Source: Candidatus Latescibacterota bacterium (lineage in GTDB: Bacteria; Latescibacterota; UBA2968; UBA8231). From it: a stretch of DNA of 64,000 nt. The stretch spans positions 1,696,001-1,760,000 of the forward strand of contig CBDETY010000003.1 of NCBI GenBank assembly GCA_965243025.1. Reading direction: 5' to 3'. Below are positions 1-64,000 of this stretch, one piece after another. A model generated the notes under the pieces. The model did no database searches. It saw nothing but the letters and a program-made list of their open reading frames with translations, and was not told the origin of the DNA. Both the position numbers and the translations under genes were made by a program. Each line of letters begins with the position of its first letter. Position 1 is the stretch's first letter.

Positions 1-158
1 CCCTGGTATCTCATCCGGCGACGATTTCGTACTACGATCTGAGTTGGGAAGACCGGCAGGCGATCGGCATTACCGACGAACTGATACGGTATTCCGTCGG
101 CATCGAGGACCCGGAAGATCTCATGAGCGACCTGGCGTCGGCGCTTGCCGCGGTTTGA
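1..158 (+). CDS. 3' end of a Cys/Met metabolism PLP-dependent enzyme (cystathionine gamma-synthase-like), partial
   Basis: Manual translation from nt 3: LVSHPATISYYDLSWEDRQAIGITDELIRYSVGIEDPEDLMSDLASALAAV*. This is the typical trans-sulfuration C-terminus (HPAT...LIRxSVGIED). Confidence 0.85.
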   Translation, partial: LVSHPATISYYDLSWEDRQAIGITDELIRYSVGIEDPEDLMSDLASALAAV

Positions 159-295
159 GGTGCATATCCTGCCCCTGCACGAGGTGCGGTATCCCGGGTC
201 CGGGCGGAGGCTGCGTTTCGTGAAAACGACCGCCGCGATCACCGGGAGCTCCCTCTTTCGGTCCGCACCCTTTTCCCGCCGTTCGAGGTCAGGCG

Positions 296-1333
296 ATGAA
301 TGATGGACCGGCCGGGGTCCCGGCCTCCGGGCAGTCGCTTCCGGGAATCGGTCCACATCGGCCCAGGCGCCTGCGCCGCAGCCCGCTCATCCGCGGCATG
401 GTCCGCGAGACCAGCTTGCGGACCGAAGATCTGGTGATGCCGTTTTTCGTCTGTCCGGGGGAGGGGGTGCAGCGCGAGATCCGGTCGATGCCGGGGAACC
501 ACCAGCTCTCCATCGACCTCCTGGTCGAGCAATGCCGTGAAGTCGCCGGTTTGGGGATTCCAGCCGTACTGCTGTTCGGGATTCCCGGGGAGAAGGATGC
601 GGTCGGGACTTCCGGGTACGACCCGGACGGGATCGTCCCCGCGGCGACCCGCGCAATAAAGGACGCCGGCCTGGACCTGCTCCTCATCGCCGACGTCTGC
701 CTTTGCGAGTACACCGATCACGGGCACTGCGGCCTTCTCGATGATCGAACCGCGGGAATGGACGGTCCCGAGGTCGACAACGACCGCACCGTGGAGTTGC
801 TGGCGCGGGAGGCTCTGGTCTACGCCGAAGCCGGGGCCGACATGATAGCCCCTTCCGACATGATGGACGGGCGCATCGGACGAATCAGGGCGATGCTCGA
901 TGGCAACGGTTTCGCGGGCGTTCCCATCATGTCGTACGCGGCGAAGTACGCCTCCGCTTTCTACGGGCCGTTCCGGGAAGCCGCCGAGTCGGCGCCGCAG
1001 ACCGGGGACAGGCGCGGCTACCAGATGGATCCTCCCAACAGGCGCGAAGCGATGCGGGAAATCGAGCTCGACCTGGCGGAGGGTGCCGACATCATCATGG
1101 TAAAACCGGCGCTGGCCTACCTCGATGTGCTGGGCGAAGCCCGGCGGCGTTTCGATGTCCCCCTCGCCGCCTACAACGTCAGCGGCGAGTTCGCGATGGT
1201 CAAAGCGGCGGCGGAGAAGGGCTGGATCGACGAGGTGCGCATCAGGGACGAAATTCTTGTCGGAATCAAAAGGGCAGGAGCAGACCTGATCATCACATAC
1301 TTCGCCAGAGATGTCGCCCCAGGCCTCGGCTGA
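296..1333 (+). CDS. hemB: Porphobilinogen synthase (delta-aminolevulinate dehydratase)
   Basis: Motifs [39 protein letters not shown] and MVKPAL. Confidence 0.97.
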
Positions 1334-1384
1334 ACGGCGAGATCGCCAGTTCCCGCCCTGCGCCGTCGGCGGCAGCGGTAAGGA

Positions 1385-2329
1385 ATGAAGAACTACCTGA
1401 AAATCATGGCGGGATCGAGCAACCCTGAGCTCGCCCGGGAAATCTGCGATTATCTCGACTGCCCCCCGGGACGTCTGTCGATCGATCGCGCCTCAAACGA
1501 CACCATCAAGGTCCAGATCAACGAGAACGTCCGGGAGGACGACGTCTTTGTAGTTCAAACCTCCTGTCCGCCGGTGAATGACCACTTCATCGAGCTCCTG
1601 CTCATTATCGACGCCCTGAAATACGCCTCGGCGCGCCGCATAACCGCGGTGTTGCCTTACTACCCTTACGTGCGCTCCGACAAGAAGGACGAGCCGCGGA
1701 TTTCCATCAGCGCCCGTCTCGTCGCCGATCTGCTGGAAACGGCAGGCGCCGACCGCATCCTGACCATGACCCTTCATTCGCCCCAGATCGCCGCTTTTTC
1801 GCGCATCCCGGTCGATCAGCTGTGGGCGACCAACCTGCTGTGCAATCACCTGTTGCAGACCCGGGATCTCACCAACGCGGTGGTGGTTTCTCCCGACGTC
1901 GGCAGCGCTTACGAGGCGAACCACTACGCCCGCCGCCTCGAGCTTCCCCTCGCCATCATGGACAAGAGGAGAAAGGGGGACGACGAGGTCGCCGAGGTGC
2001 AGACCGTCATCGGCGACATCGAGGGCCGGGACGCGCTTCTGTTCGACGACGAGGTGCTGACCGGCAGCTCGATGATGGAGGCCATCCGCCTGCTCAAGGA
2101 CCGCGGGGCCCGGCGCATCCTGGCGGGATGTACCCACGGGGTTTTTTCAGGCGACGCCATCGCCCGCATAGAAGCCTCCCCGGTAGAGCTGTTTCTGAAG
2201 ACCAACACCGTACCGATGCCGCCCGGAACAGGTGCGGAAAAGATCGAGGCGATCTCGGTCGCGCGCCTTTTCGGCGATGCGATCAAGGCCATCCATCACG
2301 GGGAGTCGGTCAGCCGCCTGCTCGACTGA
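1385..2329 (+). CDS. prs: Ribose-phosphate pyrophosphokinase, paralog 1
   Basis: Motifs ITAVLPYYPYVRSDKK, LHSPQI, DKRR, FDDEVLTGSS and THGVF. Confidence 0.92.
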   Translation: MKNYLKIMAGSSNPELAREICDYLDCPPGRLSIDRASNDTIKVQINENVREDDVFVVQTSCPPVNDHFIELLLIIDALKYASARRITAVLPYYPYVRSDKKDEPRISISARLVADLLETAGADRILTMTLHSPQIAAFSRIPVDQLWATNLLCNHLLQTRDLTNAVVVSPDVGSAYEANHYARRLELPLAIMDKRRKGDDEVAEVQTVIGDIEGRDALLFDDEVLTGSSMMEAIRLLKDRGARRILAGCTHGVFSGDAIARIEASPVELFLKTNTVPMPPGTGAEKIEAISVARLFGDAIKAIHHGESVSRLLD

Positions 2330-2358
2330 CGGAGCCGCCCCAAGCCCTTGAGGATCAC

Positions 2359-2520
2359 ATGGCGAGCAGATTCAGTATCATCTTCGAGTTGTGGGCCTTT
2401 ATGCAGGTGCGGAAGAAGTGGTGGCTGGGACCGATTTTCGCCACCCTTGTCCTGCTCGGGATGCTGATCGTCCTCACCGAGGGATCGGCGCTTGCTCCAT
2501 TCATTTACACGCTTTTCTGA
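2359..2520 (+). CDS. Small membrane protein, DUF5989-like (53 aa)
   Basis: MASRFSIIFELWAFMQVRKKWWLGPI...GSALAPFIYTLF, with GAGG RBS upstream. It is the C-terminal part of track ORF 1822..2520. Confidence 0.85.
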   Translation: MASRFSIIFELWAFMQVRKKWWLGPIFATLVLLGMLIVLTEGSALAPFIYTLF

Positions 2521-2571
2521 TGGTGGACCGATTCCCGAATCCACAGTCGCTCACCCACCTTTCCCGCCTCT

Positions 2572-2601
2572 TTGACTGCCGGAACCCGGGAGACTTATGT
2601 T
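2572..2601 (+). promoter_or_regulatory. Putative sigma70 promoter for the apt operon
   Basis: TTGACT-N18-TATGTT in an AT-rich patch upstream of apt. Confidence 0.4.
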
Positions 2602-2681
2602 AATATGTAACAGTAAGTTCCGTCATTTTTTCGACGCCCTCCCCGCAGCGATACGGGCCCGGGATCAGCGGTCGAACACCT

Positions 2682-3227
2682 ATGGACAGTGTCGGTAAGG
2701 CCGAGGTCGATCGCTTGACTGATTTGATCAGGGACATCCCCGACTTTCCGAAACCGGGGATACTTTACCGGGACATTACCACCCTGCTCAAAGACCGATC
2801 CGGGTTGAGGGCGGCGGTCGCGGCGATGGCCGCCCCTTTCGGCGCCCCCGAGGTAGACATGGTCGTCGGGGTGGAAGCACGCGGCTTCATTCTCGGGGCT
2901 CCTATCGCGGTCTCCCTCGATTGCGGGTTCGTTCCGGTGCGGAAGTCCGGAAAGCTGCCTGGAGACGTTGTCGGGCAAGAGTACGAACTGGAATACGGGA
3001 CCTCGGAGGTGGAAGTACACCGCGATGCCCTGCACCCCGGGGACCGGGTGCTGATGGTAGACGACGTTCTCGCAACGGGCGGCACAATGGCTGCTTCCTG
3101 CCGCCTGCTCGAACAGCTCGGGGCAAACATCGCCGCAGTCAGTTTCCTGGTCGAGCTGAATGCTCTCCGGGGGCGCGACCGGCTCGGCCGGTACCGCGTC
3201 GAGTCTGTCATACAATATCCCGATTGA
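2682..3227 (+). CDS. apt: Adenine phosphoribosyltransferase
   Basis: Motifs PDFPKPGI, EARGF, RKSGKLP, YELEYG and VDDVLATGGT. Confidence 0.97.
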   Translation: MDSVGKAEVDRLTDLIRDIPDFPKPGILYRDITTLLKDRSGLRAAVAAMAAPFGAPEVDMVVGVEARGFILGAPIAVSLDCGFVPVRKSGKLPGDVVGQEYELEYGTSEVEVHRDALHPGDRVLMVDDVLATGGTMAASCRLLEQLGANIAAVSFLVELNALRGRDRLGRYRVESVIQYPD

Positions 3228-3242
3228 CGACAAAGGTGCCAG

Positions 3243-3905
3243 ATGGCAAAGAGGGAAAGACCTACCAGGGCAGAGCTCGAGGAAGACCGTTTCGTCGAGT
3301 GGATCATGCAGGCCGCGGACTTCCTGAAGGAGCGGATGCAGTTCGTCATCGCCGCCGCCGCAGCGGCGGTGGTGATCGTCGTGCTGATCACCTACATGCG
3401 CAGCGCCGAGGAAAAGGCACGCCTGGAAGCGTCGGCGAAGTTCGGCCAGGTTCTGATAGCGGACGCGAACGGGGAGGCAACGCAGGCGATGGAGATCGCC
3501 GAACACCTGATCAGGGAAAATCCCGGGACCCCCGCGGCGGCCCAGGGAGTGGTCTACCTGGCCAACCGCTACTTCCACCAGGGTCGGCTCGACGAAGCCC
3601 AACGCCTGTACGAAACATACCTCGAGGACTACGGGGATGTGGACGTTCTCGTGTTCGCTGCCTGGAGCGGTGTAGCGGCCTGCATCGAATCGCAGGGGCA
3701 GTTCGCCCGGGCGGCGCAAAAATACGAGCAGTTTGCCGACCGGCACGATGGACAGCAGGGGGCACTGGCCCTGATGAGCGCTTCACGCTGTTTCGCCCTG
3801 GCCGGTGACACCGCGGCGCAGAAGAAGGCTCTGGGCCGAATCGCGCGCGATTTTCCCACCTCTCCCCTTGTCGCCAAGGCCCGCGAGCAACTGAGGAGGC
3901 TGTGA
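3243..3905 (+). CDS. Membrane-anchored TPR protein (YfgM-like)
   Basis: One N-terminal TM segment followed by helical TPR-like repeats. Confidence 0.75.
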   Translation: MAKRERPTRAELEEDRFVEWIMQAADFLKERMQFVIAAAAAAVVIVVLITYMRSAEEKARLEASAKFGQVLIADANGEATQAMEIAEHLIRENPGTPAAAQGVVYLANRYFHQGRLDEAQRLYETYLEDYGDVDVLVFAAWSGVAACIESQGQFARAAQKYEQFADRHDGQQGALALMSASRCFALAGDTAAQKKALGRIARDFPTSPLVAKAREQLRRL

Positions 3906-3930
3906 GCAGGCTGCTGTCAGCGGAGAAGGG

Positions 3931-4869
3931 GTGATGACCAACAAGCTCAAGGTCTTCGCAGGAAACAGCAATCCCGACCTCGCGGCGAGAATCTGCGAAT
4001 CGCTGGGGGTGGCGCCGGGGGGCCTCGAGATCATCCGTTTCAGCAACGAAAACCTCAAGGTCAAGATCTGCGAGAACGTCCGCGGCTGCGACGTCTTTTT
4101 CATTCAGACCTCCTGCGCTCCGGTCAGCGAGCACCTGATGGAATTGCTCATCGCCCTGGACGCTTTGAAGTTCGCTTCCGCCGGACGCATCACCGCGGTA
4201 TTGCCATACTACCCGTATTCGCTCGCCGACAGCAAGGACGAACCCCGCATATCGGTCGCCGGCCGGCTGATGGCCGACCTGCTCACCGAGGCAGGCGCCG
4301 ACCGCATCCTCACCATGACCCTGCACAGCCCCCAGATCATGGGGTTCTGCAGAATACCGGTCGATCAGCTCAGTGGGGTTTCAACCATTTGCGAGGACTT
4401 TCGCAGCAGGGAAATAGAGAATGCCGTCGCCGTCGCACCCGACATCAGCCGCGCCAAGGTCACCGAGGGATACGCGCGTCATCTCGGGTTGCCGCTCGTA
4501 GTCCTCGACAACCGGCGAACTCAGGAAGGGGAGGCCGGGGACATCGGCGCAATCGGTGACGTCGAGGGAAAAAATGCCATTCTGTTCGACGATGAAATAA
4601 TAACGGGGGACTCCGTAATTGCCGGCTCCGAGGCTTTGGTAGCAAGGGGCGCTGAAACGATCTACGCGGGATGCGTGCACGGCACCCTCGCTGAAGCCGC
4701 TCTCCCCAGGATCGACAAGTCCATTCTGGCGGGGTTGACGGTGACCGACACGATCCCGCAGGCTCCCGAGGAAGACCACTCCAAACTCACCGTCCGTTCC
4801 GTGGCCGACCACTTCGCCAACGCGATAAAGGCGATTCACGAAGAGACTTCCATCAGTGCTCTCTTCTGA
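3931..4869 (+). CDS. prs: Ribose-phosphate pyrophosphokinase paralog 2 (degenerate catalytic motifs)
   Basis: Colinear with paralog 1, but has YPYSLADSK and DNRR in place of YxRxDxK and DKRR. Confidence 0.85.
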   Translation: MMTNKLKVFAGNSNPDLAARICESLGVAPGGLEIIRFSNENLKVKICENVRGCDVFFIQTSCAPVSEHLMELLIALDALKFASAGRITAVLPYYPYSLADSKDEPRISVAGRLMADLLTEAGADRILTMTLHSPQIMGFCRIPVDQLSGVSTICEDFRSREIENAVAVAPDISRAKVTEGYARHLGLPLVVLDNRRTQEGEAGDIGAIGDVEGKNAILFDDEIITGDSVIAGSEALVARGAETIYAGCVHGTLAEAALPRIDKSILAGLTVTDTIPQAPEEDHSKLTVRSVADHFANAIKAIHEETSISALF

Positions 4870-4948
4870 CTACCGGGGTGGCTGCAGCATGCCTCTCAAG
4901 CCGGGTTTCCGTGGGGCAGTCCCCCCGGATCGTCGCTGAAACCGTTCG

Positions 4949-5671
4949 GTGAAATACGCCATCCTCGCTGACGTACACGCCAACCTCGAAGCTCTCGAGG
5001 CGGTGCTGATCGCCGCGGAAAAAGAGGGAGCCGATCACTTCGTTGCCGTCGGGGACATCGTCGGCTACGGTGCGGACCCGGTCGCCTGCGTCAACAGACT
5101 GCGGGAGCACGAGTTCGTGTGCGTGCTCGGGGATCACGACCAGGCCCTTGTCGACAGCAGACAGTCCCGAAGCTTGAACGCCTTGGCCCGCAATGCGATC
5201 CTGCGTTCACGCGATCTCGTTTCCGAAACCGAGCTCGACTACATCCGCCACTTCGGCTTCCGGCACGTTGAATTCGATGCTGTTTTCGCCCACGCAAATC
5301 CGGTCCGGCCCGAGAACTGGCTGCACCTGGTTCTTCACCGGGACATCTCCTGGTGTCTCGAGCGGCTGGACTGGAGGGTCGCCTTCGTCGGCCATACCCA
5401 TTACCCGGGGATCTATTGCCGAACCGGAGGCCAGGTGACCTCGCTCACTTCATCGGAAGTCTCGGTGGGACCGCATCGGTATCTCGTCAACCCCGGGAGC
5501 GTCGGACAGCCTCGGGACGGGGACCGCAGGGCCTCGTACGCACTCTGGGATGTTGACTCGGAGTATGTCCAGCTGCGCCGGGTCGAGTACCCCGTCGAGA
5601 GGACGCAGGATAAACTCCGCCAGGCTGACTGGCCCGAATACCTGGCCGAGCGCCTCGGAAGAGGGGAATAG
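4949..5671 (+). CDS. Calcineurin-like metallophosphoesterase (YfcE/MJ0936-like)
   Basis: Motifs DVHAN, GDIVGYG, GDHD, GHTH and NPGSVGQPRDGD. Confidence 0.9.
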   Translation: MKYAILADVHANLEALEAVLIAAEKEGADHFVAVGDIVGYGADPVACVNRLREHEFVCVLGDHDQALVDSRQSRSLNALARNAILRSRDLVSETELDYIRHFGFRHVEFDAVFAHANPVRPENWLHLVLHRDISWCLERLDWRVAFVGHTHYPGIYCRTGGQVTSLTSSEVSVGPHRYLVNPGSVGQPRDGDRRASYALWDVDSEYVQLRRVEYPVERTQDKLRQADWPEYLAERLGRGE

Positions 5672-5677
5672 TCGAGG

Positions 5678-6598
5678 ATGAGGGGCCTTGTGCTGCGGGT
5701 TTCCGGGCTGCAATCGACCGTAGAGGCGGATGGCAGGAGCTGGCAATGCGAGCTTCGAGGCCGGATGAAATCGGGGCCGCGGGAAATCCAGTCTCCGGTC
5801 GCTACCGGGGACTGGGTCGAATTCGAGCCTACGACCGAATCTACCGGCGTTATCGAGGAACGCCATCCCAGGCATTCCAAGCTTTCCCGTGCGATGGCGG
5901 GAAAGCGGCCATGCGAACAGATTCTCGCCGCCAATGTCGATTGCTTCGCCGTGGTCGTGGCCGCCCGTCAGCCAGCCGTCAGCCCGGGGTTCATTGACCG
6001 CGCCCTGGTGATGGCTCAGGAAGGAAAGGTCGAGCCCCTGATCTGTCTCAACAAAATCGACCTCTTGAAGGACCCGGCGGTGCATGAAGTAGTGCGCATC
6101 TACGGGGACCTGGGATACCGCGTACTTCTCACTTCGGCAAGGACGGGGGAGGGGATCGACGCCTTGGCGGAGACGCTGGCCGGCCGCGTGTCGGCGCTCG
6201 TGGGACAGTCCGGTGTCGGCAAATCCACAATTCTCAACTGCATCGACCCGGGCCTCGACCTTTCTACGGCCGGGCTGATGAAAAGGCACGACCGCGGGCG
6301 CCATACCACGACTGCCGTTCACCTTCACAGGCTGCGGCGCGGCGGTTACGTCGCCGATACCCCAGGGGTCAAGTCGCTGCAGCCGTGGGGAATCAACCGC
6401 CGACAGCTCACCAGGTATTTCGTCGAAATGGCGCCCTTGGCCGGACGGTGCCGGTTCCGGGACTGCACCCACATCCGCGAGCCCGGGTGTGCGATTCGCG
6501 ACGCGGTGGAGTCCGGGAGGATAACGGGCGTGCGCTACGAGGGCTTCAAGCGCATCCAGGAAAGCCTTCCGGAGCCGACAGCCGAATGTCGGAACTGA
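5678..6598 (+). CDS. rsgA: Small ribosomal subunit biogenesis GTPase
   Basis: Motifs NKIDL, GQSGVGKST, GRHTTT, DTPG and the CRFRDCTH..EPGC zinc finger. Confidence 0.97.
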   Translation: MRGLVLRVSGLQSTVEADGRSWQCELRGRMKSGPREIQSPVATGDWVEFEPTTESTGVIEERHPRHSKLSRAMAGKRPCEQILAANVDCFAVVVAARQPAVSPGFIDRALVMAQEGKVEPLICLNKIDLLKDPAVHEVVRIYGDLGYRVLLTSARTGEGIDALAETLAGRVSALVGQSGVGKSTILNCIDPGLDLSTAGLMKRHDRGRHTTTAVHLHRLRRGGYVADTPGVKSLQPWGINRRQLTRYFVEMAPLAGRCRFRDCTHIREPGCAIRDAVESGRITGVRYEGFKRIQESLPEPTAECRN

Positions 6599-7533
6599 CG
6601 ATAGATGCGCTGCTGAAACAGTACGGGCGCCCGCTGGGCCTGCGTCTGCTCGCCGGGGACAAGGGGATCGGACGCACCATCAACAGCGCCGACGCCAACC
6701 GTCCGGGGCTGACCCTTACCGGTTTCGTCGAGATCTTCACATTCGCCCCGGTCCAGATCCTCGGCAATCTCGAAATCGACTACCTCCGCAGCCTGCCTCC
6801 GGACCGGCGCCTGCAGGCACTGGAGATCATCTACCAGTTCGAACTCCCCTGTATCGTGGTGACCGGCCGCGGCCGCTTGCTTCCCGAGCTGAGAATCCTC
6901 GCAAACAAGAACAACATCCCCCTGCTCAGAACGGAATTCGACACAACCAAGTTCATCCACCTCCTGCACTTCTACCTCGATCCTGTCTTTTCTCCCCAGG
7001 TCACCATGCACGGCACCCTCGTCGACGTCCACGGAGTCGGCCTTCTCGTCGTCGGTCGCAGCTCCATTGGCAAGAGCGAAATCGGCCTCGACCTGGTGGA
7101 GAGGGGGCACCGCCTGGTCGCCGACGACACCGTTATCATCACCAGGCAGGCCCAGGGCATCCTCGTAGGACGCAGCCCCGAGCTGTTGCAGGATCACATG
7201 GAGATCCGGGGAATCGGCGTCGTCGACATCAAGAGGCTGTTCGGAATCGGCGGCACCCGCCGGCAGAAGAGGGTGGAAGTGATGGTGACCCTGGTAGACT
7301 GGCAGGCGGATTTCGACTACGAGCGCATCGGGATCGACGACAAGGGCAAGCTTATTCTCGGGGTCGAGGTCCCGGAGATCACCGTGCCGATCTTCCCGGG
7401 TAAAAACATCACCGTGATTGCCGAGGCAATTGCCTTCAACTACCTGCTGCGTCTCGACGGCTATCACGCTGCCCAGGAGTTCAACAAGCGGCTGATCAGA
7501 AGGATGCAGCGCAAGAAGCGGGGCGACTCCTGA
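6586..7533 (+). CDS. hprK: HPr kinase/phosphorylase
   Basis: Motifs NRPGL, HGTLVDV, GKSEIGLDLVERGHRLVADD and MEIRGIG. Start moved to ATG 6586. Confidence 0.95.
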   Translation: MSELTIDALLKQYGRPLGLRLLAGDKGIGRTINSADANRPGLTLTGFVEIFTFAPVQILGNLEIDYLRSLPPDRRLQALEIIYQFELPCIVVTGRGRLLPELRILANKNNIPLLRTEFDTTKFIHLLHFYLDPVFSPQVTMHGTLVDVHGVGLLVVGRSSIGKSEIGLDLVERGHRLVADDTVIITRQAQGILVGRSPELLQDHMEIRGIGVVDIKRLFGIGGTRRQKRVEVMVTLVDWQADFDYERIGIDDKGKLILGVEVPEITVPIFPGKNITVIAEAIAFNYLLRLDGYHAAQEFNKRLIRRMQRKKRGDS

Positions 7534-7660
7534 ACCTCCCACATTCCCCGATGCGCGTTGATCTCACCTGGGCCCCGGGGTATTTTCCAACGGATCTCCC
7601 GGCGTTCAGCCCCCCTGCCTTCAATCGGGCCCGCAGCCGTTCATTTCCCAGAGCAGGTCG

Positions 7661-8560
7661 ATGCCCCACCCGGTGTTCGAGCTGGCCATCGTCGGCTCGG
7701 ATCGCATCGCCGAGCACGAAGCTGCAATTCGAAAGCAGCCCTATCTGCACCTGTCAACTCGCATTGGGGAATCACCCACTGACCGGGTATCGAGTTCCGG
7801 GACGTTTGGAGATTTCGATTTCAACGCCGCCGATATCGGAGCTGTCGTCGTCAGCACGCCAGCCTCCGAAAGGGAGTACTGGACTCTCAAGAGCGCTCGC
7901 GCCAACAAGGCCGTCATTGTCGACGGCCCTCCGGCCGGATCGTCAGCGGGACTGCTGGAATTGCGGCGCCTCGACCAGTGCATGGGGGAGCAGGTCCTCA
8001 TGGCCTCGACCGTTCTGTCATCGGACATCGCCAGGGACCTGCTGGCAGCACGCGGCCGCCTCGGGCGCTGCCTGTACATGGATCTCCACATGAGCATTCC
8101 GAAGGAGTCGCTTCCGTCCACCCGTTCGGGGATCGCCTCCCTGGGTGCGACCGAGCTGCTGCTGTTGAGCGAGCGTTTCTCCGGGCCTCTCGATTCCGTC
8201 CACGCCCGCAGCCGCAGCCTGCTGACCAACCGGCCCGGCGAAGACGCGGTCTGGGCAATGCTCCGGTTTTTCAACGGCGTCGAGGGAGTGCTGCAAGTGC
8301 GCGGACTCGACTCCACGGAACGGGCGACAATTACCGTCCATGGGACCGAGGGCACACTGAAGCTGTCGACCAGCCTTTCCCGGCAGACCGGAGAAATACG
8401 GGACAGACAGTACGAGAACCTCGTTCAGGTTCTGACGGGACACGGCAAACCGGCGTGTGGGGTCCGGGACATCCACCGCTGCCTTTTCCTGGGCACCTGG
8501 CTGGATCAGTCGGCCCGCCAGGACCGCGAGCTTTTCAGTTCCGACGTACGGGTTGAGTGA
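7661..8560 (+). CDS. Divergent Gfo/Idh/MocA-like oxidoreductase-fold protein
   Basis: LAIVG, AVVVSTP, KAVIVDGP (EKP-equivalent), EDAVWAMLRFFNG and VHGTEGTL. Confidence 0.6.
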   Translation: MPHPVFELAIVGSDRIAEHEAAIRKQPYLHLSTRIGESPTDRVSSSGTFGDFDFNAADIGAVVVSTPASEREYWTLKSARANKAVIVDGPPAGSSAGLLELRRLDQCMGEQVLMASTVLSSDIARDLLAARGRLGRCLYMDLHMSIPKESLPSTRSGIASLGATELLLLSERFSGPLDSVHARSRSLLTNRPGEDAVWAMLRFFNGVEGVLQVRGLDSTERATITVHGTEGTLKLSTSLSRQTGEIRDRQYENLVQVLTGHGKPACGVRDIHRCLFLGTWLDQSARQDRELFSSDVRVE

Positions 8561-8564
8561 ACCG

Positions 8565-9182
8565 ATGCAGGAGCGCGAACCGGGAGCAAGGCCTTCGCTG
8601 TCCAACCCGGAGACGCCGTCCATCGGGCCGGTCAGATTGGCCCTGATGCTGGCCTCCGGGCTGATGGCCGTGCTCGTTCTGATAAACGCGCTGGGTGGGG
8701 GAGCAACCCCGGTTGACGAGGACAGGTTCCTCGAGCTCGCGCAGGCGGGAGTGGTTGAAAGCATCGTTATCGAGGGGCCGGTGAGTCTGACCGCGGAGTT
8801 GCGCAGCGCTGTCAACTTGCGCGATGCAGGCGACCCGCGCGCCCCCGAATACGTCGAAAACCAGGGAGGAGGGGCGGCCAGCTCTGTCTTCGTCGAGTTC
8901 AGCCAGCCGATCTCCGCGGCGCAGCGGGTGGTGTGGCGCAACCTCGGGATTCCCGTGAGGGAAGGGGAGCCGGGTTCCAGCCGCAGAAGCGGGCTTTGGG
9001 CAGCCATCGTGTTCGGCATGCTCGGTCTGGGGATCTGGCACCTGGTAACCCAGGCGAGAAACAACCTCCGGTTCGGCAGCCCGCGTCAGCTGCTTCAGGA
9101 AGTCGAAAGCCAGTTCCGTGAAGGACTGATCTCGAGGGAGGAGCGCGACCGCAAGGTGGAGGAAATCTCCGCTCGGCTCTGA
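8565..9182 (+). CDS. Two-TM hypothetical protein (FtsH-extracellular-like loop, SHOCT-like C-terminus)
   Basis: Layout is TM, FLELAQAGVVESIVI loop, TM, then QFREGLISREERDRK. Confidence 0.55.
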   Translation: MQEREPGARPSLSNPETPSIGPVRLALMLASGLMAVLVLINALGGGATPVDEDRFLELAQAGVVESIVIEGPVSLTAELRSAVNLRDAGDPRAPEYVENQGGGAASSVFVEFSQPISAAQRVVWRNLGIPVREGEPGSSRRSGLWAAIVFGMLGLGIWHLVTQARNNLRFGSPRQLLQEVESQFREGLISREERDRKVEEISARL

Positions 9183-9202
9183 CTCGCAATGCGTCAAAAA
9201 CC

Positions 9203-11017
9203 ATGAGTCCCAACATATACAGACTGTCGGAGAACGTAATCGGCAAGATCGCCGCGGGGGAGGTGATCGAAAGGCCGGCTTCGGCAGTCAAGGAGCTGGT
9301 CGAGAACTCTCTCGATGCGGGAGCGAAACGCATCAACGTCGACACAGCCGCCGGGGGCCGGCAGCTGATCCGGGTCGCCGACGACGGAATCGGAATGACA
9401 GCTGAAGATGCCTGCCTGTCGGTCGAACGCCACGCCACCAGCAAGATGCGCAGTCCCAGCGACCTGTTCACAATCGACACACTTGGATTTCGAGGCGAAG
9501 CCCTGGCGAGCATCGCCGCGGTTTCCCGGCTGACCATCGAAACCTCCAACGGGGAACAAGGGGAAGGTACCCGGATCGAGGTGGAAGGGGGGGTGCGCAC
9601 CTGTCTCGGCTCAATCGCCAGGGATACCGGGACTACAGTGACTGCACGGAGCCTGTTCTTCAACACCCCGGCGCGCAGGAAATTCCTCCGGCACATGGAC
9701 ACCGAAGCCCGGTACATTACCCGGTGCGTCGCCCAGTTGGCCGTCGCCTATTCCGAGGTAGCGTTCCGTGTGACCCACAACGACCGCGTGACACTCGACC
9801 TGCACCCGGGAGACCGTGCGCAACGCGTCTCCGATGTGGTTTCGGTCGATCCCTCGCTCCTGCTGCACGCAGCCTCCAGAGTCGAGGCCGGAGCAGCTGG
9901 CAGCATCTCAGTTGAAGTGCTGGCAGGATCCCCCCAGACATGTCAGCGCAGCCGCTCCCGGCAGTACGCGACCGTCCGCCGGCGGCCGGTGTACCATCGG
10001 AAGCTGAACTCCGCGGTTTACGGCGCCTTCGGCAGCCTGTTGCCCCATAACGCTCATCCGGTATTCGCTCTCTGGCTCGATATGGACCCCAGGACTGTCG
10101 ACGTCAACGTCCACCCAACCAAGAAAGAAGTCCATTTCTCCTCCGAAGGAGACCTCGTCAAAGCGGTGCAATCCGTTGCGCGAGAGGCACTTGAAATACC
10201 AGAGGCGAGTGGTTTCAAAGGCGCCGCCGGATTCGATTCGCCGGCGGAGAAACCGGATTACGGGAAAGCCGCCGGGACTGCCGGTCACAGCAGAGTCCTG
10301 GAAGCGCCCATGGATCCGTTCGGCACCGAGACCTCTGCAGACCTCGATCAACTGTCGCTTTCCCTGTTGCCTCCAGCCAGGCTGGAGACCTCGGGAAGTA
10401 CGGAGCAACCGCTGACGCCGCAGGAGGTTTTTCAGCTGTCATCGGCCGCCGAATCAACCCCGATGTGGCAGATTCACAACAAGTACATCGCGGCGCCGAC
10501 CTCCGACGGCATCGCCATAGTCGATCAGCACGTTGCCCACGAGCGCATCCGTTTCGAGGAAGTGCTTGAGGATCTGGAAGGGGAGCAGAGGATCTCCCAG
10601 CAGTTGCTGTTGCCTCTGACACTCGATTTGTCTCCAGTGGAGATGGTCGCATTTCAGGATGCCCGGCCCCTGTTCGAAAGAATCGGTTTTGGAGCGCGTG
10701 AATTCGGTCCGACCAGCCTGATTGTCGATTCCATCCCGAGCGAGCTCAGGAACTGGGGAGACGGCGCGGTATTTCAGGAGATCATCAGCGACCTGATCGA
10801 GGAGAACGAGACCCGTGCGACCACGCAGCAGGCCCTTGCTGCCTCGATGGCCTGCCACACTTCGATCCGGGCAGGAGACCGACTCAACCAGGAAGAGATG
10901 AGGACCCTGGTTCAGCGGCTGCTCAAAGCCCGGGAGCCTTTTTCCTGTCCCCACGGTCGGCCGATAATTATCCGGGTTCCACTCAGCCACCTCGACAGGC
11001 TGTTCGGCCGAACCTGA
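9203..11017 (+). CDS. mutL: DNA mismatch repair endonuclease MutL
   Basis: Motifs IAAGEVIERP, GFRGEAL, DVNVHPTK, DQHVAHER and CPHGRP. Confidence 0.98.
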   Translation: MSPNIYRLSENVIGKIAAGEVIERPASAVKELVENSLDAGAKRINVDTAAGGRQLIRVADDGIGMTAEDACLSVERHATSKMRSPSDLFTIDTLGFRGEALASIAAVSRLTIETSNGEQGEGTRIEVEGGVRTCLGSIARDTGTTVTARSLFFNTPARRKFLRHMDTEARYITRCVAQLAVAYSEVAFRVTHNDRVTLDLHPGDRAQRVSDVVSVDPSLLLHAASRVEAGAAGSISVEVLAGSPQTCQRSRSRQYATVRRRPVYHRKLNSAVYGAFGSLLPHNAHPVFALWLDMDPRTVDVNVHPTKKEVHFSSEGDLVKAVQSVAREALEIPEASGFKGAAGFDSPAEKPDYGKAAGTAGHSRVLEAPMDPFGTETSADLDQLSLSLLPPARLETSGSTEQPLTPQEVFQLSSAAESTPMWQIHNKYIAAPTSDGIAIVDQHVAHERIRFEEVLEDLEGEQRISQQLLLPLTLDLSPVEMVAFQDARPLFERIGFGAREFGPTSLIVDSIPSELRNWGDGAVFQEIISDLIEENETRATTQQALAASMACHTSIRAGDRLNQEEMRTLVQRLLKAREPFSCPHGRPIIIRVPLSHLDRLFGRT

Positions 11018-11061
11018 AAAACCCTAACGAGGATGGTTCTGGGGAATCGATCAACCTTGGA

Positions 11062-11089
11062 AAGTCACATAAACAACTTTATGTAAATA
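11062..11089. other. dif-like tyrosine-recombinase site A (11-6-11)
   Basis: AAGTCACATAA-ACAACT-TTATGTAAATA. The right arm resembles XerD arms (TTATGTTAAAT, TTATGTAAACT). Confidence 0.65.
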
Positions 11090-11164
11090 ACCAACCCGGA
11101 ATCAACCAGCATTTGGAGATATCCGGGGACTCCTGGGAAGAATGGTATTTTCCCGGCCGGTAAA

Positions 11165-12094
11165 TCAGGACCCGTACCGGATTCTCGCTACAGCTCCTCG
11201 TGCCGCCAGCTGCCCACGTGCATAGTGACCGGGCATTTGCGGCGAGGTCCAGCGGCCCGCAGTCTGCATTTCCGCTATCGAGGCGCCTCCCGCCGCAAGC
11301 GACTGGGCCCCGCCAACCCGCAGGGAGTGACCGGAGACCTTACCGTCGATTCCCGCGGCCGCACATCGGTGTTTGATGATGTTCCGGACGGATACCGTGC
11401 TCAAAGCCTTGCTTCCCACCCGGTCGCCGCGGAACAGGCGCCTGAACACCGGCCCGTCGTCAATTCCGGCCGCATCCATCCAGGCTTTGATCTTCCACGC
11501 AGTCGGCACCCCGAGAAACAGAACCACTCCGGATCCTTCCTGATCCGTTTTGGAGTGGTGGATCGTCAACCTCGCCGAGCCGTCGCTTTCAAAGGAGATG
11601 TCGGGTACCTGTACGCCGGCAACCTCCGAAACGCGGAGCAATCCGTCGGAAGCGACCGCCAGCAGGGCGGAGTCGCGCAAACCAGCCAGGGAATCATCCG
11701 AGGCAACCGCGGCCGCCGCATCCGCCTGGGCGAACTGGACCCCCTGCACCTGACCCCGACCGCGGTCCTTGCCCGCACGGCGAATTCCCGCCAGCACCCT
11801 GTCCGTTGCCGGACCGGCCGGGGAGGGCTCGCCCTGCATCCTTGCACGGAACTTTACCGCGGCGACTGCCTGTGAACAGGTGGCCGGAGACTTTCCTGCC
11901 ATGTGCAGTCCCGCGATATAGTCGGCAAGATACACATCTGTCAGCGGGAGGTCGCCGAGATGGCTGTCGATCTTTGCCAACGCATGCCGGTAGGCCCTGA
12001 GCGTGTTTTCCGAGACGCTGGCATGAACCAGGTCCCGGATGGCGCCGGAATTGGCGAGCTCTTGCGGAGAGTTCGCGGTGATCAGATTACCCAT
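11165..12094 (-). CDS. Cre-like tyrosine recombinase/integrase
   Basis: N-terminal SENTLRAY. Catalytic set present: R (LLRVSE), K (SKTDQ), HxxR (HSLR), W (GRW) and Y (HYAR). Confidence 0.93.
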   Translation of the reverse strand: MGNLITANSPQELANSGAIRDLVHASVSENTLRAYRHALAKIDSHLGDLPLTDVYLADYIAGLHMAGKSPATCSQAVAAVKFRARMQGEPSPAGPATDRVLAGIRRAGKDRGRGQVQGVQFAQADAAAAVASDDSLAGLRDSALLAVASDGLLRVSEVAGVQVPDISFESDGSARLTIHHSKTDQEGSGVVLFLGVPTAWKIKAWMDAAGIDDGPVFRRLFRGDRVGSKALSTVSVRNIIKHRCAAAGIDGKVSGHSLRVGGAQSLAAGGASIAEMQTAGRWTSPQMPGHYARGQLAARGAVARIRYGS

Positions 12095-12099
12095 GCCAT

Positions 12100-12149
12100 C
12101 CTGGTTGATTAGTTTTGATAACGTGAATTATACAAACTAATAATCCAGG
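12100..12149. repeat. Imperfect 50-bp palindrome containing an 11-6-11 recombination-site core (site B)
   Basis: CCTGGTTGATT-AGTTTTGATAA-CGTGAA-TTATACAAACT-AATAATCCAGG. Confidence 0.7.
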
Positions 12150-12155
12150 CGTCAA
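12127..12155 (-). promoter_or_regulatory. Sigma70 promoter of the recombinase
   Basis: Minus strand TTGACG-N17-TATAAT, ending about 32 nt upstream of the ATG. Confidence 0.8.
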
Positions 12156-12384
12156 CGCGGGGGGTTTCCCGGCTTGTGGTTTGTTGGAAAACACCGTCGC
12201 TTCGGGACTCCTTTTCGGATCTGGAATATTACTTTTGATAATTACTTTCGGAATTTGTTATCGCCGTTGATGTCCTGTGCGAATCAACTCCTGACCAGCC
12301 CCGGGTTCCAATCCTTGGTTTGAGCTGCCCTGGGGGCGGACATGCCAATAACCTCGATATTTACAAAATGAAATTTACATGGCA

Positions 12385-15318
12385 TCAGACCACTATATTG
12401 ACGATCCTCCCCGGGACATACACAAACCGCTTGGGTACGGCCGAATCCGGAAGGTACCGGCGAACGTTGTCCAGTTTCAGAATCAGATCCCTCGCTGTTT
12501 CTTCGGTGATTCCAGCCGGAACTTCAACACTGGCCCTTACCTTGCCGTTGACCTGCACGGGCAGGGTCAACGTATCCTCGACCAGCAGATCTTCCTGTGG
12601 TTGCGGCCAATCCTGGACCGACAAATCCCCGTCGCCGAAACCCCAGATGCTCCACACCTCCTCTCCAAGGTGCGGGGCAAACGGCGACAGCATCAAAACC
12701 AGAGATCGCGCCATCTCCTCGGAAACAGCCTCTTTCCCCACCAGGTCGTTATTCAGCTCGATCAGCGCCGCGATGGCTGTGTTGAGCCGCAATCCCTCGA
12801 TATCCTCGGTCACCTTGGCCATTGTCCGGTGGAGCTTCCTGCGCAGAGCGACATCCTCCTCATCCTTTCCCGGAGCCATCCTCCTCGCCGTTCCATCCTG
12901 GGAAACCAGGTTGCGCCACACGCGCTGCAGGAAACGCTGCATCCCGCGTATTCCCTCCATGCTCCACGGCGTGCTCTGCTCGAGGGGGCCCATGTACATC
13001 TCGTACAGGCGCAGGGTGTCGACCCCGTACTCCTCCCCGACTTCTTCGGGAGGCAGCCCGTTCTTGTAGCGTTTCCCCATCTTGCCGCCGGAACGGGTCA
13101 GCGCCTCACCGGTCTGCGAGTGGAAAGGCCGCCCGTCGCGCAGCTCGACCTCGCGGATGTCGACGTAGACTCCGCGGGCATCCGTGAACGCATCGGCGGT
13201 TATCATTCCCTGGTTGAACAGTTTCTTGAACGGCTCGGGTGAAGAGACGTGGCCCAGGTCGAACAACGCCTTGTGCCAGAACCGGGAATACAACAGGTGG
13301 AGCACGCCGTGCTCGGCGCCGCCGATATACAGATCGACCGGCATGAAATGCCGCTCCCTGGCAGGGTCGCAGAATGCCTGGGTGTTGGCTGGATCGATGA
13401 AACGCACGAAATACCAGCAGGACCCCGCCCACTGGGGCATGACGTTCAGTTCCCGCTCGCACTGGGTTCCATCCATGCTGACGAACCGCCAATCGTCCGC
13501 GGCGCGTCCCAGCGGCAGCGAAACCGGAGTGTCGGGATCATCGGAGGTCTGCGGACGGAAGTCCTCCATCTCGGGAAGCAGGACGGGAACCTCGGTAGCG
13601 ACTGAAAAGCCGTCCGGAGTGGTGGCCAGCGGGAAGGGCTCTCCCCAGTATCTTTGCCTGGAAAAAATCCAGTCGCGCAGCTTGTAGCGGACCGCAAACC
13701 TTCCAAGGCCGGCCCTTTCCAGTGCGGAAGTGATTTTTTCCCTGGCCTGTTGCGTCCCCAGGCCGGTGATGGAGAACTCGCTGTCTCCATCGGCGGGAGA
13801 ATTGATGCTGGTCCCCTCCCCTGTGAAGCAACCCCCCTCTTCGGTTCTGTCGCTGTCCGGCGCCTGGACGACCTGGATCACCTCCAGGCCGTAGTTTGAG
13901 GCAAACTCGAAATCGCGGTCGTCGTGCCCGGGAACCGCCATGATCGCCCCCGTCCCGTATTCCATCGAAACGTAGTCGGCGACAAAAACCGGAATGACAG
14001 CTCCGCTGGCAGGGTTGCGGGCCCATATTCCAGTGAAAACCCCCGACTTCTCGCGCTCGTCGAATTCCCTTGCGACCTGAGTGGCTTCCGCTGCCGCGGC
14101 GACATAGTCCGCGACCGCTACCCGAGGTCCTGAGATGGTTCCCTTTTTCCAGACCTCTTTCGTGCCTTCGGGCCAGCGTGCCGGCACGAGATACGAGGAG
14201 TGTTCCGGATCGAGAAGCCGGTGCCCGGGAGCGACCGCCATGAAGGTCGCTCCGAACAGGGTGTCGGGACGCGTGGTGAAAACTTCGAGGCGCGCGGCGA
14301 TTTCCGTGGAACCCGGTTTCAGCAGGTCGAACAGGATTTCCGCCCCCCCGCTGCGGCCGATCCAGTTCCGCTGCATCAGCTTGATCGGTTCGGGCCAATC
14401 CAGTGCGTATCTGCCTCCGCGTCCGTCTGGCAGATCCGCTGAATCCAGATCCTGCAACAGGCGGTCGGCGTAGTCGGTAATGCGAAGCATCCACTGCCTG
14501 AGCGGGCGCCTGTACACAGGAAAATCGCCGATCTCGCTGCGGCCTTCTCCGGTGACCTCCTCGTTGGCCAGGACCGTTCCCAGCCCGGGACACCAGTTGA
14601 CCGTTACTTCTTTCTGATATGCCAGCCGATAGTTGTTGAGCACGGCAGCCCGCCCGGCCTCGGTCAGTTCGTACCAACCGGGGTTCGAACCGCTCCCGTT
14701 CTGCCTTCGCGAAATTGAGGCAAGGGTTTCGAGATCGCCGTCTGAAAGGGCACGACGTCCACGGATAAAAGCCTCTTCCAGCTCCCGGATCGGCACGGCC
14801 TTGCCCTTGATCTCGCGACCTGCCGCATCGAACTGAATAGCTTCCGGATCGAACCAGCAGTCGTAGAGCTGCAGAAAAATCCACTGGGTCCAGCGGTAAT
14901 ACTCTGCGTCCGAAGTCGCCAGCTCCCGATCCCAGTCGTAGGCCAGGCCCAGGACCTGAAGCTGTCCGCGCATGCGGTCGATACACTCGCGTACCGCCGT
15001 GGACGGATGCACGTTGTTTGCGATCGCGTACTGTTCCGCCGGCAGGCCGAAGCTGTCGAACCCCATCGGATGCAGAACGTTGAATCCCCGCATCCTCTTG
15101 AAACGGCTGTAGATGTCGCTGGCGATATAACCCTTGGGATGGCCTATGTGGAGCCCGTCGCCGCTGGGATACGGAAACATGTCGAGGACATAGCACTTTG
15201 GCCGGGTATCGGTCGTGCGGTCTTCCCCGGGACCTTGCGTCCTGAACGTCTTCTCCCCCAGCCAGCGTTCGCGCCAGCGGCGTTCTATCTCCTGGTACTG
15301 GTAACTTCCCCTCTTCAT
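12385..15318 (-). CDS. leuS: Leucine--tRNA ligase
   Basis: Motifs MFPYPSG.GLHIGH, FTTRPDT, LRDWIFSRQRYWGEP and the KMGKR variant of KMSKS. Start set at ATG 15318. Confidence 0.97.
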   Translation of the reverse strand: MKRGSYQYQEIERRWRERWLGEKTFRTQGPGEDRTTDTRPKCYVLDMFPYPSGDGLHIGHPKGYIASDIYSRFKRMRGFNVLHPMGFDSFGLPAEQYAIANNVHPSTAVRECIDRMRGQLQVLGLAYDWDRELATSDAEYYRWTQWIFLQLYDCWFDPEAIQFDAAGREIKGKAVPIRELEEAFIRGRRALSDGDLETLASISRRQNGSGSNPGWYELTEAGRAAVLNNYRLAYQKEVTVNWCPGLGTVLANEEVTGEGRSEIGDFPVYRRPLRQWMLRITDYADRLLQDLDSADLPDGRGGRYALDWPEPIKLMQRNWIGRSGGAEILFDLLKPGSTEIAARLEVFTTRPDTLFGATFMAVAPGHRLLDPEHSSYLVPARWPEGTKEVWKKGTISGPRVAVADYVAAAAEATQVAREFDEREKSGVFTGIWARNPASGAVIPVFVADYVSMEYGTGAIMAVPGHDDRDFEFASNYGLEVIQVVQAPDSDRTEEGGCFTGEGTSINSPADGDSEFSITGLGTQQAREKITSALERAGLGRFAVRYKLRDWIFSRQRYWGEPFPLATTPDGFSVATEVPVLLPEMEDFRPQTSDDPDTPVSLPLGRAADDWRFVSMDGTQCERELNVMPQWAGSCWYFVRFIDPANTQAFCDPARERHFMPVDLYIGGAEHGVLHLLYSRFWHKALFDLGHVSSPEPFKKLFNQGMITADAFTDARGVYVDIREVELRDGRPFHSQTGEALTRSGGKMGKRYKNGLPPEEVGEEYGVDTLRLYEMYMGPLEQSTPWSMEGIRGMQRFLQRVWRNLVSQDGTARRMAPGKDEEDVALRRKLHRTMAKVTEDIEGLRLNTAIAALIELNNDLVGKEAVSEEMARSLVLMLSPFAPHLGEEVWSIWGFGDGDLSVQDWPQPQEDLLVEDTLTLPVQVNGKVRASVEVPAGITEETARDLILKLDNVRRYLPDSAVPKRFVYVPGRIVNIVV

Positions 15319-15363
15319 CTTTTTTTGTCCGTCAAGTTCCAGTCCGCCGGTACGTGGACTCAC

Positions 15364-16656
15364 TCAAGGATACAACCGCTGCAGCGTGCGCGGAAACGGA
15401 ATGGTCTCGCGCACGTGCCTGATTCCGCACAGCCACCCTACCACGCGTTCTATCCCCATCCCGAAACCGGCGTGCGGCACCGATCCGTACCGGCGCAGAT
15501 CGAGATACCACTCGAATGCCGACCTCGGCAGGCGGTGTTCTTCGATACGCTCCTCGAGGATCCGGAGATCCTCTTCGCGCTGGCCTCCTCCGACGATCTC
15601 ACCGTATCCCTCGGGAGCGAGCATGTCGACGCAGAGAGCGAGCTTGTCGTTCTCCGGATCGCGCTTCATGTAGAAGGCCTTCACCTCCGCCGGGTATCGA
15701 TGCACGAGGACTGGCGACGTGAACTGCTCGGAAAGAACGGTTTCGTCATCCCCGCCGAGATCGGCCCCCCACTCGATATCGCTGCCATTGCTCCGGAGAT
15801 TTTCCACCGCTTCGTCGTAGGTCATGCGGGGAAACGGCTTGGTTACCGCTTCCAGGGGACCGGGGTCGCGCTCCAGCACGGAGAGCTCGTCGCGTCCCTG
15901 TTCGAGCACGCGCTGGACCACGTAGCAGAGGAGGTCTTCGGCCACCTGCATGTTGCCGTCGAGGTCGCAATAAGCGATCTCCGGTTCCATCATCCAGAAC
16001 TCAGTCAGGTGCCGCCGCGTCTTTGACTTTTCCGCTCGAAAGGTCGGGCCGAGACAGTACACTTTTCCGAAGGCCATGGCCGCCGCTTCCATGTACAGCT
16101 GGCCGCTCTGGGTAAGGAAGGCAGTGTCTCCGAAATAGTCGGTCTCGAACAGCGTAGTGGTTCCCTCGCATGCGGCAGGAGTCAGAATCGGGGCGTCGAT
16201 CAGGATGAACCCCTCGCGGGCCATGAAGTCGCGGCATGCCTGGATTACGTAGCTGCGGATTCTCAAGGTCGCGTGGGGGCGCGAGGAGCGCAGCCAGAGG
16301 TGTCTGTTCTCCATCAGAAACGACACCCCGTGGTCTTTTGGTGAGATCGGGTATTCGGCGGCCTCGTGAACCGCTTCGATCGAGGAGACTCCCAGTTCGT
16401 GGCCGAGTGCGGAACGCTCATCCCGGCGCACCTCTCCCCTGACGACAATCGCCGACTCCTGGGGCAGGTTGCCGGCGCGCTCGAACGCCTCGTCACCGAC
16501 ATCCTCCTTGAACAGCACGCACTGAATGAGGCCGGTTCCGTCCCTGACCTGGAGAAAGTGGAGCCTCCCGCTCGACCGCTTGTTGTAGAGCCACCCCCGC
16601 AATTCGACTTCGCGGCCCTCAAAAGCAGCGATTTTCCGAATTTCTACTCGTTCCAT
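15364..16656 (-). CDS. asnS: Asparagine--tRNA ligase
   Basis: Motifs [34 protein letters not shown] and [11 protein letters not shown]. Confidence 0.95.
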
Positions 16657-16709
16657 AATGCGTAGAAGGGATTGTCGTCACCCGCCGCCCCCGGTGGGGA
16701 TTTACAACC

Positions 16710-16747
16710 AAAAAGACTACCGAACAGAAACCTGGGCGGTAGTCTTT
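16710..16747 (-). terminator. Intrinsic terminator downstream of pnp
   Basis: Minus strand stem AAAGACTACCG...CGGTAGTCTTT running into a T-tract. Confidence 0.7.
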
Positions 16748-16788
16748 GTCAGTGCCCCTGGAGCAAGGGCGGTGTTCGCCGGACCCGG

Positions 16789-18906
16789 TCAGCGGCTTTT
16801 TTCGAGGTTCCTTTCCCGGTTGCGCCGATTATTCGGCCTGTCGAGTGTTGCCTTGTGGCTGAGTCGGATTTTCCCCGAGTTGTCGATTTCGAGAACCTTT
16901 ACGGCAATTCTTCCACCTTCCTCGACGACATCTTCGACTGATTCGACCCGCTTGTGGTCGAGCTCGGAGATGTGGAGGAGACCTTCCTTTCCTGGAAGGA
17001 TCTCGACGAAGGCTCCGAAAGGCATGATGCGCTTGACCGTACCTTCGTACTGCTGGCCGATCTCGGCATCGGCGGTGATCGCCTCGATCATCTCCCGGGC
17101 GCTGGCCGCGGCGCCCGACTCGACGGACGAAATGGTAATCTTGCCGTCGTCCTCGACGTTGATGGTAGCCCCCGTCTTTTCAATCTCCCGGATGGTCTTT
17201 CCACCCGGACCGATGACTGCTCCTATCTTCTCGACATCGATTTTCATGAACTCGATGCGCGGGGCGAATTCGGACAGCTCCTGGCGGTGGCTTGCTATTT
17301 CCTCGTTCATGGCCTCGAGGATCTGAAGACCGGCCTCGCGGGCACGAGCGAATGCCTCTTCGAGGATTCCGATCTCGACACCCTGGATCTTGTTTTCCAT
17401 CTGAACCGCGGTGATCCCGTCGACGGTTCCAGCCACTTTCAGGTCCATGTCTCCGAGGAAATCCTCGGCTCCCTGGATGTCGGTCAGCAGCTCCCAATCA
17501 TCCCCTTCGCTGATCAACCCGACCCCGGACGCGGTGACCGGGTTCTTTATCGGCACCCCGGCATCCATCAGCGCCAGCGAACAACCGCATACAGTCGCCA
17601 TCGAGGTCGATCCATTGGACTCCTCGATGTCGGAAACCAGGCGGATTGTGTAGGGAAAGGAGTCCACCCCCGGGACCACGGGCTCGATGGCGGTTTCGGC
17701 CAGGTGGCCATGCCCGATCTCCCGCCTTCCGGGCCCGCGCGGGAACGATACTTCCCCGGTGCTGTAGGAGGGAAAGTTGTAATCGAGGAAATAGGATTTG
17801 AACGACTTCCCGCTCAGGTCGTCTATCATCTTCTCGTCGAGCTTGCTGCCCAGGGTCGCCACGCACAGGGCCTGGGTCTGGCCACGGGTGAACAACGCTG
17901 ACCCGTGTGCTCTCGGAAGTATCTGTGTTTCACATGTGACCGTTCTGACCTCATCGAGAGCGCGGCCATCTATGCGGCGCTTTTCCTCGAGGACCATGCG
18001 CCGCATGTCCGCTTTGATAAGTCCGTAAATGATGTCGTCGATCTGCTGGTCCGATTCCGGGAAGCGCTCGGCCAGAGCTTCACGCGTATCCTTGTAGATT
18101 CCATCGACGAGGTCGTGGCGCTCTTCCCGGCTGGTGGTGTGGTTGGCTTCAGTTATGCGCCCTTCAGCCAATTCGCGAACCGCAGCTTCGAGCTCGGGGG
18201 CAACAGCCTGCCCGACAAAGGCCATCTTCTCCTTGCCGGCCAGCGAAACAAGCTCTTCCTGAAGGTCGATCAGTTTCACGATATGCTCATGACCGAACTT
18301 CAATGCGTCTATCAGATCCTTTTCGGAAACCTCGTGAGCTCCGCCCTCGACTGTCCCTATGGAATCCCTGGTTCCAGACAGGATAAGGTCCATGTCGCTT
18401 TCGTCCCGCTGGCCCATCGTCGGGTTGATGACGAATTCGCCGTCGACGCGGCCGACCCGGACGGCACCGAGTGGTCCGGCAAAGGGTATGTCCGAAAGGC
18501 CCAGTGCCGCGGAGCTGCCCACCATTCCCAGAACATCCGCGTCGTTTTCGTTGTCAGACGACAGAATGGTTATGAAAACCTGAACCTCGTGGGCAAACCC
18601 TTTCGGAAACATCGGGCGGATCGAGTGATCGGTCAGTCTGGCGCTGAGGGTCTCTTTCTCCCCCATCCTCCCCTCGCGGCGAAAGAAGTTACCGGGGATC
18701 CGCCCGGCTGCATACGACTTCTCCCGGTACTCCACGGTCAAAGGGAGGAAGTCACGGTCTGTCGCGTTCTGCGACCTGCAGGCGGTGACAAGACAGATGG
18801 TATCCCCATAGCGAATCCATACCGCCCCATGCGCCTGTTTGGCAACCTTTCCGGTCTCCAGGGACAGCGTGCGTCCACCTAGTTCAGCTTCGACTTTGTG
18901 AATCAT
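16789..18906 (-). CDS. pnp: Polyribonucleotide nucleotidyltransferase
   Basis: Motifs FLPLTVEY, FTRGQTQ, RREIGHG, ESNGSTSMA and GDMDLKVAG, plus KH and S1 domains. Confidence 0.98.
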   Translation of the reverse strand: MIHKVEAELGGRTLSLETGKVAKQAHGAVWIRYGDTICLVTACRSQNATDRDFLPLTVEYREKSYAAGRIPGNFFRREGRMGEKETLSARLTDHSIRPMFPKGFAHEVQVFITILSSDNENDADVLGMVGSSAALGLSDIPFAGPLGAVRVGRVDGEFVINPTMGQRDESDMDLILSGTRDSIGTVEGGAHEVSEKDLIDALKFGHEHIVKLIDLQEELVSLAGKEKMAFVGQAVAPELEAAVRELAEGRITEANHTTSREERHDLVDGIYKDTREALAERFPESDQQIDDIIYGLIKADMRRMVLEEKRRIDGRALDEVRTVTCETQILPRAHGSALFTRGQTQALCVATLGSKLDEKMIDDLSGKSFKSYFLDYNFPSYSTGEVSFPRGPGRREIGHGHLAETAIEPVVPGVDSFPYTIRLVSDIEESNGSTSMATVCGCSLALMDAGVPIKNPVTASGVGLISEGDDWELLTDIQGAEDFLGDMDLKVAGTVDGITAVQMENKIQGVEIGILEEAFARAREAGLQILEAMNEEIASHRQELSEFAPRIEFMKIDVEKIGAVIGPGGKTIREIEKTGATINVEDDGKITISSVESGAAASAREMIEAITADAEIGQQYEGTVKRIMPFGAFVEILPGKEGLLHISELDHKRVESVEDVVEEGGRIAVKVLEIDNSGKIRLSHKATLDRPNNRRNRERNLEKSR

Positions 18907-19151
18907 CTCTTTCTTCTCGTTCTCTTTTTTTGAGTTTTGTGTGCTTCACCACGGATGCCGGATGTCCCGGTTCCTGTATGCCTCCCAATGGCTGGCGCAA
19001 TCAACGGCCCTCACGAAATACCCTCCGCAAGCGACGATATCGATGGAGCACGGATTTCAGGCACGCCTCCAGCCGGAGAAAACCGGAGGCGACTCTTCCA
19101 GCTTATTTCGGGAGTCCTTGCTTGTGGAGAACCTCCCTCCCTGACCTTTGA

Positions 19152-19421
19152 TCAGCGCCGAAGTTGGAGATCCTTGATGAGCTGGGCGTACCCTTCGGGG
19201 GTTTTTTTCTGGTAGTACCTCTGCAGCCGCCTCCGCCGCCCGATCAATTGCAGCAATCCGCGACGTGTCGCGAAATCCTGCCGGTGAGTCTGCAAATGGG
19301 TCGTGAGCTTCACGATCCGTTCCGACAGGATGGCAATCTGCACCGCCACAGCTCCCGAGTCGGTTTCGTTCCTTCCGTACTTGACGGTCAGTTCCCTGGT
19401 TCGCTCTGCAGTAATGGACAA
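19152..19421 (-). CDS. rpsO: 30S ribosomal protein S15
   Basis: DSG..AVQIAILSERI..LT.HL..H..D..TRRGLL; 89 aa, upstream of pnp. Confidence 0.96.
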   Translation of the reverse strand: MSITAERTRELTVKYGRNETDSGAVAVQIAILSERIVKLTTHLQTHRQDFATRRGLLQLIGRRRRLQRYYQKKTPEGYAQLIKDLQLRR

Positions 19422-19457
19422 AGTCTCCCTCCATGAGAATCGGAATTGGTCAATCCT

Positions 19458-19853
19458 TCACTTGTCGCCTTGTTCAGTGGACTGAATTACCTCTCGCGCT
19501 CTCTCGACGTCTTTTTCCAGCTGTTGAACCAAGGTCTCGAGGCTGGGAAAGCGCCGTTCATCCCGCAATTTCTCGACTGTTCGGATTCGCAAGGTCTTTC
19601 CGTACAGATCTCCGGCGAAATCAATTATATGGACCTCAACAGCCAACTCGCCGGATGAAAAGGTCGGCCTGACCCCCACGTTTACGACCGCGGCATGCTC
19701 CATTCCTGCTCCTGCCCAGAATGCCGTTGCGGCATATACTCCGGTCTCGACAATCCTCCTTACGTCCCCCTCGACATCGAGATTGGCAGTAGGAAATCCG
19801 AGCGTCCGTCCCCGACCGTCCCCAGCCACCACTTTTCCAGTCACCGCGGGCAT
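19458..19853 (-). CDS. Monofunctional riboflavin kinase (RibF C-terminal domain only)
   Basis: Motifs GRTLGFPTAN, GVY, NVGVRPTF, EVHIIDF..DLYG and LRDERRF. Only 131 aa. Confidence 0.9.
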   Translation of the reverse strand: MPAVTGKVVAGDGRGRTLGFPTANLDVEGDVRRIVETGVYAATAFWAGAGMEHAAVVNVGVRPTFSSGELAVEVHIIDFAGDLYGKTLRIRTVEKLRDERRFPSLETLVQQLEKDVERAREVIQSTEQGDK

Positions 19854-19892
19854 CCGGGCGGTATCCGGAAAACCTGTGCGCGGGCAGGGCCG

Positions 19893-20837
19893 TCAGTCCT
19901 CAACTCCATCCGGCAGCAGAACCTTTGCCGGCCGTAACCTCGAACGGCTGCCGCCGACCCAGGCCCCAAGACCACACAGACGTTCTGCTTCGTCATATAC
20001 TACGCATGTCTCCACATTCGCGTCTTCCACCACACCGGTTGTTGACGCAGGTTCGCCAACCGATTTCGTGGCGACGGTCCCGCCCTGCAGAAACGTCTTT
20101 GCTTCCCGGGGCGCCAGCCTAACCGCAGGAAGCGAACTCAAAGCGCGGGCAGTCGGGACCAGGATTTCCTCGAGCCCGCTCTCATCTACGGCCTTCTGCA
20201 CCTCCTCCACAGTCACCGCAACCGACAGGTCCAAGCTCCCGACTCTCGTCCTGCGCAGGTCGACCACATACGCACCGCACCCCAGGGCGTCGCCAATATC
20301 CATCGCCAGCGAACGGATGTAGGTCCCCTTGGAACAGACCACGCGCATTTCGAAGTCGGGGAATCCGTACTTCAAAACTTCGAGCTGCATTATTCGAACC
20401 GGCCTTGCTGGTATCTCTACCGCCTTTTTCCGGCGAGCGAGATGGTAACTGCGAACCCCGCCGACTTTCACCGCGGAGTGAGCCGGGGGGATTTGCCAGA
20501 TCTCGCCGCGGAAGCGGCCCACAACCGCGCCGGCCTCATCCTCGCTCGGAATTCGCATTTCCGGCACCGGTTCGATGACGCCTTCGGAGTCCCCGGTATC
20601 GCTCCTGGCTCCGAGGCGCAGACGCACCAGGTATTCCTTGTCTGTCCCCGCAATTGTTTCACTCAGCCGTGTATAGGTGCCAAAGCAGAGCACCAATACC
20701 CCTGTTGCGAGCGGGTCGAGAGTACCGCAGTGACCGATGCGTTGCATACCAAGGGTCCGACGCATCCGGGCGACAATATCATGCGACGTCGGACCTGCTT
20801 CCTTGTCAATGGCAAGGATTCCTCGACCGGGCTTCAT
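19893..20837 (-). CDS. truB: tRNA pseudouridine(55) synthase
   Basis: Motifs GHCGTLDPLATGVL, CSKGTYIRSL and LRRTRVG. Confidence 0.96.
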   Translation of the reverse strand: MKPGRGILAIDKEAGPTSHDIVARMRRTLGMQRIGHCGTLDPLATGVLVLCFGTYTRLSETIAGTDKEYLVRLRLGARSDTGDSEGVIEPVPEMRIPSEDEAGAVVGRFRGEIWQIPPAHSAVKVGGVRSYHLARRKKAVEIPARPVRIMQLEVLKYGFPDFEMRVVCSKGTYIRSLAMDIGDALGCGAYVVDLRRTRVGSLDLSVAVTVEEVQKAVDESGLEEILVPTARALSSLPAVRLAPREAKTFLQGGTVATKSVGEPASTTGVVEDANVETCVVYDEAERLCGLGAWVGGSRSRLRPAKVLLPDGVED

Positions 20838-21201
20838 CGCCGCTGCCGGCAGATCCTGTTGCAGACACCGCCTTTTCTATGAGTGCCGTCAGTCGCGCCC
20901 CTCTCTCCGGGGTGTCGTCGTATGCCAAACTGATTTCGGGAGCCTGACGCATGGAAATCCGTTGTGCGATCTCGTACCGGATATGGCCGAGTGCATTCTC
21001 GAGCGCCGCAATCGCCTGCGTCTTCTCCTTTTCCGAACCGAGAACGCTGACGAACATTCGCGCGTGTTTCAGATCCGGTGACACTTCTGCGTCCGCTACC
21101 GTAACCAATCGGATGCGCGGATCCTGGAGGTTCCTGACGATGTCACTGAACTCGCGGTGCAGCGATTCGCGAACCCTGCTGACCCGGTGTGAGGCGCCCA
21201 T
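20806..21201 (-). CDS. rbfA: Ribosome-binding factor A
   Basis: DPRI, VSPDLKHARMFVS and PEISLAYD; lies between infB and truB. Confidence 0.94.
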   Translation of the reverse strand: MGASHRVSRVRESLHREFSDIVRNLQDPRIRLVTVADAEVSPDLKHARMFVSVLGSEKEKTQAIAALENALGHIRYEIAQRISMRQAPEISLAYDDTPERGARLTALIEKAVSATGSAGSGDEARSRNPCH

Positions 21202-21209
21202 AAACGGGA

Positions 21210-21491
21210 CTACCGCTCCTCAACAGAAGCGTCGAGCACCTGCACCCGGCCCTCGTCTTCTATGTAGCGGATCGCTTTTGATATCACCTCGTCCGCATGG
21301 TCCATTCCGTTGCTGACGACGGCGAGTGCCAAGGTACTGCGCTGCCATAGTTCGCTGAATTCCACTTCGGCCACGGACACGTTGAAGCGGTTGTGCAGGC
21401 GATCCTTGAGGCTCTTGAGAACCTGCCGCTTGTCTTTCAGCGATCTGCTTTCCGGCAGGTACAGCTGAACTTCACCTACCAATACGATCAC
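21210..21491 (-). CDS. DUF503 (YlxP-like) protein
   Basis: SLKDKRQVLKSL...RFNVSVAEV; canonical position after infB. Confidence 0.9.
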   Translation of the reverse strand: MIVLVGEVQLYLPESRSLKDKRQVLKSLKDRLHNRFNVSVAEVEFSELWQRSTLALAVVSNGMDHADEVISKAIRYIEDEGRVQVLDASVEER

Positions 21492-21524
21492 TTTCCAGTA
21501 CGGATAATTCCAAGTGGGAATGGA

Positions 21525-23921
21525 TCAAAGGGAACGAGCTGCTTCCACAACTTCCAGAACCTCAAGGGAGTCCCCTTCCGAAATGTCCTCGAAACCAGCT
21601 ACCGCCACCCCGCACTCGAAGCCCTCGAGGACCTCCCGGACATCGTCCTTGAAGCGTCTCAGTGAAGAAATGCTGCCTTCGAAAAGCGACTCGCCATCGC
21701 GCATCACGCGGACCTTGTTGTTGCGCGTGATCTTGCCACTCTGGACATAACAGCCGCCGATCTTGCCATCCCGGGAGGAGGAGAAGATCTGTCGAATCTC
21801 CAGGGTTCCGATGACGCGCTCCTGGAGTTCCGGAGCGAGCAGACCCGAAAGCGCCGCACGCAGCTCTTCAAAAACTTCGTAGATAACTTCGTAGTTCCGA
21901 ATGTCCACGCCGTCCCTGGCGGCAATCTCCCGCGCCTTCGCCTCTGTCGACACGTGAAAGGCGATGACGATTGCATCCGACGCGGCGGCCAGAAGCACAT
22001 CCGATTCCGATACCTGGCCGACACCGCTGTGTATGACCGAAATCCGAACCTCTTCATGGGTAATGCCGCCCAGTTCCTGGGTTATCGCTTCCACGGAGCC
22101 GTCGACATCCCCCTTAACGATCACCTTGAGCTCGTTGATTCTCTTTTCCTGGATCTGAAACTGAAGATCCCCCAGCGTCATTCCGCGACTGCTGCGGATT
22201 TCGTGCTCGCGCTTGATCTGCTGCCGCCTCTGGATGATTTCGCGCGCCTCACGCTCGGAAGGCGCCACCGCGAAGTTGTCCCCTGCCTGGGGTACTCCGC
22301 TTCCGCCCAGGACCTGAACAGGAATGGAGGGCCCTGCCTCCCGGACTCTTTGCTGATGCTCGTCGAACAGGGCTCTCACCCGCCCGCCGGACACTCCCGT
22401 TACGAACGGATCTCCGACGCGCAGAGTGCCCTCCTGCACCAGTACGGTGGCAACAGGACCCCTGCCCTTGTCCAGTTGGGCTTCAATGATCGTGCCGCGG
22501 CATCTCCTGTCGCGGACTGCCTTGAGCTCGAGGAGTTCCGCTTCCAGGATCACCAGTTCGAGAAGCTTTTCGATCCCTTGCCCCGTTATCGCCGAAATCT
22601 CCGCGCATGGAACCTTGCCGCCCCAATCCTCCAGAAGGACGCCACGCTCGCTCAATTGCCGCTTGACCTTTTCGGGATCTGCGGTCGGCAGGTCCATCTT
22701 GTTGATGGCTACTACAATGGGAACCTGTGCCGCCTTGGCATGGTCGATAGCCTCGACCGTCTGGGGCATGACGTCGTCATCGGCGGCAACGACAAGGATT
22801 ACCAGGTCGGTGACCCGCGCACCCCGGGCGCGCATGGCGGTGAAGGCGGCGTGTCCCGGAGTATCGAGGAAGGTTATTGCCTCGCCATTGGGAGCGGGAA
22901 CTGCGTAGGCTCCGATATGTTGAGTAATTCCCCCGGATTCACCCTCGACCACATCGGTTTTGCGCAGAAAATCCAGCAGCGAAGTTTTTCCGTGATCTAC
23001 GTGACCCATTACGGTGACAACCGGCGATCGCGGTTCAAGCTCGCCCGTCACTTCCTCTTCGAGTCCGAGATCCTCCTGCAGTTCCTCTTCCTCCTCCTCT
23101 TCCATCGGCCTCGCTTCAAAACCGAATTCGTCCGCCACGGTCACGATCGTGTCCATGTCGAGGCGCTGGTTGATCGTGACGACGACCCCGAGCTGCAGAC
23201 AGGTGGCGATCACCTCGGCGGAACGCACCTCCATCTGATCGGCCAACTCTCCGACAGTGGAGAATTCCCTGACCCTGATCTGGTGTGCTCCACCTCCCGC
23301 TCCCTCTTCCCCCTCCTCGCCGCCCCCGCGGTCGTAGCGGCGCCTGGTCCGGCCTTCTGCGATCTCGCTCAGGGTTTTACGGACGTTGTCCTGAACCGAC
23401 TGGGTATCGGTCTGCCGCCGGCGCCTCGGCCTTCCTCCGCCTCGCCAACGACCGCTGAGGTCGGACGCGGTGTCGGGGGCGACGTCCCCAGGTTTGCCTG
23501 CCGGCTCCCGGCGCTCTGAGCTGTCCCCGCGTTTGCCACGACGTTTGGAGCGTCTTCGATCACCTTCTTCCTTTGTCGGCAGGGGAGTTATTCCCGGGGC
23601 CCGTTGTCTCCCGATTATCTCGCGGACGCGCTGGCCGGCTCCACGATCTCCCGGTGCGGGAGCATCGCTTCGCGTCCGGCCTGCCCGGGCCTGGCGCTCC
23701 TGTCGTCGTCGAGACTGCTCTTTCTCCTTCTGTCGCTGTACCTCCTCCTTCGAGGCCGTTTTCTCTTCTTCGATCTTCCTGGTGATCGCCTCGGTCATCT
23801 CGGGCGTCACCACGCTCATATGACTTCTGACCTCGTGACCGAGCGACTTGAGCATCGAGATAAGCGCGTCACTCGAAAGCTTGATTTCCTTTGCTACCTG
23901 GTAAACCCTGCGTTTTTCCAA
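21525..23921 (-). CDS. infB: Translation initiation factor IF-2
   Basis: Motifs MGHVDHGKTSLLD, GGITQHIGAY, DTPGHAAF and NKMD. Confidence 0.98.
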   Translation of the reverse strand: MEKRRVYQVAKEIKLSSDALISMLKSLGHEVRSHMSVVTPEMTEAITRKIEEEKTASKEEVQRQKEKEQSRRRQERQARAGRTRSDAPAPGDRGAGQRVREIIGRQRAPGITPLPTKEEGDRRRSKRRGKRGDSSERREPAGKPGDVAPDTASDLSGRWRGGGRPRRRRQTDTQSVQDNVRKTLSEIAEGRTRRRYDRGGGEEGEEGAGGGAHQIRVREFSTVGELADQMEVRSAEVIATCLQLGVVVTINQRLDMDTIVTVADEFGFEARPMEEEEEEELQEDLGLEEEVTGELEPRSPVVTVMGHVDHGKTSLLDFLRKTDVVEGESGGITQHIGAYAVPAPNGEAITFLDTPGHAAFTAMRARGARVTDLVILVVAADDDVMPQTVEAIDHAKAAQVPIVVAINKMDLPTADPEKVKRQLSERGVLLEDWGGKVPCAEISAITGQGIEKLLELVILEAELLELKAVRDRRCRGTIIEAQLDKGRGPVATVLVQEGTLRVGDPFVTGVSGGRVRALFDEHQQRVREAGPSIPVQVLGGSGVPQAGDNFAVAPSEREAREIIQRRQQIKREHEIRSSRGMTLGDLQFQIQEKRINELKVIVKGDVDGSVEAITQELGGITHEEVRISVIHSGVGQVSESDVLLAAASDAIVIAFHVSTEAKAREIAARDGVDIRNYEVIYEVFEELRAALSGLLAPELQERVIGTLEIRQIFSSSRDGKIGGCYVQSGKITRNNKVRVMRDGESLFEGSISSLRRFKDDVREVLEGFECGVAVAGFEDISEGDSLEVLEVVEAARSL

Positions 23922-23940
23922 AAGGAGATCCGCCCGTTAT

Positions 23941-25491
23941 TCACTCGCTTCGTTGGTTTACTTCCTCGTTTGCAACGGCAGATTCATCGCTACTGGCGGC
24001 ATTGCCTGGTTCGCCGGCGGCGGGAAACGCGTCTGTTTCTGAAACTCCTGACCCCGCATGGCTCCCGGCGGTGGTGGCGGGCACGCTTGCAACTTCGGTT
24101 TCCGCACTGACTGCGGGGATATCCCGCAACTTCGCCCCTTCAGCGGCCTCGGCGGTTTCTTCCCTGGCAGCCGAAGCCTCCATCGCTTCAAGCTCCTGGA
24201 TCGTCGCAGGTCGCAACTCTTCCCCACGCGCCCCCGCCGCGCTCACGTATTCTTCTGCCTTTGCCTTGAGCCTGGCAGCAAGAACTCCATCTTCATCTTC
24301 GAGACCGGGCACGGTCTGCAGAAGTTTGACCTCGACCTCCGCGATCGCCCGGATCGAGATGAACCCCGAACTGGCCAGACTGATGGCAATCAGTTCGCTG
24401 ACTCCCTCCAGCTTCCGCAGCTCCTGCTGGCTCTCATCGATCCGTTGCCGTCGGACCTGGTACTCTTCTTCCGTGAGGATATCGAGACCCCACCCTGTAA
24501 GCTGCACGGCGAGGCGGGAATTCTGGCCCGATCTGCCAATCGCCAGGGAAAGCTGGTCCGACTCGACGATTACAGAAGCCCGTTTGCGCCTTTCGTCGAC
24601 GATGACACGGGATGTCGCAGCAGGACTGAGTGCGCGGGATATAAAAATCTGAGGTTCGTCGATCCAGGGCACGATGTCGATCCGCTCACCGCTGAGTTCT
24701 CTGACGATCGCCTGTACCCGGGATCCCTTCACTCCGACACATGCGCCGACAGGATCGACTCTCTCGTCGTTGGAACTCACTGCGATTTTCGCCCTTTCGC
24801 CAGGCTCCCTGGCGACGGCGTGTATCTTCACGATACCTTCCGCGATTTCGGGCACCTCGATGGAAAACAGCTTGCGCAGGAACTCGGGGTGGGTGCGAGA
24901 AAGCAGCACCTGAGGGCCGCGGCTGGACTTCAGAACTTCGTAGATGTATCCGCGAACGCTGTCCCCCTGGCGGTATCTCTCGCGCCGGATCTGCTCTTTC
25001 AAAGGAATCGCGGCTTCCGCCCGCCCGAGGTTCATGATGATGTCCCCGTGGCTGATCTGCTGAACGATCCCCGATTCTATCTGAGTCAGTCTGCCGCTGA
25101 ATTCGTCGTAAATCCTGTCGCGCTCCGCCTCCCGAACCCGCTGGATCAGAATCTGCTTGGCTGCCTGAATCGCATTTCGACCGAAATCGGCAAGGTTCAA
25201 CTCCTCGAAGACGACCGATCCCAGCTGCGCCTGCTTGTCGATCTGACGCGCATCCTCCAAGTCGATTTCAAGTTCGGGCTCGTTGACCTCTTCGACCACG
25301 GTCTTGCGAGCCAGGACTGCCATATGTCCAGTATCGGCATTGAGCTGGACCTCGAAGTTGTCGGCATTTTCAAACCGCTTCTTTGCTGCTGATACCAGAG
25401 CGTCGGTCAAAGTCTCGATTACCAGCCGACGATCCACGTTCTTCTCCCTGGCTATCTGACTGAGCGCTTCGACTATGTTGATGTTGTTCAT
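23941..25491 (-). CDS. nusA: Transcription termination/antitermination factor NusA
   Basis: Motifs FGRNAIQAAKQ, AREPGERAKIAV, DPVGACVG and SLAIGRSGQN. Start set at ATG 25491. Confidence 0.97.
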   Translation of the reverse strand: MNNINIVEALSQIAREKNVDRRLVIETLTDALVSAAKKRFENADNFEVQLNADTGHMAVLARKTVVEEVNEPELEIDLEDARQIDKQAQLGSVVFEELNLADFGRNAIQAAKQILIQRVREAERDRIYDEFSGRLTQIESGIVQQISHGDIIMNLGRAEAAIPLKEQIRRERYRQGDSVRGYIYEVLKSSRGPQVLLSRTHPEFLRKLFSIEVPEIAEGIVKIHAVAREPGERAKIAVSSNDERVDPVGACVGVKGSRVQAIVRELSGERIDIVPWIDEPQIFISRALSPAATSRVIVDERRKRASVIVESDQLSLAIGRSGQNSRLAVQLTGWGLDILTEEEYQVRRQRIDESQQELRKLEGVSELIAISLASSGFISIRAIAEVEVKLLQTVPGLEDEDGVLAARLKAKAEEYVSAAGARGEELRPATIQELEAMEASAAREETAEAAEGAKLRDIPAVSAETEVASVPATTAGSHAGSGVSETDAFPAAGEPGNAASSDESAVANEEVNQRSE

Positions 25492-25596
25492 CTGTCTCCA
25501 GAGAATGGCGGTTTCCAATTCATTGCGCGTTCAATAGCAAGCTGCTTTGAGAAACCGGGGCAAACCCGAATCTGTCAATCAGGCCAACCCTGCATT

Positions 25597-26103
25597 TCAC
25601 ATTTCCACTTGAATCGTCGCCTTCACTATTTCCGAGCGATGGATGCGATCCACCACCTCTTCAACCTGCAACTCGATCGCGTCGTTGTCCCAGTCGGCGA
25701 GCCGCCCGGAAACAGAGCGCCCCGAATTGAGCAGGACCTTCAGGTGTTTTGACAAGGCGCGCGCGAAGTCGCTGTCGGTGACGAGAGGCCGGTCAAGGCC
25801 GGGAGACGTGACCTCGAGACGGTAGCGACCTGAAACCGGGTCTTCGACATCGAGCAGGTCCCCAACTTCCCGGGAGATCGACTCACACAGGTCAAGGGTG
25901 ATTCCAGGATCTTTGTGGATCAGAAGTCGGATGGAGCGGGAATTTCTCTTTCCCATAACCTCGACATCCACAAGCGATACCTCATAATCAGAGAGGACAG
26001 GCTCGACAAGGTCAACCAGGAGTTGCCGCAAAGCCTCTGGATGAGCATCGAATTCACGATGGCGGTCCGTGCAGGTCTCCGGGGTATCGGTTATCCGGCT
26101 CAT
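25597..26103 (-). CDS. rimP: Ribosome maturation factor RimP
   Basis: GITLDLC and YRLEVTSPGLDRPL; upstream of nusA. Confidence 0.93.
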   Translation of the reverse strand: MSRITDTPETCTDRHREFDAHPEALRQLLVDLVEPVLSDYEVSLVDVEVMGKRNSRSIRLLIHKDPGITLDLCESISREVGDLLDVEDPVSGRYRLEVTSPGLDRPLVTDSDFARALSKHLKVLLNSGRSVSGRLADWDNDAIELQVEEVVDRIHRSEIVKATIQVEM

Positions 26104-26306
26104 TTATTCACGTGCTGTCAGCGGGAATACGCCAATGCCATGGAACCCTGTACTCAGAGTCAGATATAGACTTCTAAAGATAGAGTCATTCGTAGGAGTT
26201 ATGCAAGATGGAATAATACAGATTCGCAGATTGTTTCTCTAACGCCCTCTGGTTCAATTGATTAGCAGAAATAGGCCACGCGTGTTCCTGCGGGGCAGCA
26301 ATTCGG

Positions 26307-26810
26307 TCAGGAGAGAAACTTCAGGAGGCTCTCAAGCTCAGTCCGCAATTCCGACAGGAACTGGAAAAGCTGTCGACGGTCAGTGTGGCTGTTGCGGCCC
26401 CCGCCCGAGTCCGAGCCCGCCCTGGCTGGAGCCCTTGCGGGCGGCAGGCCTGCAGGGGCCTCAGGTGTGGGCGACGTCGCCATCCCACCCCCGGCATGGC
26501 GGAATTCCGTGCCCGACTCCCCCGCGCTGCGGACGAGCTCGGGCTCGTTCTTCAGTTTCTGCCGTGCACCGCGAGTCGAATAGCGATCGTGGTGCAACAG
26601 ACGCTTTATGAGGAGGATGATGCCTATGTCGCGCTCGCGGTAGGCGCGGTTTTTCCCGCGCACCCGGCGGGGCCTCAGACAGGGAAATTCCTTTTCCCAA
26701 GCGCGCAAGGTGTACTGCGGCAATTTGGTAATCTCTGCAACTTCCCCAATGCTGTAATAGAGCTTCCTATCCAGGGCGCGTCTTGATCCGGATGAGCCGA
26801 ATGGGGACAC
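26307..26810 (-). CDS. MerR-family HTH regulator
   Basis: KLYYSIGEVA...LRAWEKEFP.LRP...R.YRERDI. Confidence 0.88.
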   Translation of the reverse strand: MSPFGSSGSRRALDRKLYYSIGEVAEITKLPQYTLRAWEKEFPCLRPRRVRGKNRAYRERDIGIILLIKRLLHHDRYSTRGARQKLKNEPELVRSAGESGTEFRHAGGGMATSPTPEAPAGLPPARAPARAGSDSGGGRNSHTDRRQLFQFLSELRTELESLLKFLS

Positions 26811-26825
26811 CTGTTCGAAAAACTC

Positions 26826-28202
26826 CTATCCTGCCGGGTTGCCCTTGCGGTGTCGGCTTCGCCAGAAGATTCTCACCGGGGAACCCTCAAAATCAAAGGC
26901 TTCCCGAAGGCTGTTTTCCAGATAGCGAGAGTAGGAATCAGACACCAATTCGGGATGATCTGCAAAAACGATAAAGGAAGGTGGCGATACCGACTGTTGT
27001 GTTGCATACAGGATATTTACCGAACGTCCACTTCCACGGGCAGCGCTATTCGCGACCCGCCGTAAATGCCTGTTCAGACGTGCTGTTGGCACTCGACGTC
27101 GCCGGCTGTCGAAAACTGCAGCTGCAGTTTCCAAACATCTCGAGACCCGGCTCCCTGTCAAGGCGGAAAGAACTACAAATGGAAAATCCCGGAGGAAAGG
27201 GTATTGTCCTCGAATGCCGTTGGCGAACTGCCCGGCGTCCTTGGGGAATTCGATGGCATCCCATTTGTTGACGGCAACGACCATTCCGCTTCCAGACTCC
27301 AAGATCTTGGACATGGTCCTGGCGTCCTGCGTCGTGACTCCCTCGACCGCGTCGATCATCGCCAGGGTGACATCCGCCTGCTCAATCGCACGTGTCGCGC
27401 GCAGCGAACAATAGTACTCCACCGGGTCATCGATCCGACGCCGCCTGCGCACCCCGGCCGTGTCCATCAGCAGGAACCGGCGTCCCTCCCACTCGATGCG
27501 GATTTCGGTGGTGTCGCGGGTGGTACCGGGCCGGTCGTGGACGATGGAGACCCGAGACCCGGCGAGTCGGTTCATCAGGGTGGACTTCCCGACGTTAGGC
27601 CTGCCGGCAAGCACCACCCGAATCGCATGCTCATCATCCCCGGCATCGGCCGGAGTTCCCCGGGCTTCGAACCGGGCGGTAAGAGAATCAAGAAGGTCTC
27701 CCGACAGTCGCCCGGATGCCGCCGACACGGGAATCGGTGCCCCCAACCCCAGGCGGAAAAAATCCCCCAACAGCGAATCTTCCTGCCCTGGGTGATCGAG
27801 TTTGTTCACGACCACCAGCGACTCCGCACCGCTTCGTCGCAGCACCTCGGCGACTTCGCAGTCAGTGGCAGTGGCACCGGCAGCGGCGTCGCACACGAGC
27901 ATGACGATATCCGCCTGCTCCACGGCGCGCTCTGTCTGCACTCGTACCGCCGATTCGATTGCATCCCTGGAAAAGGGAACGAATCCGCCAGTATCCATCA
28001 GGGTAAAACGGCAACCATTCCACTCTGCCTCAACGGCGATGCAATCCCTTGTAATTCCGGGGTGATCGTCGGTAATTGCCTGCCGCCGACCTGCAAGCCG
28101 GTTAAACAGCGTCGACTTGCCGACATTTGGACGGCCGACGATAGCCACAAGCGGCCGCAACAATCCAGCCGGTAACTCCCATCCAGTCGGCTTTCGGTTC
28201 AC
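26826..28202 (-). CDS. der: Ribosome biogenesis GTPase Der
   Basis: Two GRPNVGKST G-domains, with DTGG/DTAG and NKLD/NKWD. Confidence 0.97.
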   Translation of the reverse strand: MNRKPTGWELPAGLLRPLVAIVGRPNVGKSTLFNRLAGRRQAITDDHPGITRDCIAVEAEWNGCRFTLMDTGGFVPFSRDAIESAVRVQTERAVEQADIVMLVCDAAAGATATDCEVAEVLRRSGAESLVVVNKLDHPGQEDSLLGDFFRLGLGAPIPVSAASGRLSGDLLDSLTARFEARGTPADAGDDEHAIRVVLAGRPNVGKSTLMNRLAGSRVSIVHDRPGTTRDTTEIRIEWEGRRFLLMDTAGVRRRRRIDDPVEYYCSLRATRAIEQADVTLAMIDAVEGVTTQDARTMSKILESGSGMVVAVNKWDAIEFPKDAGQFANGIRGQYPFLRDFPFVVLSALTGSRVSRCLETAAAVFDSRRRRVPTARLNRHLRRVANSAARGSGRSVNILYATQQSVSPPSFIVFADHPELVSDSYSRYLENSLREAFDFEGSPVRIFWRSRHRKGNPAG

Positions 28203-29605
28203 CGTGGTTCAGTTTCACCCCCATTTCCCGATCCGACGAAAAAGCCGAGTTCGGACAGCTGCCTGCCGTCGCCGCGGGAACGCACCGACGCCCGAATACC
28301 ACCCTCTCCGAGAAGGTTTCCGAGTCCGCGAGCAAGGTCGTACTCTCCGACCGAAATGGGGATCCCTGCGGCGGTCTGCAGATCAGCAACGGTCATTTCG
28401 TCGATTGTCAGGCCATCTCCGTTGATACAATTGGGAGGCAGTACAGCCAGGTCATGCGGACTTCCCTTCAATGCGGCAATGATATCCTTACCCGTCAGAA
28501 GGCCGGAAACGGTGATTCCGGTCCCGAAGAAATCATTTTCGACAGGGACAAGAGCGGCCTTGGGTAGTGCGAGTTCCCTCAGTTCATCGACCACGGGAGC
28601 GAGGAACCTCGCTGCCAAAGTTCCTGTCACCAAAGCCATCCGCACCGAAGTCCCCCGCCCCGCACTCAGGTTTGCAAGGCCGCCAAGATTCCGTTTTCCC
28701 CGTTCCCAACGGTCCAGAAACGTTCTCACCATTCCAATCCCGTTTTCGATCTGGGGGAAACTGTCATAGTCGCCTGCCTGCGGTGGTGGACGTCCAGCAA
28801 GTAGAAAAAACTCATCGGCAGCATAGATGAAGCGTTCTCCGAGTTCCTCGACGAACCTCGACCCCCAACTCTCCGCAGCCTCGAGGTAATCCACGGCAAG
28901 TTCCGGAGTAACAGACCGCAGACTCGGCAAGTGTGATCGGAAACGGGTAAGCCCAACCGGGACAAGGGCCAGGGAGCGAACATCCGGATAGAATTCGGCC
29001 AAGTCGCGGACCGTGCGCTCCAGGTGCGAACCGTCGTTAATCCCGGGACAGATCACGACCTGTGCATGCATCTCGATTCGGTGCCCTGCGAGCAGGCGAA
29101 TCCTGTCAAGTATCGGGACGGTCGGTTGCCTGCGGCCTAACATTTGCTGGCGAAGCGATGGATCAGTCGCGTGAACGGAGATGAACTGGGGCGAGAGTCT
29201 CTGCTCGATGATACGCTGGAGATCCTTTTCCCTCATGTTGGTAAGGGTGACGTACGATCCGTGCAGGAAAGACAATCGATAGTCGTCGTCCTCAAAGTAG
29301 AGGCTTCGCCGCAAACCCTTCGGCATCTGATGCAGGAAACAGAAGACGCATTTGTTGTTGCAGCGCCTCAGCCGCATCTCCTCGAAGTGGATCCCCATAT
29401 TCTCGCCATGCACCCTGTCGATCTCGACGGCATAGATCTCTCCTTCCCGTTCTACTTCGAACAGGAGCTGGGAATCCGCGCTGTGAACCTGAAAATCGAT
29501 GAGATCGCGAATTTCTTCGCCATTTACCGCCAGAATCCGGTCCCCACGCCGGAAACCTGCCCGCGCTGCCAGCGAACTTCCTTCGATATCCCTGACTGAA
29601 ATCAT
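28199..29605 (-). CDS. DUF512 radical-SAM-like protein with N-terminal PDZ domain
   Basis: CNNKCVFC, DDDYRLSFLHG and QIENGIG; commonly adjacent to der. Confidence 0.9.
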   Translation of the reverse strand: MISVRDIEGSSLAARAGFRRGDRILAVNGEEIRDLIDFQVHSADSQLLFEVEREGEIYAVEIDRVHGENMGIHFEEMRLRRCNNKCVFCFLHQMPKGLRRSLYFEDDDYRLSFLHGSYVTLTNMREKDLQRIIEQRLSPQFISVHATDPSLRQQMLGRRQPTVPILDRIRLLAGHRIEMHAQVVICPGINDGSHLERTVRDLAEFYPDVRSLALVPVGLTRFRSHLPSLRSVTPELAVDYLEAAESWGSRFVEELGERFIYAADEFFLLAGRPPPQAGDYDSFPQIENGIGMVRTFLDRWERGKRNLGGLANLSAGRGTSVRMALVTGTLAARFLAPVVDELRELALPKAALVPVENDFFGTGITVSGLLTGKDIIAALKGSPHDLAVLPPNCINGDGLTIDEMTVADLQTAAGIPISVGEYDLARGLGNLLGEGGIRASVRSRGDGRQLSELGFFVGSGNGGETEPR

Positions 29606-29845
29606 GGCTCTGGCTTCCGTTACCTCCCCCGGGTCACGAACAAACCTGGGGGCGCCGGTGTATCGGCCGGTAAATTCTGGGCAGTTTAGGGTAGATCAAG
29701 GGGGCGGGCTTCCAGTTGCAGCGACGAGAGGCTTTTCCGGCCAGCCCCGAAAACCTCCCGAAATGGACCGCTCTCTCAGCCGGTTGCATCAGGGAAGTTG
29801 CCGGGGGATCGTTTGCTCGGACGAAGGGTGCAGCGGGAAAAGAAA

Positions 29846-29920
29846 TGGAGCGGGAGACGGGAATCGAACCCGCGACATCAAGCTTGGGAAGCTTGCGTTC
29901 TACCCCTGAACTACTCCCGC
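29846..29920 (-). tRNA. tRNA-Gly(CCC)
   Basis: GCGGGAGTAGTTCAGGGGTAGAACGCAAGCTTCCCAAGCTTGATGTCGCGGGTTCGATTCCCGTCTCCCGCTCCA. Confidence 0.96.
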
Positions 29921-30014
29921 TCCAGAAGAGGCTGTTCCTCCCGGGTCTCCTGCCTTCGTCGAGAACGCCTTCGGGTAGGTGCCAATTGAAGCCAACTATT
30001 TGTTGTTTAACAAG

Positions 30015-31061
30015 TTAAGATAATGGATCGAAACTCTGTGTCAATGTCTGTTCATCCTGGAAACCGGTGTGTCCAGGTTCCAGTTCAGCAGCGGCCCCGA
30101 CGCAGTTCACCTGGGCTGCAATTCGCTCCAACGCCCCCCGTTCCCCAAGGTTGTCGAGATCGAGCCAGCGCAGGCGGCGGTCCTTTCTGAACCAGGTGAT
30201 TTGACGCTTCGCGTATCTGCGCGAACGCCGTTTGATCGCCTCGACCTCCCTCGCCAAGTCGGTTCCGTTCTCGATATGACGGGCAAGTTCCTCGTACCCA
30301 AGCGAACCGAGACCTGCGCTGGACCTGGTGAACCCCATTTCAAGCAGCTTGGCGGTCTCAAGCACCCACCCCTCTGCCATCATGGCATCGACGCGGTCAT
30401 TCACGCGCCGGTACAAGGCTCCGCGATCGCGCCACAAACCGAACATGATCGGTGTATCTTCAAGCCCGGTCCGGGAATGCGAGCGAAAATGCTGTGACCG
30501 ATTTGCCGGGGTTCCCAGGGCGATCTCCAGGGCGCGAAGAATGCGGGGCTCATCGTTTGGGGATATTCTGGCGTAAGCGATCGGATCGAGTCTGGCGAGC
30601 TCGTTATGAAGACTTGCCAGGCCTTCGTCTTGCAACCTGCTGATCAGGGCACGCCTGAGATCGAGATTGGGGCTGTCCGCCTCGAACAGTCCGTCGAGGA
30701 GGGCAGACAGGTACAGGCCCGCCCCCCCGATAAACACCGGCATTACCCCCCGGCACTGAAGTTCGGAAATCAGGGAACGGGCCTCACGCGCGAATCGGCC
30801 TGCGCTGTAGTATTCGTCGGGATCGCAAATGTCGATGAAGTGGTGGACGATCTCCTCCCGGTCTTCACGGGTCGGCTTGGCAGTGCCGATATCCATGAAG
30901 CGATAGATCTGACGGCTGTCGGCAGAGATGATCTCGCCATGGAAATATCGCGCCAACCTGAGTCCAAGGGCTGACTTTCCCACTGCCGTTGGTCCGACAA
31001 TTACGACAGTATCCTTTTTTCTACGTGGGTCGGTCAATTTCCCGTCGATGCCACAATTCAA
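30015..31061 (-). CDS. miaA: tRNA dimethylallyltransferase
   Basis: Motifs GPTAVGKS, SADSRQIY, DIGTAKP and YAKRQITWFR. The start may be TTG 31037. Confidence 0.96.
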   Translation of the reverse strand: MNCGIDGKLTDPRRKKDTVVIVGPTAVGKSALGLRLARYFHGEIISADSRQIYRFMDIGTAKPTREDREEIVHHFIDICDPDEYYSAGRFAREARSLISELQCRGVMPVFIGGAGLYLSALLDGLFEADSPNLDLRRALISRLQDEGLASLHNELARLDPIAYARISPNDEPRILRALEIALGTPANRSQHFRSHSRTGLEDTPIMFGLWRDRGALYRRVNDRVDAMMAEGWVLETAKLLEMGFTRSSAGLGSLGYEELARHIENGTDLAREVEAIKRRSRRYAKRQITWFRKDRRLRWLDLDNLGERGALERIAAQVNCVGAAAELEPGHTGFQDEQTLTQSFDPLS

Positions 31062-31093
31062 TACTCAGGACCCCCGGCAGGAAGGATTGAACC

Positions 31094-31132
31094 AAAAAAA
31101 CTCCTGCAATCAATCTCTGATCACAGGAGTTT
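31094..31132 (-). terminator. Intrinsic terminator after the tRNA cluster
   Basis: Minus strand AAACTCCTGTGATCA-GAGAT-TGATTGCAGGAG followed by T7. Confidence 0.8.
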
Positions 31133-31135
31133 GGA

Positions 31136-31213
31136 TGGTCGGGGTGGGCGGATTCGAACCGCCGACCCCCTGCTCCCGAAGCAGGTGCGCTAACCGGACT
31201 GCGCTACACCCCG
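31136..31213 (-). tRNA. tRNA-Pro(CGG)
   Basis: CGGGGTGTAGCGCAG...CCTGCTT-CGG-GAGCAGG...GTTCGAATCC...CCCCGACCA. Confidence 0.96.
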
Positions 31214-31307
31214 AAGCCGACCATGTGGGGACACCTGAATAGTAAATGGGCCACGAGCCACTAGCTCCCTGTCCAGGGAGATGACCCATGACCCATTTGT
31301 GGAAAGA

Positions 31308-31384
<77 letters not shown>

Positions 31385-31415
31385 ACGACCTGTCTACCTC
31401 ACGAAACGAGAAAAA

Positions 31416-31492
31416 TGGCGAGCTATACAGGATTCGAACCTGTGACCTCTAGCTCCGGAGGCTAGCGCTCTATCCAGCTGAGCTAATAGCTC
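31416..31492 (-). tRNA. tRNA-Arg(CCG)
   Basis: GAGCTATTAGCTCAGCTGGATAGAGCG-CTAGCCT-CCG-GAGCTAG...GTTCGAATCC...GCTCGCCA. Confidence 0.96.
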
Positions 31493-31531
31493 GAATCTGC
31501 GGCCGGATCCCCGTCATAGGGACCACTGCGC

Positions 31532-31627
31532 TTACAGAGCGCGCTTCTTGTGTCGGTTTTTGCGCAAACGCTTCTTGCGTTTGTGTGTGTTGATCTTATG
31601 CCGCTTTCTCTTCCTCCCACACGGCAT
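31532..31627 (-). CDS. 31-aa basic protein of the bS22 / AURKAIP1-COX24 (mS38-like) family
   Basis: Manual translation MPCGRKRKRHKINTHKRKKRLRKNRHKKRAL*, with AGGAG upstream. Too short for the ORF track. Confidence 0.88.
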   Translation of the reverse strand: MPCGRKRKRHKINTHKRKKRLRKNRHKKRAL

Positions 31628-31928
31628 CTTTCTTTGCTCCTGTCGGGGAACCGCTATGTTCAACCCGGCCCCTCAGTTCCTTTGATGGTTTGAAAACCGG
31701 CGCTCGACGTCTCGATATCTTGACCTCAGAACCGGTACGAGGATTGCGCCCTGTTCGCGGCGCTCTACTGATGGCTTTGAATGTTCCGAATCCTCTGATT
31801 TCTATGTGATCGCCGTTCTGCAGGGCATCGACCACGGATTCGATAAAGCCATCGACCACTGCTGCCGTGTCGGTTTTCGTCAAGCCCGTGGCATGGGCGA
31901 TCTGCCGAACGATGTCAGCCTTGGTCAA
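31596..31928 (-). CDS. HU/IHF-family DNA-binding protein
   Basis: (M)TKADIV...IEIRGFGTF...RTGRNPRTG...PVFKPSKEL. TTG start behind GGAGGAG. Confidence 0.95.
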   Translation of the reverse strand: MTKADIVRQIAHATGLTKTDTAAVVDGFIESVVDALQNGDHIEIRGFGTFKAISRAPRTGRNPRTGSEVKISRRRAPVFKPSKELRGRVEHSGSPTGAKKDAVWEEEKAA

Positions 31929-32077
31929 GACCGCTCCTCCCTTTGTCAAGCGTGGCCCGAAGGTTAGGCAGCCCCTTCATTGACGCAATGCTCAAGAGAA
32001 AAAACAGACATATGGTGTTTCCGAATCGATTCAGAATTCCACCGACTGAACCGGATCCCAATTCGGAACGGATCTCG

Positions 32078-32106
32078 ATAATAACCAAACCCCCAGGGGA
32101 TGTCAA
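32078..32106 (-). promoter_or_regulatory. Sigma70 promoter for the HU / bS22 / tRNA unit
   Basis: Minus strand TTGACA-N17-TATTAT. Confidence 0.7.
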
Positions 32107-32231
32107 GGGAATGAAGGAGACCATAGAATCCCGCTATCGTGCTCAGGTCCAGACGCTTACGGCGATTCGTTTTCCGGGAACCCCCGCCCTTTTGGAGCCA
32201 GGTTTTTCATACGGGTAAAACCGTTGAAGAG

Positions 32232-33110
32232 TTACCGAACGGTGTCACCCATGACGAAAACCTCTTCCAGGTCCCAGAAGTCAACCTCCGACTGCAGGAA
32301 TACGGCTTTGAATAAAGGGTCCTTCCGCTGCTCCTTGACCTCGGTGACATACCCGACGGTAATGCCCTTGGGATATCGACCCCCAAGACCGGACGTAACG
32401 ACGCGGTCTCCGGGCTCGATCATACTGCTTGCATCGACGTATCGAAGCTGAAACCTGCCTCCGGGAACCCACGAAACTACCCCATGAGCACGGCCTTGCT
32501 GTACCACAGCGCTGACTCTGGAACGCATGATCAGCTGAACTGTAGAGGCATTCGCGTCTGCGTGAATTACATGCCCTACCAGACCAGCTGCGGTCACCAC
32601 CGGCTGTTCCGTCTGAATTCCTGCCCTGGTTCCGGCGTTGACGACGATGGTGTCGTACAACTGGTCAGGGTCGCGCCCGATGACCTCGGCCGGAATCAGG
32701 TTGCTGAATGGCCGTCGTTGTGTGAACTCAAGCTCCAGGCGAAGCCGGCGATTCTCTTCGACCGCCTCTCGCAGCTGCATTATTTCCAGGGACAGACGGA
32801 CGTTTTCGGAAAGCAAGTACCGGGACTTTATCTCGCTTCGCGAATACCTGACTATCCGGGAGGACAGCCACTGCCCCGAATTCAGGATTGCGGACCGGAA
32901 GTAGCCGGAAATTTGATCCTGGTATACTTCCGGAAGTCCCATCATCGTCAAGGACAGAACTACCGAGAGAAGGATGGCAAGCCCCTTTTTGGGGGCATGC
33001 AGCCCTCCCACAAGCAGCAGAAAAGCCTGAGAGAGACGCGGAATCAGGTAATCAACAGCCTCAGAAAAGGACCTTCTGGTAGCGGTCGAACTCATCGAGG
33101 ACGCGCGCAT
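32232..33110 (-). CDS. mreC: Rod shape-determining protein MreC (start uncertain)
   Basis: TM segment, coiled coil ENRRLR, AEVIGRD, GLVG and VVTSGLGGRYPKGI.VG. Confidence 0.93.
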   Translation of the reverse strand: MRASSMSSTATRRSFSEAVDYLIPRLSQAFLLLVGGLHAPKKGLAILLSVVLSLTMMGLPEVYQDQISGYFRSAILNSGQWLSSRIVRYSRSEIKSRYLLSENVRLSLEIMQLREAVEENRRLRLELEFTQRRPFSNLIPAEVIGRDPDQLYDTIVVNAGTRAGIQTEQPVVTAAGLVGHVIHADANASTVQLIMRSRVSAVVQQGRAHGVVSWVPGGRFQLRYVDASSMIEPGDRVVTSGLGGRYPKGITVGYVTEVKEQRKDPLFKAVFLQSEVDFWDLEEVFVMGDTVR

Positions 33111-34080
33111 TACCGCGGACTACGGCAGACAGGGGATCTTCCGTGTCGAGGTAAGTAGGCAGGCTGGTCGCGTCGATCAGACATTCACGCAATCCCCGCA
33201 GCTTTCCACCACCACCGCTCAGGACCATGCCCCGGTCGAGGATATCAGCCGCCAATTCGGGAGGGGTCCTCTCCAGGGCTCGGCGCACGCCGGCAATGAT
33301 CTGGTCGACAGGTTCACTCAGGGCCTCGCGTATTTCTCGGGAGTCTATGGTAAGGGTCTTCGGAATCGCTGCGACAAGATCTCTACCGCGTACCAGCGCC
33401 TCCTCTTCGGGGTCCAGTGGAATCGCGGAGCCGACCTCGAATTTCACTTGCTCCGCGTTTCGGGGACCAATCAGCAGGTTGTACTTCTTGCGCATCCACT
33501 CGATGATTGCGAGGTCCATCTCGTCACCTGCAACGCGTATCGATTCCGAAGTCACCATCCCGGAGAGGGCGATGACAGCGATCTCCGTAGTACCTCCACC
33601 GATGTCGATCACCATCGAGCCGACCGCCTGCTCTACCGGAAGACCGATTCCGATGGCGGCCGCCATCGGTTCAGAGACCAGGTAGACATCCCGTGCCCCC
33701 ACTCTCTCGCAGGAATTCCGCACCGCCCGCTTTTCCACCTGGGTAGCCCCGGAGGGAACGGAGACGATCATCCTGGGCCTCAGGAAGAGCTTGTTGCGCT
33801 GCACCTTCCGAATAAAATGCCGAATCATCTCTTCGGTGACCTCGAAATCGGCGATGACGCCGTCCTTCAGGGGCCGTATGGTCTCGATTTCGGAATTCTC
33901 ACGGCCCATCATCTCCTTGGCTTCAGCCCCGACGGCAATGGTCTTCTTCGTTATGATGTGTCGTGCCACGATGCTCGGCTCGTTCAACACTATGCCCTCC
34001 CCCTTGACGAAAATCAGAGTGTTGGCGGTGCCGAGATCGATTCCGATATCGTTGGAAAACAAACCATTCAGGAAGCCCAT
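33061..34080 (-). CDS. mreB: Actin-like MreB
   Basis: Motifs IDLGTANT, RPLKDGVIADF, EPMAAAIG and DIGGGTTE. Confidence 0.98.
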   Translation of the reverse strand: MGFLNGLFSNDIGIDLGTANTLIFVKGEGIVLNEPSIVARHIITKKTIAVGAEAKEMMGRENSEIETIRPLKDGVIADFEVTEEMIRHFIRKVQRNKLFLRPRMIVSVPSGATQVEKRAVRNSCERVGARDVYLVSEPMAAAIGIGLPVEQAVGSMVIDIGGGTTEIAVIALSGMVTSESIRVAGDEMDLAIIEWMRKKYNLLIGPRNAEQVKFEVGSAIPLDPEEEALVRGRDLVAAIPKTLTIDSREIREALSEPVDQIIAGVRRALERTPPELAADILDRGMVLSGGGGKLRGLRECLIDATSLPTYLDTEDPLSAVVRGNARVLDEFDRYQKVLF

Positions 34081-34459
34081 TGCAGAGTACTCTTCCTCCT
34101 CACATTCCGTTAATTCGTACCGATTGCCTGGAATTCGGGAACTTTGCGGCTCGCCTCAAAGTTGACCGGCGGGGATGCCGATGGCCTGAAACACCTTCGC
34201 CCCCTTGTCACACCCGCGAATCCAGCCCAGGGTGAATCCCCGGAACAAGGGGGGTTTTGGGGGCCAAATCGTCGCGCCGAAACCTCATTTACTTGCGCGA
34301 AGCGGCGGAAAGATAAGGACACCGAACGAGGTGCGCCAACCGGGGCCATTTTCGCCTAGATGGCGCTAACCTTATATTATTGAACAGCATAAGGATGGTC
34401 AGTCTCTCGATCATCTGCGCATTTTTCGACAACTTCAAAGCCCGCCCGGGAGGCTCAGA

Positions 34460-34960
34460 ATGAACCGTGCTGCCCGCTCCGTTCTACGCAAAATCGGTAC
34501 CGATCCCAACCTCGAGGCGGAACGGGAGCGGCGCATCGAGCAGGAAGCGAATGACGCCACGAGTCGCCTGAACGAGCTGCGTCGCGAATCAGGTGCCGGC
34601 ATACCGGACGGTTTGAGCCAGGTTCCCGAAGAGATGCTCAGCGAATCCGAGAAACGCCACGAAAAGTACAGACGCCAGCAGGAGGTCGCCGGTCGTTTCG
34701 CTCCGGCAGCGGAACGCCTCCCGATCATGACTTCCGACGAGCGCAAGGAACGCGACAAGGACCGTCCCAAGTGGAAGGCCACCAGTTTCGAAGGCCCGAT
34801 CGAGAAACTGATCGAGAAATACGACCGCGATCTCGACGAGGTTCAGCGGCATCTCACCCTTGGTCAGTCCATGAAGTACGAGTTCACCGACGACGGCAAG
34901 GTTCTCGACACTGAGGGAAACACGATATTCGACGGCCAAAGAATCCTTTCGTCGCCCTAG
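34460..34960 (+). CDS. Hypothetical charged protein
   Basis: 166-aa ORF with GGGAGG RBS, divergent from mreB. No recognisable motif. Confidence 0.65.
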   Translation: MNRAARSVLRKIGTDPNLEAERERRIEQEANDATSRLNELRRESGAGIPDGLSQVPEEMLSESEKRHEKYRRQQEVAGRFAPAAERLPIMTSDERKERDKDRPKWKATSFEGPIEKLIEKYDRDLDEVQRHLTLGQSMKYEFTDDGKVLDTEGNTIFDGQRILSSP

Positions 34961-35124
34961 TGTCCCGTCGCAGAGATAGATTGACAAAATTGGGATGCCG
35001 AGGCGCCCGGCTCACAAGGCGCCTGAGCGAGTCGTACCGAGGGTGTACGGCGAGCGAAGGCAACGCCGTGAGCCGGGATGGATCGGCGTCCCAATGTCGA
35101 GATATTTCTGCGACGGGGCACTGG
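34957..35124. mobile_element. Palindromic MITE-like element or structured RNA (168 nt)
   Basis: 22-bp terminal inverted repeats (19/22) CTAGTGTCCCGTCGCAGAGATA / TATTTCTGCGACGGGGCACTGG, plus nested internal stems. Confidence 0.65.
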
Positions 35125-35251
35125 CTTGCCAACGCAACGCCACAGGGCGTTGAATAAAGAGCGCCTCCTGCCTCCACCTGCCTCGCTTTCACGACCTGAA
35201 TCTCACCCGTTTCATACCCCCGCTTTCTGCGACAGCTCTGATCTGCTGTAA

Positions 35252-35506
35252 CGGGATCCCCGACTCCCCACCCGGTCCTTCGGAACGAATCGAGCTTCTT
35301 TCGAAGCGCGGGGGGCGCGGGGGGCGTATGGAAGGGCAATTTACCTCAACATCAACCCTCTCGATGCTTACCCCGGCCTCGGAGACCTGCCGGTTACCTT
35401 GGGAGAACCCCGGCTTGCCATTGAGCAGTTCGACAACGCCTTGCTGATCGATCCGCAACCGGCTGCGGCCAAATCCGGTCAGAAGCGGACGATCGAAGCC
35501 CCATGA
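35252..35506 (+). pseudogene. TPR gene remnant without a start codon
   Basis: Frame reads ...AYGRAIYLNINPLDAYPGLGDLPVTLGEPRLAIEQFDNALLIDPQPAAAKSG..., bounded by TAA at 35249. Confidence 0.5.
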
Positions 35507-35643
35507 CGCCGGGTTCCTGTCTCAAGACCGGGGCGGCGGCAGGCCTGGGTGGACGAACACCAGGTTGCTCTCTCCCCTCCTTTCCCATCAGTTCCGCAAC
35601 TCCCAAACCACCCGGGTTTGCCCGAAGGGGTAGCCAGGCTATC

Positions 35644-36744
35644 ATGCGCCGGTTCGAACTGGCGGGCACCATCGTGGCGGTACTCCTTCTCGGGGCCACA
35701 TCCGGCTGCGGCTTTCGGATCGGGGACCTCCCCTACTTCTGGCATCTGGCAAAAGGCCAGCTGAGGCTGATTGTCAACTGCCGGCCGATCCAGGAGCTGG
35801 TCCTCGAGGAATCTGTCAGCGAAGACGCAGCCCGAAGGCTCGGGTTCGTTTCAGACGTAAAGGCATACGCCTTCGAGGTCATCGGGCTGACTGTTTCCGA
35901 CAACTATAGTTGCTTTGTCGACACCGAAGGCCGCCCGGTGCTCTGGAATGCAAGCGCCTCGCCACCTGACCGCTTCGACCCATACCAGTGGCGTTTCCCC
36001 ATCGCGGGGTCGGTTCCCTACAAGGGTTTCTTCCACCGCGAGCTGGCGATCGCGGAACGGGATTCCCTCCAGGCACGCGGGTACGACGCCATTGCCCGTC
36101 CGGTAGCCGCATACAGCACACTCGGTTTTTTTTCCGACCCGGTGCTCAGCACCATGCTGCAGTACCCCGAGGATGCCCTGGCGGACCTTATCATCCACGA
36201 ACTCACCCACTCTGCGCTTTACGTTCCAGATCACACGGAATTCAACGAAAGCCTGGCGACCTTCGTCGGAAACGTCGGCTCGCTGCGCTTCCTTGAGCAG
36301 CGCTACGGAGTCGACAGCCAAGCGGTTGCCAGGGCTCGGGCCCGCCGCGCGGACGTGGAACTGTTCCGACTCTTCATGCACCAAGTGGTGGCCGACCTCG
36401 ACAGTCTCTACAACCAGCAGCTGCCACGGGAACAGGTCCTTCGCCTCCGGGTCGAACTCTTCGGCGCCTGGCAGCGGCGATTCGAAGCGAAGCTCCAGGA
36501 GTTTTCCGATCCGTCGCGGTATCGGGGATTTCTCGACTGGGAGCTGAACAACGCCCGCCTGTTATCCTACCGACGCTACCACAGCGGCCAGGAAATCTTT
36601 GCGGAACTGTACCGCTTGACAGGAAATGATCTGCGCCAATCCTTGGAGTTGCTCAAAGATTGCGAGGAGGCCGAGGATCCCTGGAGGTTCGCGGAGGATC
36701 TCCTTTTCAGACTCCGCGACCCGGGTAACCCCGGCGAGACCTGA
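35644..36744 (+). CDS. Putative zinc aminopeptidase lipoprotein (DUF2265/Aminopep-like)
   Basis: Lipobox-like TSGC, W.FPIAGSVPYKGFF, AYSTLG.FSDP and HELTH...FNESLATFV. Confidence 0.85.
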   Translation: MRRFELAGTIVAVLLLGATSGCGFRIGDLPYFWHLAKGQLRLIVNCRPIQELVLEESVSEDAARRLGFVSDVKAYAFEVIGLTVSDNYSCFVDTEGRPVLWNASASPPDRFDPYQWRFPIAGSVPYKGFFHRELAIAERDSLQARGYDAIARPVAAYSTLGFFSDPVLSTMLQYPEDALADLIIHELTHSALYVPDHTEFNESLATFVGNVGSLRFLEQRYGVDSQAVARARARRADVELFRLFMHQVVADLDSLYNQQLPREQVLRLRVELFGAWQRRFEAKLQEFSDPSRYRGFLDWELNNARLLSYRRYHSGQEIFAELYRLTGNDLRQSLELLKDCEEAEDPWRFAEDLLFRLRDPGNPGET

Positions 36745-36754
36745 TGGAGGCAGA

Positions 36755-37525
36755 ATGAAATCGGTGCTGGATCGATTCCGTATAGACGGCTCCGTGGCAA
36801 TGGTGACGGGGGCAAGTTTCGGACTTGGAAAGGCCATGGCAGAGGGGCTGGCGGAAGCGGGAGGCGATATCGTCGGAATCAGCCGCGAACGGGGGAATCT
36901 TGCGGAGGTCGAGAAGGCGGTCACAGCCTGCGGGCGCCGGTTTCTCGCCCTGGAATGTGACGTCGGGGACCGGGGCCAGCTGCGGGAAGCCGTATCCGCT
37001 TCCCACCGCTGGCAGAACCGGCTGGACATACTGATAAACAACGCCGGAATCATCCACAGGGATGCCGCCGCCGAACACCCGGAAGAGGCCTGGGACCAGG
37101 TTCTGCGCGTCAATCTCGACGCCGTCTGGTTCGGCAGCCAGGAAGCGGGAAAGGTGATGCTGCAGCAGGGCGGCGGGAAGATCATCTCGACCGCCTCGGT
37201 TCTCAGCTTTTCCGGTGGGATTCTCGTTCCCGGGTACGCGGCCAGCAAAGGGGCCATCGCGCAGCTGACCAAGGCCCTCGCCAATGAATGGGCCCCGCAC
37301 GGGGTCAACGTAAACGCCATTGCTCCCGGTTACATGGTAACCCGGAACACCGATGCCCTGCGCGCGGACAGCTCCCGCTCGCAGGCGATTCTCGAGCGCA
37401 TTCCCGCCGCCCGGTGGGGCGACCCGGATGATCTCAAAGGGGCCGCGGTTCTACTTTCTTCTTCGGCCGGGGATTACATACACGGGCACCTGCTCGTGGT
37501 CGACGGGGGCTGGTGTGCCAGGTAG
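36755..37525 (+). CDS. kduD: SDR, 2-dehydro-3-deoxy-D-gluconate 5-dehydrogenase (KduD)-like
   Basis: Motifs TGASFGLG, NNAGII, YAASK, LANEWA and NAIAPGYM.T.NT.ALRAD..RS..IL.RIPA.RWG. Confidence 0.8.
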   Translation: MKSVLDRFRIDGSVAMVTGASFGLGKAMAEGLAEAGGDIVGISRERGNLAEVEKAVTACGRRFLALECDVGDRGQLREAVSASHRWQNRLDILINNAGIIHRDAAAEHPEEAWDQVLRVNLDAVWFGSQEAGKVMLQQGGGKIISTASVLSFSGGILVPGYAASKGAIAQLTKALANEWAPHGVNVNAIAPGYMVTRNTDALRADSSRSQAILERIPAARWGDPDDLKGAAVLLSSSAGDYIHGHLLVVDGGWCAR

Positions 37526-38405
37526 CTCACAGAACCCCGCGCTCCGCGGCAGCCGGATTCTCGTCTATTTAATTGTAATGGCGGGGCTGGGGGCGTCCGG
37601 GTGCGGTTACGCCCGCAGCCGCCTCGCCGAATCCCTGATGGCCGATGTCGCTGCCGCCACGGCGAAACACGATGACGTCACGCTCGTTTCGCAGGCCGTT
37701 CCGACGTTTCTGTTGCTGCTCGAGGGAATGATTGAAGACGACCCCGACAATCCCGGACTCCGGACCGAGGCTGCCAAGGGATATACCAGCTATGGTGTTC
37801 TCGTCGAAGCGGAAGATCCGGAGCGCGCGCGCCGGGTCTACCGCCGCGGCATGGATCACGGTCGCCGTGCCATGGTGCGGAACGACCGCGCCGCGGCGCT
37901 CCTGGATTCGCCGTACCCGGAATTCACCTCCATCACCCAAGTCCTGGAAAAGAAGGACCTCGAGGCTGTCTTCTGGGCGGCGAGCGCCTGGGGAGCATGG
38001 ATCAGCCTGAACACCGGATCGATGGCGGCACTCGCCGGTCTCCCGCGCGTCATACTGTTGATGGAGTGGGTGCTGGAACAGGACGAGACCTACCAGGGCG
38101 GCAGCGCCCACATCTTTCTCGGCATCTACTACGCCGCCCTGCCGCCGATGCTGGGCGGGCAGCCGGAACAGGCCCGATTCCATTTCGAGCGTGCCCTGGA
38201 ATTGACTGAGGAGCAGTCCGCCATTGTATTGGTCCAGATGGCCAGGTTCTACGCCGTGCAGCAATTCGACCGGGAACTCTACGTCTCCCTGCTGGAACGC
38301 GCCCTCGCCATTCCGGCCGACTCGGCCCCAGAGCTGACCTTGCAAAACGAGGCCGCTCACCGACAGGCCCGCCGGCTTCTGCTGGAAACCGACGATATTT
38401 TTTAG
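37515..38405 (+). CDS. TRAP-associated TPR lipoprotein (TatT-like T component)
   Basis: GTG start gives a lipoprotein signal ending GASGC. FW.A.AWG.WI and G.YYA..P...GG..E.A..HFERAL present; precedes dctPQM. Confidence 0.8.
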   Translation: MPGSSQNPALRGSRILVYLIVMAGLGASGCGYARSRLAESLMADVAAATAKHDDVTLVSQAVPTFLLLLEGMIEDDPDNPGLRTEAAKGYTSYGVLVEAEDPERARRVYRRGMDHGRRAMVRNDRAAALLDSPYPEFTSITQVLEKKDLEAVFWAASAWGAWISLNTGSMAALAGLPRVILLMEWVLEQDETYQGGSAHIFLGIYYAALPPMLGGQPEQARFHFERALELTEEQSAIVLVQMARFYAVQQFDRELYVSLLERALAIPADSAPELTLQNEAAHRQARRLLLETDDIF

Positions 38406-38550
38406 GTCGGCACCCGCTCGAGAGGAAACGCGGAGTCCTGTCCGGATTCTGTTTCGCCGAAAGATACCCGGGAAAGGCAAACATTTTTTCACGTCGCAGG
38501 GGCCAGCAGCCCTGTCTCCGGTACAATTCGCCGAATCGGCGGATGGCGGG

Positions 38551-39654
38551 TTGTGCGGATTATCGATCCAGGAAATAGCTGTGCAAACCACAAACATGAC
38601 ATCTGTTTTCGGAGCGGGCTCATGCGGCCGCCCCACACGCAGGTCCAGAACCTTCGCGGCCGCGGTGGCAACTGCAATCGGACTGGCGGGCTTCGCCCAT
38701 GGTCAGACGCTCAAAATCGCCACCCTGGCGCCGGATGGCAGCGGCTGGGTCAACACCTTGCGAGACATCGACAACGAGGTGCGGGAACGCACCGGGAACA
38801 AGGTGCGCCTGAAAATCTATCCGGGGGGAGTTCAGGGCGACGAGGACGTGATGATCCGGAAAATCAGGGTCGGCCAGCTGCACGGCGGTGGATTCGGGGG
38901 AACCGGCACTTCGGCGATCTTTCCCGACGTGCTGGCCCTGGAAATGCCGTTCCTGTTCGAGGATTACGACGAGATAGAGCATGTCCTTGCCCAAACTCAA
39001 GGGTATTATCGCCGCGGGTACGCCGAACAGGGCTACGTCCTCCTCGGCTGGTTCGATATAGGTTTCGTGTACCTGTTCTCCCAGAAGCCGATCGCCGGAG
39101 TTGACGACATCCGGGGGCTGAAAGTCTGGCGTCTTCAGGGTGAACCGGTAAGTGAGGTCCTGTTCGCCAGAATCGGCGTCACCTCCGTGCCGCTGTCCAT
39201 TCCCGATGTGCTTCTCGGTTTGCAAACCGACCTGGTCGAAGTGGTCTACACCTCTCCGGCGGCAGCGATCGTGCTCCAGTGGTTCACCCGCGTCGGTTAC
39301 TATTCGACCCTGCCTATCAACCACGTGCTCGGCGCCTTCCTCGTCGACCGACGCGCCTTCGCCAAACTCTCCGAGGAGCATCAGCAGATTCTCAGCGAGG
39401 TTTCCGACCGTCACATCCGCGCACAGAGGACCCTCAACCGGGCGGAAAACAAGGAGGCCCTGCGAGTTATTTCCAACCACGGTGTCGTCGCAGTCGACTT
39501 TCCCCCACCGGAGGTCGAATCGTTCGAGCAGGTTGTCGCCGAATCATTGCCCGACCTGAAAGGCCGCGCCTTCTCCGACGAATCGTACGAGATGGTGCAT
39601 GGATATCTGGGTGAGTACCGGCAACGACGGGCCGAGGTTCAACCGGAGGAATAG
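38551..39654 (+). CDS. dctP: TRAP substrate-binding protein DctP (TPAT P-type), start uncertain
   Basis: LKIATLAPDGS.W and IYPGGVQGDE..MIRKIR.GQL. Confidence 0.9.
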   Translation: MCGLSIQEIAVQTTNMTSVFGAGSCGRPTRRSRTFAAAVATAIGLAGFAHGQTLKIATLAPDGSGWVNTLRDIDNEVRERTGNKVRLKIYPGGVQGDEDVMIRKIRVGQLHGGGFGGTGTSAIFPDVLALEMPFLFEDYDEIEHVLAQTQGYYRRGYAEQGYVLLGWFDIGFVYLFSQKPIAGVDDIRGLKVWRLQGEPVSEVLFARIGVTSVPLSIPDVLLGLQTDLVEVVYTSPAAAIVLQWFTRVGYYSTLPINHVLGAFLVDRRAFAKLSEEHQQILSEVSDRHIRAQRTLNRAENKEALRVISNHGVVAVDFPPPEVESFEQVVAESLPDLKGRAFSDESYEMVHGYLGEYRQRRAEVQPEE

Positions 39655-39660
39655 AACTTT

Positions 39661-40152
39661 TTGTCCGCTCCCCGGGCTCCCTTGCATCACCGTATCGAAG
39701 ACGGGGTCCTCACCTTCCTAACATTCTCCCTCGTCCTGCTGGCGGTGGGTGAAATACTGTTGCGGAACCTGTTCGAGCTGACTCTCCTGTGGGGGGATCC
39801 GGCAATCCGCCACCTGGTGCTGTGGGCGGGTTTCGTTGGCGCAGCCGTGGCCGCCCGCAATGGCAGGCACCTGCGCATCGACGCCGTTCTCCGGGTCCTG
39901 CCTCCCCGCCTGCGGGGGTGGGCCGACGGCATCGGTTCGCTGTTCTCATGCGGCATCTGCTTCCTTCTCTGCCACCTGGCCGTGCGTTTCGTCAACGACG
40001 AACGGACCTTTGGCGCCGCCGGGGACCTCGCCGTGCCCACCTGGGTGCTTCAGCTCATCTTTCCCGTGACCTTCGCCATCCTCGCCCTTCGCTTCGGGGT
40101 AGAGGGGTGCAGCAAGCTTCTCGGCAAAAAACCGTTGGATGAGGGGCCGTGA
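39661..40152 (+). CDS. dctQ: TRAP small permease
   Basis: Four TM segments, LW.GFVGA..A...GRHLRID. Confidence 0.88.
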   Translation: MSAPRAPLHHRIEDGVLTFLTFSLVLLAVGEILLRNLFELTLLWGDPAIRHLVLWAGFVGAAVAARNGRHLRIDAVLRVLPPRLRGWADGIGSLFSCGICFLLCHLAVRFVNDERTFGAAGDLAVPTWVLQLIFPVTFAILALRFGVEGCSKLLGKKPLDEGP

Positions 40153-41408
40153 CCGCCTTCGCCGCGGTCCTGCTCGCCGCCTTCGGCACCCCCCTGTTCG
40201 TCATCATCGCCGCGCTTGCCCTGGCCGGATTCGCCGCCGGCGAGCTCGACCTCACCATTCTCTTCATCGAGATGTACAGACTCGCCGACACCCCGGTGCT
40301 GTCGGCGATACCCCTGTTCGCCTTTACCGGCTTCCTCCTCTCCCACAGCGACGCCGCGCGTCGTCTGGTGCGGCTCTCGGAGGAGCTGCTCGGGTGGCTT
40401 CCGGGCGGTCTGGCGATCATGGCCCTGGCAGTTTGTGCATTGCTGACGGCTTTCACCGGGGCCTCGGGAATGACCATCGTCGCCCTCGGGGGGCTGCTGT
40501 ATCCGGCTCTGAAGGCCGCCCGGTATCCGGAGCAGTTTTCACTCGGCCTGCTGACGACGTCAGGATCCCTGGGCCTGCTGTTTCCTCCAAGCATACCGCT
40601 CATTCTCTACGCCATCGTCGCTGAAACCCCCGTAGACCAGTTGTTCATCGCCGGAATCCTTCCCGGCCTCCTGCTGGTGCTTGCCCTTTCGATCTACAGC
40701 TACACGATCGGGATGCGGATTGCCCCGGCCAGGCGCAAGGGGTTCTCCGCTGTCCGCGCCTTGCGGGCGGTTCGCGCCAGCGCCTGGGAGCTCCTTCTGC
40801 CTCCCGTGGTCGTCGGCGGCATCTACGGCGGCTTCATCGCCGTGAGCGAAGCGGCTGCCCTGAGCGCGCTCTACGTCTTCATCATCGAAGTTGCAGTACA
40901 TCGGGAAATCCCGGTGCGGCGGTTGCCTGCCATCGCGCGCGATACCATGGTTCTGGTCGGCAGTATCCTCATCCTTCTAGCCGCCGCCCTGGCCTACACC
41001 AACTACGTCGTCGACGCCGAGATCCCCACCCGCCTTCTGTCCTTCATCCAGGGAGAAATCTCGAGTCGTTTCCTGTTTCTCATCCTGCTGAATCTCTTCC
41101 TCCTGGCGGTCGGTTGCATGATCGACATGTTCGCGGCCCTGGTAATCGTCGTCCCCCTCGTCCTTCCGATCGCCAAAGCTTACGACGTTCACCCCGTTCA
41201 TCTCGGGATCATTTTTCTGACCAATCTCGAAATCGGATACTCGACTCCCCCGGTGGGCATCAACCTCTTCATCGCCAGCGCCCGTTTCGATCAGTCCGTG
41301 CTCAAGCTCTACCGGGCATCGCTCCCGTTTCTCGCGATTCTGCTGGCGGCTCTTTTCGTCATCACGTACGTGCCGGAACTGAGCCTGTTGTTCGTCGGCA
41401 TGGATTGA
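40149..41408 (+). CDS. dctM: TRAP large permease
   Basis: AIPLFAF, GSLGLLFPPSIP and TPPVGINLF. Confidence 0.93.
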   Translation: MTAFAAVLLAAFGTPLFVIIAALALAGFAAGELDLTILFIEMYRLADTPVLSAIPLFAFTGFLLSHSDAARRLVRLSEELLGWLPGGLAIMALAVCALLTAFTGASGMTIVALGGLLYPALKAARYPEQFSLGLLTTSGSLGLLFPPSIPLILYAIVAETPVDQLFIAGILPGLLLVLALSIYSYTIGMRIAPARRKGFSAVRALRAVRASAWELLLPPVVVGGIYGGFIAVSEAAALSALYVFIIEVAVHREIPVRRLPAIARDTMVLVGSILILLAAALAYTNYVVDAEIPTRLLSFIQGEISSRFLFLILLNLFLLAVGCMIDMFAALVIVVPLVLPIAKAYDVHPVHLGIIFLTNLEIGYSTPPVGINLFIASARFDQSVLKLYRASLPFLAILLAALFVITYVPELSLLFVGMD

Positions 41409-41447
41409 ACCGGCGGGCCAGGCTCCCGGCAAGGAGGATCCTGTAGA

Positions 41448-42656
41448 GTGTCGAAGATCAAGGAGATTCGCTGCATCAGAAGCCGGGCAGGGGGCCACTG
41501 GGTCATCGTCAAGGTGATCACCGACCAGCCCGGGTTGTGGGGAATCGGTTCGGCAAACGACTACCACCACTCATCCGCGGTGGTAACCGCCATGGAGGAA
41601 GTCGTCGCCCCCCGTCTGATCGGCCGCGACGCCGACGACATCGAGGATATCTGGCAGAGCACCTTCACCAGCGCCTACTGGCGCAACAGCTCGATTCTCA
41701 ATGTCCTTCTCGGGGGCATCGACATGGCACTGTGGGATATCAAGGGGAAGGAAGCCGGCATGCCGGTCTACCAGCTGCTCGGGGGCCGCTGCCGCACCGC
41801 AGTCCCGTGTTACGCCCACGCCAGCGGCAACGATTTCGAGAGCCTCGCCGATGATATCCAGCGCTACCTCGAAGAAGGCTATCCGGTGGTCCGCTGCCAG
41901 CTGGGCGGGTACGGCGGCGGCGGTTTCATCGAGTCGGAGCGCGCTGCCCGCCCGAAAAACGCCTGGCCCGCCTCTCACGTCTTCGACGACGAGGAGTACC
42001 TGGCAACGATCCCGAAGATGTTCGAACACCTCCGGGCGAAGCTCGGGTTCGGTCCCAAACTGACTCACGACGTACACGAACATCTCAGGCCGCAGAGTGC
42101 GGTGGCGCTGTCGAAGCTGCTGGAACCCTGCCGCCTGTTCTTTCTCGAAGACGTGCTGCCGCCGGAGCAGATCGCCTGGTTCCGGATGATCCGCGAGCAG
42201 TGCACGACCCCGCAGGCGATGGGTGAGCTCTTCGTCAACCCGCACGAGTACGTGCCCCTGATAACGGAGCGGCTGATAGACTACGTGCGCGTGCGAGTGT
42301 CGAAGGCCGGAGGAATCACCCCTTGCCGCAAGATCGCGGCGCTGTGCGAATTCTTCGGGGTTCAGACCGCCTGGCAGGAAGGAGGGGACAACGATCCGGT
42401 AAACCAGGCGGCGGCGATGCATCTCGACATGGCTTCACCCAGCTTCGGCATTCAGGAGGAGAACCACTTCAGCGAAGAGGAGCTCGAGGCGTTCCCCGGC
42501 CATGCCGTGCTGGAAGGTGGATACCTCTATCCCAGCGGCAACCCCGGACTCGGAGTCGACGTCGACGAGGAGAAAGCAGCCTCCCTTTTCGACCGGCCCC
42601 GTCCGACTTACGCCGCCGAGGACCGGCGCGCCGACGGTTCGGTGGTGCGCCCATAG
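41448..42656 (+). CDS. Enolase-superfamily sugar-acid dehydratase (RspA/mannonate dehydratase-like)
   Basis: GIDMALWDIKGK, HDVHE, FFLED, GELF, NFGIQE-like SFGIQE and C-terminal DGSVVRP. Confidence 0.87.
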   Translation: MSKIKEIRCIRSRAGGHWVIVKVITDQPGLWGIGSANDYHHSSAVVTAMEEVVAPRLIGRDADDIEDIWQSTFTSAYWRNSSILNVLLGGIDMALWDIKGKEAGMPVYQLLGGRCRTAVPCYAHASGNDFESLADDIQRYLEEGYPVVRCQLGGYGGGGFIESERAARPKNAWPASHVFDDEEYLATIPKMFEHLRAKLGFGPKLTHDVHEHLRPQSAVALSKLLEPCRLFFLEDVLPPEQIAWFRMIREQCTTPQAMGELFVNPHEYVPLITERLIDYVRVRVSKAGGITPCRKIAALCEFFGVQTAWQEGGDNDPVNQAAAMHLDMASPSFGIQEENHFSEEELEAFPGHAVLEGGYLYPSGNPGLGVDVDEEKAASLFDRPRPTYAAEDRRADGSVVRP

Positions 42657-42681
42657 CCCGGACATATTCCCGGTCGGCTGC

Positions 42682-44061
42682 GTGCAAAACGGGAAGGTGG
42701 TCTCATCCATCATCGCGCTGGTCCTGCTGGGCATCGGGCTGGCGGCACCCTTCGACCTCCTTTCCCCGGCGGCGCAGCGAGCCCTCGGGGTGACTGTCTG
42801 CGCGGTGATCCTGTGGACGGCGCGGCCGATCCGGATCGAGCTGACATCACTCCTCCTCCTGCTGCTGATACCCCTGGCCGGGCTGCTCTCCTTCAAGGAG
42901 ACTTTTCAACCCTTCGCCAATCCCACGGTCTGGCTCGTATTCGCCGGCCTGGTGCTGAGTCTCGCCCTCTGCTTCTCCGGCCTCGACCGCGCCCTGGCGG
43001 CGAGGGCGGGGAGGGTGCTGGGAGGCAGCAGGTTGCGAATGCTTGTCTCACTCCACGCCATGGGCCTGGCCGCCGCTCTCCTCATCCCTTCCGGAGTCGT
43101 GCGGGTCCTGCTGCTCGTGCCCTTCGGCGTCGCTCTGGTCGAACGGGGCCGCGGCAAAGGCAATCCCCTTCTCGAAGTGACGGTTCTGCTGTCGCTGGTC
43201 TGCAGCACGTACTACGGAGGCTGCGGCATCCTCACGGGAGCGGTGCCCAATCTCGTGGTCGCCGGAAGGCTGGAAGAGGTCACCGGCCGCGTTCTTTTCT
43301 GGGGGGAGTGGCTGCAGTGGATGTTTCCCGTCATCGGCGTGCTCCGTACGTCCCTCTGCCTCGGAGTTGTCTGGGTGCTGTTCGCACGCCGCCTCCCCCC
43401 CTCCAGCCTGGAAACCGGGCCGCAGGTTTCCGTTGCACCCCTGGACGCTCCCCAGCGCCGCATGCTGGCAATCCTTCTCTCCGGGGTGGCGCTGTGGGCG
43501 ACGGATACAATCCACCACCTGCCCCCGGTGTACGTAGGGCTGATTCTCGTGGTTGCCTGCCTTTTTCCACGGTGGGGGCCGTTGCGTATCGCGCAGATCC
43601 GCCAGGCCAACCTCCCCTTCCTTTTCTACCTGGTGGCACTTTTCGCAATCGGCAACATCCTGCAGCAGAGCGGCTTCACCGGACTCGCCCTGGACTTCAT
43701 GCTGTCCCGCGCGGACATCGACTCGCTCCCGGCCCCGGAGCAGCACCTGGCGATAACGGCGGTGGTGCTGCCCCTGGATTTCCTGATGGATATCGCAGCC
43801 GTGGCGGCTGTCGTGACACCCACCATGCTCGAACTGGCCAGCCTGCACGGACTTTCACCGGTTGCCGCGGCCATGAGCGTCGCCATGGCCACGACCCTCG
43901 TTTTCCTGCCCTACCAGTCCGCCCCCTTCATGGTAGCCCTCGAGTTCGGGCGTTTCACCATGGGGCAGCTCGTCTCCTGCATGATGGCGATATCGATTCT
44001 CTCCGTCCTGGTGTTGTGTCCCCTGAACGTTCTGTACTGGTATGTTTCGGGGTTGATCTGA
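42682..44061 (+). CDS. SLC13/DASS-family anion transporter
   Basis: Polytopic protein with FANPTVWLVFAG, LIPSGVVR, LTGAVPN and FLPYQSAP. Start set at GTG 42682. Confidence 0.8.
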   Translation: MQNGKVVSSIIALVLLGIGLAAPFDLLSPAAQRALGVTVCAVILWTARPIRIELTSLLLLLLIPLAGLLSFKETFQPFANPTVWLVFAGLVLSLALCFSGLDRALAARAGRVLGGSRLRMLVSLHAMGLAAALLIPSGVVRVLLLVPFGVALVERGRGKGNPLLEVTVLLSLVCSTYYGGCGILTGAVPNLVVAGRLEEVTGRVLFWGEWLQWMFPVIGVLRTSLCLGVVWVLFARRLPPSSLETGPQVSVAPLDAPQRRMLAILLSGVALWATDTIHHLPPVYVGLILVVACLFPRWGPLRIAQIRQANLPFLFYLVALFAIGNILQQSGFTGLALDFMLSRADIDSLPAPEQHLAITAVVLPLDFLMDIAAVAAVVTPTMLELASLHGLSPVAAAMSVAMATTLVFLPYQSAPFMVALEFGRFTMGQLVSCMMAISILSVLVLCPLNVLYWYVSGLI

Positions 44062-44254
44062 CAAGCCCCGGGTGATTTTTCGGGCGCTGGCGATCATCGA
44101 TTTCAGTGGTTATTATCTGCAAATACGGTTGCCGCTTTCCGTAGAACCACTCCGGACCGGGCTCCAGCCGGATGGTTTCCGCGATTGCCGAGCTGGCTTC
44201 CCGTATCTTCCCCCCTGCTTTTCGCTCTAAAGCCCACTCCCCCCGGATCGCCCG

Positions 44255-45682
44255 ATGACGGACCGCGTCGACAACGTCCTGGCCTCCCGCTACGCGAGCC
44301 GGTCGTTGCGCCGCCTGTGGTCGGAGCACGGCAAGATCCTGCTCGAGCGCGAGTTGTGGATAGCCGTGCTCAAGGCGCAGCGCGACCTCGGCCTGAACAT
44401 TCCCGCCGATGCGATCGAGGCGTACGAGCGCACCAAGGAGCAGGTCGATCTCGCTTCAATCCGTCGCCGCGAGGCCGGGACAAGGCACGACGTCAAGGCC
44501 AAGATCGAGGAATTCTGCGCCCTGGCAGGTCACCAACAGATCCACAAGGGAATGACCAGCCGCGACCTCACGGACAATGTCGAACAGTTCCAGGTCCTGA
44601 AGAGCCTTCAGCTCATCGCGCCCAAGTACGTCCACCTCCTCGACTGCCTGAGCAGGCGCAGCCGGGAGTGGCAGGATCTCTCCGTGGTCGGCCGAACCCA
44701 TCACGCCGCGGCTCAGCCGACCACAATGGGAAAACGGCTGGCAATGTTCGGCCAGGAGATGGTGCTCGCCTTCGGCCGGCTCGAGGAACTGGTCGAGCGC
44801 TATCCCCTGCGCGGACTGCAGGGGGCGGTCGGTACGGGTCTCGATCAACTGACCTTGTTCGAGGGGGATGTCGAAAAGCTTTCGCGGCTGCAGCGGAAGG
44901 TTCTCACCTGTCTCGGGTTCCGGGGCCAGCTGGTCGCGGTGGGCCAGGTCTACCCGCGCAGCCTCGACTTCGACGTCATCAGCTGCCTCTACCAACTGGG
45001 CGGCGGCATGGCAAACCTGGCGCGCACGCTGCGACTGATGGCGGGGGCGGAAACGGCGACGGAGGGTTTTGCCGAAGGTCAGGTAGGATCCTCGGCCATG
45101 CCGCACAAGATGAACACCCGCAGCAGCGAGCGCATCAATGGACTGGAGGTGGTCCTTTCAGGGTACGTGCAGATGGCGGCCGGAATGGTCGGCGACCAGT
45201 GGTTCGAAGGGGACGTCTCCTGCTCGGTGGTGCGCCGCGTCGCCTTGCCCGACTCCTTCTTCGCTTTCGACGGCATGCTCGAAACCGCCCTGCACGTGGT
45301 GGAGGACATGGGGGTCTACCCGGTCGCCCTGCAGCGGGAGCTGGAGAAGTACATGCCCTTCCTGGCGACCACCACCCTGTTGATGGAATCGGTGCGCCGC
45401 GGCGCCGGTCGCGAGCAGGTCCACGAGGCGGTCAGGGAACTGGCCGTCGACGCCGCCCTGCGCATCCGGGACGGCCGCGAAAGCGACGGCAGCGGGCTGA
45501 TCGAACGGCTCGGGGAGGACGGCCGCATTCCTTTGACGACCCGGGAGATAGAAGAGATACTCGCCAACCGCGATTTCGTCGGGGGAGCCCGCGACCAGGT
45601 GAGCCGTTTCATCGCGGAAGTCGATGCTCTCGTGAACCGCTATCCGAAATCCCGGGAAGTCTCCAAAGGCCGCCTTTTGTAG
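44255..45682 (+). CDS. purB: Adenylosuccinate lyase
   Basis: NVLASRYAS, TRHDVKA, HKGMTSRD, GRTH and GSSAMPHKMN. Confidence 0.96.
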   Translation: MTDRVDNVLASRYASRSLRRLWSEHGKILLERELWIAVLKAQRDLGLNIPADAIEAYERTKEQVDLASIRRREAGTRHDVKAKIEEFCALAGHQQIHKGMTSRDLTDNVEQFQVLKSLQLIAPKYVHLLDCLSRRSREWQDLSVVGRTHHAAAQPTTMGKRLAMFGQEMVLAFGRLEELVERYPLRGLQGAVGTGLDQLTLFEGDVEKLSRLQRKVLTCLGFRGQLVAVGQVYPRSLDFDVISCLYQLGGGMANLARTLRLMAGAETATEGFAEGQVGSSAMPHKMNTRSSERINGLEVVLSGYVQMAAGMVGDQWFEGDVSCSVVRRVALPDSFFAFDGMLETALHVVEDMGVYPVALQRELEKYMPFLATTTLLMESVRRGAGREQVHEAVRELAVDAALRIRDGRESDGSGLIERLGEDGRIPLTTREIEEILANRDFVGGARDQVSRFIAEVDALVNRYPKSREVSKGRLL

Positions 45683-45698
45683 GCGGCCTTTTTTTTTT
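45665..45698 (+). terminator. Intrinsic terminator overlapping the purB stop codon
   Basis: AAAGGCCGCCT-TTTGT-AGGCGGCC followed by T10. Confidence 0.85.
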
Positions 45699-45737
45699 GC
45701 AGCACAACCAGTCGGGAACCAGGAGACTGCAAACCGG

Positions 45738-46481
45738 ATGAAATACGAACGGGTCTTGTTGAAGCTGAGCGGGCGGGCGGTTTCGGGAGCGCGGGAGTTC
45801 GGATTCTCTCCCGAGTCCCTGGAGCATATTGCCGACGAGGTTCTCGCCCTGCACGCAAGGGGGGTGCAGATCTCGATCGTCATCGGGGGCGGCAACATCT
45901 TCCACGGCCACCTCGCCGCCCAGTGGGGGATCGAGCGAGCCGAGGCGGACAACATCGGCATGATGGGGACCATCATCAACAGCCTGATGTTGCGAGGCGT
46001 CCTCAAAGGGCGCTCCAACTCGTCTGTCGAAGTCCGGGTCATGACCGCAATCCCCGTTAACACGGTCGCCGAACCGTTCATACGGCTGCGCGCAGTCCAC
46101 CACCTCGAAAAGGGCTACATCGTCATTTTCGCCGGCGGTACCGGCAACCCTTACGTCACTACCGATTACACCGCGGCGCAGCGAGCTCTCGAAACCCGTT
46201 GCGACGGTCTCCTCTTCGCCAAGAACAGGGCGCGCGGGATCTTCACCGCCGACCCGCGCGAAGATCCGTCCGCCCGCATGTATCGCCGCGTGAGCTACGG
46301 TACGATCCTGCGCAACAATCTCACCGTGGTCGACCAGCAGTCGGTCATCCTCGCCAGGGACCATCATCTGCCGTTTCACGTCTTCGACTTCGCCGAAAAG
46401 TCGACGATCGCCCGCCTCTGTTGCGGCGACACCGAGACCGGAACCTATGTAGGCGACGTCGGAGAGGACGAATTGGCCTGA
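45738..46481 (+). CDS. pyrH: UMP kinase family protein
   Basis: RVLLKLSG, GGGNIF, ADNIGM and FAGGTGNPYVTTD. Confidence 0.85.
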   Translation: MKYERVLLKLSGRAVSGAREFGFSPESLEHIADEVLALHARGVQISIVIGGGNIFHGHLAAQWGIERAEADNIGMMGTIINSLMLRGVLKGRSNSSVEVRVMTAIPVNTVAEPFIRLRAVHHLEKGYIVIFAGGTGNPYVTTDYTAAQRALETRCDGLLFAKNRARGIFTADPREDPSARMYRRVSYGTILRNNLTVVDQQSVILARDHHLPFHVFDFAEKSTIARLCCGDTETGTYVGDVGEDELA

Positions 46482-46671
46482 TCCTGTCTTTCGAGCGGCA
46501 CCAGGGACCGCTCTACCCGGCCACACCTGCAACCTCCGCGGCTTCCGTCAGGTTCCGTTGGAGCAGGTTGACAGCACCAGATCGGTTGAACCCTTACAAT
46601 TTCAAGATTGAAAACGACTGTTTGCGACGGCGGATGTTCCGCCCGAACCACGGCAACCATGGAGGAATGAA

Positions 46672-47310
46672 TTGACTGCGGCTGAAATCAAGGCAACCAA
46701 CATCACCTGGCACGAGGGCCACGTGGCGAGGCAGCAACGGGAGGCCCGGCTCGGCCAGAGCGGCGTCCTGGTCTGGCTCACCGGACTTCCCAGCTCCGGA
46801 AAGAGCACGATCGCCTTCACCGCCGAACACGCCCTGGCCGCCCGCGGCTTCCACGCCTACGTCCTCGACGGGGACAACATCCGCCATGGCCTCAACTCGA
46901 ACCTGGGGTTCTCCGCGGCAGACCGCGCCGAGAACATCCGCCGCATCGGCGAGGTAGGAAAACTGTTCGTCGATGCCGGCATCATCACATTCAGCAGCTT
47001 CGTGAGCCCGTACCGGGAAGACCGGGATAATGTGCGCGCCAGTCTCGGCGAGGGGGACTTCCTCGAGGTCTTCATCGACACCCCCGTGGAACTGTGCGAG
47101 GAGAGAGACCCGAAGGGGCTGTACGCCAGGGCGAGGGCGGGTGAAATCCCGAACTTCACCGGTGTTTCGGATCCGTACGAACCGCCCGAAAACCCCGAGC
47201 TGGTGATCTCCACGGCATCCTGCACCCCGTTGGAAGCTGCCGCCGTGCTCCTCGATCTCCTCGATGAGCGGGGAAAGACCGGCACGAATCCTGAAAGCCG
47301 TTGCGGGTAA
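46672..47310 (+). CDS. cysC: Adenylyl-sulfate kinase
   Basis: WLTGLPSSGKST, LDGDNIRHGL, RDPKGLY and FTGVSDPYE. Confidence 0.96.
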   Translation: MTAAEIKATNITWHEGHVARQQREARLGQSGVLVWLTGLPSSGKSTIAFTAEHALAARGFHAYVLDGDNIRHGLNSNLGFSAADRAENIRRIGEVGKLFVDAGIITFSSFVSPYREDRDNVRASLGEGDFLEVFIDTPVELCEERDPKGLYARARAGEIPNFTGVSDPYEPPENPELVISTASCTPLEAAAVLLDLLDERGKTGTNPESRCG

Positions 47311-47314
47311 GGTC

Positions 47315-47755
47315 ATGTCTCTGGTTGACGAAATCCGGTTCGACTCCGCCGGCCTGGTGCCGGCAGCGGTAACCGACTGCGAATCGGGGCGCCTGCTCGT
47401 CCTCTGCTACATGAACGCCGAGGCCCTCGAGAAGACCCTTTCGGAAGGTACAGTCCATCTGTTTCGGCGTTCCCGAGGGGAGGTCGTACCCAAGGGAGTC
47501 GACTCCGGGCACGTGCAGGAGGTCGAGGAGATCCGCATCAACTGCGACAGCAACTCCCTCGAAATCAGGGTGCGCCAGAAAGTTGCAGCCTGCGCATACG
47601 GTTACTACTCCTGCTATTTCCGCCGTTGGGATGAGGAAAACGAGGTTTGGGTCGTCGAAGAAGAGCAGGTCTTCGACCCTGACGAAGTCTACCGCAAGCG
47701 CCAGGGTTATCGATCGGGGACCCGGAAGGAAGCCAAGCGCGCCGGGAAAGGATGA
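47315..47755 (+). CDS. hisI: Phosphoribosyl-AMP cyclohydrolase-like protein
   Basis: GLVPA, YMNAEAL, RSR...KG..SG..Q, NCDSNSL and AC...YYSCYFR. Confidence 0.78.
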   Translation: MSLVDEIRFDSAGLVPAAVTDCESGRLLVLCYMNAEALEKTLSEGTVHLFRRSRGEVVPKGVDSGHVQEVEEIRINCDSNSLEIRVRQKVAACAYGYYSCYFRRWDEENEVWVVEEEQVFDPDEVYRKRQGYRSGTRKEAKRAGKG

Positions 47756-47989
47756 AGGAGATCGCACGCAAGGTTCAGGTGGACGGAACTGCGATCCCTC
47801 AATGAAGCGGCGGAAATCGGCGCCGAAGCACCCGCGCAAGAACCATTCTCCGTATTCCGCATCCGCGTTGGGGACCCGTGCCCAGGCAAGTCCCAGGGCT
47901 CCCTTCTCGTCCATCCTGCGGCAGGATGGCGATAAGCCCGGGTCATCGCTCCGTCGCGCTGCGAAAGAACAACTGCGGCCCGCATTCTG

Positions 47990-49000
47990 GTGATCGCTTC
48001 ATTCAATCGGCTTGCCCGCTACCTCGTCAGCCTGGCCTTGATGGGGATGTTCCTGTACTGGGCGTTCCATGGGATCGACCCGAGGGCTCTGTGGGAGTCG
48101 ATCCAACTGATCTCGGCGCCCTGGGTGGCTGTCATCGTCGCGACCACCCTCTGCACCATCGCTCTGCGCGCCTGGCGATGGATCGCCCTGATGCGTCCGT
48201 TCACTCGCGAGGTCTCACTTCTCGACGCCTGCCTCGCACTGCTGATCTGCTACGCCGCAAACATCGTCATACCCCGGTCGGGTGAGGCCCTGCGGGCATT
48301 GAGCCTCAACTGGAGACGTGGAGTCAGCATCGGCTCCGTGCTGGGAACGGTGGTCGTGGAACGCACCCTCGACATGTTCTGGCTGGTATTCCTGGTCGGT
48401 GCGACCATACTGCTGCTGCGCGAACAGATCGACTTGCTGTTTCCGTGGATGGAGCCGCTCGCCCTGCTGTCCCTGGCAGGCTGCATGGCGATCCTGGTCC
48501 TTCTTGTAGCGGTTTCGGTGTACCGCGACAGTGCGGTCGCCCGGGTCCACGCACTGCTCGGCCGGCTGTCGCACCGGTTGGCCGACCGGGTAACCGGTTT
48601 TCTCGATACTTTCGTGCATGGCCTTCAGGCCCTGCACGCCCGGTCTGCGTACGCGGAGATCCTGACCGCTTCGCTGCTGCTGAATGCCGGATACCTGCTG
48701 ATGATCTACCAGGCCTTCCTCGCCTTCGGATTCGACGAATCCCCCCACTTGCTGGGGATGATGGCATCCTTCGTGGTCTCGGCGATCTCCTCGCTCGGAA
48801 TGGTCCTGCCGACCGCCGGGGGGATCGGATCGTACCATTTCTTCTTCGCCGAAACCCTCGAACAGCTGTATGCGGTTCCGCAGGCCTCGGCCCTGGCCTG
48901 CGCCACCGTCCTTCACGCCATTTCCACGGCGACGTACCTGGTCTTCGGAGGCCCGGGCTTCTTCATCCAGCGCCGCTTGAGCAGGCGATCCGGCGATTAG
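47990..49000 (+). CDS. Lysylphosphatidylglycerol-synthase TM / flippase-like membrane protein
   Basis: LRAWRW, AN..IPRSGE.LR, GTVVVERTLD and PTAGGIG.YH. Confidence 0.88.
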   Translation: MIASFNRLARYLVSLALMGMFLYWAFHGIDPRALWESIQLISAPWVAVIVATTLCTIALRAWRWIALMRPFTREVSLLDACLALLICYAANIVIPRSGEALRALSLNWRRGVSIGSVLGTVVVERTLDMFWLVFLVGATILLLREQIDLLFPWMEPLALLSLAGCMAILVLLVAVSVYRDSAVARVHALLGRLSHRLADRVTGFLDTFVHGLQALHARSAYAEILTASLLLNAGYLLMIYQAFLAFGFDESPHLLGMMASFVVSAISSLGMVLPTAGGIGSYHFFFAETLEQLYAVPQASALACATVLHAISTATYLVFGGPGFFIQRRLSRRSGD

Positions 49001-49137
49001 CGCCGGATGCAGTTCCGGAGGTACGCGGAAATCATCCGCGAACCTGGGCGCTCGCAGTCTCTTTGTTCCGGGAACTTCAGGGACGGGGCCACCCGTCCGG
49101 GGTGGCTGCAGATGCGGTCAGCGGCGGTTGGGGGCGT

Positions 49138-49983
49138 TTAGAAAACCCAGACAATGAGCATCGATCCGCCCACGTATCCGAACGCCTCCAGCAAACCCGC
49201 TCCGATCCTCGGAGTCTCTGCGGTCTGTTCTCCGGCGAGACTCACCCCGGGGGCGAGAAGCAGGTCGGTCAGTTTCTTGATGAGGTAGAGAGCGACCAGA
49301 CCGAACAGGACATCCGCGGCGAACAACTTCAGGCTCTCCGCCCACCCCGTGAAGTCTCCGCCGACCGAGATGCTGACGATGTTTCCCATGCCGACCAGAA
49401 CGCCGCCGAAAGCAAGGCCTACGGCGGCGTTGTCGCGCTCGAGCTCGTCGTGGATGCTGTGCGACGTGGTCCACTCGTACAGCAATCCCGCCAGCAGCAG
49501 AACGACCTGGGCGATTGCCCAGAACGCGATTCCGGTCTGCCAGGCACCCGCCCCCTGCTGTATTGACAGAAGGATCAGTCCGTTGGCGATATGCAACCCC
49601 GCCTCGACGAAGGCGGTCCCCAGGTTCTGGTCCTCGACGATCTCCTTGGTGTTGTCGAAATGATGCAGCAGCAGCTTTTCACAGATGAAGCTGGCGACAA
49701 GCATCATCACCACCGTCTGCAGGCCGAAGAGGGCGATGGAGGTCAGGTCGGCCTGCAAGCCCGCGGATGGCCCCGTGAGAACGCCCCCGAGGGCGATGAC
49801 GATCCCGAGCAGGTACCCGGCGGTCGAAACCGCGAGGGCGCTGTTCGAACGCCCGAAGATCTCATCCTTCAGGGAAACCCGCCTGTAGATGCGGGTATAG
49901 GCGAACTTGGCGATCCACATCAACACGAACGCTTCGAGGACGTAGACCGCGGAGCGGCCCATGAAGCCCAGTTGTTCTGCCAT
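49138..49983 (-). CDS. Tandem DUF350 membrane protein
   Basis: Repeated EI....N.A.A/G motifs (EIFGRSNSALA, EIVEDQNLGTA, ELERDNAAVG) with about 8 TM segments. Confidence 0.85.
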   Translation of the reverse strand: MAEQLGFMGRSAVYVLEAFVLMWIAKFAYTRIYRRVSLKDEIFGRSNSALAVSTAGYLLGIVIALGGVLTGPSAGLQADLTSIALFGLQTVVMMLVASFICEKLLLHHFDNTKEIVEDQNLGTAFVEAGLHIANGLILLSIQQGAGAWQTGIAFWAIAQVVLLLAGLLYEWTTSHSIHDELERDNAAVGLAFGGVLVGMGNIVSISVGGDFTGWAESLKLFAADVLFGLVALYLIKKLTDLLLAPGVSLAGEQTAETPRIGAGLLEAFGYVGGSMLIVWVF

Positions 49984-50057
49984 GCCTACCGAATCCTTCC
50001 CCGGCTGTCAGCCGAACCTCGGGTTGTTCCGGATAAAACCACTTGACAGGCGGCCGT

Positions 50058-50747
50058 TCATTTTCCCCGGCCGAATCCACCCCGGAAAGAGGCGCTCCGC
50101 GCCCGCGTCCCGAAACCGCGCCCCCCGGAGCTTACGCGCTGGCGGTAGCGATTGTAAAAACCGGGACGCGTTTTCTGCGTAACGCTGCCGCGCGTGCCGA
50201 AGGCCGGCCGTCCCCTTTCCTTGGGGCCGAAGTACGGACGTCCGCGCTCGTAGTTGCGCCGGTAGTTCTGGTAGTCGTTCCGCCCGATGTTCCAGCCCCC
50301 GAGCATCTGGCTCATGAAGGCGTACTGGCCGTAAAACTGCCAGAATCCCCCTCCTCCCCAGTATCCGTAACTGGAATTCCCGACGTACTGGTAAGCGGGG
50401 GGATGGGCCTGGCGGACGCCGGTGGTGCGGCCGTCTTGGGATTTCGACGACACCACCATGCCGAGGTAGTGCTGGTAACGGGCGAAGGTCTCCTCGGGAA
50501 CCTCCATCCACTCCGTGGTCTTCGGCTCGTACACGAGGGTGTCCCGCCCCGCGATCCGCTGGCCGGACGCGGTCAGCACTCGAAAGCGGATGAAATAGTC
50601 GGGAAAGAACCCGTCTTCGACGCGCAGGTCGTCGACAATGAGGGAGTATTCCGGGTAGCGGCCCAGATCGCGGACAAGGGTGTCCACCGGATCGGCTGAT
50701 CTGCCGCAGCTGAAGGCGCCGGCGAGGCAGAGCGCCGCCGCTGCCAC
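50058..50747 (-). CDS. Lipoprotein with Gly/Arg/aromatic-rich C-terminal tail (start uncertain)
   Basis: LAGAFSC lipobox-like signal, YVGN..YGYW...FWQFYGQYA and tail RGGFGRGK. Confidence 0.75.
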   Translation of the reverse strand: MAAAALCLAGAFSCGRSADPVDTLVRDLGRYPEYSLIVDDLRVEDGFFPDYFIRFRVLTASGQRIAGRDTLVYEPKTTEWMEVPEETFARYQHYLGMVVSSKSQDGRTTGVRQAHPPAYQYVGNSSYGYWGGGGFWQFYGQYAFMSQMLGGWNIGRNDYQNYRRNYERGRPYFGPKERGRPAFGTRGSVTQKTRPGFYNRYRQRVSSGGRGFGTRARSASFRGGFGRGK

Positions 50748-50805
50748 CCGAAGCAGGAGGCAGGCCCCCCGGCTCCGACGGGGCCCGGAATCAACCGGGC
50801 CGGGG

Positions 50806-51360
50806 CTAACCGGCAGGCAGGATGTTGGTGAACTGGTACTCTTCGACATACTCACCTTCGTAAGCGGAAAAGTCGCGGTCCCCGGACTGGACGACGTAGA
50901 GAACGCGCCCTGCCTCGCTTTCGTAGCTCCAGCTGACGAACTCCCGGGCTTGCGACGCTCCCGAGGGCCCGGCGTTCTCCACCATGGTGCCGGATCCGGA
51001 TTCGACCGCGGCGTACTCCCCCTCTTCGAACCGGACCTGCTCAGGGGGTTCCCCTTCGTCGAGGATGGTCCCGGCGACGTCCCCGTCGACATCGCGAAGT
51101 GAAATCCGCCGGGTCAGCGTCCACTCGACCTTGCCGTCCTCAGAAGCGCGCTCGAGGAAACGCACCCGATCCCCGCTGGAAATCTGCCACTCGCTCGTCT
51201 CCTGGCCGTCGTAGTCGAACGATGTCATGGCGGTCACCTCCCAGGTCAGGAGGTCGTAGTCGACGAAGAAGCCGATCCTCATCTTGTCGAGAGTGTAATC
51301 GACCAGCGGGTCGATCTCGGGTTCTTTTTCCCGGCGCCACAGCTTCTTGAAACTCACCAT
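50806..51360 (-). CDS. DUF4178-like protein
   Basis: G.FVDYD..TWEV, EW, PP..V.FE...Y...E.G and W.YE; typical of the DUF350/speE neighbourhood. Confidence 0.72.
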   Translation of the reverse strand: MVSFKKLWRREKEPEIDPLVDYTLDKMRIGFFVDYDLLTWEVTAMTSFDYDGQETSEWQISSGDRVRFLERASEDGKVEWTLTRRISLRDVDGDVAGTILDEGEPPEQVRFEEGEYAAVESGSGTMVENAGPSGASQAREFVSWSYESEAGRVLYVVQSGDRDFSAYEGEYVEEYQFTNILPAG

Positions 51361-51415
51361 GCGGATTCACCCAGGGATCCGGGCGGAGACCTCGGGGGAG
51401 ACCGGCTCTCGTCCC

Positions 51416-52969
51416 CTACCAGCGACCCCAGTCCTCCCTATAGTACTGCGCCAGAAGGGGCCGGTCCAGGCGGTTCGCCTCTACCTCCACCGGTGCCATG
51501 TCCGGTGGAAAAACCGTCATCGCCGGCAGCATCTCGGGCCGCAGGTAACGCGTAGGCACCGTCAGAGGCGCCTCCGCAAGGGGAGGCGCGGCCGCACCGG
51601 CGGCGAGGAAGAATCCCCATTCCCCCAGCGTCGGCACCGGAACGCGGTAAGGAACCGCTCGCAAACCCGCCTCCGCAAGGGATTTTCCGATGCTCCAGAA
51701 GGTCTTTCTGGTGAAATACGGACTGGTCGCCTGGGTCGCCAGCATACCTCCCCGGGCCAGGTGGCGGCGGAGAATCCGGTAGCCTTCGACCGAATACAGC
51801 TTGCCAAGCGAATCGATCCGGGGATCGGGAAGGTCGACGATGATGACCCCGTAGGGGATCAGATCCTGCTGGATGAACCGGAAGGCATCCTCGTTCAGGA
51901 TGCGGACCTCGGGGCGGTTCAGGGAATTTCGGTTGAGGTCCGTCATGCGCACGTCGCGGCGGGCGAGGTCGGTCACCGCCTCGTCCATGTCGACGAGATC
52001 GACCGCGACGACATCGGGATACTTCAACACTTCGCGCGCCGAAAGGCCGTCTCCGCCGCCAATTATCAGCACCCTGTCCCGGCTGCCGGCGAGGGACATC
52101 GCCGGATGGACGAGGGCTTCGTGGTAGCGGTACTCGTCGCTCGACGAGAATTGCAGATGTCCGTCGAGGAACAGGCTGATCTCCTCCTTCCACTGCGTCA
52201 GCACCACTCTCTGGTACGGTGATTGGGCGCTGTAGACGATGCGGTCGCTGTAGAGATTGCTTTCCCAGCGCTCGCGCAGTGCCTCGGCGCGCAGCAAAAG
52301 ACCGCCGAGAACGGCGCCGAACAGGACGGACTGCAGCGCGAGCAGGCGCACCCGTCCCCCGTTCAGCACACCCCGGAAGGCGACCAGCAGCACCACCCCG
52401 ATACCGACGTTTATCCCCCCGGTGACGAGGGCGGTATCGAAGGTCCCGAGAAGCGGCAGCAGCAGGTAGGGAAAAAGAAGGGCGGCGATCAGCGACCCGA
52501 TGTAGTCGAGAGACAACAGGTCGGCCAGCACCTGCCTCAGGGTTCCGTACTGACGAAGGATGCGCGCCAGCAGGGGCAGCTCGAGCCCGACCAGGCCCCC
52601 GATAACCAGGATGAAGAGGATCATCCAGTAGCGGTACTGCCCCGAGTACGAGTAAACCGCGTACAGGGCCGGGACCGAACACCCCCCGGCCAGCCCGAGC
52701 CAGAGCTCGATGGATATGAATTTTGTAATCAGGTCGCGCTTGCAAAGCCTTGAGATCCAAGAGCCTGCCCCCATCGCGGCCAGAAAGAAGCCGATTGTAA
52801 GAGAAAACTGTTCGACACTGTCGCCGAGGAAGTAGGAGGAGATGGTGCCTATGAGGAGCTCGTAGATGATCGCGCAGCCCGCCGCGGCGAAAATCGAGGC
52901 GAGCAGCAGCGCGACCCCCAGGCGGGATGCACCGGGGTCGGTGGAGCCGGGGACCGCCTCGTCAGGCAC
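51416..52969 (-). CDS. speE: Membrane-bound polyamine aminopropyltransferase (spermidine synthase-like)
   Basis: About 7 N-terminal TM segments, then SPYQ, LFLDGHLQFSS.DEYRYHEALVHP, GGGDG and IIVDLPDP. Confidence 0.9.
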   Translation of the reverse strand: MPDEAVPGSTDPGASRLGVALLLASIFAAAGCAIIYELLIGTISSYFLGDSVEQFSLTIGFFLAAMGAGSWISRLCKRDLITKFISIELWLGLAGGCSVPALYAVYSYSGQYRYWMILFILVIGGLVGLELPLLARILRQYGTLRQVLADLLSLDYIGSLIAALLFPYLLLPLLGTFDTALVTGGINVGIGVVLLVAFRGVLNGGRVRLLALQSVLFGAVLGGLLLRAEALRERWESNLYSDRIVYSAQSPYQRVVLTQWKEEISLFLDGHLQFSSSDEYRYHEALVHPAMSLAGSRDRVLIIGGGDGLSAREVLKYPDVVAVDLVDMDEAVTDLARRDVRMTDLNRNSLNRPEVRILNEDAFRFIQQDLIPYGVIIVDLPDPRIDSLGKLYSVEGYRILRRHLARGGMLATQATSPYFTRKTFWSIGKSLAEAGLRAVPYRVPVPTLGEWGFFLAAGAAAPPLAEAPLTVPTRYLRPEMLPAMTVFPPDMAPVEVEANRLDRPLLAQYYREDWGRW

Positions 52970-54638
52970 GCGTCAATCCTTTCAGGGAGCTCTCGCAGGG
53001 GATATCGAGAAGATCGAGACACTCTTCCGCCGCGCGAAGGCCGTGAAATACAGCCTCTTCGAACAGGGGAAGCCCCGACACGTCGCAGGTTGCAAAGGAA
53101 ACGGCACCGCAACGGAGCTGCCTGAGTTCGAGGTCGTTTCCCCACATGACGCCGGGTTCCGGTCTCACCATGGCGTGGCCCCACAGGTAGAGGTCGAGGC
53201 GCTCGACGAGGTCCTCGAGTCCGGGGTGAGCGGCGGTCAGGTCGGACATCACCGCGTCTGCCCAGAACCGGTGAGACCGCTTCAGCAGGGCATGCCGGGC
53301 CACTTCCGGATCGCTGGCGAAGGGCAGGTAGTAAACCAGGGTCCTTCCCCGCTGCGACACCGACCCCTGATGGCCGGCGTCGAGATAGCCGACGGACGGA
53401 CCATCGTACAGGACGTTGTCCCATGCGAACCGATCCGGCGACAGGTCTCCGCCACCCCCCTTTTTCAAATGCAGGGCAGCGACCAGCCAGGGAGAGTAAC
53501 GCAACCGCGACATGGCCAGGCGCTGCCCAGCTGGCAGTTCCCGAACGACGAACGGAGCGGTGTGCAGCTTGCCGGCATAGACGACGGAGCGGGCACGAAC
53601 CCGGTAGCGCCGTCCTGAAACCAGGTCGATACAGGCAAGCTCCGCCCCTTCGGGGGCCGGGCCGATGGCAACCACAGCGGTGAGTGTGCGCCGTTCTTCG
53701 GGAAGCATCCGGCCCGCCAGCGCCTCGGTCAGGTAACCGTTTCCCTGTTCCCAGGTCAGGGTGTCGCTGGGATACTGCTCGGAGACCCGCCGGTCGTAGA
53801 GCCTGCAGGCGAAGTAATGGATCCCCGCCCAGGCCGAGACATCCCGGCCGAGACAGCCGTAGTCATCCCGGCAACAGTAATCCACCAGCCATCGCAGCGG
53901 CGCAGCCGTCCACTTCCGGCTTTCCATGTAGTCGGCCATCGATATCCGGTCCAGGCCGCGAACCTTCGAATCGGCGGTGCTGTAGGCGGCCGGCATGGCG
54001 AAACCCCGGCGTCCGTCGGCGCCCGCCAGAATCGTCCAGCGCAGCATGTCGTCCTCGAACTCCCGCCACTGCTCCACCGCTTTCGAACCGGCGTTGCGGA
54101 ACGGATCGAGCCCTTCTTCCCAGTCCCCGTCGAGGAAGAGCCGCTCCCGGGGGTGTTTTACGAGGTGGTCGGGATTGACGCGCGGCCTTCCGGATGCGTC
54201 GTACCCGGTGATGACCCCGATGTCGGCGAGCAGCTCGTGGATGCAGTCCGCCTCTGCCGGAGGAACGTTGATGTAGTGGGCGCCCCACGGAAATGCGCGG
54301 CCGTTTGCCGATCCCGATATCGAGGTTCCACCGGTCCGCGACTCGAGCTCGAACAGGCAGAGCCTGCCGACTCCGGCGGCCTTGAGCTTCCAGGCCGCCG
54401 CAAGTCCCGAGACACCCCCGCCGGCGATGGCTGTATCGAGGACCGGCTCGGCGGCTGCCGGGAATTCCTCGAGCACATGCCGGGAGCGCAGCAGGTGCCC
54501 CCGTTCCGCCGAGCTGCCGTTGACGATCTCTCCGGGGATACCGAAGGAGCGGTTCGGCCTGTCTCCGGCGCCTCCGCAGCCGAGGGCCAGGCCACCTGCA
54601 AAGGCCCGCAGAAAGGCCCTCCGCGTCAGAGGTCTCAT
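52962..54638 (-). CDS. Tat-signal FAD-dependent (amine-oxidase-like) oxidoreductase
   Basis: LTRRAFL, GGGVSGLAAA, PWGAHY, YCCRDDYG, WAGIHYFA, WGHAM and LFEEA. Confidence 0.87.
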   Translation of the reverse strand: MRPLTRRAFLRAFAGGLALGCGGAGDRPNRSFGIPGEIVNGSSAERGHLLRSRHVLEEFPAAAEPVLDTAIAGGGVSGLAAAWKLKAAGVGRLCLFELESRTGGTSISGSANGRAFPWGAHYINVPPAEADCIHELLADIGVITGYDASGRPRVNPDHLVKHPRERLFLDGDWEEGLDPFRNAGSKAVEQWREFEDDMLRWTILAGADGRRGFAMPAAYSTADSKVRGLDRISMADYMESRKWTAAPLRWLVDYCCRDDYGCLGRDVSAWAGIHYFACRLYDRRVSEQYPSDTLTWEQGNGYLTEALAGRMLPEERRTLTAVVAIGPAPEGAELACIDLVSGRRYRVRARSVVYAGKLHTAPFVVRELPAGQRLAMSRLRYSPWLVAALHLKKGGGGDLSPDRFAWDNVLYDGPSVGYLDAGHQGSVSQRGRTLVYYLPFASDPEVARHALLKRSHRFWADAVMSDLTAAHPGLEDLVERLDLYLWGHAMVRPEPGVMWGNDLELRQLRCGAVSFATCDVSGLPLFEEAVFHGLRAAEECLDLLDIPCESSLKGLTRA

Positions 54639-54750
54639 GTGAGGTGACGGAAAAGAACGCCGGGCGGGACGTCATCCCGATGCGAGGGCGCCCGGCAGTG
54701 GAGAAGAACCCGCGATGTTACGGGGGGAGCAGGCCCTGCCGGTCGCGGGG

Positions 54751-55458
54751 CTACGACATCCCCATCTTCGACTTGAGCTGGGCCAACGAGTCGGTGGCCT
54801 TGGAGGAGGACTGCCCGGCCAGAGCCTTGTCGATCTCGTCGTCGACCGAGCGCGAGGAATCTGCCATCTCCCCGTACGCTTCGGCCAGCGACTCCTGCTC
54901 GTCAACTTTTTCCTTCATGCGTTCGAGCAGGGCAACCGTGCCGCGGGAATCGACGTTTGCCAGCCTCTGGTTGATCTTCCGGGTCGCGTCCGCGGTCTTG
55001 GCGCGCGCCTTGAGCGTTGCCAGGTCGTTTTCGTACGAGGCGAGCTTCGACTTCAGCTCGTTCACATTGGCCTGGATCTTGTCGACCATGGCGTGCTGGG
55101 CCTGGGACTGCCGGGTCGACTCGAGAGCGCGGGTGGTTCCCTCCTCCTTGCGGGTCAGGGCCTCGGTGGCGAGACGCTCTGCATCGGCCATTTCCATATC
55201 GCCGGACTGCGCCCTCTGCAGCAGCAGCATCGCCTTGCGCTCGTAGTCGCCGGCGAGCCGTTTTGCATCTTCGGCCTCCTTGTCCATACGGATTGCCAGG
55301 GCCTTGACCTCGGCAAGGCTCTTGAGGCTGTCGGCGAGATCGTTCTTGAGGTCCCGGACCGCCTGCTCGCTGATCTTGATGGGATCTTCGAGCTTGTCGA
55401 CAAGGGCGTGCGCTTCGGCCTGTCCGGTCTTGAACAGACGTTGAAAAATACCGGCCAT
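54751..55458 (-). CDS. PspA/IM30 family protein
   Basis: MAGIFQRL..., DKLEDP, long coiled coil, ERMKEKV and LAQLKSKMG. Confidence 0.92.
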   Translation of the reverse strand: MAGIFQRLFKTGQAEAHALVDKLEDPIKISEQAVRDLKNDLADSLKSLAEVKALAIRMDKEAEDAKRLAGDYERKAMLLLQRAQSGDMEMADAERLATEALTRKEEGTTRALESTRQSQAQHAMVDKIQANVNELKSKLASYENDLATLKARAKTADATRKINQRLANVDSRGTVALLERMKEKVDEQESLAEAYGEMADSSRSVDDEIDKALAGQSSSKATDSLAQLKSKMGMS

Positions 55459-55478
55459 GAGTTCCTGCTCCTTCCGTT

Positions 55479-55895
55479 CTAGGCTTTGGGCGCCGACTGT
55501 TCCGCGAAGCTCAGAAGCTCTTCCCCGTTCTCGGCAAGGCCGAGGCTGAGAGCGTTGATGGTGGTTTCGAGCTCGCTGAGGTCGAGGGTGTCGAGGGCAA
55601 GGGTGTTCCGGTACAAAAGGGTATCGGCGGCATCGTTGAGGACGAAGGCTCCGAAAACCAGTTCGCGGTTCATCTGCAGAATCCGCCGGTACATTTCCGC
55701 CCCGGCTCCGGAATCGACCTTCATGATCAACTGCTCGAGCACGAGCACCGACTCTTCGCAGTCGATGACGAGATTGTGAATCCCGCGCTCGTGGTCGTTG
55801 ATGAGGACGATCTCCTCCTCGGGGATTTCCTCGTCGATTTCGAAACCCAGCTCGAGGACGTATTCCTTGACCATGTCAAAGCGCTCCGACATCAC
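55479..55895 (-). CDS. YbjN/CesT-like chaperone-fold protein
   Basis: Acidic 138-aa protein with LQMNRELVFGAFVL...LLYRNTL.L.TLD..ELE; upstream of pspA. Confidence 0.72.
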   Translation of the reverse strand: MMSERFDMVKEYVLELGFEIDEEIPEEEIVLINDHERGIHNLVIDCEESVLVLEQLIMKVDSGAGAEMYRRILQMNRELVFGAFVLNDAADTLLYRNTLALDTLDLSELETTINALSLGLAENGEELLSFAEQSAPKA

Positions 55896-56257
55896 TGCTC
55901 CTTTTCCCGGTTTGACAGCGCCGTTTCCAGCTCCCTGTAGGCGCGGGTGAGTCGCGCCGTCAGCTCGTCGGCCGTGCGGCGCTTCTCCTCGTCCCGGGCG
56001 TGTCTGTCAGGGTGGTACTGCTTCATCATCCGGCGCCATGCAGCGCGCACGGTCTCCAGGTCCGACCCGTACGGCAATTCGAGGTTCGCGTAATACTCGG
56101 CCAGGGCCGGGTCGACATCGGACCGCCGGCTCCCCGGCTCTTCCCGGGGACCGTTTCCCCGTCCGAATTCTCCCGCCTCAAAACGGGGTGTCTCACCGCG
56201 CAGGCGATCGTAAAGCCGCGAGCGGCCGATTTCAATGAGGCGGCGGAAAAGGTCCAT
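55892..56257 (-). CDS. Small J-domain (DnaJ-like) protein
   Basis: YYANLEL...VRAAWRRMMKQYHPDRH...LTRAY. Confidence 0.88.
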   Translation of the reverse strand: MDLFRRLIEIGRSRLYDRLRGETPRFEAGEFGRGNGPREEPGSRRSDVDPALAEYYANLELPYGSDLETVRAAWRRMMKQYHPDRHARDEEKRRTADELTARLTRAYRELETALSNREKEQ

Positions 56258-56421
56258 GGCCCTGGGTGAGAACGAATCGAATATAGAAGTGCCCGTTCCC
56301 CTGGTCCATACGGGAACCGGACTGGTCTGCCCCCGGTCAGTCAGCCTGCGACCTGGGCCCCGAGCCGGGGATCAACGGAGGTGCAGGGGCGACCGATTCC
56401 GCGGATTTACCCGTGTCCATA

Positions 56422-59076
56422 CTAGTACGGCAGGGCCGACACTGCCTTGCTGATCATCGCCAGGGCGGCGCAGAACATGCCGATCAGCGCCATCCCTACC
56501 CCGAAGCCGACGCTCAGAACCATGGCGTAGCGGCGCCACTCCTGTTTGCCGTACCGCTTCCAGAAGTAGAAGCGCGCCATCAGGGCTCCGACGATCTGCG
56601 GCAGCAAAGAGTGAGGAATTCCGTTGACGCTCTGGACGTACCCCCAGATCAGGAAAATGGGCAGCCCGAGAAATGCCATGGTGAAGTAAGCGACAAGGCC
56701 GAAGCCGGCGGCGAACAGCGAGATCGGCCACTTCCGCCCGTCGAACGGATGGTGCATGTCGGACTCGTCCGTGATCCCGTCGCCGTCGTCGTCCAGTCCG
56801 TTCTTCAGCTCTTCGTCGATGAGCCCGTCGCCGTCGTTGTCGCGCCTGTCCCCGGTGAAGGTCATGTCGCGCCAGTGCGCCTCGAAAAGCAACGGGATGT
56901 CGGACGACCGCTGCAGGAACTCGCCATCGAATGAAGGCAGGCGGTCGACCTCGAAGTAGAACTCGACCGAATCCTGCGGGGCTTCGCTCAGGCGGGCATC
57001 GAAGTTCGGGTTCGGCGTGTCGATGATGTCCCCCGGACGGGGCCAGACAATCCCGGGGGCAGACGGCTGCGCAGACGATGATTCGGAGGGAGGTGAACGG
57101 GGTGGTAACAATCCCAGGTGAGGCGCCTGGGGAGCATCGGGAGCTCCCCTGCCGCTGAAATCGGTGTAGAAATAGCCGGTCTGCGACCACTCGCCGTAAC
57201 GGCGCTTGTCCGGGTCGGGGATATGGACGTCGTACGAGGCGCGCACCCTCCAGTACCACCAGTGCTTGTCCTGCAGGTTGTGCGGACTCCATACGACCTG
57301 ACCTCGCGAGATGGCAGTGCCATCCGAGAGGATCTCCCCGGCTCGCCAGCTGCGGCTGTACATCGTGCTGGAGAAAAACAGGGCCTGTTGGTACGCCTTG
57401 AGGGGCCACATCAATTGGGCATAGGGGTATCGTTCCGAGGGGATCGGGCCGAGCCGCCACAGCATGCTCCAGTACATCATGCTGACCACGAGGATGATGG
57501 GGAGCATGAACAGCTCGGCCTTGAGCAGGCTGGTGAAACGCATCCCGGTCAGCTCGACCACCCGGAACCCCTCGGCGTGGCCGCCGTAGTTCCGCGTCGG
57601 AAACGGCACGAACCAGACATCTACCCCGCGGTACCCGGTAAGAAAGATGACCGCCTCGTTGACATAGGGAATGGAGACTTCGCGGCCGATCATGCCGTCG
57701 AGTCGGGCGCTGACGAACGACATGATCGGGGCGTACACGAAGGCGATGCAGAAGAAGGTGAGGAGCAGCCCGGTGGTGACCAGCGTGGGAAACAGGGTCT
57801 TGGCGAGCACGATCGGGTAGAAAGCGGCGAGCCCGAAAAGCACGAGGCAGAGCCAGATGTTGAAGTCGCCGCGGCCGAGGTGGGTAAGGCAGTAGCCGCG
57901 CACCTCGGAGGGCCGGTTGCAGCCGTCGTGCCGGCAGGTTCTCGGGTACTCTTTGCGCTCGCCGATGACCCTTTCCCGAGCCTCGGCGCGCTGGCGGCGG
58001 CCGCTGGCCAGGAGGTTGTAGAAACTGATGACGGTGACCGCGAGAGTGATTCCGACGGAGAAGGCCTGCCAGAAATCGATGCTGGTGGCGATCTGGGTGT
58101 TGATCGTCGTCATCCCAGGGGCCCAGCTCGGAAGCAGTCCTTTCCAGTAGAGGAAGGGGCTGACCACGGTGTGCACGATGACCCCGGAGAATGAGCCGAT
58201 AACCGCCCAGAAAGGCATCAGCAGGCCGGCGAAGATCGGACCGAGATGGAGAGTGATACCGAGCGGGGTGGCCGGCAGCAGACTCCCGAAAAACGGGGTC
58301 AGATCCCAGAACGGGATCGGGATCACCTGGATCCTTGAACCCATCGCCGCGGTTACCTCGGGGATCCCTACGTACACCGAGCCGAAGATCCCGCCGATGA
58401 CACCCCCGATGCTGAAAACCGGCCACTTCCAGGTCTCGGCCTCGTCGCCGCTCTCCTCGGCGAGGGCCATGGCCGACAGGGCGGACATCGGCGCAGTCGG
58501 AAACGGCAGTTGCTCCCGGTCCGACATCAGCCGGAACAGCAGGTACCCGGAGGTGAACCAGGAAATGCGGCCGACGATGGTGCCGATGATGAGGAGGCCG
58601 ATCGGCCACAACCAGTCCGGGTGCAGGAAAGTGCGCTCGGCGAGGGCGACCGAGTCGGGAGGCGGCGCCCACCACGTCGGCAGGAGCCTGGAGATGCCGA
58701 ACTGTTCCGCCTCGGCGGAGCGCACGAAGTACTGGCGCCACAGCAGGTCGAGAAAAGCCCCTTCCTCGCGCGCCACCAGGGCGCTGGCCACGTACACGAG
58801 CAGGAAGATCTCCTGCCTCTTCAGGGACGTGAAGGAACGCTTTGCGACCTCGAGAAAGAGGATGACCGTGACCCACTGAGCGGCATCCCCTATTCCCCCA
58901 CCGGTAACGAGGCCGAGGTACATCTCCCCCGGTGTCATGATCAGGGAGATGAAGAGAACCCCGATGATCGTCCGGATCGTGAAGCCGTCCTCGAACTTGT
59001 CGGGAGCTTCGAGGAGCGCGCGGTACTCCTCTACCTCCTGCCACTGATTCTGCTTGAGTTTGCGCCTGAATTTCAT
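56422..59076 (-). CDS. OPT-superfamily-like polytopic transporter with inserted domains
   Basis: FEDGFT.RT, AAQWVTVILF.E, L.RQE and E.LPFP.AP, with many TM segments. Start overlaps the stop of the upstream FtsX-fusion gene (ATGA). Confidence 0.72.
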   Translation of the reverse strand: MKFRRKLKQNQWQEVEEYRALLEAPDKFEDGFTIRTIIGVLFISLIMTPGEMYLGLVTGGGIGDAAQWVTVILFLEVAKRSFTSLKRQEIFLLVYVASALVAREEGAFLDLLWRQYFVRSAEAEQFGISRLLPTWWAPPPDSVALAERTFLHPDWLWPIGLLIIGTIVGRISWFTSGYLLFRLMSDREQLPFPTAPMSALSAMALAEESGDEAETWKWPVFSIGGVIGGIFGSVYVGIPEVTAAMGSRIQVIPIPFWDLTPFFGSLLPATPLGITLHLGPIFAGLLMPFWAVIGSFSGVIVHTVVSPFLYWKGLLPSWAPGMTTINTQIATSIDFWQAFSVGITLAVTVISFYNLLASGRRQRAEARERVIGERKEYPRTCRHDGCNRPSEVRGYCLTHLGRGDFNIWLCLVLFGLAAFYPIVLAKTLFPTLVTTGLLLTFFCIAFVYAPIMSFVSARLDGMIGREVSIPYVNEAVIFLTGYRGVDVWFVPFPTRNYGGHAEGFRVVELTGMRFTSLLKAELFMLPIILVVSMMYWSMLWRLGPIPSERYPYAQLMWPLKAYQQALFFSSTMYSRSWRAGEILSDGTAISRGQVVWSPHNLQDKHWWYWRVRASYDVHIPDPDKRRYGEWSQTGYFYTDFSGRGAPDAPQAPHLGLLPPRSPPSESSSAQPSAPGIVWPRPGDIIDTPNPNFDARLSEAPQDSVEFYFEVDRLPSFDGEFLQRSSDIPLLFEAHWRDMTFTGDRRDNDGDGLIDEELKNGLDDDGDGITDESDMHHPFDGRKWPISLFAAGFGLVAYFTMAFLGLPIFLIWGYVQSVNGIPHSLLPQIVGALMARFYFWKRYGKQEWRRYAMVLSVGFGVGMALIGMFCAALAMISKAVSALPY

Positions 59077-62000
59077 GCCGCAGGTATGGGCGAGGCGAGC
59101 ATGGCCTCGGCCTTTTCCCGGTGATAGGCGCGCGCGTCCGCCCGGAGGGTATGCCAGAGGAGGAACTGCTTGCGCAGGGTGTTCATGAAGCGCTGGTTGA
59201 CCCGCTGCCAGTAGGTATCCTGGCCGCTCAGCCGCTGAATGAACACTTCCACCATGTAGATGCCGCTGCCGTCGGCGGCGGGAAGGAAGTCGAGCTGCAG
59301 GTACTGGCTGACCCCCATGTCGAACGGGGCGAGCCAGGTGAGCATCTGCAGCGAGTACTGCGGAGCACCGGGCGTCTGCTCTTCACTGACGAGGGTGACC
59401 TTTTCCGCATAGAAGTCGCCGATCGATTCCTCCTTGTAGGCGTCGAAGAAGTTGCCCAGGAAACCGCAGATTCCCACAACCTCCCCGGAGCTGACCATGA
59501 ACGGGAACTCGAACTCCCAGCGGTCTCCCGTGGGCCGGGGAGGCTTCCACCGTCTCACCAGATCCGGAACTGCTGCCCGCGACGCCACCCGGGCCGGATA
59601 TACCGTCGAGGCGAGGACAACCGCCATGACCACGGCTGCGGAGGCGACCGCAGCGTACGAAGAGTAGTTGAGGTTGACCCCGGCGGAGAGGTGGAAAGTG
59701 ACGATCGCCTTCCCGAGGGTCTGGCCGAGAAGGTACCCCATGGTGACTCCGATCACTGCGTACACGCAGGCCTCTGCAATGAAGAGGAGGGCGATGTGCA
59801 TCGGCGCCAGCCCGACGGCGGAGTAGATGTCGATTTCGCGGAAGCGCTCGTACACCGCCCCCATCATGGCGTTGAGAACGATCAGCCCGGCGATCAGCAT
59901 CGGAATCACCAGCGCCTGGAACCCTTCGACCGCGGTAAGCCCCACGGAGGTGTACGAGGCGACCGCAATGCGGTCGGTTTCCGGGTCGCGCGTCCCCGCG
60001 AACAGCGTCATCGGAGTCTGGGTGATGAACCCTTCGATCATCCCCCGGATGTCGCCGCCGGGTTCGAAACGCATGGCCACGGACCGCAGCTCTCCTCCCG
60101 CACCGCGCAGCGTCTCGAAAGGCAGGATGACCACGTTGTCCGGGTGCAGGTGCACGAAGGCCCTGGTCTCCTCTTCCCTTTCCGAGGTGTCCTCGACCTG
60201 CTGCGGCCGGGAGCCCATCAGCTCGGCAGAGGAGCGGTGAAAATCGACGGGAGTCAGCGGTTCGTCGTCGAGGTCGTGCAGGGCGAAAAAGGCATCGGCA
60301 TCGAACAGTCCCCGCACTCGCAGCATGGTCCCGAGGACGCGCACGCTGTCCCCGGGAACAAGCGCCGCATCGACACCGAGAATCTCGGCCATCTCGAGGG
60401 AGAGCAGGCAGCTTTTTTCATCCGGGGAATCGAAAAAATCTCCAGCGGCCAGGGCGGTGTGAACGCCCGTTACTCCCCGTTCCTGCGGGGACAGGCCGAG
60501 CAGGGCCGTCGACAGCGAGGAGCCTTCTCCATGGCTGATCCGGATGTACCCCTTCTCCTCGGACTGGGCGATGTACCAGTTGCGGGGGGAAAGAACGGCG
60601 CGCTCGCCGAAGTAGGACCTCGCCGCCTCCATCTTCCACCTTCCGATCCAGTCCCAGTTGTGGTGCCGGATCAGGGCCCCTTCGTAGGCCCCCTCATGCC
60701 GGTGTGAGAAGGCGAAAAACTGGACGTCCGGCTTGAAGGAGGAGAACGACAGGACCGTGAAGGTCAGCAGGGTGATCGTGCCCAGGGTCAGGCTCGTCCG
60801 CAGCTTGCGACGGCGCATGTTGGAAATTCCGAGCATGAAGGCGGTGTAGGCGGCGCTGAACCGGCTTATGTCGGTCTGGTGCACTCTCGCCTGCTCGGCG
60901 CGGTATTCCCGGAGGTAGCGGTTGAAGCGGGTCACGACCATGAGCAGGACGAAAACCGCCATCGCCATGATCGCGAAGGCGAGCAGGACGACCAGGGGGT
61001 GGGCGATCGCGAAGGCGGGATGGACCTGGGAAATTATCGCCCAGATCACTATGAGGACGGCGACGAAACCGGTCAACTGCATGCGGATATCCGGCGATGC
61101 CAGGACCAGCCGCTCGGTGAAGAAGGCTGCGGGAATCACCAGAGCCAGAAAAAACACCATCCCCTTGATCACGTCGTTGAGGGTACCGATCACCTCCGGA
61201 TAGGCCCGGAAGATCATTCCCCCCGCTTCGCGTATGTCCCTTGTGTAGTCGTCCCAGCGGTGCTCGGCCATGGCAGCCTCCGCACGCTGCAGCAAGCGGC
61301 GCCCGTTCTGCTGGAACCGGGAAACGCTGTGGTTCTCGATGGCGTGCTTGCGCATCGTGTGCAGGCGCGCTTCGTTGAGGCGCATCATGTCGCGAATCAC
61401 GTAGAACTCCGTCGGAGTCAGGGTGTCGCGTCTGAAGTGGTAGCCGATCCCCCGGGCGGTGCTCTCGTCATTGCCGCCCGGGCTGTTCAGAAGATAGCGG
61501 GCACCTCCGAAGGTTCCGGCCATGACTTTGAGACCGTCGGTCTGCTCCGGAAGGTCGCGGTCGGCGTAGACCAGGGCTGCAAAACCGCTGCGGGAGTACC
61601 CGAACTGCCTCGGGGCGCGGCCGCTCCGGTCGAGAATCTTGAAGCTGTCGGAGCTCCCCCCCAGGCCGAACAGCCTGCCGGGGACGCAGGGAAACAGGAC
61701 CAGGGTCTTCTCGTCCGCCGTCCACCGCGTCACCCATGGAATCTTCCCGCTGAACCCCGGTTCTCCCGCGAACTTCTGCGCTCTCTCACTCAGGTCCGGG
61801 GCAAACAGGACCTGCCCTGTCTCCCTGTCGAGAACGAAGGCGGAAACACCGGTGGTGTACCCGACCACCAGGCCATGCAACGTCACGTCCCCGTCCTCGT
61901 TCGTCAGGTAGTACCGTTCCTGGTGGACTCCCTTGTCGACGAGGTCGTACCCTTCGCTGACCACGGCCTGGGGCACGGGGCGGTTCGGCATCTGCGCCCG

Positions 62001-63503
62001 CCTCGGGAAGGAGCGCACCTTGACCTGATGGGTGCGCAGGTTGTCCCGGAGAACGGGATCGAACTCATCGAGATTCTCCAGCAGCTCCGGATCGTCGAAA
62101 GCCAGGGACAGGATGCCGTTGAGAAACCGGATCTGGGCGGCGAGCTGTCCGAAGCGGACCTCCCCGGCCCGGTCGAGGGGACTGTTGAGGGAGAGCCTGG
62201 CGTCGTGGGTGGTGACGAAACTGAGGGCGAGCTGCCCGGCTTCCATCGCCACCTTTCCGCTCGCGGGCACTCCCCCGGGGGCCAGCGTAGACCAGTCGAT
62301 CCCCTTGATCGGGCTGATGCCGTTGGCGAAGGCGGCGGTTGGCTCTCTCCCCTGAACTGAAGCAACTTCCTTCGCGTACCGGGTGAATCGGCGCGAGAAC
62401 GGAACGAACAGCCGCTTGAGTTCGAACCGGTCCGAGTTGTTCCAGACGGCGACCTGGTCTGTCCGCGAGCTCAGGTCGAGACTGATGAAGAGATCGACTT
62501 CGAGCGGCTCTTCCATCCACCTGGCGTACTCCTCGTTCTTTCTCGCGTGGCGGTTGAGGAAATCGATCATGCCGCGTTGCCCCTGGAAGTGGGCACCCGT
62601 CGCGGACAGAATCACCGTGCGGGCCGGCGGGTTCGATTGCAGGTGCCGCGCAAGCTCCAGGAGGGCGACGATGCTGCAGGAGGTCTCCGCCGAAGGAGCG
62701 AGGGCGGGAACGATCGAAATCCCGTCGTAGTAGGCGTCGACTACTATGGTCTGGTCCCGCAGTTCCGGGTCCGACCCGACCACCTTGCCCCGGATGTTCC
62801 AGGCCGGCTGCTCGCGCCAGTCCATGCGGCTGTGGACAACCACGGAAACCGGGTCCCCGCCGGCGACCCGGCGGCGAAGTTTCAGTCCTGACTCCCGGTC
62901 GATCCAGAACCGGGGAATGTCCAGGGGAACACTGGCGACCTTGTCGAGGGTTTGCAGGTACCCGGTATCCTCAGGCTCGATGAAGATGAAGGCGCGGGCT
63001 CCGAACCGGGCTGCCCGAGTCCACAGGTCCCAGCTGTTGAATTCCATGAGCACGGCGCTGCCGTTGAGTGGAAGTCCCTCGAAGTCGGCGTACTCCCCCC
63101 ATCCCCCGTACACCAGCGGCAGCTCGATTCCTTCCGGGGGTGTCGTGGTGGTACGCACGTGATTCGGCCACAGGCCGAAAACCGGAAAGACCTCGCCGGA
63201 GCCGGAAAGCACCAGCCGGCTTCCTTCCTCGACCGGAACCGCTACCCTGTACTGCTCCCGGCGCATGTCGACGCAGCCGTTGCGGCGCAGCCCCTCCTCG
63301 ATATACGAAGCGGCGCGCGCGTTGCCGGGGTATCCGGTTACCCGGGAACCCGATGCGAGGGTGTGGACCGCTGCTTCGACACGAGCGGTGAGATCGGGAG
63401 CCTCAGCCGGCTGGGAATCCTGGGAGGCACCGGCGGCGGAGACGGCCACTGCTGCCGCCATGAGGGCGGTGCGGCGGTAGGAGGGCAACTTGATTGGGGG
63501 CAT
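59073..63503 (-). CDS. Giant M28-peptidase-like/PA + FtsX(MacB)-type permease fusion
   Basis: Signal peptide, SRVTGYPG, PA-like insert and M28-like core. FtsX/MacB motifs NMRRRKLRT.LT and VYERFREI.IYSAVGL.P..I..LF.AEA. Start set at ATG 63503. Confidence 0.8.
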   Translation of the reverse strand: MPPIKLPSYRRTALMAAAVAVSAAGASQDSQPAEAPDLTARVEAAVHTLASGSRVTGYPGNARAASYIEEGLRRNGCVDMRREQYRVAVPVEEGSRLVLSGSGEVFPVFGLWPNHVRTTTTPPEGIELPLVYGGWGEYADFEGLPLNGSAVLMEFNSWDLWTRAARFGARAFIFIEPEDTGYLQTLDKVASVPLDIPRFWIDRESGLKLRRRVAGGDPVSVVVHSRMDWREQPAWNIRGKVVGSDPELRDQTIVVDAYYDGISIVPALAPSAETSCSIVALLELARHLQSNPPARTVILSATGAHFQGQRGMIDFLNRHARKNEEYARWMEEPLEVDLFISLDLSSRTDQVAVWNNSDRFELKRLFVPFSRRFTRYAKEVASVQGREPTAAFANGISPIKGIDWSTLAPGGVPASGKVAMEAGQLALSFVTTHDARLSLNSPLDRAGEVRFGQLAAQIRFLNGILSLAFDDPELLENLDEFDPVLRDNLRTHQVKVRSFPRRAQMPNRPVPQAVVSEGYDLVDKGVHQERYYLTNEDGDVTLHGLVVGYTTGVSAFVLDRETGQVLFAPDLSERAQKFAGEPGFSGKIPWVTRWTADEKTLVLFPCVPGRLFGLGGSSDSFKILDRSGRAPRQFGYSRSGFAALVYADRDLPEQTDGLKVMAGTFGGARYLLNSPGGNDESTARGIGYHFRRDTLTPTEFYVIRDMMRLNEARLHTMRKHAIENHSVSRFQQNGRRLLQRAEAAMAEHRWDDYTRDIREAGGMIFRAYPEVIGTLNDVIKGMVFFLALVIPAAFFTERLVLASPDIRMQLTGFVAVLIVIWAIISQVHPAFAIAHPLVVLLAFAIMAMAVFVLLMVVTRFNRYLREYRAEQARVHQTDISRFSAAYTAFMLGISNMRRRKLRTSLTLGTITLLTFTVLSFSSFKPDVQFFAFSHRHEGAYEGALIRHHNWDWIGRWKMEAARSYFGERAVLSPRNWYIAQSEEKGYIRISHGEGSSLSTALLGLSPQERGVTGVHTALAAGDFFDSPDEKSCLLSLEMAEILGVDAALVPGDSVRVLGTMLRVRGLFDADAFFALHDLDDEPLTPVDFHRSSAELMGSRPQQVEDTSEREEETRAFVHLHPDNVVILPFETLRGAGGELRSVAMRFEPGGDIRGMIEGFITQTPMTLFAGTRDPETDRIAVASYTSVGLTAVEGFQALVIPMLIAGLIVLNAMMGAVYERFREIDIYSAVGLAPMHIALLFIAEACVYAVIGVTMGYLLGQTLGKAIVTFHLSAGVNLNYSSYAAVASAAVVMAVVLASTVYPARVASRAAVPDLVRRWKPPRPTGDRWEFEFPFMVSSGEVVGICGFLGNFFDAYKEESIGDFYAEKVTLVSEEQTPGAPQYSLQMLTWLAPFDMGVSQYLQLDFLPAADGSGIYMVEVFIQRLSGQDTYWQRVNQRFMNTLRKQFLLWHTLRADARAYHREKAEAMLASPIPAA

Positions 63504-63869
63504 CCGCAAGCCCGCCGGTCGGGGGGGTGCGATGGTTGAGAACAGCCCCTGGTTCGAGTTGGACGGGTGGGAACAGGAGCCAAGGTATTCCTTCGATAAA
63601 GATTGGGCAATCTGAATTTCGGGCGTTTCCGGGTTGAAACAGGTTTGACGTGTCATCGACCTTGCTGAACCAGCGATGCTCCCGCCATGCCCGTTCACTG
63701 CCCGCTGTGGATCTTGCCGGGTTGCGTCCCCGTGGCCGCCTGCTCACCCCGGTTGCCATCTCGGGCTCCGGTGCCGGATGGCACTTGCTTTTTCCTCTTC
63801 CCAGCTTCGTATTCGGACTCCCCCGGCAAGTCCCGGGCATCGGAACCCGATCGAGCAGGAGAACGGCCA

Positions 63870-64000
63870 ATGGGTGTCACCGACGGCAAACTGGAAAAGC
63901 GGTTTCTGCATCACGCCCGGCGGCTGATGCCGCTCCCGACGGCCCCGTTTCGCGAGCAGTTCGTGATGGAAGCGATCTCGCGCCAGGCAGCGGAGCTCGG
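63870..64000 (+). CDS. 5' part of a probable M20/M42-like metallohydrolase (partial)
   Basis: Manual translation MGVTDGKLEKRFLHHARRLMPLPTAPFREQFVMEAISRQAAEL..., with GGAG RBS. Confidence 0.5.
   Translation, partial: MGVTDGKLEKRFLHHARRLMPLPTAPFREQFVMEAISRQAAEL

Follow-up and report, generated by a model that had tools for sequence, protein, structure and literature searches.

Near the replication terminus of a 6.8-Mb Candidatus Latescibacterota genome, the interval between mutL and leuS holds a gene for a Cre-like tyrosine recombinase, a lox-like palindrome at the start of that gene (site B), and a putative chromosomal dif site past its end (site A). Our hypothesis is that this gene and site B constitute a self-contained terminus module of the Cre/lox type, which would act between sister chromosomes or within chromosome dimers beside XerCD/dif, a reading to which we assign a probability of about one half. 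The gene is resident at this position and under purifying selection, and in most sister genomes the same interval is occupied by a different recombinase module. Binding of site B by the recombinase, autoregulation and dimer resolution are predicted here from sequence comparison.

Organization of the mutL-leuS interval

The interval between mutL and leuS forms the slot in which the recombinase gene resides (Table 1), with leuS on the same strand as the Cre-like gene and upstream of it. A first-pass annotation had described the gene, sites A and B, and a 10-bp inverted pair close around the gene, and each of these is present where it was described; the tRNA features that it had reported as lacking are indeed absent, with no tRNA gene found in 5000-20000. 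Two further elements, missing from that annotation, are a half copy of site B and a degenerate dif-like site (site C) abutting leuS. No accessory gene accompanies the Cre-like gene and site B.

Table 1. Features of the recombinase slot and its flanks; positions refer to the window, the whole 64,000-nt stretch of DNA that was analysed.
Feature	Position	Strand	Description
mutL, left flank of the slot	9203..11017	+	TIGR00585 463.6 bits (cut-off 180); Pfam MutL_C and DNA_mis_repair
Site A, putative XerCD-type dif	11062..11089	+	XerC-type arm AAGTCACATAA, spacer ACAACT, XerD-type arm TTATGTAAATA
Inverted copy of the outer 10 nt of the site B left arm	11100..11109		AATCAACCAG, pairs with CTGGTTGATT at 12101
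Cre-like tyrosine recombinase gene, 309 aa	11165..12094	-	Pfam Phage_integrase 1.4e-12
Site B, lox-like palindrome	12100..12149		Arms 12100-12121 and 12128-12149, 22 nt, 82% complementarity
Sigma-70-type promoter of the recombinase gene	12127..12155	-	TTGACG-17-TATAAT, 11/12 consensus positions
Half-site, third copy of the B arm	12221..12243	+	CTGGAATATTACTTTTGATAATT; no matching second arm (repeat finder)
Site C, degenerate dif-like	12359..12385	+	ATTTACAAAA TGAAAT TTACATGGCAT; abuts the leuS stop codon, inverted relative to A
leuS, right flank of the slot	12385..15363	-	TIGR00396 890.3 bits (cut-off 548.4)

The pattern ATAA-N6-TTAT occurs four times in 6.8 Mb, compared with about 5.5 occurrences expected from base composition. 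Its presence here is nevertheless beyond chance, since two of the four genomic copies flank one gene, the Cre-like gene, at a distance of 1,049 bp from each other. The earlier description of two dif/lox-like sites bracketing the gene holds in part: both sites are real, non-random and kept beside orthologs, and A is dif-like, but they do not represent the two ends of a single element. Also real is the 10-bp inverted pair, which extends to 13 nt, with 92% complementarity to 12098-12110 according to the repeat finder. Its meaning is doubtful, as it is not kept in the orthologous loci of two related genomes (G001 and G002), and it is probably fortuitous; one of its bases, at 12103, is missing from a strain-variant contig.

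A putative dif site at the replication terminus

Site A is a 28-bp intergenic site with an 11-6-11 layout and conserved inner arms. The sequence CATAA-N6-TTATG occurs only once in the genome, at site A, and is likewise unique in G002. When compared with the E. coli dif as printed in PMC2731167, 6/11 positions of the XerC arm and 8/11 of the XerD arm are in common. Cumulative GC skew forms a plateau peaking at 1.65-1.70 Mb and declines from about 1.705 Mb. Site A, at 1,707,062, falls on the right-hand boundary of this plateau and is 39 kb away from the per-base maximum. In the genome G004, the sign of the GC skew changes exactly across the homologous locus, from +0.096 to -0.055, and the trend is the same, but less sharp, in G002 and G019.

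Site A is conserved in G002, and G019 has a site of the same kind. In sister genomes that carry an unrelated Xer-like gene in the slot (referred to here as XerX), a dif-like site is found 3' of XerX at 21 of 30 loci, versus 1 of 30 with a reversed-pattern control. Of the two arms, the XerD-type one is better preserved across the 21 loci. Genes for XerD-like and XerC-like proteins are present in 39 and 38, respectively, of 41 family genomes. The two proteins score under the curated cut-offs (284 bits against 329.6 for the XerD-like protein and 155 bits against 335 for the XerC-like protein). The XerC-like and XerD-like genes of the present genome are at 5.01 and 6.50 Mb of contig C3, far from dif. 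Judged by its sequence and surroundings, site A is probably the chromosome's XerCD-type dif. Because its sequence and its position 3' of the recombinase gene are unchanged whether the neighbour is Cre-like or XerX, it most likely belongs to the family-wide XerC- and XerD-like proteins. In five genomes of two other families, matches to the family dif consensus were at control level.

These observations bear on a different assignment, in which site A would be acted on by the Cre-like protein, with or without the help of a Xer protein, in a task taken over from XerX. Site A lies 75 nt 3' of the gene, corresponding in relative position and orientation to the dif-like site that follows XerX, and its arm ATTTACATAA matches each arm of site B at 8/13 positions by hand count. 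However, both dif-like arms are of the same kind beside XerX or the Cre-like gene, so that the protein reading them should be one common to both groups. Moreover, site A laid out as 13-8-13 is symmetric at only 9/13 positions, and half of it is gone in G001, where the gene is intact. We regard such a takeover of dif as quite improbable. In favour of the Cre/lox-module reading, the XerC-type arm of site A has been lost in G001, whose whole genome contains no dif-like match better than 3 mismatches, yet the Cre-like gene is retained there with its site; as this assembly is 93% complete, in 10 contigs, the missing dif may be unassembled.

A resident Cre-type recombinase

Among solved structures, those closest to the predicted protein are Cre chains (E 2.6e-21 over residues 56-305), with XerD at 8.9e-4, and the NCBIfam Xer models reach only 40-45 bits on it, with cut-offs of 220-335. 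Cre residues R173, E176, K201, H289, R292, W315, and Y324 align with R154, E157, K182, H256, R259, W282, and Y291. By these alignments the protein is a Cre-type recombinase with a complete catalytic set, in agreement with its first description.

The gene has a dN/dS of 0.10 against its orthologs, as compared with 0.13 for mutL and 0.16 for leuS, and is syntenic in three genomes of the genus as well as in G019, which belongs to another genus (g18). It is thus a resident gene on which purifying selection acts. Homologs are present in multiple copies scattered through the genomes of the genus, and are found on small contigs with tandem copies. Metagenome contigs scanned with the protein yielded six loci, at most 79% identical over fragments, none of them in a mutL-leuS context, and these loci were left out of the comparisons.

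The first-pass annotation had left two options, a selfish single-gene element or a dedicated single-recombinase resolution system, and the second survives as the leading reading. A single recombinase gene between two ATAA-N6-TTAT sites, with paralogs dispersed through the genomes of the genus, does resemble an element that its own recombinase excises or moves through A and B. However, A and B are unlike in their arms as well as in their spacers, of which the spacer difference had already been raised against excision between them, and A is the putative family dif, which would be older than the gene. The occupied position is also identical in three genus genomes, and the low dN/dS weakens the idea further. 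An empty mutL-leuS junction, proposed earlier as a check, is not present in the sister genomes examined, where XerX occupies the slot. Nor do the contigs of four runs, examined over 10600-12800, contain an excision or inversion joint at A, B or C, which is weak evidence given that contigs drop rare forms. We therefore consider a selfish element of this kind the least credible explanation, with very little probability left to it. The one joint seen in these contigs, 12570 to 12668, falls inside leuS and comes from an unrelated contig.

Site B as a candidate target and operator

Site B was initially read as an 11-6-11 site (AGTTTTGATAA CGTGAA TTATACAAACT, 12111-12138). Such a site is present, but site B is larger, having 22-nt arms, and can also be read as a 13-8-13 palindrome at 12108-12141 (ATTAGTTTTGATA ACGTGAAT TATACAAACTAAT), in which 11/13 positions are symmetric. 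A GATA/TATA motif adjoins the spacer, and the distance between this core and the start codon is 13 nt. According to the available text of a study of Cre-type recombinases, the target is usually beside the recombinase's own gene, and searches for arms of 13-15 bp with an 8-bp spacer, no more than 2 asymmetries and a distance of at most 1 kb from the gene gave predicted targets of which about half were active (PMC10250229). Site B falls within all of these limits.

The B arm motif has three genomic copies, all within the mutL-leuS locus. Two form site B, and the third, the half-site, aligns with the position of the single site in G001 and G002. The motif counts in G001, G002, and G019 are near control level. 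A site equivalent to B is present beside the start codon in all three, and lox-like palindromes are found 5' of orthologs and of several distant homologs. The earlier proposal to look for shared flanking motifs thus gave a positive result beside orthologs, for B as for A. The G001 and G002 sites have far lower symmetry, at no more than 8/13 positions in a scan. A strain-variant contig shows one change in the spacer of B and none in its inner 13-bp arms. We infer that site B is a candidate cognate target of the Cre-like recombinase, and a new recombinase/target pair, as first suggested, is plausible.

In addition to its potential as a recombination site, site B coincides with a near-consensus promoter. 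The promoter scan found two sites at the 11/12 level, versus a shuffle mean of 0.4, and the promoter of the recombinase gene overlaps the gene-distal arm of site B, which carries the -10 box. By eye, G001, G002, and G019 have -35 and -10 boxes arranged in the same way, and part of the conservation of B could be conservation of the promoter. Site B could thus be only an operator, through which the gene regulates itself, with the true substrates elsewhere, for example on plasmids or mobile elements missing from the assembly. The overlap with the promoter's -10 box and spacer and the poor symmetry of the G001 and G002 sites are in keeping with this explanation, as is the inclusion in the assembly of two small contigs, C1 (14.6 kb) and C2 (11.1 kb). 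Yet no further B arm motif occurs in the 6.8-Mb assembly, these contigs included, and targets of Cre-type recombinases usually lie beside the gene, in the part of the literature available (PMC10250229). An operator function also leaves without explanation the terminus position, which is conserved over two apparently independent arrivals. We consider it unlikely that B has no role beyond regulation.

Exchange of recombinase modules in a slot between dif-like sites

The palindrome 5' of the recombinase gene varies with the type of recombinase, and dif does not. Specifically, the slot in most sister genomes contains XerX together with a palindrome of its own. XerX is a single-copy gene in 60 of 75 other family genomes and was not found in the three genus genomes or in G019, which are the genomes that have the Cre-like gene in the slot. 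Five family genomes without either recombinase were inspected for slot content. The contigs of G013, G014, and G017 stop at the leuS end or no more than 383 nt from it (in G014 just past a dif-like site), G036 has other genes after leuS, and G005 gave no match, so that the absence of XerX from these five is uninformative. A midpoint-rooted tree of Cre-like proteins, which has long branches, places the G019 copy and the copies of the genus in different, well-supported clades. This suggests that the module swap happened twice.

Site C contributes to the same picture. Where site A has CATAA and TTATG, site C reads TGTAA and TTTTG, respectively, and its position and orientation match those of a dif-like site beside leuS in XerX genomes; a similar sequence is kept in G001 and G002. 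The dif-like partner of site A thus appears to be site C rather than site B, with the XerD-type arms of A and C pointing inward around the cassette.

A cassette of this form may instead be the cargo of a dif-module or IMEX-like element, brought or inverted by the host XerCD through the dif-like sites and without a present chromosomal role, in which site B and the Cre-like gene would perhaps have been a plasmid multimer-resolution unit. This explanation draws on the inward-facing arms of A and C, as well as on XerX, which is similarly bracketed at 7 of 30 loci (0 of 30 in the control), and on the Cre-like gene of G019, which is surrounded by three dif-like sites. Moreover, the XerX-dif unit of G012 is inverted relative to mutL, XerX and mutL being co-oriented in the 23 other loci that contain both, which indicates that such cassettes do flip. 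The multiple homologs in the genus, with tandem copies on small contigs, and the two arrivals suggested by the tree are also expected of cargo. Against this, dN/dS does not exceed the values for the flanking housekeeping genes, and the genus shows stable synteny; the module is seen in no other context, and the Cre-like copies elsewhere are without dif-like flanks. Inverted flanking sites, furthermore, would allow inversion and not excision. Cargo status would account for arrival and is still compatible with a later function. As a complete explanation we find it rather doubtful, while regarding it as the most serious of the alternatives.

A broader synthesis, which we put forward as tentative, is that the terminus in this family includes an exchangeable slot bracketed by dif sites, in which a Cre/lox module replaced an ancestral Xer-like module in the genus and, independently, in G019, and now provides natural dimer resolution or unlinking beside XerCD/dif. 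In G001, where no intact dif was found, the module may be the main system. A point against a resolution role for the module is that XerX, the recombinase it replaced, may not serve in resolution. Several sister genomes contain multiple copies of the XerX palindrome arm, and there these bound gene cassettes, as in G010 and G016. XerX, its palindrome and these arrays of cassettes with XerX-type sites may constitute a separate, undescribed gene-cassette system.

Proposed mechanism and its significance

In the preferred reading, that of a Cre/lox-type module at the terminus, the slot occupied by the module would have the putative dif (A) as one boundary and the inverted, degenerate site C as the other. 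The recombinase would bind both arms of site B and thereby limit its own transcription. With one complete B site on each chromosome, the only possible exchange would involve the B sites of two sister chromosomes or those carried by a chromosome dimer. Such B by B recombination at the terminus would resolve dimers or unlink chromosomes alongside XerCD/dif. Against this reading, XerC-like and XerD-like genes and an intact dif are present, so that the cell would not require another system for resolution, and the single-recombinase systems described, to our knowledge, substitute for XerCD and do not accompany it.

If correct, this reading would provide a natural counterpart of the classic dif::loxP experiment, and would mean that a recombinase family found chiefly in phages and plasmids is able to assume, or to support, the resolution of chromosome dimers. 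More generally, the terminus beside dif would represent a slot for in-place swaps of recombinase and target, which bears on the origins of the XerS and XerH modules. The locus also supplies a small Cre-type recombinase that lends itself to testing and has a predicted target of 34 bp, together with diverged orthologous pairs in G001, G002, and G019.

Comparison with known systems

The module resembles Cre/loxP of phage P1 and other Cre-type lox systems in its best match to Cre chains, full catalytic set, and lack of an accessory gene. Its site has the 13-8-13 form with 2 asymmetries, less than 1 kb from the gene and with GATA/TATA by the spacer, as in the systems described in the available text of PMC10250229. 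In contrast to Cre/loxP, it is not on a phage or plasmid but is chromosomal, beside the putative dif at the terminus, syntenic, and under purifying selection, and its predicted target overlaps the gene's own promoter.

Site A, in turn, is comparable to the dif of XerCD systems (PMC2731167) in its 11-6-11 layout, conserved inner arms, better XerD-type arm, uniqueness, intergenic location, and position at the skew turn. The XerC and XerD genes are normally distant from dif, as they are here. The difference is the presence of a recombinase gene of another family and of a second, inverted dif-like copy within 1.3 kb.

The bounding sites of pdif modules are in inverted orientation, those of IMEX elements are direct repeats, and IMEX elements, as far as we know, carry no recombinase of their own. 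The present cassette shares with these IMEX elements and with the pdif modules of Acinetobacter plasmids, in the accounts available of them, a short length and, apparently, boundaries formed by XerC/XerD-type sites, which are inverted here as in pdif modules. Unlike them, its cargo is a recombinase with its own predicted target, its location is the putative chromosomal dif, and one of its bounding sites is degenerate. It also differs from dif modules in that the same module was not found in other replicons or contexts, the B arm motif being confined to the mutL-leuS locus.

A closer parallel is provided by XerS/difSL of streptococci and lactococci and XerH/difH of epsilon-proteobacteria, in which, from the portions of the sources available, one recombinase gene adjoins a single site at the terminus (PMC1914069; PMC9765430). 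In these systems the site is directly 5' of the gene and the module was apparently acquired as a unit; difSL, specifically, lies immediately upstream of xerS and may belong to its promoter (PMC1914069, in the text available). The present gene likewise adjoins the only chromosomal copy of its candidate site, at the terminus, with the site 5' of the gene and overlapping its promoter, and this module, too, looks to have been acquired in one piece, but XerCD/dif appears not to have been replaced. XerS and XerH, as those same portions describe them, are Xer-like and occur in lineages without canonical XerCD/dif, whereas the recombinase here is Cre-like and coexists with XerC-like and XerD-like genes and a canonical dif.

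The mechanism that we propose has its nearest precedent in an engineered system. Cre-loxP placed at dif resolves chromosome dimers in E. coli, according to the available text of PMC2680272 (citing Leslie and Sherratt 1995 and Capiaux et al. 2002), and a Cre/lox pair at the terminus that is able to resolve dimers is what the present module would be. The dif::loxP construct is artificial and replaces dif, whereas the module described here is natural and lies beside it.

A Cre-like recombinase gene between mutL and leuS

We found an intact, resident gene for a Cre-like tyrosine recombinase in the mutL-leuS interval of this Candidatus Latescibacterota genome, where it follows leuS on the same strand and is convergent with mutL. 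The two flanking genes, the recombinase gene, sites A and B and the inverted pair had all been placed correctly by the first-pass annotation, to which a repeat finder added the 22-nt extended arms of B, a half-site and site C. The description of a catalytically complete Cre-type recombinase is borne out: the protein matches Pfam Phage_integrase (1.4e-12), its nearest solved structure is Cre (E 2.6e-21, residues 56-305) with XerD far behind (8.9e-4), and its R154, E157, K182, H256, R259, W282 and Y291 align with Cre R173, E176, K201, H289, R292, W315 and Y324. No tRNA gene was found in 5000-20000 of the window.

Features of the mutL-leuS interval and of related loci (positions in the window unless a locus is named)
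Feature	Position	Strand	Sequence or remark
mutL	9203-11017	+	left flank of slot
Site A (dif)	11062-11089		AAGTCACATAA ACAACT TTATGTAAATA
Inverted pair, first member	11100		AATCAACCAG
Cre-like gene, 309 aa	11165-12094	-	sole long ORF with family match between mutL and leuS
Site B, extended arms	12100-12121, 12128-12149		22 nt, 82% complementarity (repeat finder)
Inverted pair, second member	12101		CTGGTTGATT
Site B, 13-8-13 core	12108-12141
Site B, first-pass extent	12111-12138		AGTTTTGATAA CGTGAA TTATACAAACT
Half-site	12221-12243		third copy of B arm, without partner arm (repeat finder)
Site C	12359-12385		ATTTACAAAA TGAAAT TTACATGGCAT; degenerate dif-like, inverted relative to A, abuts leuS stop codon (repeat finder)
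leuS	12385-15363	-	right flank of slot
Lox-like palindrome, own genome			TTAGTTTGTATAA ttcacg TTATCAAAACTAA; 14 nt ahead of ATG
Lox-like palindrome, G019			TTACTTGGTATAA tatccc TTATAGAAAGTAA
Lox-like palindrome, G001			AAACTTTGTATAA ttacag TTAACAAAAGTAA
Lox-like palindrome, G002			AAACTTCGTATAA ttgtag TTAACAAAACTAA
Lox-like palindrome, distant homolog	L016		TAACTTCGTATAA ttacag TTATTGGAAGTTG
Lox-like palindrome, distant homologs	L026/L027		TTATTTCCGATAA gtggat TTATCGGAAATAA; perfect palindrome
XerX, example in G004	L057:1541-2485		further loci L074-L103
Cassette array L181	G010:C1:5653000-5667000
Cassette array L182	G016:C2:1133000-1152000

The Cre-like gene is under selection, with a dN/dS of 0.099 against its counterpart at locus L006 (protein identity 84.1%) and of 0.095 against that of G002, a genome of the same genus; for mutL and leuS the L006 comparison gives 0.126 (84.6%) and 0.164 (84.1%). 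One contig, from a strain variant (run X7), is colinear across the whole interval; it has spacer changes in A (11074, 11076), B (12125) and C (12371) and one change in A's XerC-type arm (11068). In the outer part of a B arm one base is deleted (12103), the inner 13-bp B arms are unaltered, and several small deletions lie between B and the half-site. The first-pass annotation had proposed looking for excision or inversion junctions, and no excised or inverted form of the interval was seen in the contigs of four runs, which is weak evidence.

Site A and the replication terminus

Site A is a dif site at the terminus. It has an 11-6-11 layout, is intergenic and genome-unique and lies at the turn of the skew, features that passages of PMC2731167 use as dif criteria, and it shares 6/11 (XerC arm) and 8/11 (XerD arm) positions with the E. 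coli dif printed there. The pattern ATAA-N6-TTAT occurs four times in the 6.8-Mb genome, against about 5.5 expected from base composition, and sites A and B, 1,049 bp apart, are two of the four; CATAA-N6-TTATG occurs at site A alone.

The window covers 1,696,001-1,760,000 of contig C3. At 20-kb resolution, the cumulative GC skew of this contig is lowest near 4.88 Mb and peaks near 1.68 Mb; at 2-kb resolution it runs flat over about 1.65-1.70 Mb and then declines steadily, beginning at about 1.705 Mb. Site A, at position 1,707,062 of C3, is 39 kb from the per-base maximum, which lies within the flat stretch; a passage of PMC2731167 gives a similar maximum-to-dif distance, 39,100 bp, for E. coli K12. 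Moreover, when G004, G002 and G019 were sampled as twenty 20-kb pieces each, the skew of G004 changed sign at the homologous locus, from +0.096 in the last of the positive pieces to -0.055 in the next, the first of the negative ones, with the same change, less sharp, in G002 and G019. In each of the four genomes the locus therefore lies at the replication terminus.

Counterparts of A are found in G002, at the same place (ATTTACATAA GAAATA TTATGTGAAC, its sole CATAA-N6-TTATG), and in G019 of genus g18, where a very canonical site reads TAGGCGCATAA TATAGA TTATGTTTGTT on the opposite strand. The genome also encodes an XerD-like protein (284 bits; its gene adjoins uvrC) and an XerC-like protein (155 bits), both below the curated cut-offs, which are present in 39/41 and 38/41 family genomes, respectively. 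In G001, of the same genus, a deletion of about 45 nt (L006:4925-5035; also L024) removed the spacer and XerC-type arm of A, and nothing better than three mismatches to the family dif consensus was found in that assembly, yet it retains intact genes of the XerC-like, XerD-like and Cre-like kinds.

One slot, two kinds of recombinase

The first-pass annotation had suggested comparing the mutL-leuS junction among relatives; in most sister genomes it has another occupant. At E <= 1e-40 the Cre-like protein was found in nine of 61 related genomes, own genome counted, and its gene lies between leuS and mutL in four of the nine: our genome, G001 and G002 (84-85% identity to own) and G019 (63%, different genus). 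In other genera the slot is filled by XerX, a recombinase of about 315 aa that is Xer-like and unrelated to the Cre-like protein; its score with the XerC model is 126 bits, and it shares 28% identity with our genome's XerD-like protein. XerX gives a single match per genome in 60/75 other family genomes, where it coexists with XerC-like and XerD-like genes, and is present in 8/10 genomes of the genus of G019; no match came from the three own-genus genomes, from G019 or from 92 genomes of 13 other families of the phylum.

Of the 30 XerX loci examined, 19 include both mutL and leuS, nine include one and two neither. In 21/30, the 330 nt 3' of XerX contain a dif-like site, ATTTACATA(A/T)-N6-TTATG (reversed-pattern control 1/30); a second, inverted one is found within 1 kb 5' in 7/30 (control 0/30), and a palindrome, consensus ACTAACGATAA TACCTG TTATCGTTAGT, 5' of the gene in 22/30 (control 1/30). 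Both kinds of cassette thus follow one plan: dif-like site, palindrome, recombinase gene, second dif-like site. Site C has the position and orientation, at the leuS stop, of the dif in XerX genomes. The Cre-like module sits in a dif-bracketed slot held in sister genera by XerX with a different palindrome.

Of the 24 loci holding both XerX and mutL, 23 have the two genes in the same orientation. In the exception, G012 (L076/L054; C1:982159-983098), the XerX-dif unit is inverted and XerX converges on mutL, which shows that the cassette between dif-like sites is able to flip in the course of evolution; the unit of Cre-like gene and site A has this same orientation to mutL. The main rival to the role proposed below is that XerCD placed or flipped a dif-bounded cassette in which the module is mere cargo, a reading we consider less likely. 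The dif-like arms are of the same kind beside either recombinase, and the 5' palindrome differs with the recombinase.

In the XerX palindrome the 6-bp spacer occurs in both orientations relative to XerX, as CAGGCA or TGCCTG (L079, L092, L094 and L103 versus L084, L095, L098 and L099), with both states within genus g14, as if the palindrome or an adjoining segment had flipped. In the fragmented assemblies G013, G014 and G017 (L164, L165, L166) the contig breaks off at the leuS 3' end or no more than 383 nt from it, in G014 just past a dif-like site; a repeat or population heterogeneity might be the cause.

The XerX palindrome arm is also multi-copy, with 31, 77, 41 and 19 matches in G010, G016, G023 and G020 against 1-7 for controls and none in our genome. 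In G010 and G016 it bounds accessory enzyme gene cassettes: in arrays L181 and L182, direct repeats of about 47 nt carrying the arm recur every 2-5 kb, and the cassettes encode heparinase II/III-like, PhyH, cupin, CN-hydrolase, GH2, sulfatase, S15 peptidase and Y2-transposase proteins. These arrays may be a gene-cassette system using XerX, and XerX may therefore have a task other than dimer resolution, which cuts against the analogy of the Cre-like module with XerX. No such arrays were found for the B motif.

Origin of the Cre-like gene

In a midpoint-rooted maximum-likelihood tree of 42 Cre-like family members, with several long branches, the own-genus locus copies form one clade (100/99) whose sister (94/84) comprises multi-copy paralogs of the same genus, and the G019 copy falls in a different clade (100/100). 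At face value, the slot thus recruited a Cre-like gene twice, separately.

The paralogs L002 (own C3:5932173-5933081), L031, L032, L036 and L040, 64-67% identical to the Cre-like gene, share a conserved 5' region of about 200 nt with no lox-like palindrome, are multi-copy in the genus (several in G001) and probably belong to a mobile element. Our genome also holds a 52% paralog (L003) and a fragmented copy (L004/L005). Two short records titled second chromosome carry homologs at fixed spacing, OY760735.1 (23.1 kb; L012-L014, three, 9,605 bp apart) and CBDHFB010000005.1 (37.8 kb; L019-L020, two, 25,240 bp apart), and look like small circular replicons assembled as concatemers.

Site B and a proposed role at the terminus

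Site B is a conserved, locus-specific lox-like palindrome overlapping the promoter of the Cre-like gene. Its arm motif, TTASTTTKKWTAA, occurs three times in our genome, every time at this locus, and in G001, G002 and G019 stays close to the level of controls. The gene-distal arm holds the spacer and -10 box of a TTGACG-17-TATAAT promoter (11/12 consensus positions), an arrangement that, judged by eye, recurs in those three genomes. We take the B arms to resemble the loxP half-site. As a 13-8-13 site, B is symmetric at 11/13 positions, against at most 8/13 in a scan of the G001 and G002 sites, and a GATA/TATA motif adjoins the spacer; it satisfies the search criteria for Cre-type target sites given in passages of PMC10250229, where about half of such predicted recombinase/site pairs proved active; Table S2 of that paper lists about 500 predicted pairs.

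We infer that the Cre-like protein would bind B and repress its own gene, and that, with one complete B per chromosome, B x B recombination between sister chromosomes at the terminus could resolve or unlink dimers. Among the papers listed by full-text literature searches, none on dif sites or tyrosine recombinases named Latescibacter, and none on the replication terminus or chromosome dimer resolution named a Cre-like recombinase. The proposed role is plausible because of two precedents, described in passages of the respective papers: Cre-loxP placed at dif resolves E. coli dimers (PMC2680272), and in the difSL-xerS module the site lies immediately 5' of the gene, possibly inside its promoter (PMC1914069). 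The chief contrast with both systems is the additional presence here of XerC-like and XerD-like genes and a dif site.

Follow-up and report, generated by a model that had tools for sequence, protein, structure and literature searches.

A conserved Latescibacterota gene pair encoding a giant MacB/FtsX-like protein with a remodelled M28-like head and a divergent OPT-like protein

Introduction

Proteins of the MacB/FtsX fold (e.g. MacB, LolCDE, and FtsEX) have four FtsX helices, the first two of which (TM1 and TM2) are separated by a large periplasmic domain, and a coupling-helix motif. To our knowledge, all of those studied are thought to act by force transmitted from an ATPase; we know of no studied MacB-type protein that imports, as these expel or extract substrates or transmit force, and all require an ATPase. 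FtsX-type permeases without an adjacent ATPase gene are presumably represented by ADOP, the "duplicated orphan permeases" of Acidobacteria (TIGR03434), on which our literature search found no paper and surfaced only work on FtsEX. Among the carriers of the OPT/YSL superfamily (PF03169), those of the YSL type transport metal-nicotianamine. The barley member Yellow Stripe 1 (HvYS1) is described as a proton-coupled homodimer of the elevator type (PMC9691689). Two further groups are relevant here, i.e. the aminopeptidases in which a PA domain is set into an M28 fold (Aneurinibacillus 2ek8 and Bacillus YwaD, 6hc6), and the proteins with DUF6785 and DUF6784, to which Pfam assigns no function.

Here, we describe two adjacent genes, A and B, in a 64-kb window, by which we mean the whole stretch of Latescibacterota DNA that was analysed. 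Protein A resembles MacB, LolCDE, and FtsEX in its topology, periplasmic domain, and coupling-helix motif, with fold matches to MacB, LolC/E, YknZ, HrtB, and YbbP. Unlike them, it is without a fused or linked ATPase throughout the 80 loci. It is longer by ~770 N-terminal residues, which form the PA/M28-like head, the Ig-like domains, and the stalk; it also has three further TM helices and a cytoplasmic domain at its C terminus, and its constant genomic partner is an OPT-like carrier. Its FtsX part matches ADOP weakly (E = 0.0035; 15.5 bits), far under the family cut-off of 622 bits, and A is not duplicated and has other domains. Protein B shares the overall OPT/YSL fold, with a sequence link through intermediates that match Pfam OPT, but has only 13% identity to HvYS1, a CxHxxCx9CxxH cytoplasmic loop, a ~240-aa outer insert, and a MacB-like protein encoded alongside; in a sister family, fusion to a MacB-like protein occurs. 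The DUF6785/6784 proteins are profile relatives of B that share A as a partner and flank it in most loci, but they are without the zinc-finger-like loop and the large insert.

A preliminary description of the locus stated that such pairs have no assigned function. The literature agrees, as our search found no paper describing the A/B pair, none mentioning DUF6785 or DUF6784, and, for FtsX together with the OPT family, only one general transporter census. A and B are a conserved Latescibacterota pair built from known folds; the conserved three-gene order and the fusions reported below are new.

Results and discussion

Two overlapping genes

Open reading frames and translation place both genes on the minus strand at the positions originally proposed (Table 1). 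The TGA of A (59075-59073) overlaps the ATG of B (59076-59074), and this ATGA junction (59076-59073), noted in the preliminary description, makes the two translationally coupled. The reading frame of A is open as far as a GTG at 63698; we take the ATG at 63503 as its start because the lengths of homologs (1433-1512 aa) agree with it. Among the 120 matches listed, A homologs are 47-96% identical across 96-100% of the length. Rfam and tRNA scans gave no match within or beside the pair.

Table 1. Features of the A/B locus, with positions counted from the first nucleotide of the window.
Feature	Position	Strand	Basis
Gene A, giant PA/M28-like and MacB/FtsX-like membrane protein, 1476 aa	59073..63503	-	ORF, translation, homologs
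A residues 1-26, putative signal peptide (RR, A/V-rich core, AGA|S)	63426..63503	-	Read by eye from translation
A residues ~30-480, PA and M28-like head with remodelled metal site	62064..63416	-	Family profile vs PDB, residue mapping, conservation
A residues 489-694, beta-rich (Ig/pilin-like) extracytoplasmic domains	61422..62039	-	AF2 model, weak Foldseek
A residues 698-865, helical stalk into 3-TM block	60909..61412	-	Hydropathy, model helices, conservation
A residues 866-925, cytoplasmic linker with invariant GISNMRRRKLRT motif, then FtsX TM1	60729..60908	-	Invariant columns
A residues 926-1190, MacB-type periplasmic domain	59934..60728	-	Foldseek; homolog Pfam match
A residues 1191-1312, FtsX TM2-TM4 with E1219-R1220 coupling-helix motif	59568..59933	-	Pfam, MacB alignments, conservation
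A residues 1313-1476, C-terminal cytoplasmic alpha/beta domain	59076..59567	-	AF2 model
Gene B, divergent OPT/YSL-fold membrane protein, 884 aa	56422..59076	-	Homologs, AF2, Foldseek, Pfam OPT via distant relatives
B residues 381-399, CxHxxCx9CxxH zinc-finger-like loop, positively charged (cytoplasmic)	57880..57936	-	Conservation
B residues 545-782, extracytoplasmic beta-rich insert with acidic DxDxDG-type repeats	56731..57444	-	AF2 strands
Spacer between B and J-domain gene, 164 nt	56258..56421	-	Sequence
J-domain, CesT/YbjN-like, PspA, FAD amine oxidase, and membrane-fused spermidine synthase genes	51416..56257	-	Pfam, NCBIfam
M42-like peptidase ortholog, divergent upstream gene, start only	63870..64000	+	43 aa, 74% identical to L001 protein

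The extracytoplasmic part of A

From the N terminus, A consists of a PA/M28-like head, Ig-like domains, a 3-TM block, a MacB-type periplasmic domain, the FtsX helices, and a C-terminal cytoplasmic domain. Pfam, PDB profiles, Foldseek, and an AF2 model uphold the domain calls of the preliminary description (PA + M28-like, TM block, MacB-like loop, FtsX, and C-terminal soluble domain). The signal-peptide region was unflagged by a hydropathy scan at a threshold of 1.6.

The head shows both the M28 fold and M28 sequence similarity, with the PA insertion. Specifically, the A family profile matches the PA+M28 aminopeptidases 2ek8 (1e-12) and YwaD (6hc6; 5e-10), with which it shares the PA-in-M28 arrangement, and the single sequence matches this group at 2e-4. 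PF04389 is found in 27 of the 120 A homologs listed, with no match at E ≤ 0.1 in A of the window itself. The head differs from these enzymes in its ligands, in a His that stands for the catalytic Glu, and in being tethered to a membrane machine. Residues of the metal site were mapped by alignment to 2ek8 and 2anp, and their conservation was scored over 71 sequences. Where M28 has the co-catalytic zinc ligands H, D, E, D, and H, the head of A has Y, E, F, D, and V; three of the five are replaced, the equivalents of H97, E152, and H256 being missing (these positions, like the set H-D-E-D-H plus Glu, follow what we take to be the numbering of the Vibrio enzyme). The position of the catalytic Glu holds H305 (57/58 sequences). 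The remodelled site further comprises Y259 (56/58), D260, E273 (58/58), F306 (54/57), D343 (64/67), and V430, a position that is hydrophobic in 70/70. Since three canonical ligands and the catalytic Glu are missing, normal M28-type aminopeptidase action is unlikely, which speaks against the processing role originally proposed, at least by this mechanism. The near-invariance of D260, E273, H305, and D343 suggests that the site is still at work and is no relic.

A non-catalytic role is conceivable by analogy with nicalin, an inactive M28-like protein of the eukaryotic multipass translocon, in which case A would be the scaffold of a complex for membrane-protein assembly or quality control. The loss of canonical catalytic residues fits such a role, and there are weak profile matches to nicalin (E = 0.03) and transferrin receptor (E = 0.45), but these are nonsignificant, no Sec/YidC component occurs in the neighbourhood, and the conservation of the four residues above points to a working site. 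We regard a nicalin-like scaffold as very improbable.

Beyond the head, residues 489-694 are modelled with pLDDT mostly of 84-94. Weak Foldseek matches of A to pilins and SdrD (E 2e-3 to 1e-2) probably belong to this part, a placement that we made ourselves because the Foldseek output gives no matched query part.

The membrane part of A

The stalk and 3-TM segment (698-865) is the most conserved part of A, with E797, R798, H828, and P829 present in 71/71 sequences. Hydropathy places the three helices at residues 775-862, where the model of the membrane part has low confidence (pLDDT 52-65). The N-terminal GISNMRRRKLRT motif is invariant among 42 sequences, this motif being one of the two patterns with which the A family was retrieved. 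A MacB-fold periplasmic domain lies between TM1 and TM2, as seen from Foldseek matches to those of MacB, LolE, and YknZ (E 5e-6 to 6e-5; TMt, i.e. the TM-score normalised by target length, 0.43-0.56), and from PF12704 MacB_PCD matches in A homologs, P0129 among them. The FtsX helices match Pfam PF02687 at residues 1199-1309, scoring 43.4 bits (4e-11; cut-off 25.5), MacB chains are matched by sequence at 8e-6, and the coupling-helix residues E1219 and R1220 are found in 71/71 sequences.

The C-terminal alpha/beta domain spans residues 1328-1470 in the model (pLDDT about 76-90) and gave no Pfam match and no usable ESM Atlas match. Weak fold matches to SRPBCC/START-like proteins, PsbP, and pilotin (~2e-3 to 1e-2) may belong to it. 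We rejected this domain as a degenerate ATPase: it has ~150 aa, the Walker A pattern G....GK[ST] is absent from it in 71 sequences, and it shows no ABC fold match. When the 50 A proteins that have a B partner are compared with the 18 that do not, only 3 columns tell the two groups apart; 2 lie in the C-terminal domain, and the 3 are too few to place an A/B interface.

Protein B is a divergent OPT-like protein

The AF2 model of B (pLDDT 88.4, pTM 0.87) matches HvYS1 (7wst and 7wsr) in Foldseek with E values of 8e-7 and 2e-6, a probability of 1.00, and a TM-score on the target of 0.49-0.50 over about 570 columns; these chains are its only two PDB matches at E ≤ 1e-3. Pfam finds nothing in B at E ≤ 0.1, OPT (PF03169) included, but does find OPT in 7 of 18 distant B relatives scanned, in 6 of the 7 above the cut-off. 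With this fold and these relatives, we assign B to the OPT/YSL superfamily, as a divergent member, in line with the earlier OPT-like call. The B homologs among the matches listed are 66-99% identical; one source names a B homolog "OPT family protein", and the ESM Atlas returned only Latescibacterota clusters without a Pfam family, the nearest auto-named "Peptide transporter family protein".

Two features set B apart. The first is the CxHxxCx9CxxH loop, whose residues C381, H383, C386, C396, and H399 occur in 44/44 B proteins; it is mostly gapped in the wider family and weakly matches Pfam Zf_WRKY19 (E = 0.041, under the cut-off). From its pattern, this loop may bind zinc. The second is the outer insert, which is Ig-like with acidic repeats in B of the window (NCBIfam acidic-repeat match at 2.8e-4, under the cut-off; low pLDDT at 740-780) and consists elsewhere of PDZ domains or propeller (Reg_prop) repeats. 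PDZ domains occupy the insert in about a third of the B homologs listed.

A three-gene unit and its fusions

We found 266 relatives of A in species-representative genomes and kept 80 of these as loci. By title, the 80 belong to Latescibacterota (38), taxa beginning with Gemmatimonad (33), Acidobacteria (1), Handelsmanbacteria (1), or are called bacterium only (7), so that the occurrence in PVC, Armatimonadota, and archaea given in the preliminary description is unconfirmed in this set. Its claim that the two genes belong together elsewhere does hold, as B is immediately 3' of A in 49 of the 69 loci with downstream sequence.

In 59 of the 60 loci whose two flanks each span at least 1.5 kb, an OPT-like gene lies directly beside A on the same strand. 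Among these 60, 36 have DUF6785/6784 upstream and B downstream, 12 have DUF6785/6784 downstream only, 7 have B only, and 4 have DUF6785/6784 upstream only. The commonest order, i.e. DUF6785/DUF6784, A, B, is present in two deep clades. In addition, A is fused in frame to DUF6785/6784 in 9/70 full-length loci, and such fusions of ~2100 aa make up 7 of the 120 A homologs listed. A search for B-related proteins longer than 1547 aa found none, which is weak evidence. Genomes carry several A paralogs, and Latescibacterota have two to four paralogous copies of the module in each genome.

The DUF6785/6784 neighbours of A in other loci match both Pfam models (1e-80 to 1e-118 and 1e-16 to 1e-31), whereas B matches neither. 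A profile comparison by hhalign nevertheless relates the DUF6785/6784 proteins to the B family (probability 96.8%, E = 3e-10, 505 columns); when B was compared by BLASTP with P0202, a fused protein, nothing significant was returned, so that the kinship is visible at profile level only. Because B has this profile relation and no Pfam DUF match, we place it in a sister family and not within DUF6785/6784. For DUF6785 and DUF6784, this is a first fold-level placement (OPT-like) together with a genomic partner.

The unit thus differs from the two-gene one originally described: the pair is real and conserved, but the unit is ancestrally composed of DUF6785/6784, A, and B, and the window holds a reduced version, the upstream DUF6785/6784 gene having been lost there and in its closest relative. 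Gene order kept within one phylum may in part reflect common descent. The ATGA overlap, the adjacency in 59/60 loci, the in-frame fusions, and the relation of B to DUF6785/6784 together tie A to OPT-like proteins.

Absence of a linked ABC ATPase

Pfam found no ABC ATPase among 56 ORFs of the window, and an ABC motif scan of all six frames of the 64 kb found none. Of the 1029 ORFs that lie up to 10 kb from A in the 80 loci, a single one has both Walker A and the ABC signature; it belongs to one locus, where it is on the opposite strand and unlinked. The 35 recurrent neighbour families that were scanned include no ABC ATPase. A therefore has no cognate ATPase, fused or in the same operon, in the window or the 80 loci. 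The preliminary description had noted the missing adjacent ATPase at this locus; the observation stands, but the absence is a property of the whole family.

A may still be a normal type VII ABC permease, i.e. an ATP-driven mechanotransmission machine with accessory OPT-like subunits, whose ATPase is encoded elsewhere and perhaps common to all paralogs. ATP hydrolysis would then move its periplasmic domain and head, either for the expulsion or extraction of a substrate or so as to activate the head, in the way that FtsEX acts on cell-wall hydrolases. The fold and sequence of A match MacB, LolCDE, YknZ, HrtB, and YbbP, and both E1219-R1220 and the GISNMRRRKLRT motif are invariant; the invariant coupling-helix motif is easier to explain by an unseen ATPase than by a passive scaffold. 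Control of periplasmic hydrolases by FtsEX-type systems is also established. Against this stand the absence of ABC genes just described, the near-universal partnership with an OPT-like carrier, and the extra cytoplasmic domain after TM4, near what we take to be the ATPase contact site of MacB-type permeases. We consider an ATP-driven machine unlikely, although it is the most serious of the alternatives.

Alternatively, mechanotransmission could be free of ATP, with the proton-driven elevator movement of the OPT-like protein replacing the ABC ATPase. One or more OPT-like subunits would be docked or fused to the MacB-like protein, and the carrier would either drive the periplasmic MacB domain together with the rebuilt M28-like head or be gated by them. 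We judge this improbable; if true, a secondary carrier and a permease of type VII ABC fold would form a hybrid kind of transporter not yet described.

A possible capture-and-uptake complex

The explanation we prefer, though we hold it tentatively and give it somewhat less than an even chance, is that A and B, as the reduced form of the three-gene module, form a periplasmic capture-and-uptake complex for peptide-like substrates. The preliminary description had suggested peptide or glycopeptide transport, or mechanotransmission, and these functions are likewise inferred. A and B would be subunits of one inner-membrane complex, with A a permease of MacB/FtsX fold (type VII ABC-like) that has no ATPase of its own and whose periplasmic head carries a rebuilt di-zinc site, and B a carrier of OPT/YSL fold and proton-coupled type. 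Peptide-like substrates would be caught in the periplasm by the head of A together with the variable outer domain of the OPT-like subunit, which would then move them into the cell. The FtsX-like part would act as a dimeric scaffold and conformational coupler, possibly driven by an ATPase encoded elsewhere.

Several observations favour peptides as the substrate: the head of A is homologous to M28+PA aminopeptidases, B inserts contain PDZ domains, a gene family for a cytoplasmic M42-like peptidase lies divergently upstream of A in 25/80 loci and in the window, and both the named B homolog and the Atlas cluster point to peptide or OPT transport. We assume that the head binds peptides. Members of the OPT/YSL superfamily also transport metal chelates, glutathione, and folate, so the substrate is not necessarily a peptide. 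As for direction, several paralogs per genome are usual for uptake systems, and the paralogs of A therefore count in favour of uptake; that studied MacB-type proteins do not import counts against it. Latescibacteria are described as organisms that break down algal glycoproteins and are rich in peptidases and peptide uptake systems (PMC4454575). A physical complex of A with B is made less certain by fusions that involve the DUF6785/6784 paralog and not B, and by three loci (L056, L063, and L066) that have A without an OPT-like neighbour in the available sequence. A complex prediction with B 1-575 and A 1186-1476 scored 0.00 and gave no answer, which is evidence neither way.

The A family is present in several copies per genome, lacks a linked ATPase, and has an OPT-like secondary carrier as a constant and sometimes fused partner. 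If the two do form one complex, two cases follow: many permeases share one ATPase that is not linked to them, or an ABC-type fold has joined a proton-driven system. The family may be a major nutrient-uptake system of an uncultured, widespread phylum.

Polyamine genes, the PspA operon, and the divergent neighbour

The closest solved fold to B is that of HvYS1, an iron-phytosiderophore carrier, and genes for an FAD amine oxidase and a membrane-fused aminopropyltransferase follow the pair both in the window and in 17/40 loci. Together with the four invariant polar residues left at the former zinc site of the head, this would suit uptake or export of a metal chelate or polyamine-derived compound by A/B with the downstream polyamine genes. 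These genes, however, belong to a known PspA-CesT operon class found without A/B in other phyla (PMC11237479); they are missing in 23/40 A+B loci and in all 16 both-flank loci without B, and the recurrent neighbours include no chelator biosynthesis gene. We give a chelate or polyamine role a low probability.

The J-domain gene, first after B, starts at 56257. The preliminary description linked A/B to the PspA operon, and the 164-nt gap and shared strand are as it stated, with no terminator-like site in the spacer by a consensus scan. The same scan found a promoter-like site there (56308..56280), and the PspA-operon order is kept downstream in only 17 of the 40 A+B loci for which 6.5 kb or more of sequence follows, so that a functional tie to PspA appears weak. 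A/B could be an envelope-stress device, co-transcribed with PspA, that senses or repairs membrane damage, and PspA systems are often linked to transporters (PMC11237479). The same text mentions FtsX only for HAAS fusions and leaves OPT unmentioned, and PspA is absent near 23/40 A+B loci and near every A paired only with DUF6785/6784. We likewise give a stress device a low probability.

On the other side of A, the divergent gene at the edge of the window is called M42-like from its L001 counterpart, which matches Peptidase_M42 at 2.9e-16.

The A–B gene pair

An ORF check reproduces the coordinates and lengths given in the preliminary description for gene A, which encodes a giant PA/M28-like and MacB/FtsX-like membrane protein, and gene B, which encodes a divergent OPT/YSL-like membrane protein directly downstream. 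As claimed there, the end of A and the start of B have the four bases ATGA in common. The frame is still open upstream of A as far as a GTG at 63698; its ATG is the likely start, because A homologs measure 1433–1512 aa and their alignment begins at about residue 40. An 890-aa ORF that covers nearly all of B in this genome of 64% G+C is most likely spurious, since homologs and the structure model favor the frame of B.

Features of the A–B locus and its surroundings (nucleotide positions relative to the window; residues numbered in A)
Feature	Position	Strand	Length	Remarks
Gene A	ATG at 63503 to TGA at 59075–59073	minus	1476 aa	
Gene B	ATG at 59076–59074 to 56422	minus	884 aa	
ORF over B	56372–59044	minus	890 aa	other frame
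PspA operon	51416–56257	minus		
Spacer, A to M42-like peptidase gene	63504–63869		366 nt	
CitMHS/Na-sulfate-symporter-like and amino-acid-kinase-family genes	42502–46481	plus		about 10 kb from A–B
Four tRNA genes	29846–31492	minus		tRNA-Gly at 29846–29920, other three at 31136–31492
Tyrosine recombinase (phage integrase family) gene	11165–12094	minus		
Ribose-phosphate pyrophosphokinase paralogs	1385–2329, 3931–4869	plus		1.6 kb apart
Canonical His ligand	Y259			head
Canonical Asp ligand	E273			head
Catalytic Glu	H305			head
Canonical Glu ligand	F306			head
Canonical Asp ligand	D343			head, kept
Canonical His ligand	V430			head
Beta-rich domains	489–694			AlphaFold2 model
Long helices, then three-helix membrane block	775–862			block by hydropathy, helices in AlphaFold2 model
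FtsX TM1	between three-helix block and periplasmic domain			AlphaFold2 model
Periplasmic domain	924–1191			AlphaFold2 model
TM2–4	after periplasmic domain			AlphaFold2 model
FtsX (Pfam)	1199–1309			4e-11
Alpha/beta domain	1328–1470			AlphaFold2 model

A is a MacB-fold permease with a rebuilt M28-like head

FtsX is the sole Pfam domain in A, and NCBIfam adds nothing beyond weak similarity to MacB, ADOP, and LolC in that region. Against the PDB, a profile of 42 A-family members matches PA-domain M28 aminopeptidases (2ek8, 1e-12; YwaD, 5e-10) and next MacB, YtrF, LolC, and LolF (9e-9 to 1e-4). The AlphaFold2 model of residues 480–1476, built with 58 sequences, has a mean pLDDT of 73 and a pTM of 0.54, with confident soluble domains and poor membrane parts. 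Foldseek returns 32 PDB matches for it at E <= 1e-3, the ones listed being MacB, LolCDE, YknZ, HrtB, YbbP, and a MacB-like transporter from pneumococcus. Matches of lower significance (2e-3 to 1e-2) involve pilin/Ig-like proteins and folds of the START/SRPBCC-like, PsbP, and pilotin types; we assign these tentatively to the modeled beta-rich and C-terminal domains. Taken together, profiles, Foldseek, and model agree with the earlier reading of an M28-like head, TM block, MacB-like loop, and FtsX.

The metal site of the head (the periplasmic PA/M28-like N-terminal part) was mapped by alignment to 2ek8 and the Vibrio-type 2anp, which gives the positions of the canonical zinc ligands and catalytic Glu listed in the table. 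The replacements are nearly fixed in a 71-sequence alignment (Y259 in 56/58, E273 in 58/58, H305 in 57/58, F306 in 54/57), position 430 is hydrophobic in 70/70, and D343 is kept in 64/67; rows missing from these counts are sequences with an incomplete extracted N-terminus. The head thus departs from standard M28 enzymes; however, the conservation of four polar residues where the zinc site used to be (D260, E273, H305, and D343) is too strong for a dead relic.

Conservation in A peaks in the three-helix block, with E797, R798, H828, and P829 present in 71/71 sequences, and E1219 and R1220 of the FtsX coupling helix are invariant in the same alignment. None of the 71 A-family sequences contains a Walker A motif.

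The family lacks a linked ABC ATPase

No ABC ATPase turned up anywhere in the 64-kb window, either among 56 ORFs searched with Pfam or by scanning the six frames for motifs; this extends to the whole length the earlier claim that none is adjacent. Apart from A and B, 41 representatives stand for the neighbor families that recur in four or more of 80 related loci. None of the 35 scanned is an ABC ATPase; the other six are five families already seen in the PspA operon of the window and an antisense ORF within A. Walker A plus ABC signature occurs in 1 of 1029 ORFs from the 80 loci, on the opposite strand about 6 kb away. Thus, the absence of a linked ATPase is a property of the A family. Characterized MacB-type systems are ATP-dependent exporters or force transmitters; that A is a mechanotransmission machine served by an unlinked ATPase fits its conserved coupling motifs, and we consider it somewhat unlikely.

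B is an OPT-like membrane protein

By sequence, B matches nothing in Pfam or the PDB. Among 1.84 billion cluster representatives searched, 938 relatives are found at E <= 1e-3, and Pfam OPT is found in 7 of 18 scanned (above cut-off in 6, top 64 bits). The AlphaFold2 model of B (88 sequences) is confident (pLDDT 88.4, pTM 0.87), and its sole PDB fold matches at E <= 1e-3 are two structures of barley Yellow Stripe 1, HvYS1 (8e-7 and 2e-6; TM-score about 0.5 on target). Because its relatives match OPT and its fold matches HvYS1, the label "OPT-like" is supported at superfamily level; at family level it fails, B itself falling below the OPT model.

A CxHxxCx9CxxH loop is invariant in 44/44 B proteins from related loci and mostly missing from the wider family. 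B also has an insert of about 240 residues, beta-rich with acidic repeats; in other B proteins this region bears PDZ domains or Reg_prop repeats. Charge distribution and helix count suggest that the loop lies inside and the insert outside.

Gene order around A

The scan, with one genome per species, found 266 A relatives, of which the best 80 loci were analyzed. Their labels are Latescibacterota (38), names beginning Gemmatimonad (33), Acidobacteria (1), and Handelsmanbacteria (1), with seven lacking a phylum label. Near-identical loci carry conflicting labels, Gemmatimonadaceae vs Latescibacterota (L015/L018; L027/L053; L069 vs L068 and L070), so the phylum labels of these records are unreliable. 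Two to four A paralogs occur within single assemblies.

For the 60 loci that have 1.5 kb or more on each side of A, adjacency was assessed by tblastn and ORF analysis. A gene with Pfam DUF6785 and DUF6784 lies upstream and B downstream of A in 36; a DUF6785/6784 gene lies only downstream in 12 and only upstream in 4, B alone is downstream in 7 (the window's arrangement), and 1 (L066) has no OPT-like neighbor. The pair hence recurs elsewhere, as the 36 and 7 loci attest. A and DUF6785/6784 share a single reading frame in 9/70 full-length loci, and 7 fusions of about 2100 aa are among 120 A homologs listed. These neighbors match both Pfam models strongly and align with the B family by profile–profile comparison (96.8%, E 3e-10, 505 columns); therefore, A normally stands between two OPT-like paralogs that have diverged from each other. 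In a midpoint-rooted FastTree tree of 71 A sequences, its topology taken without regard to support values, the three-gene order occurs in two deep clades and other arrangements are nested or sister, which suggests that this order is ancestral.

Neither the window nor L001, its 90%-identical relative, has the upstream DUF6785/6784 gene, which in 25 loci stands between a divergent M42-like peptidase gene and A. In the window this peptidase gene starts 366 nt from A; most related loci have a DUF6785/6784 gene of roughly 2.1 kb there (L003–L033, about 7800–9950). The window and L001 have just the 366-nt spacer at this place, so this lineage has lost or relocated the gene. In L036 and L024, one A–B pair is accompanied by three or four DUF6785/6784 genes (in L036 at 4057–6000, 7879–9891, 17143–19287, and 19308–21467), a sign that the OPT-like partner has expanded locally. 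Members of the same families as the window's symporter-like and kinase-family genes directly follow A–B in relatives without the PspA operon (L003, 18914–20355; L006, 20015–23897), so rearrangement has taken place around the pair.

The downstream PspA operon

The next gene begins at 56257, leaving the 164 nt to the PspA operon that had been described. The operon encodes a J-domain protein, a CesT/YbjN-like protein, PspA, an FAD amine oxidase, and a membrane-fused (7TM) spermidine synthase, and fits the CesT-PspA-aminopropyltransferase class described across bacteria in PMC11237479; relatives' operons add DUF350 and DUF4178 genes, as in that paper. Its text does not mention "DnaJ"; the J-domain and amine oxidase genes of the window's operon seem to be lineage-specific additions. 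Of the 40 loci with enough sequence downstream, 17 have PspA after A–B; it never follows A paralogs without B. By consensus matches only, the 164-nt gap holds a promoter-like and no terminator-like site. We read the operon as a neighboring one, into which read-through from A–B is possible and not required; a PspA-linked function for the pair is quite improbable.

A possible role in peptide uptake

The folds of A and B are each known; a literature search found no description of their assembly or of DUF6785/6784. What is established is a MacB-fold permease without linked ATPase, a rebuilt M28-like head, and an OPT-fold partner whose gene is translationally coupled to A in the window, lies next to A in almost every locus, and in a sister form is fused to it. 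We tentatively favor, at somewhat less than even confidence, a periplasmic capture-and-uptake complex for peptide-like substrates. Specifically, A and B would bind each other, the head and the carrier's variable outer domain would capture substrates, the FtsX part would act as scaffold or coupler, and the OPT-like subunit would import using the proton gradient, by analogy with HvYS1 (proton-gradient driven; PMC9691689). The boldest reading compatible with the data, and an improbable one, is a proton-driven hybrid in which the carrier would take the ATPase's place. The peptide theme is drawn from the aminopeptidase ancestry of the head, the PDZ domains in many B orthologs, the adjoining M42-like peptidase gene, and the Latescibacteria lifestyle as described in PMC4454575.

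Against uptake stand the conserved coupling motifs of A and the ATP-dependent export or force transmission of its studied relatives. OPT/YSL members also carry non-peptide substrates, which counts against the peptide theme; we nonetheless consider a chelate or polyamine system improbable, and the reading of A as a non-catalytic scaffold highly improbable.

Other features of the window

Between the pyrophosphokinase paralogs lies a 383-aa ORF on the opposite strand with no Pfam match. The tRNA genes are Gly-CCC, Pro-CGG, Pro-GGG, and Arg-CCG; three cluster beside an HU-like gene and tRNA-Gly stands apart. The tyrosine recombinase gene adjoins leuS among housekeeping genes.
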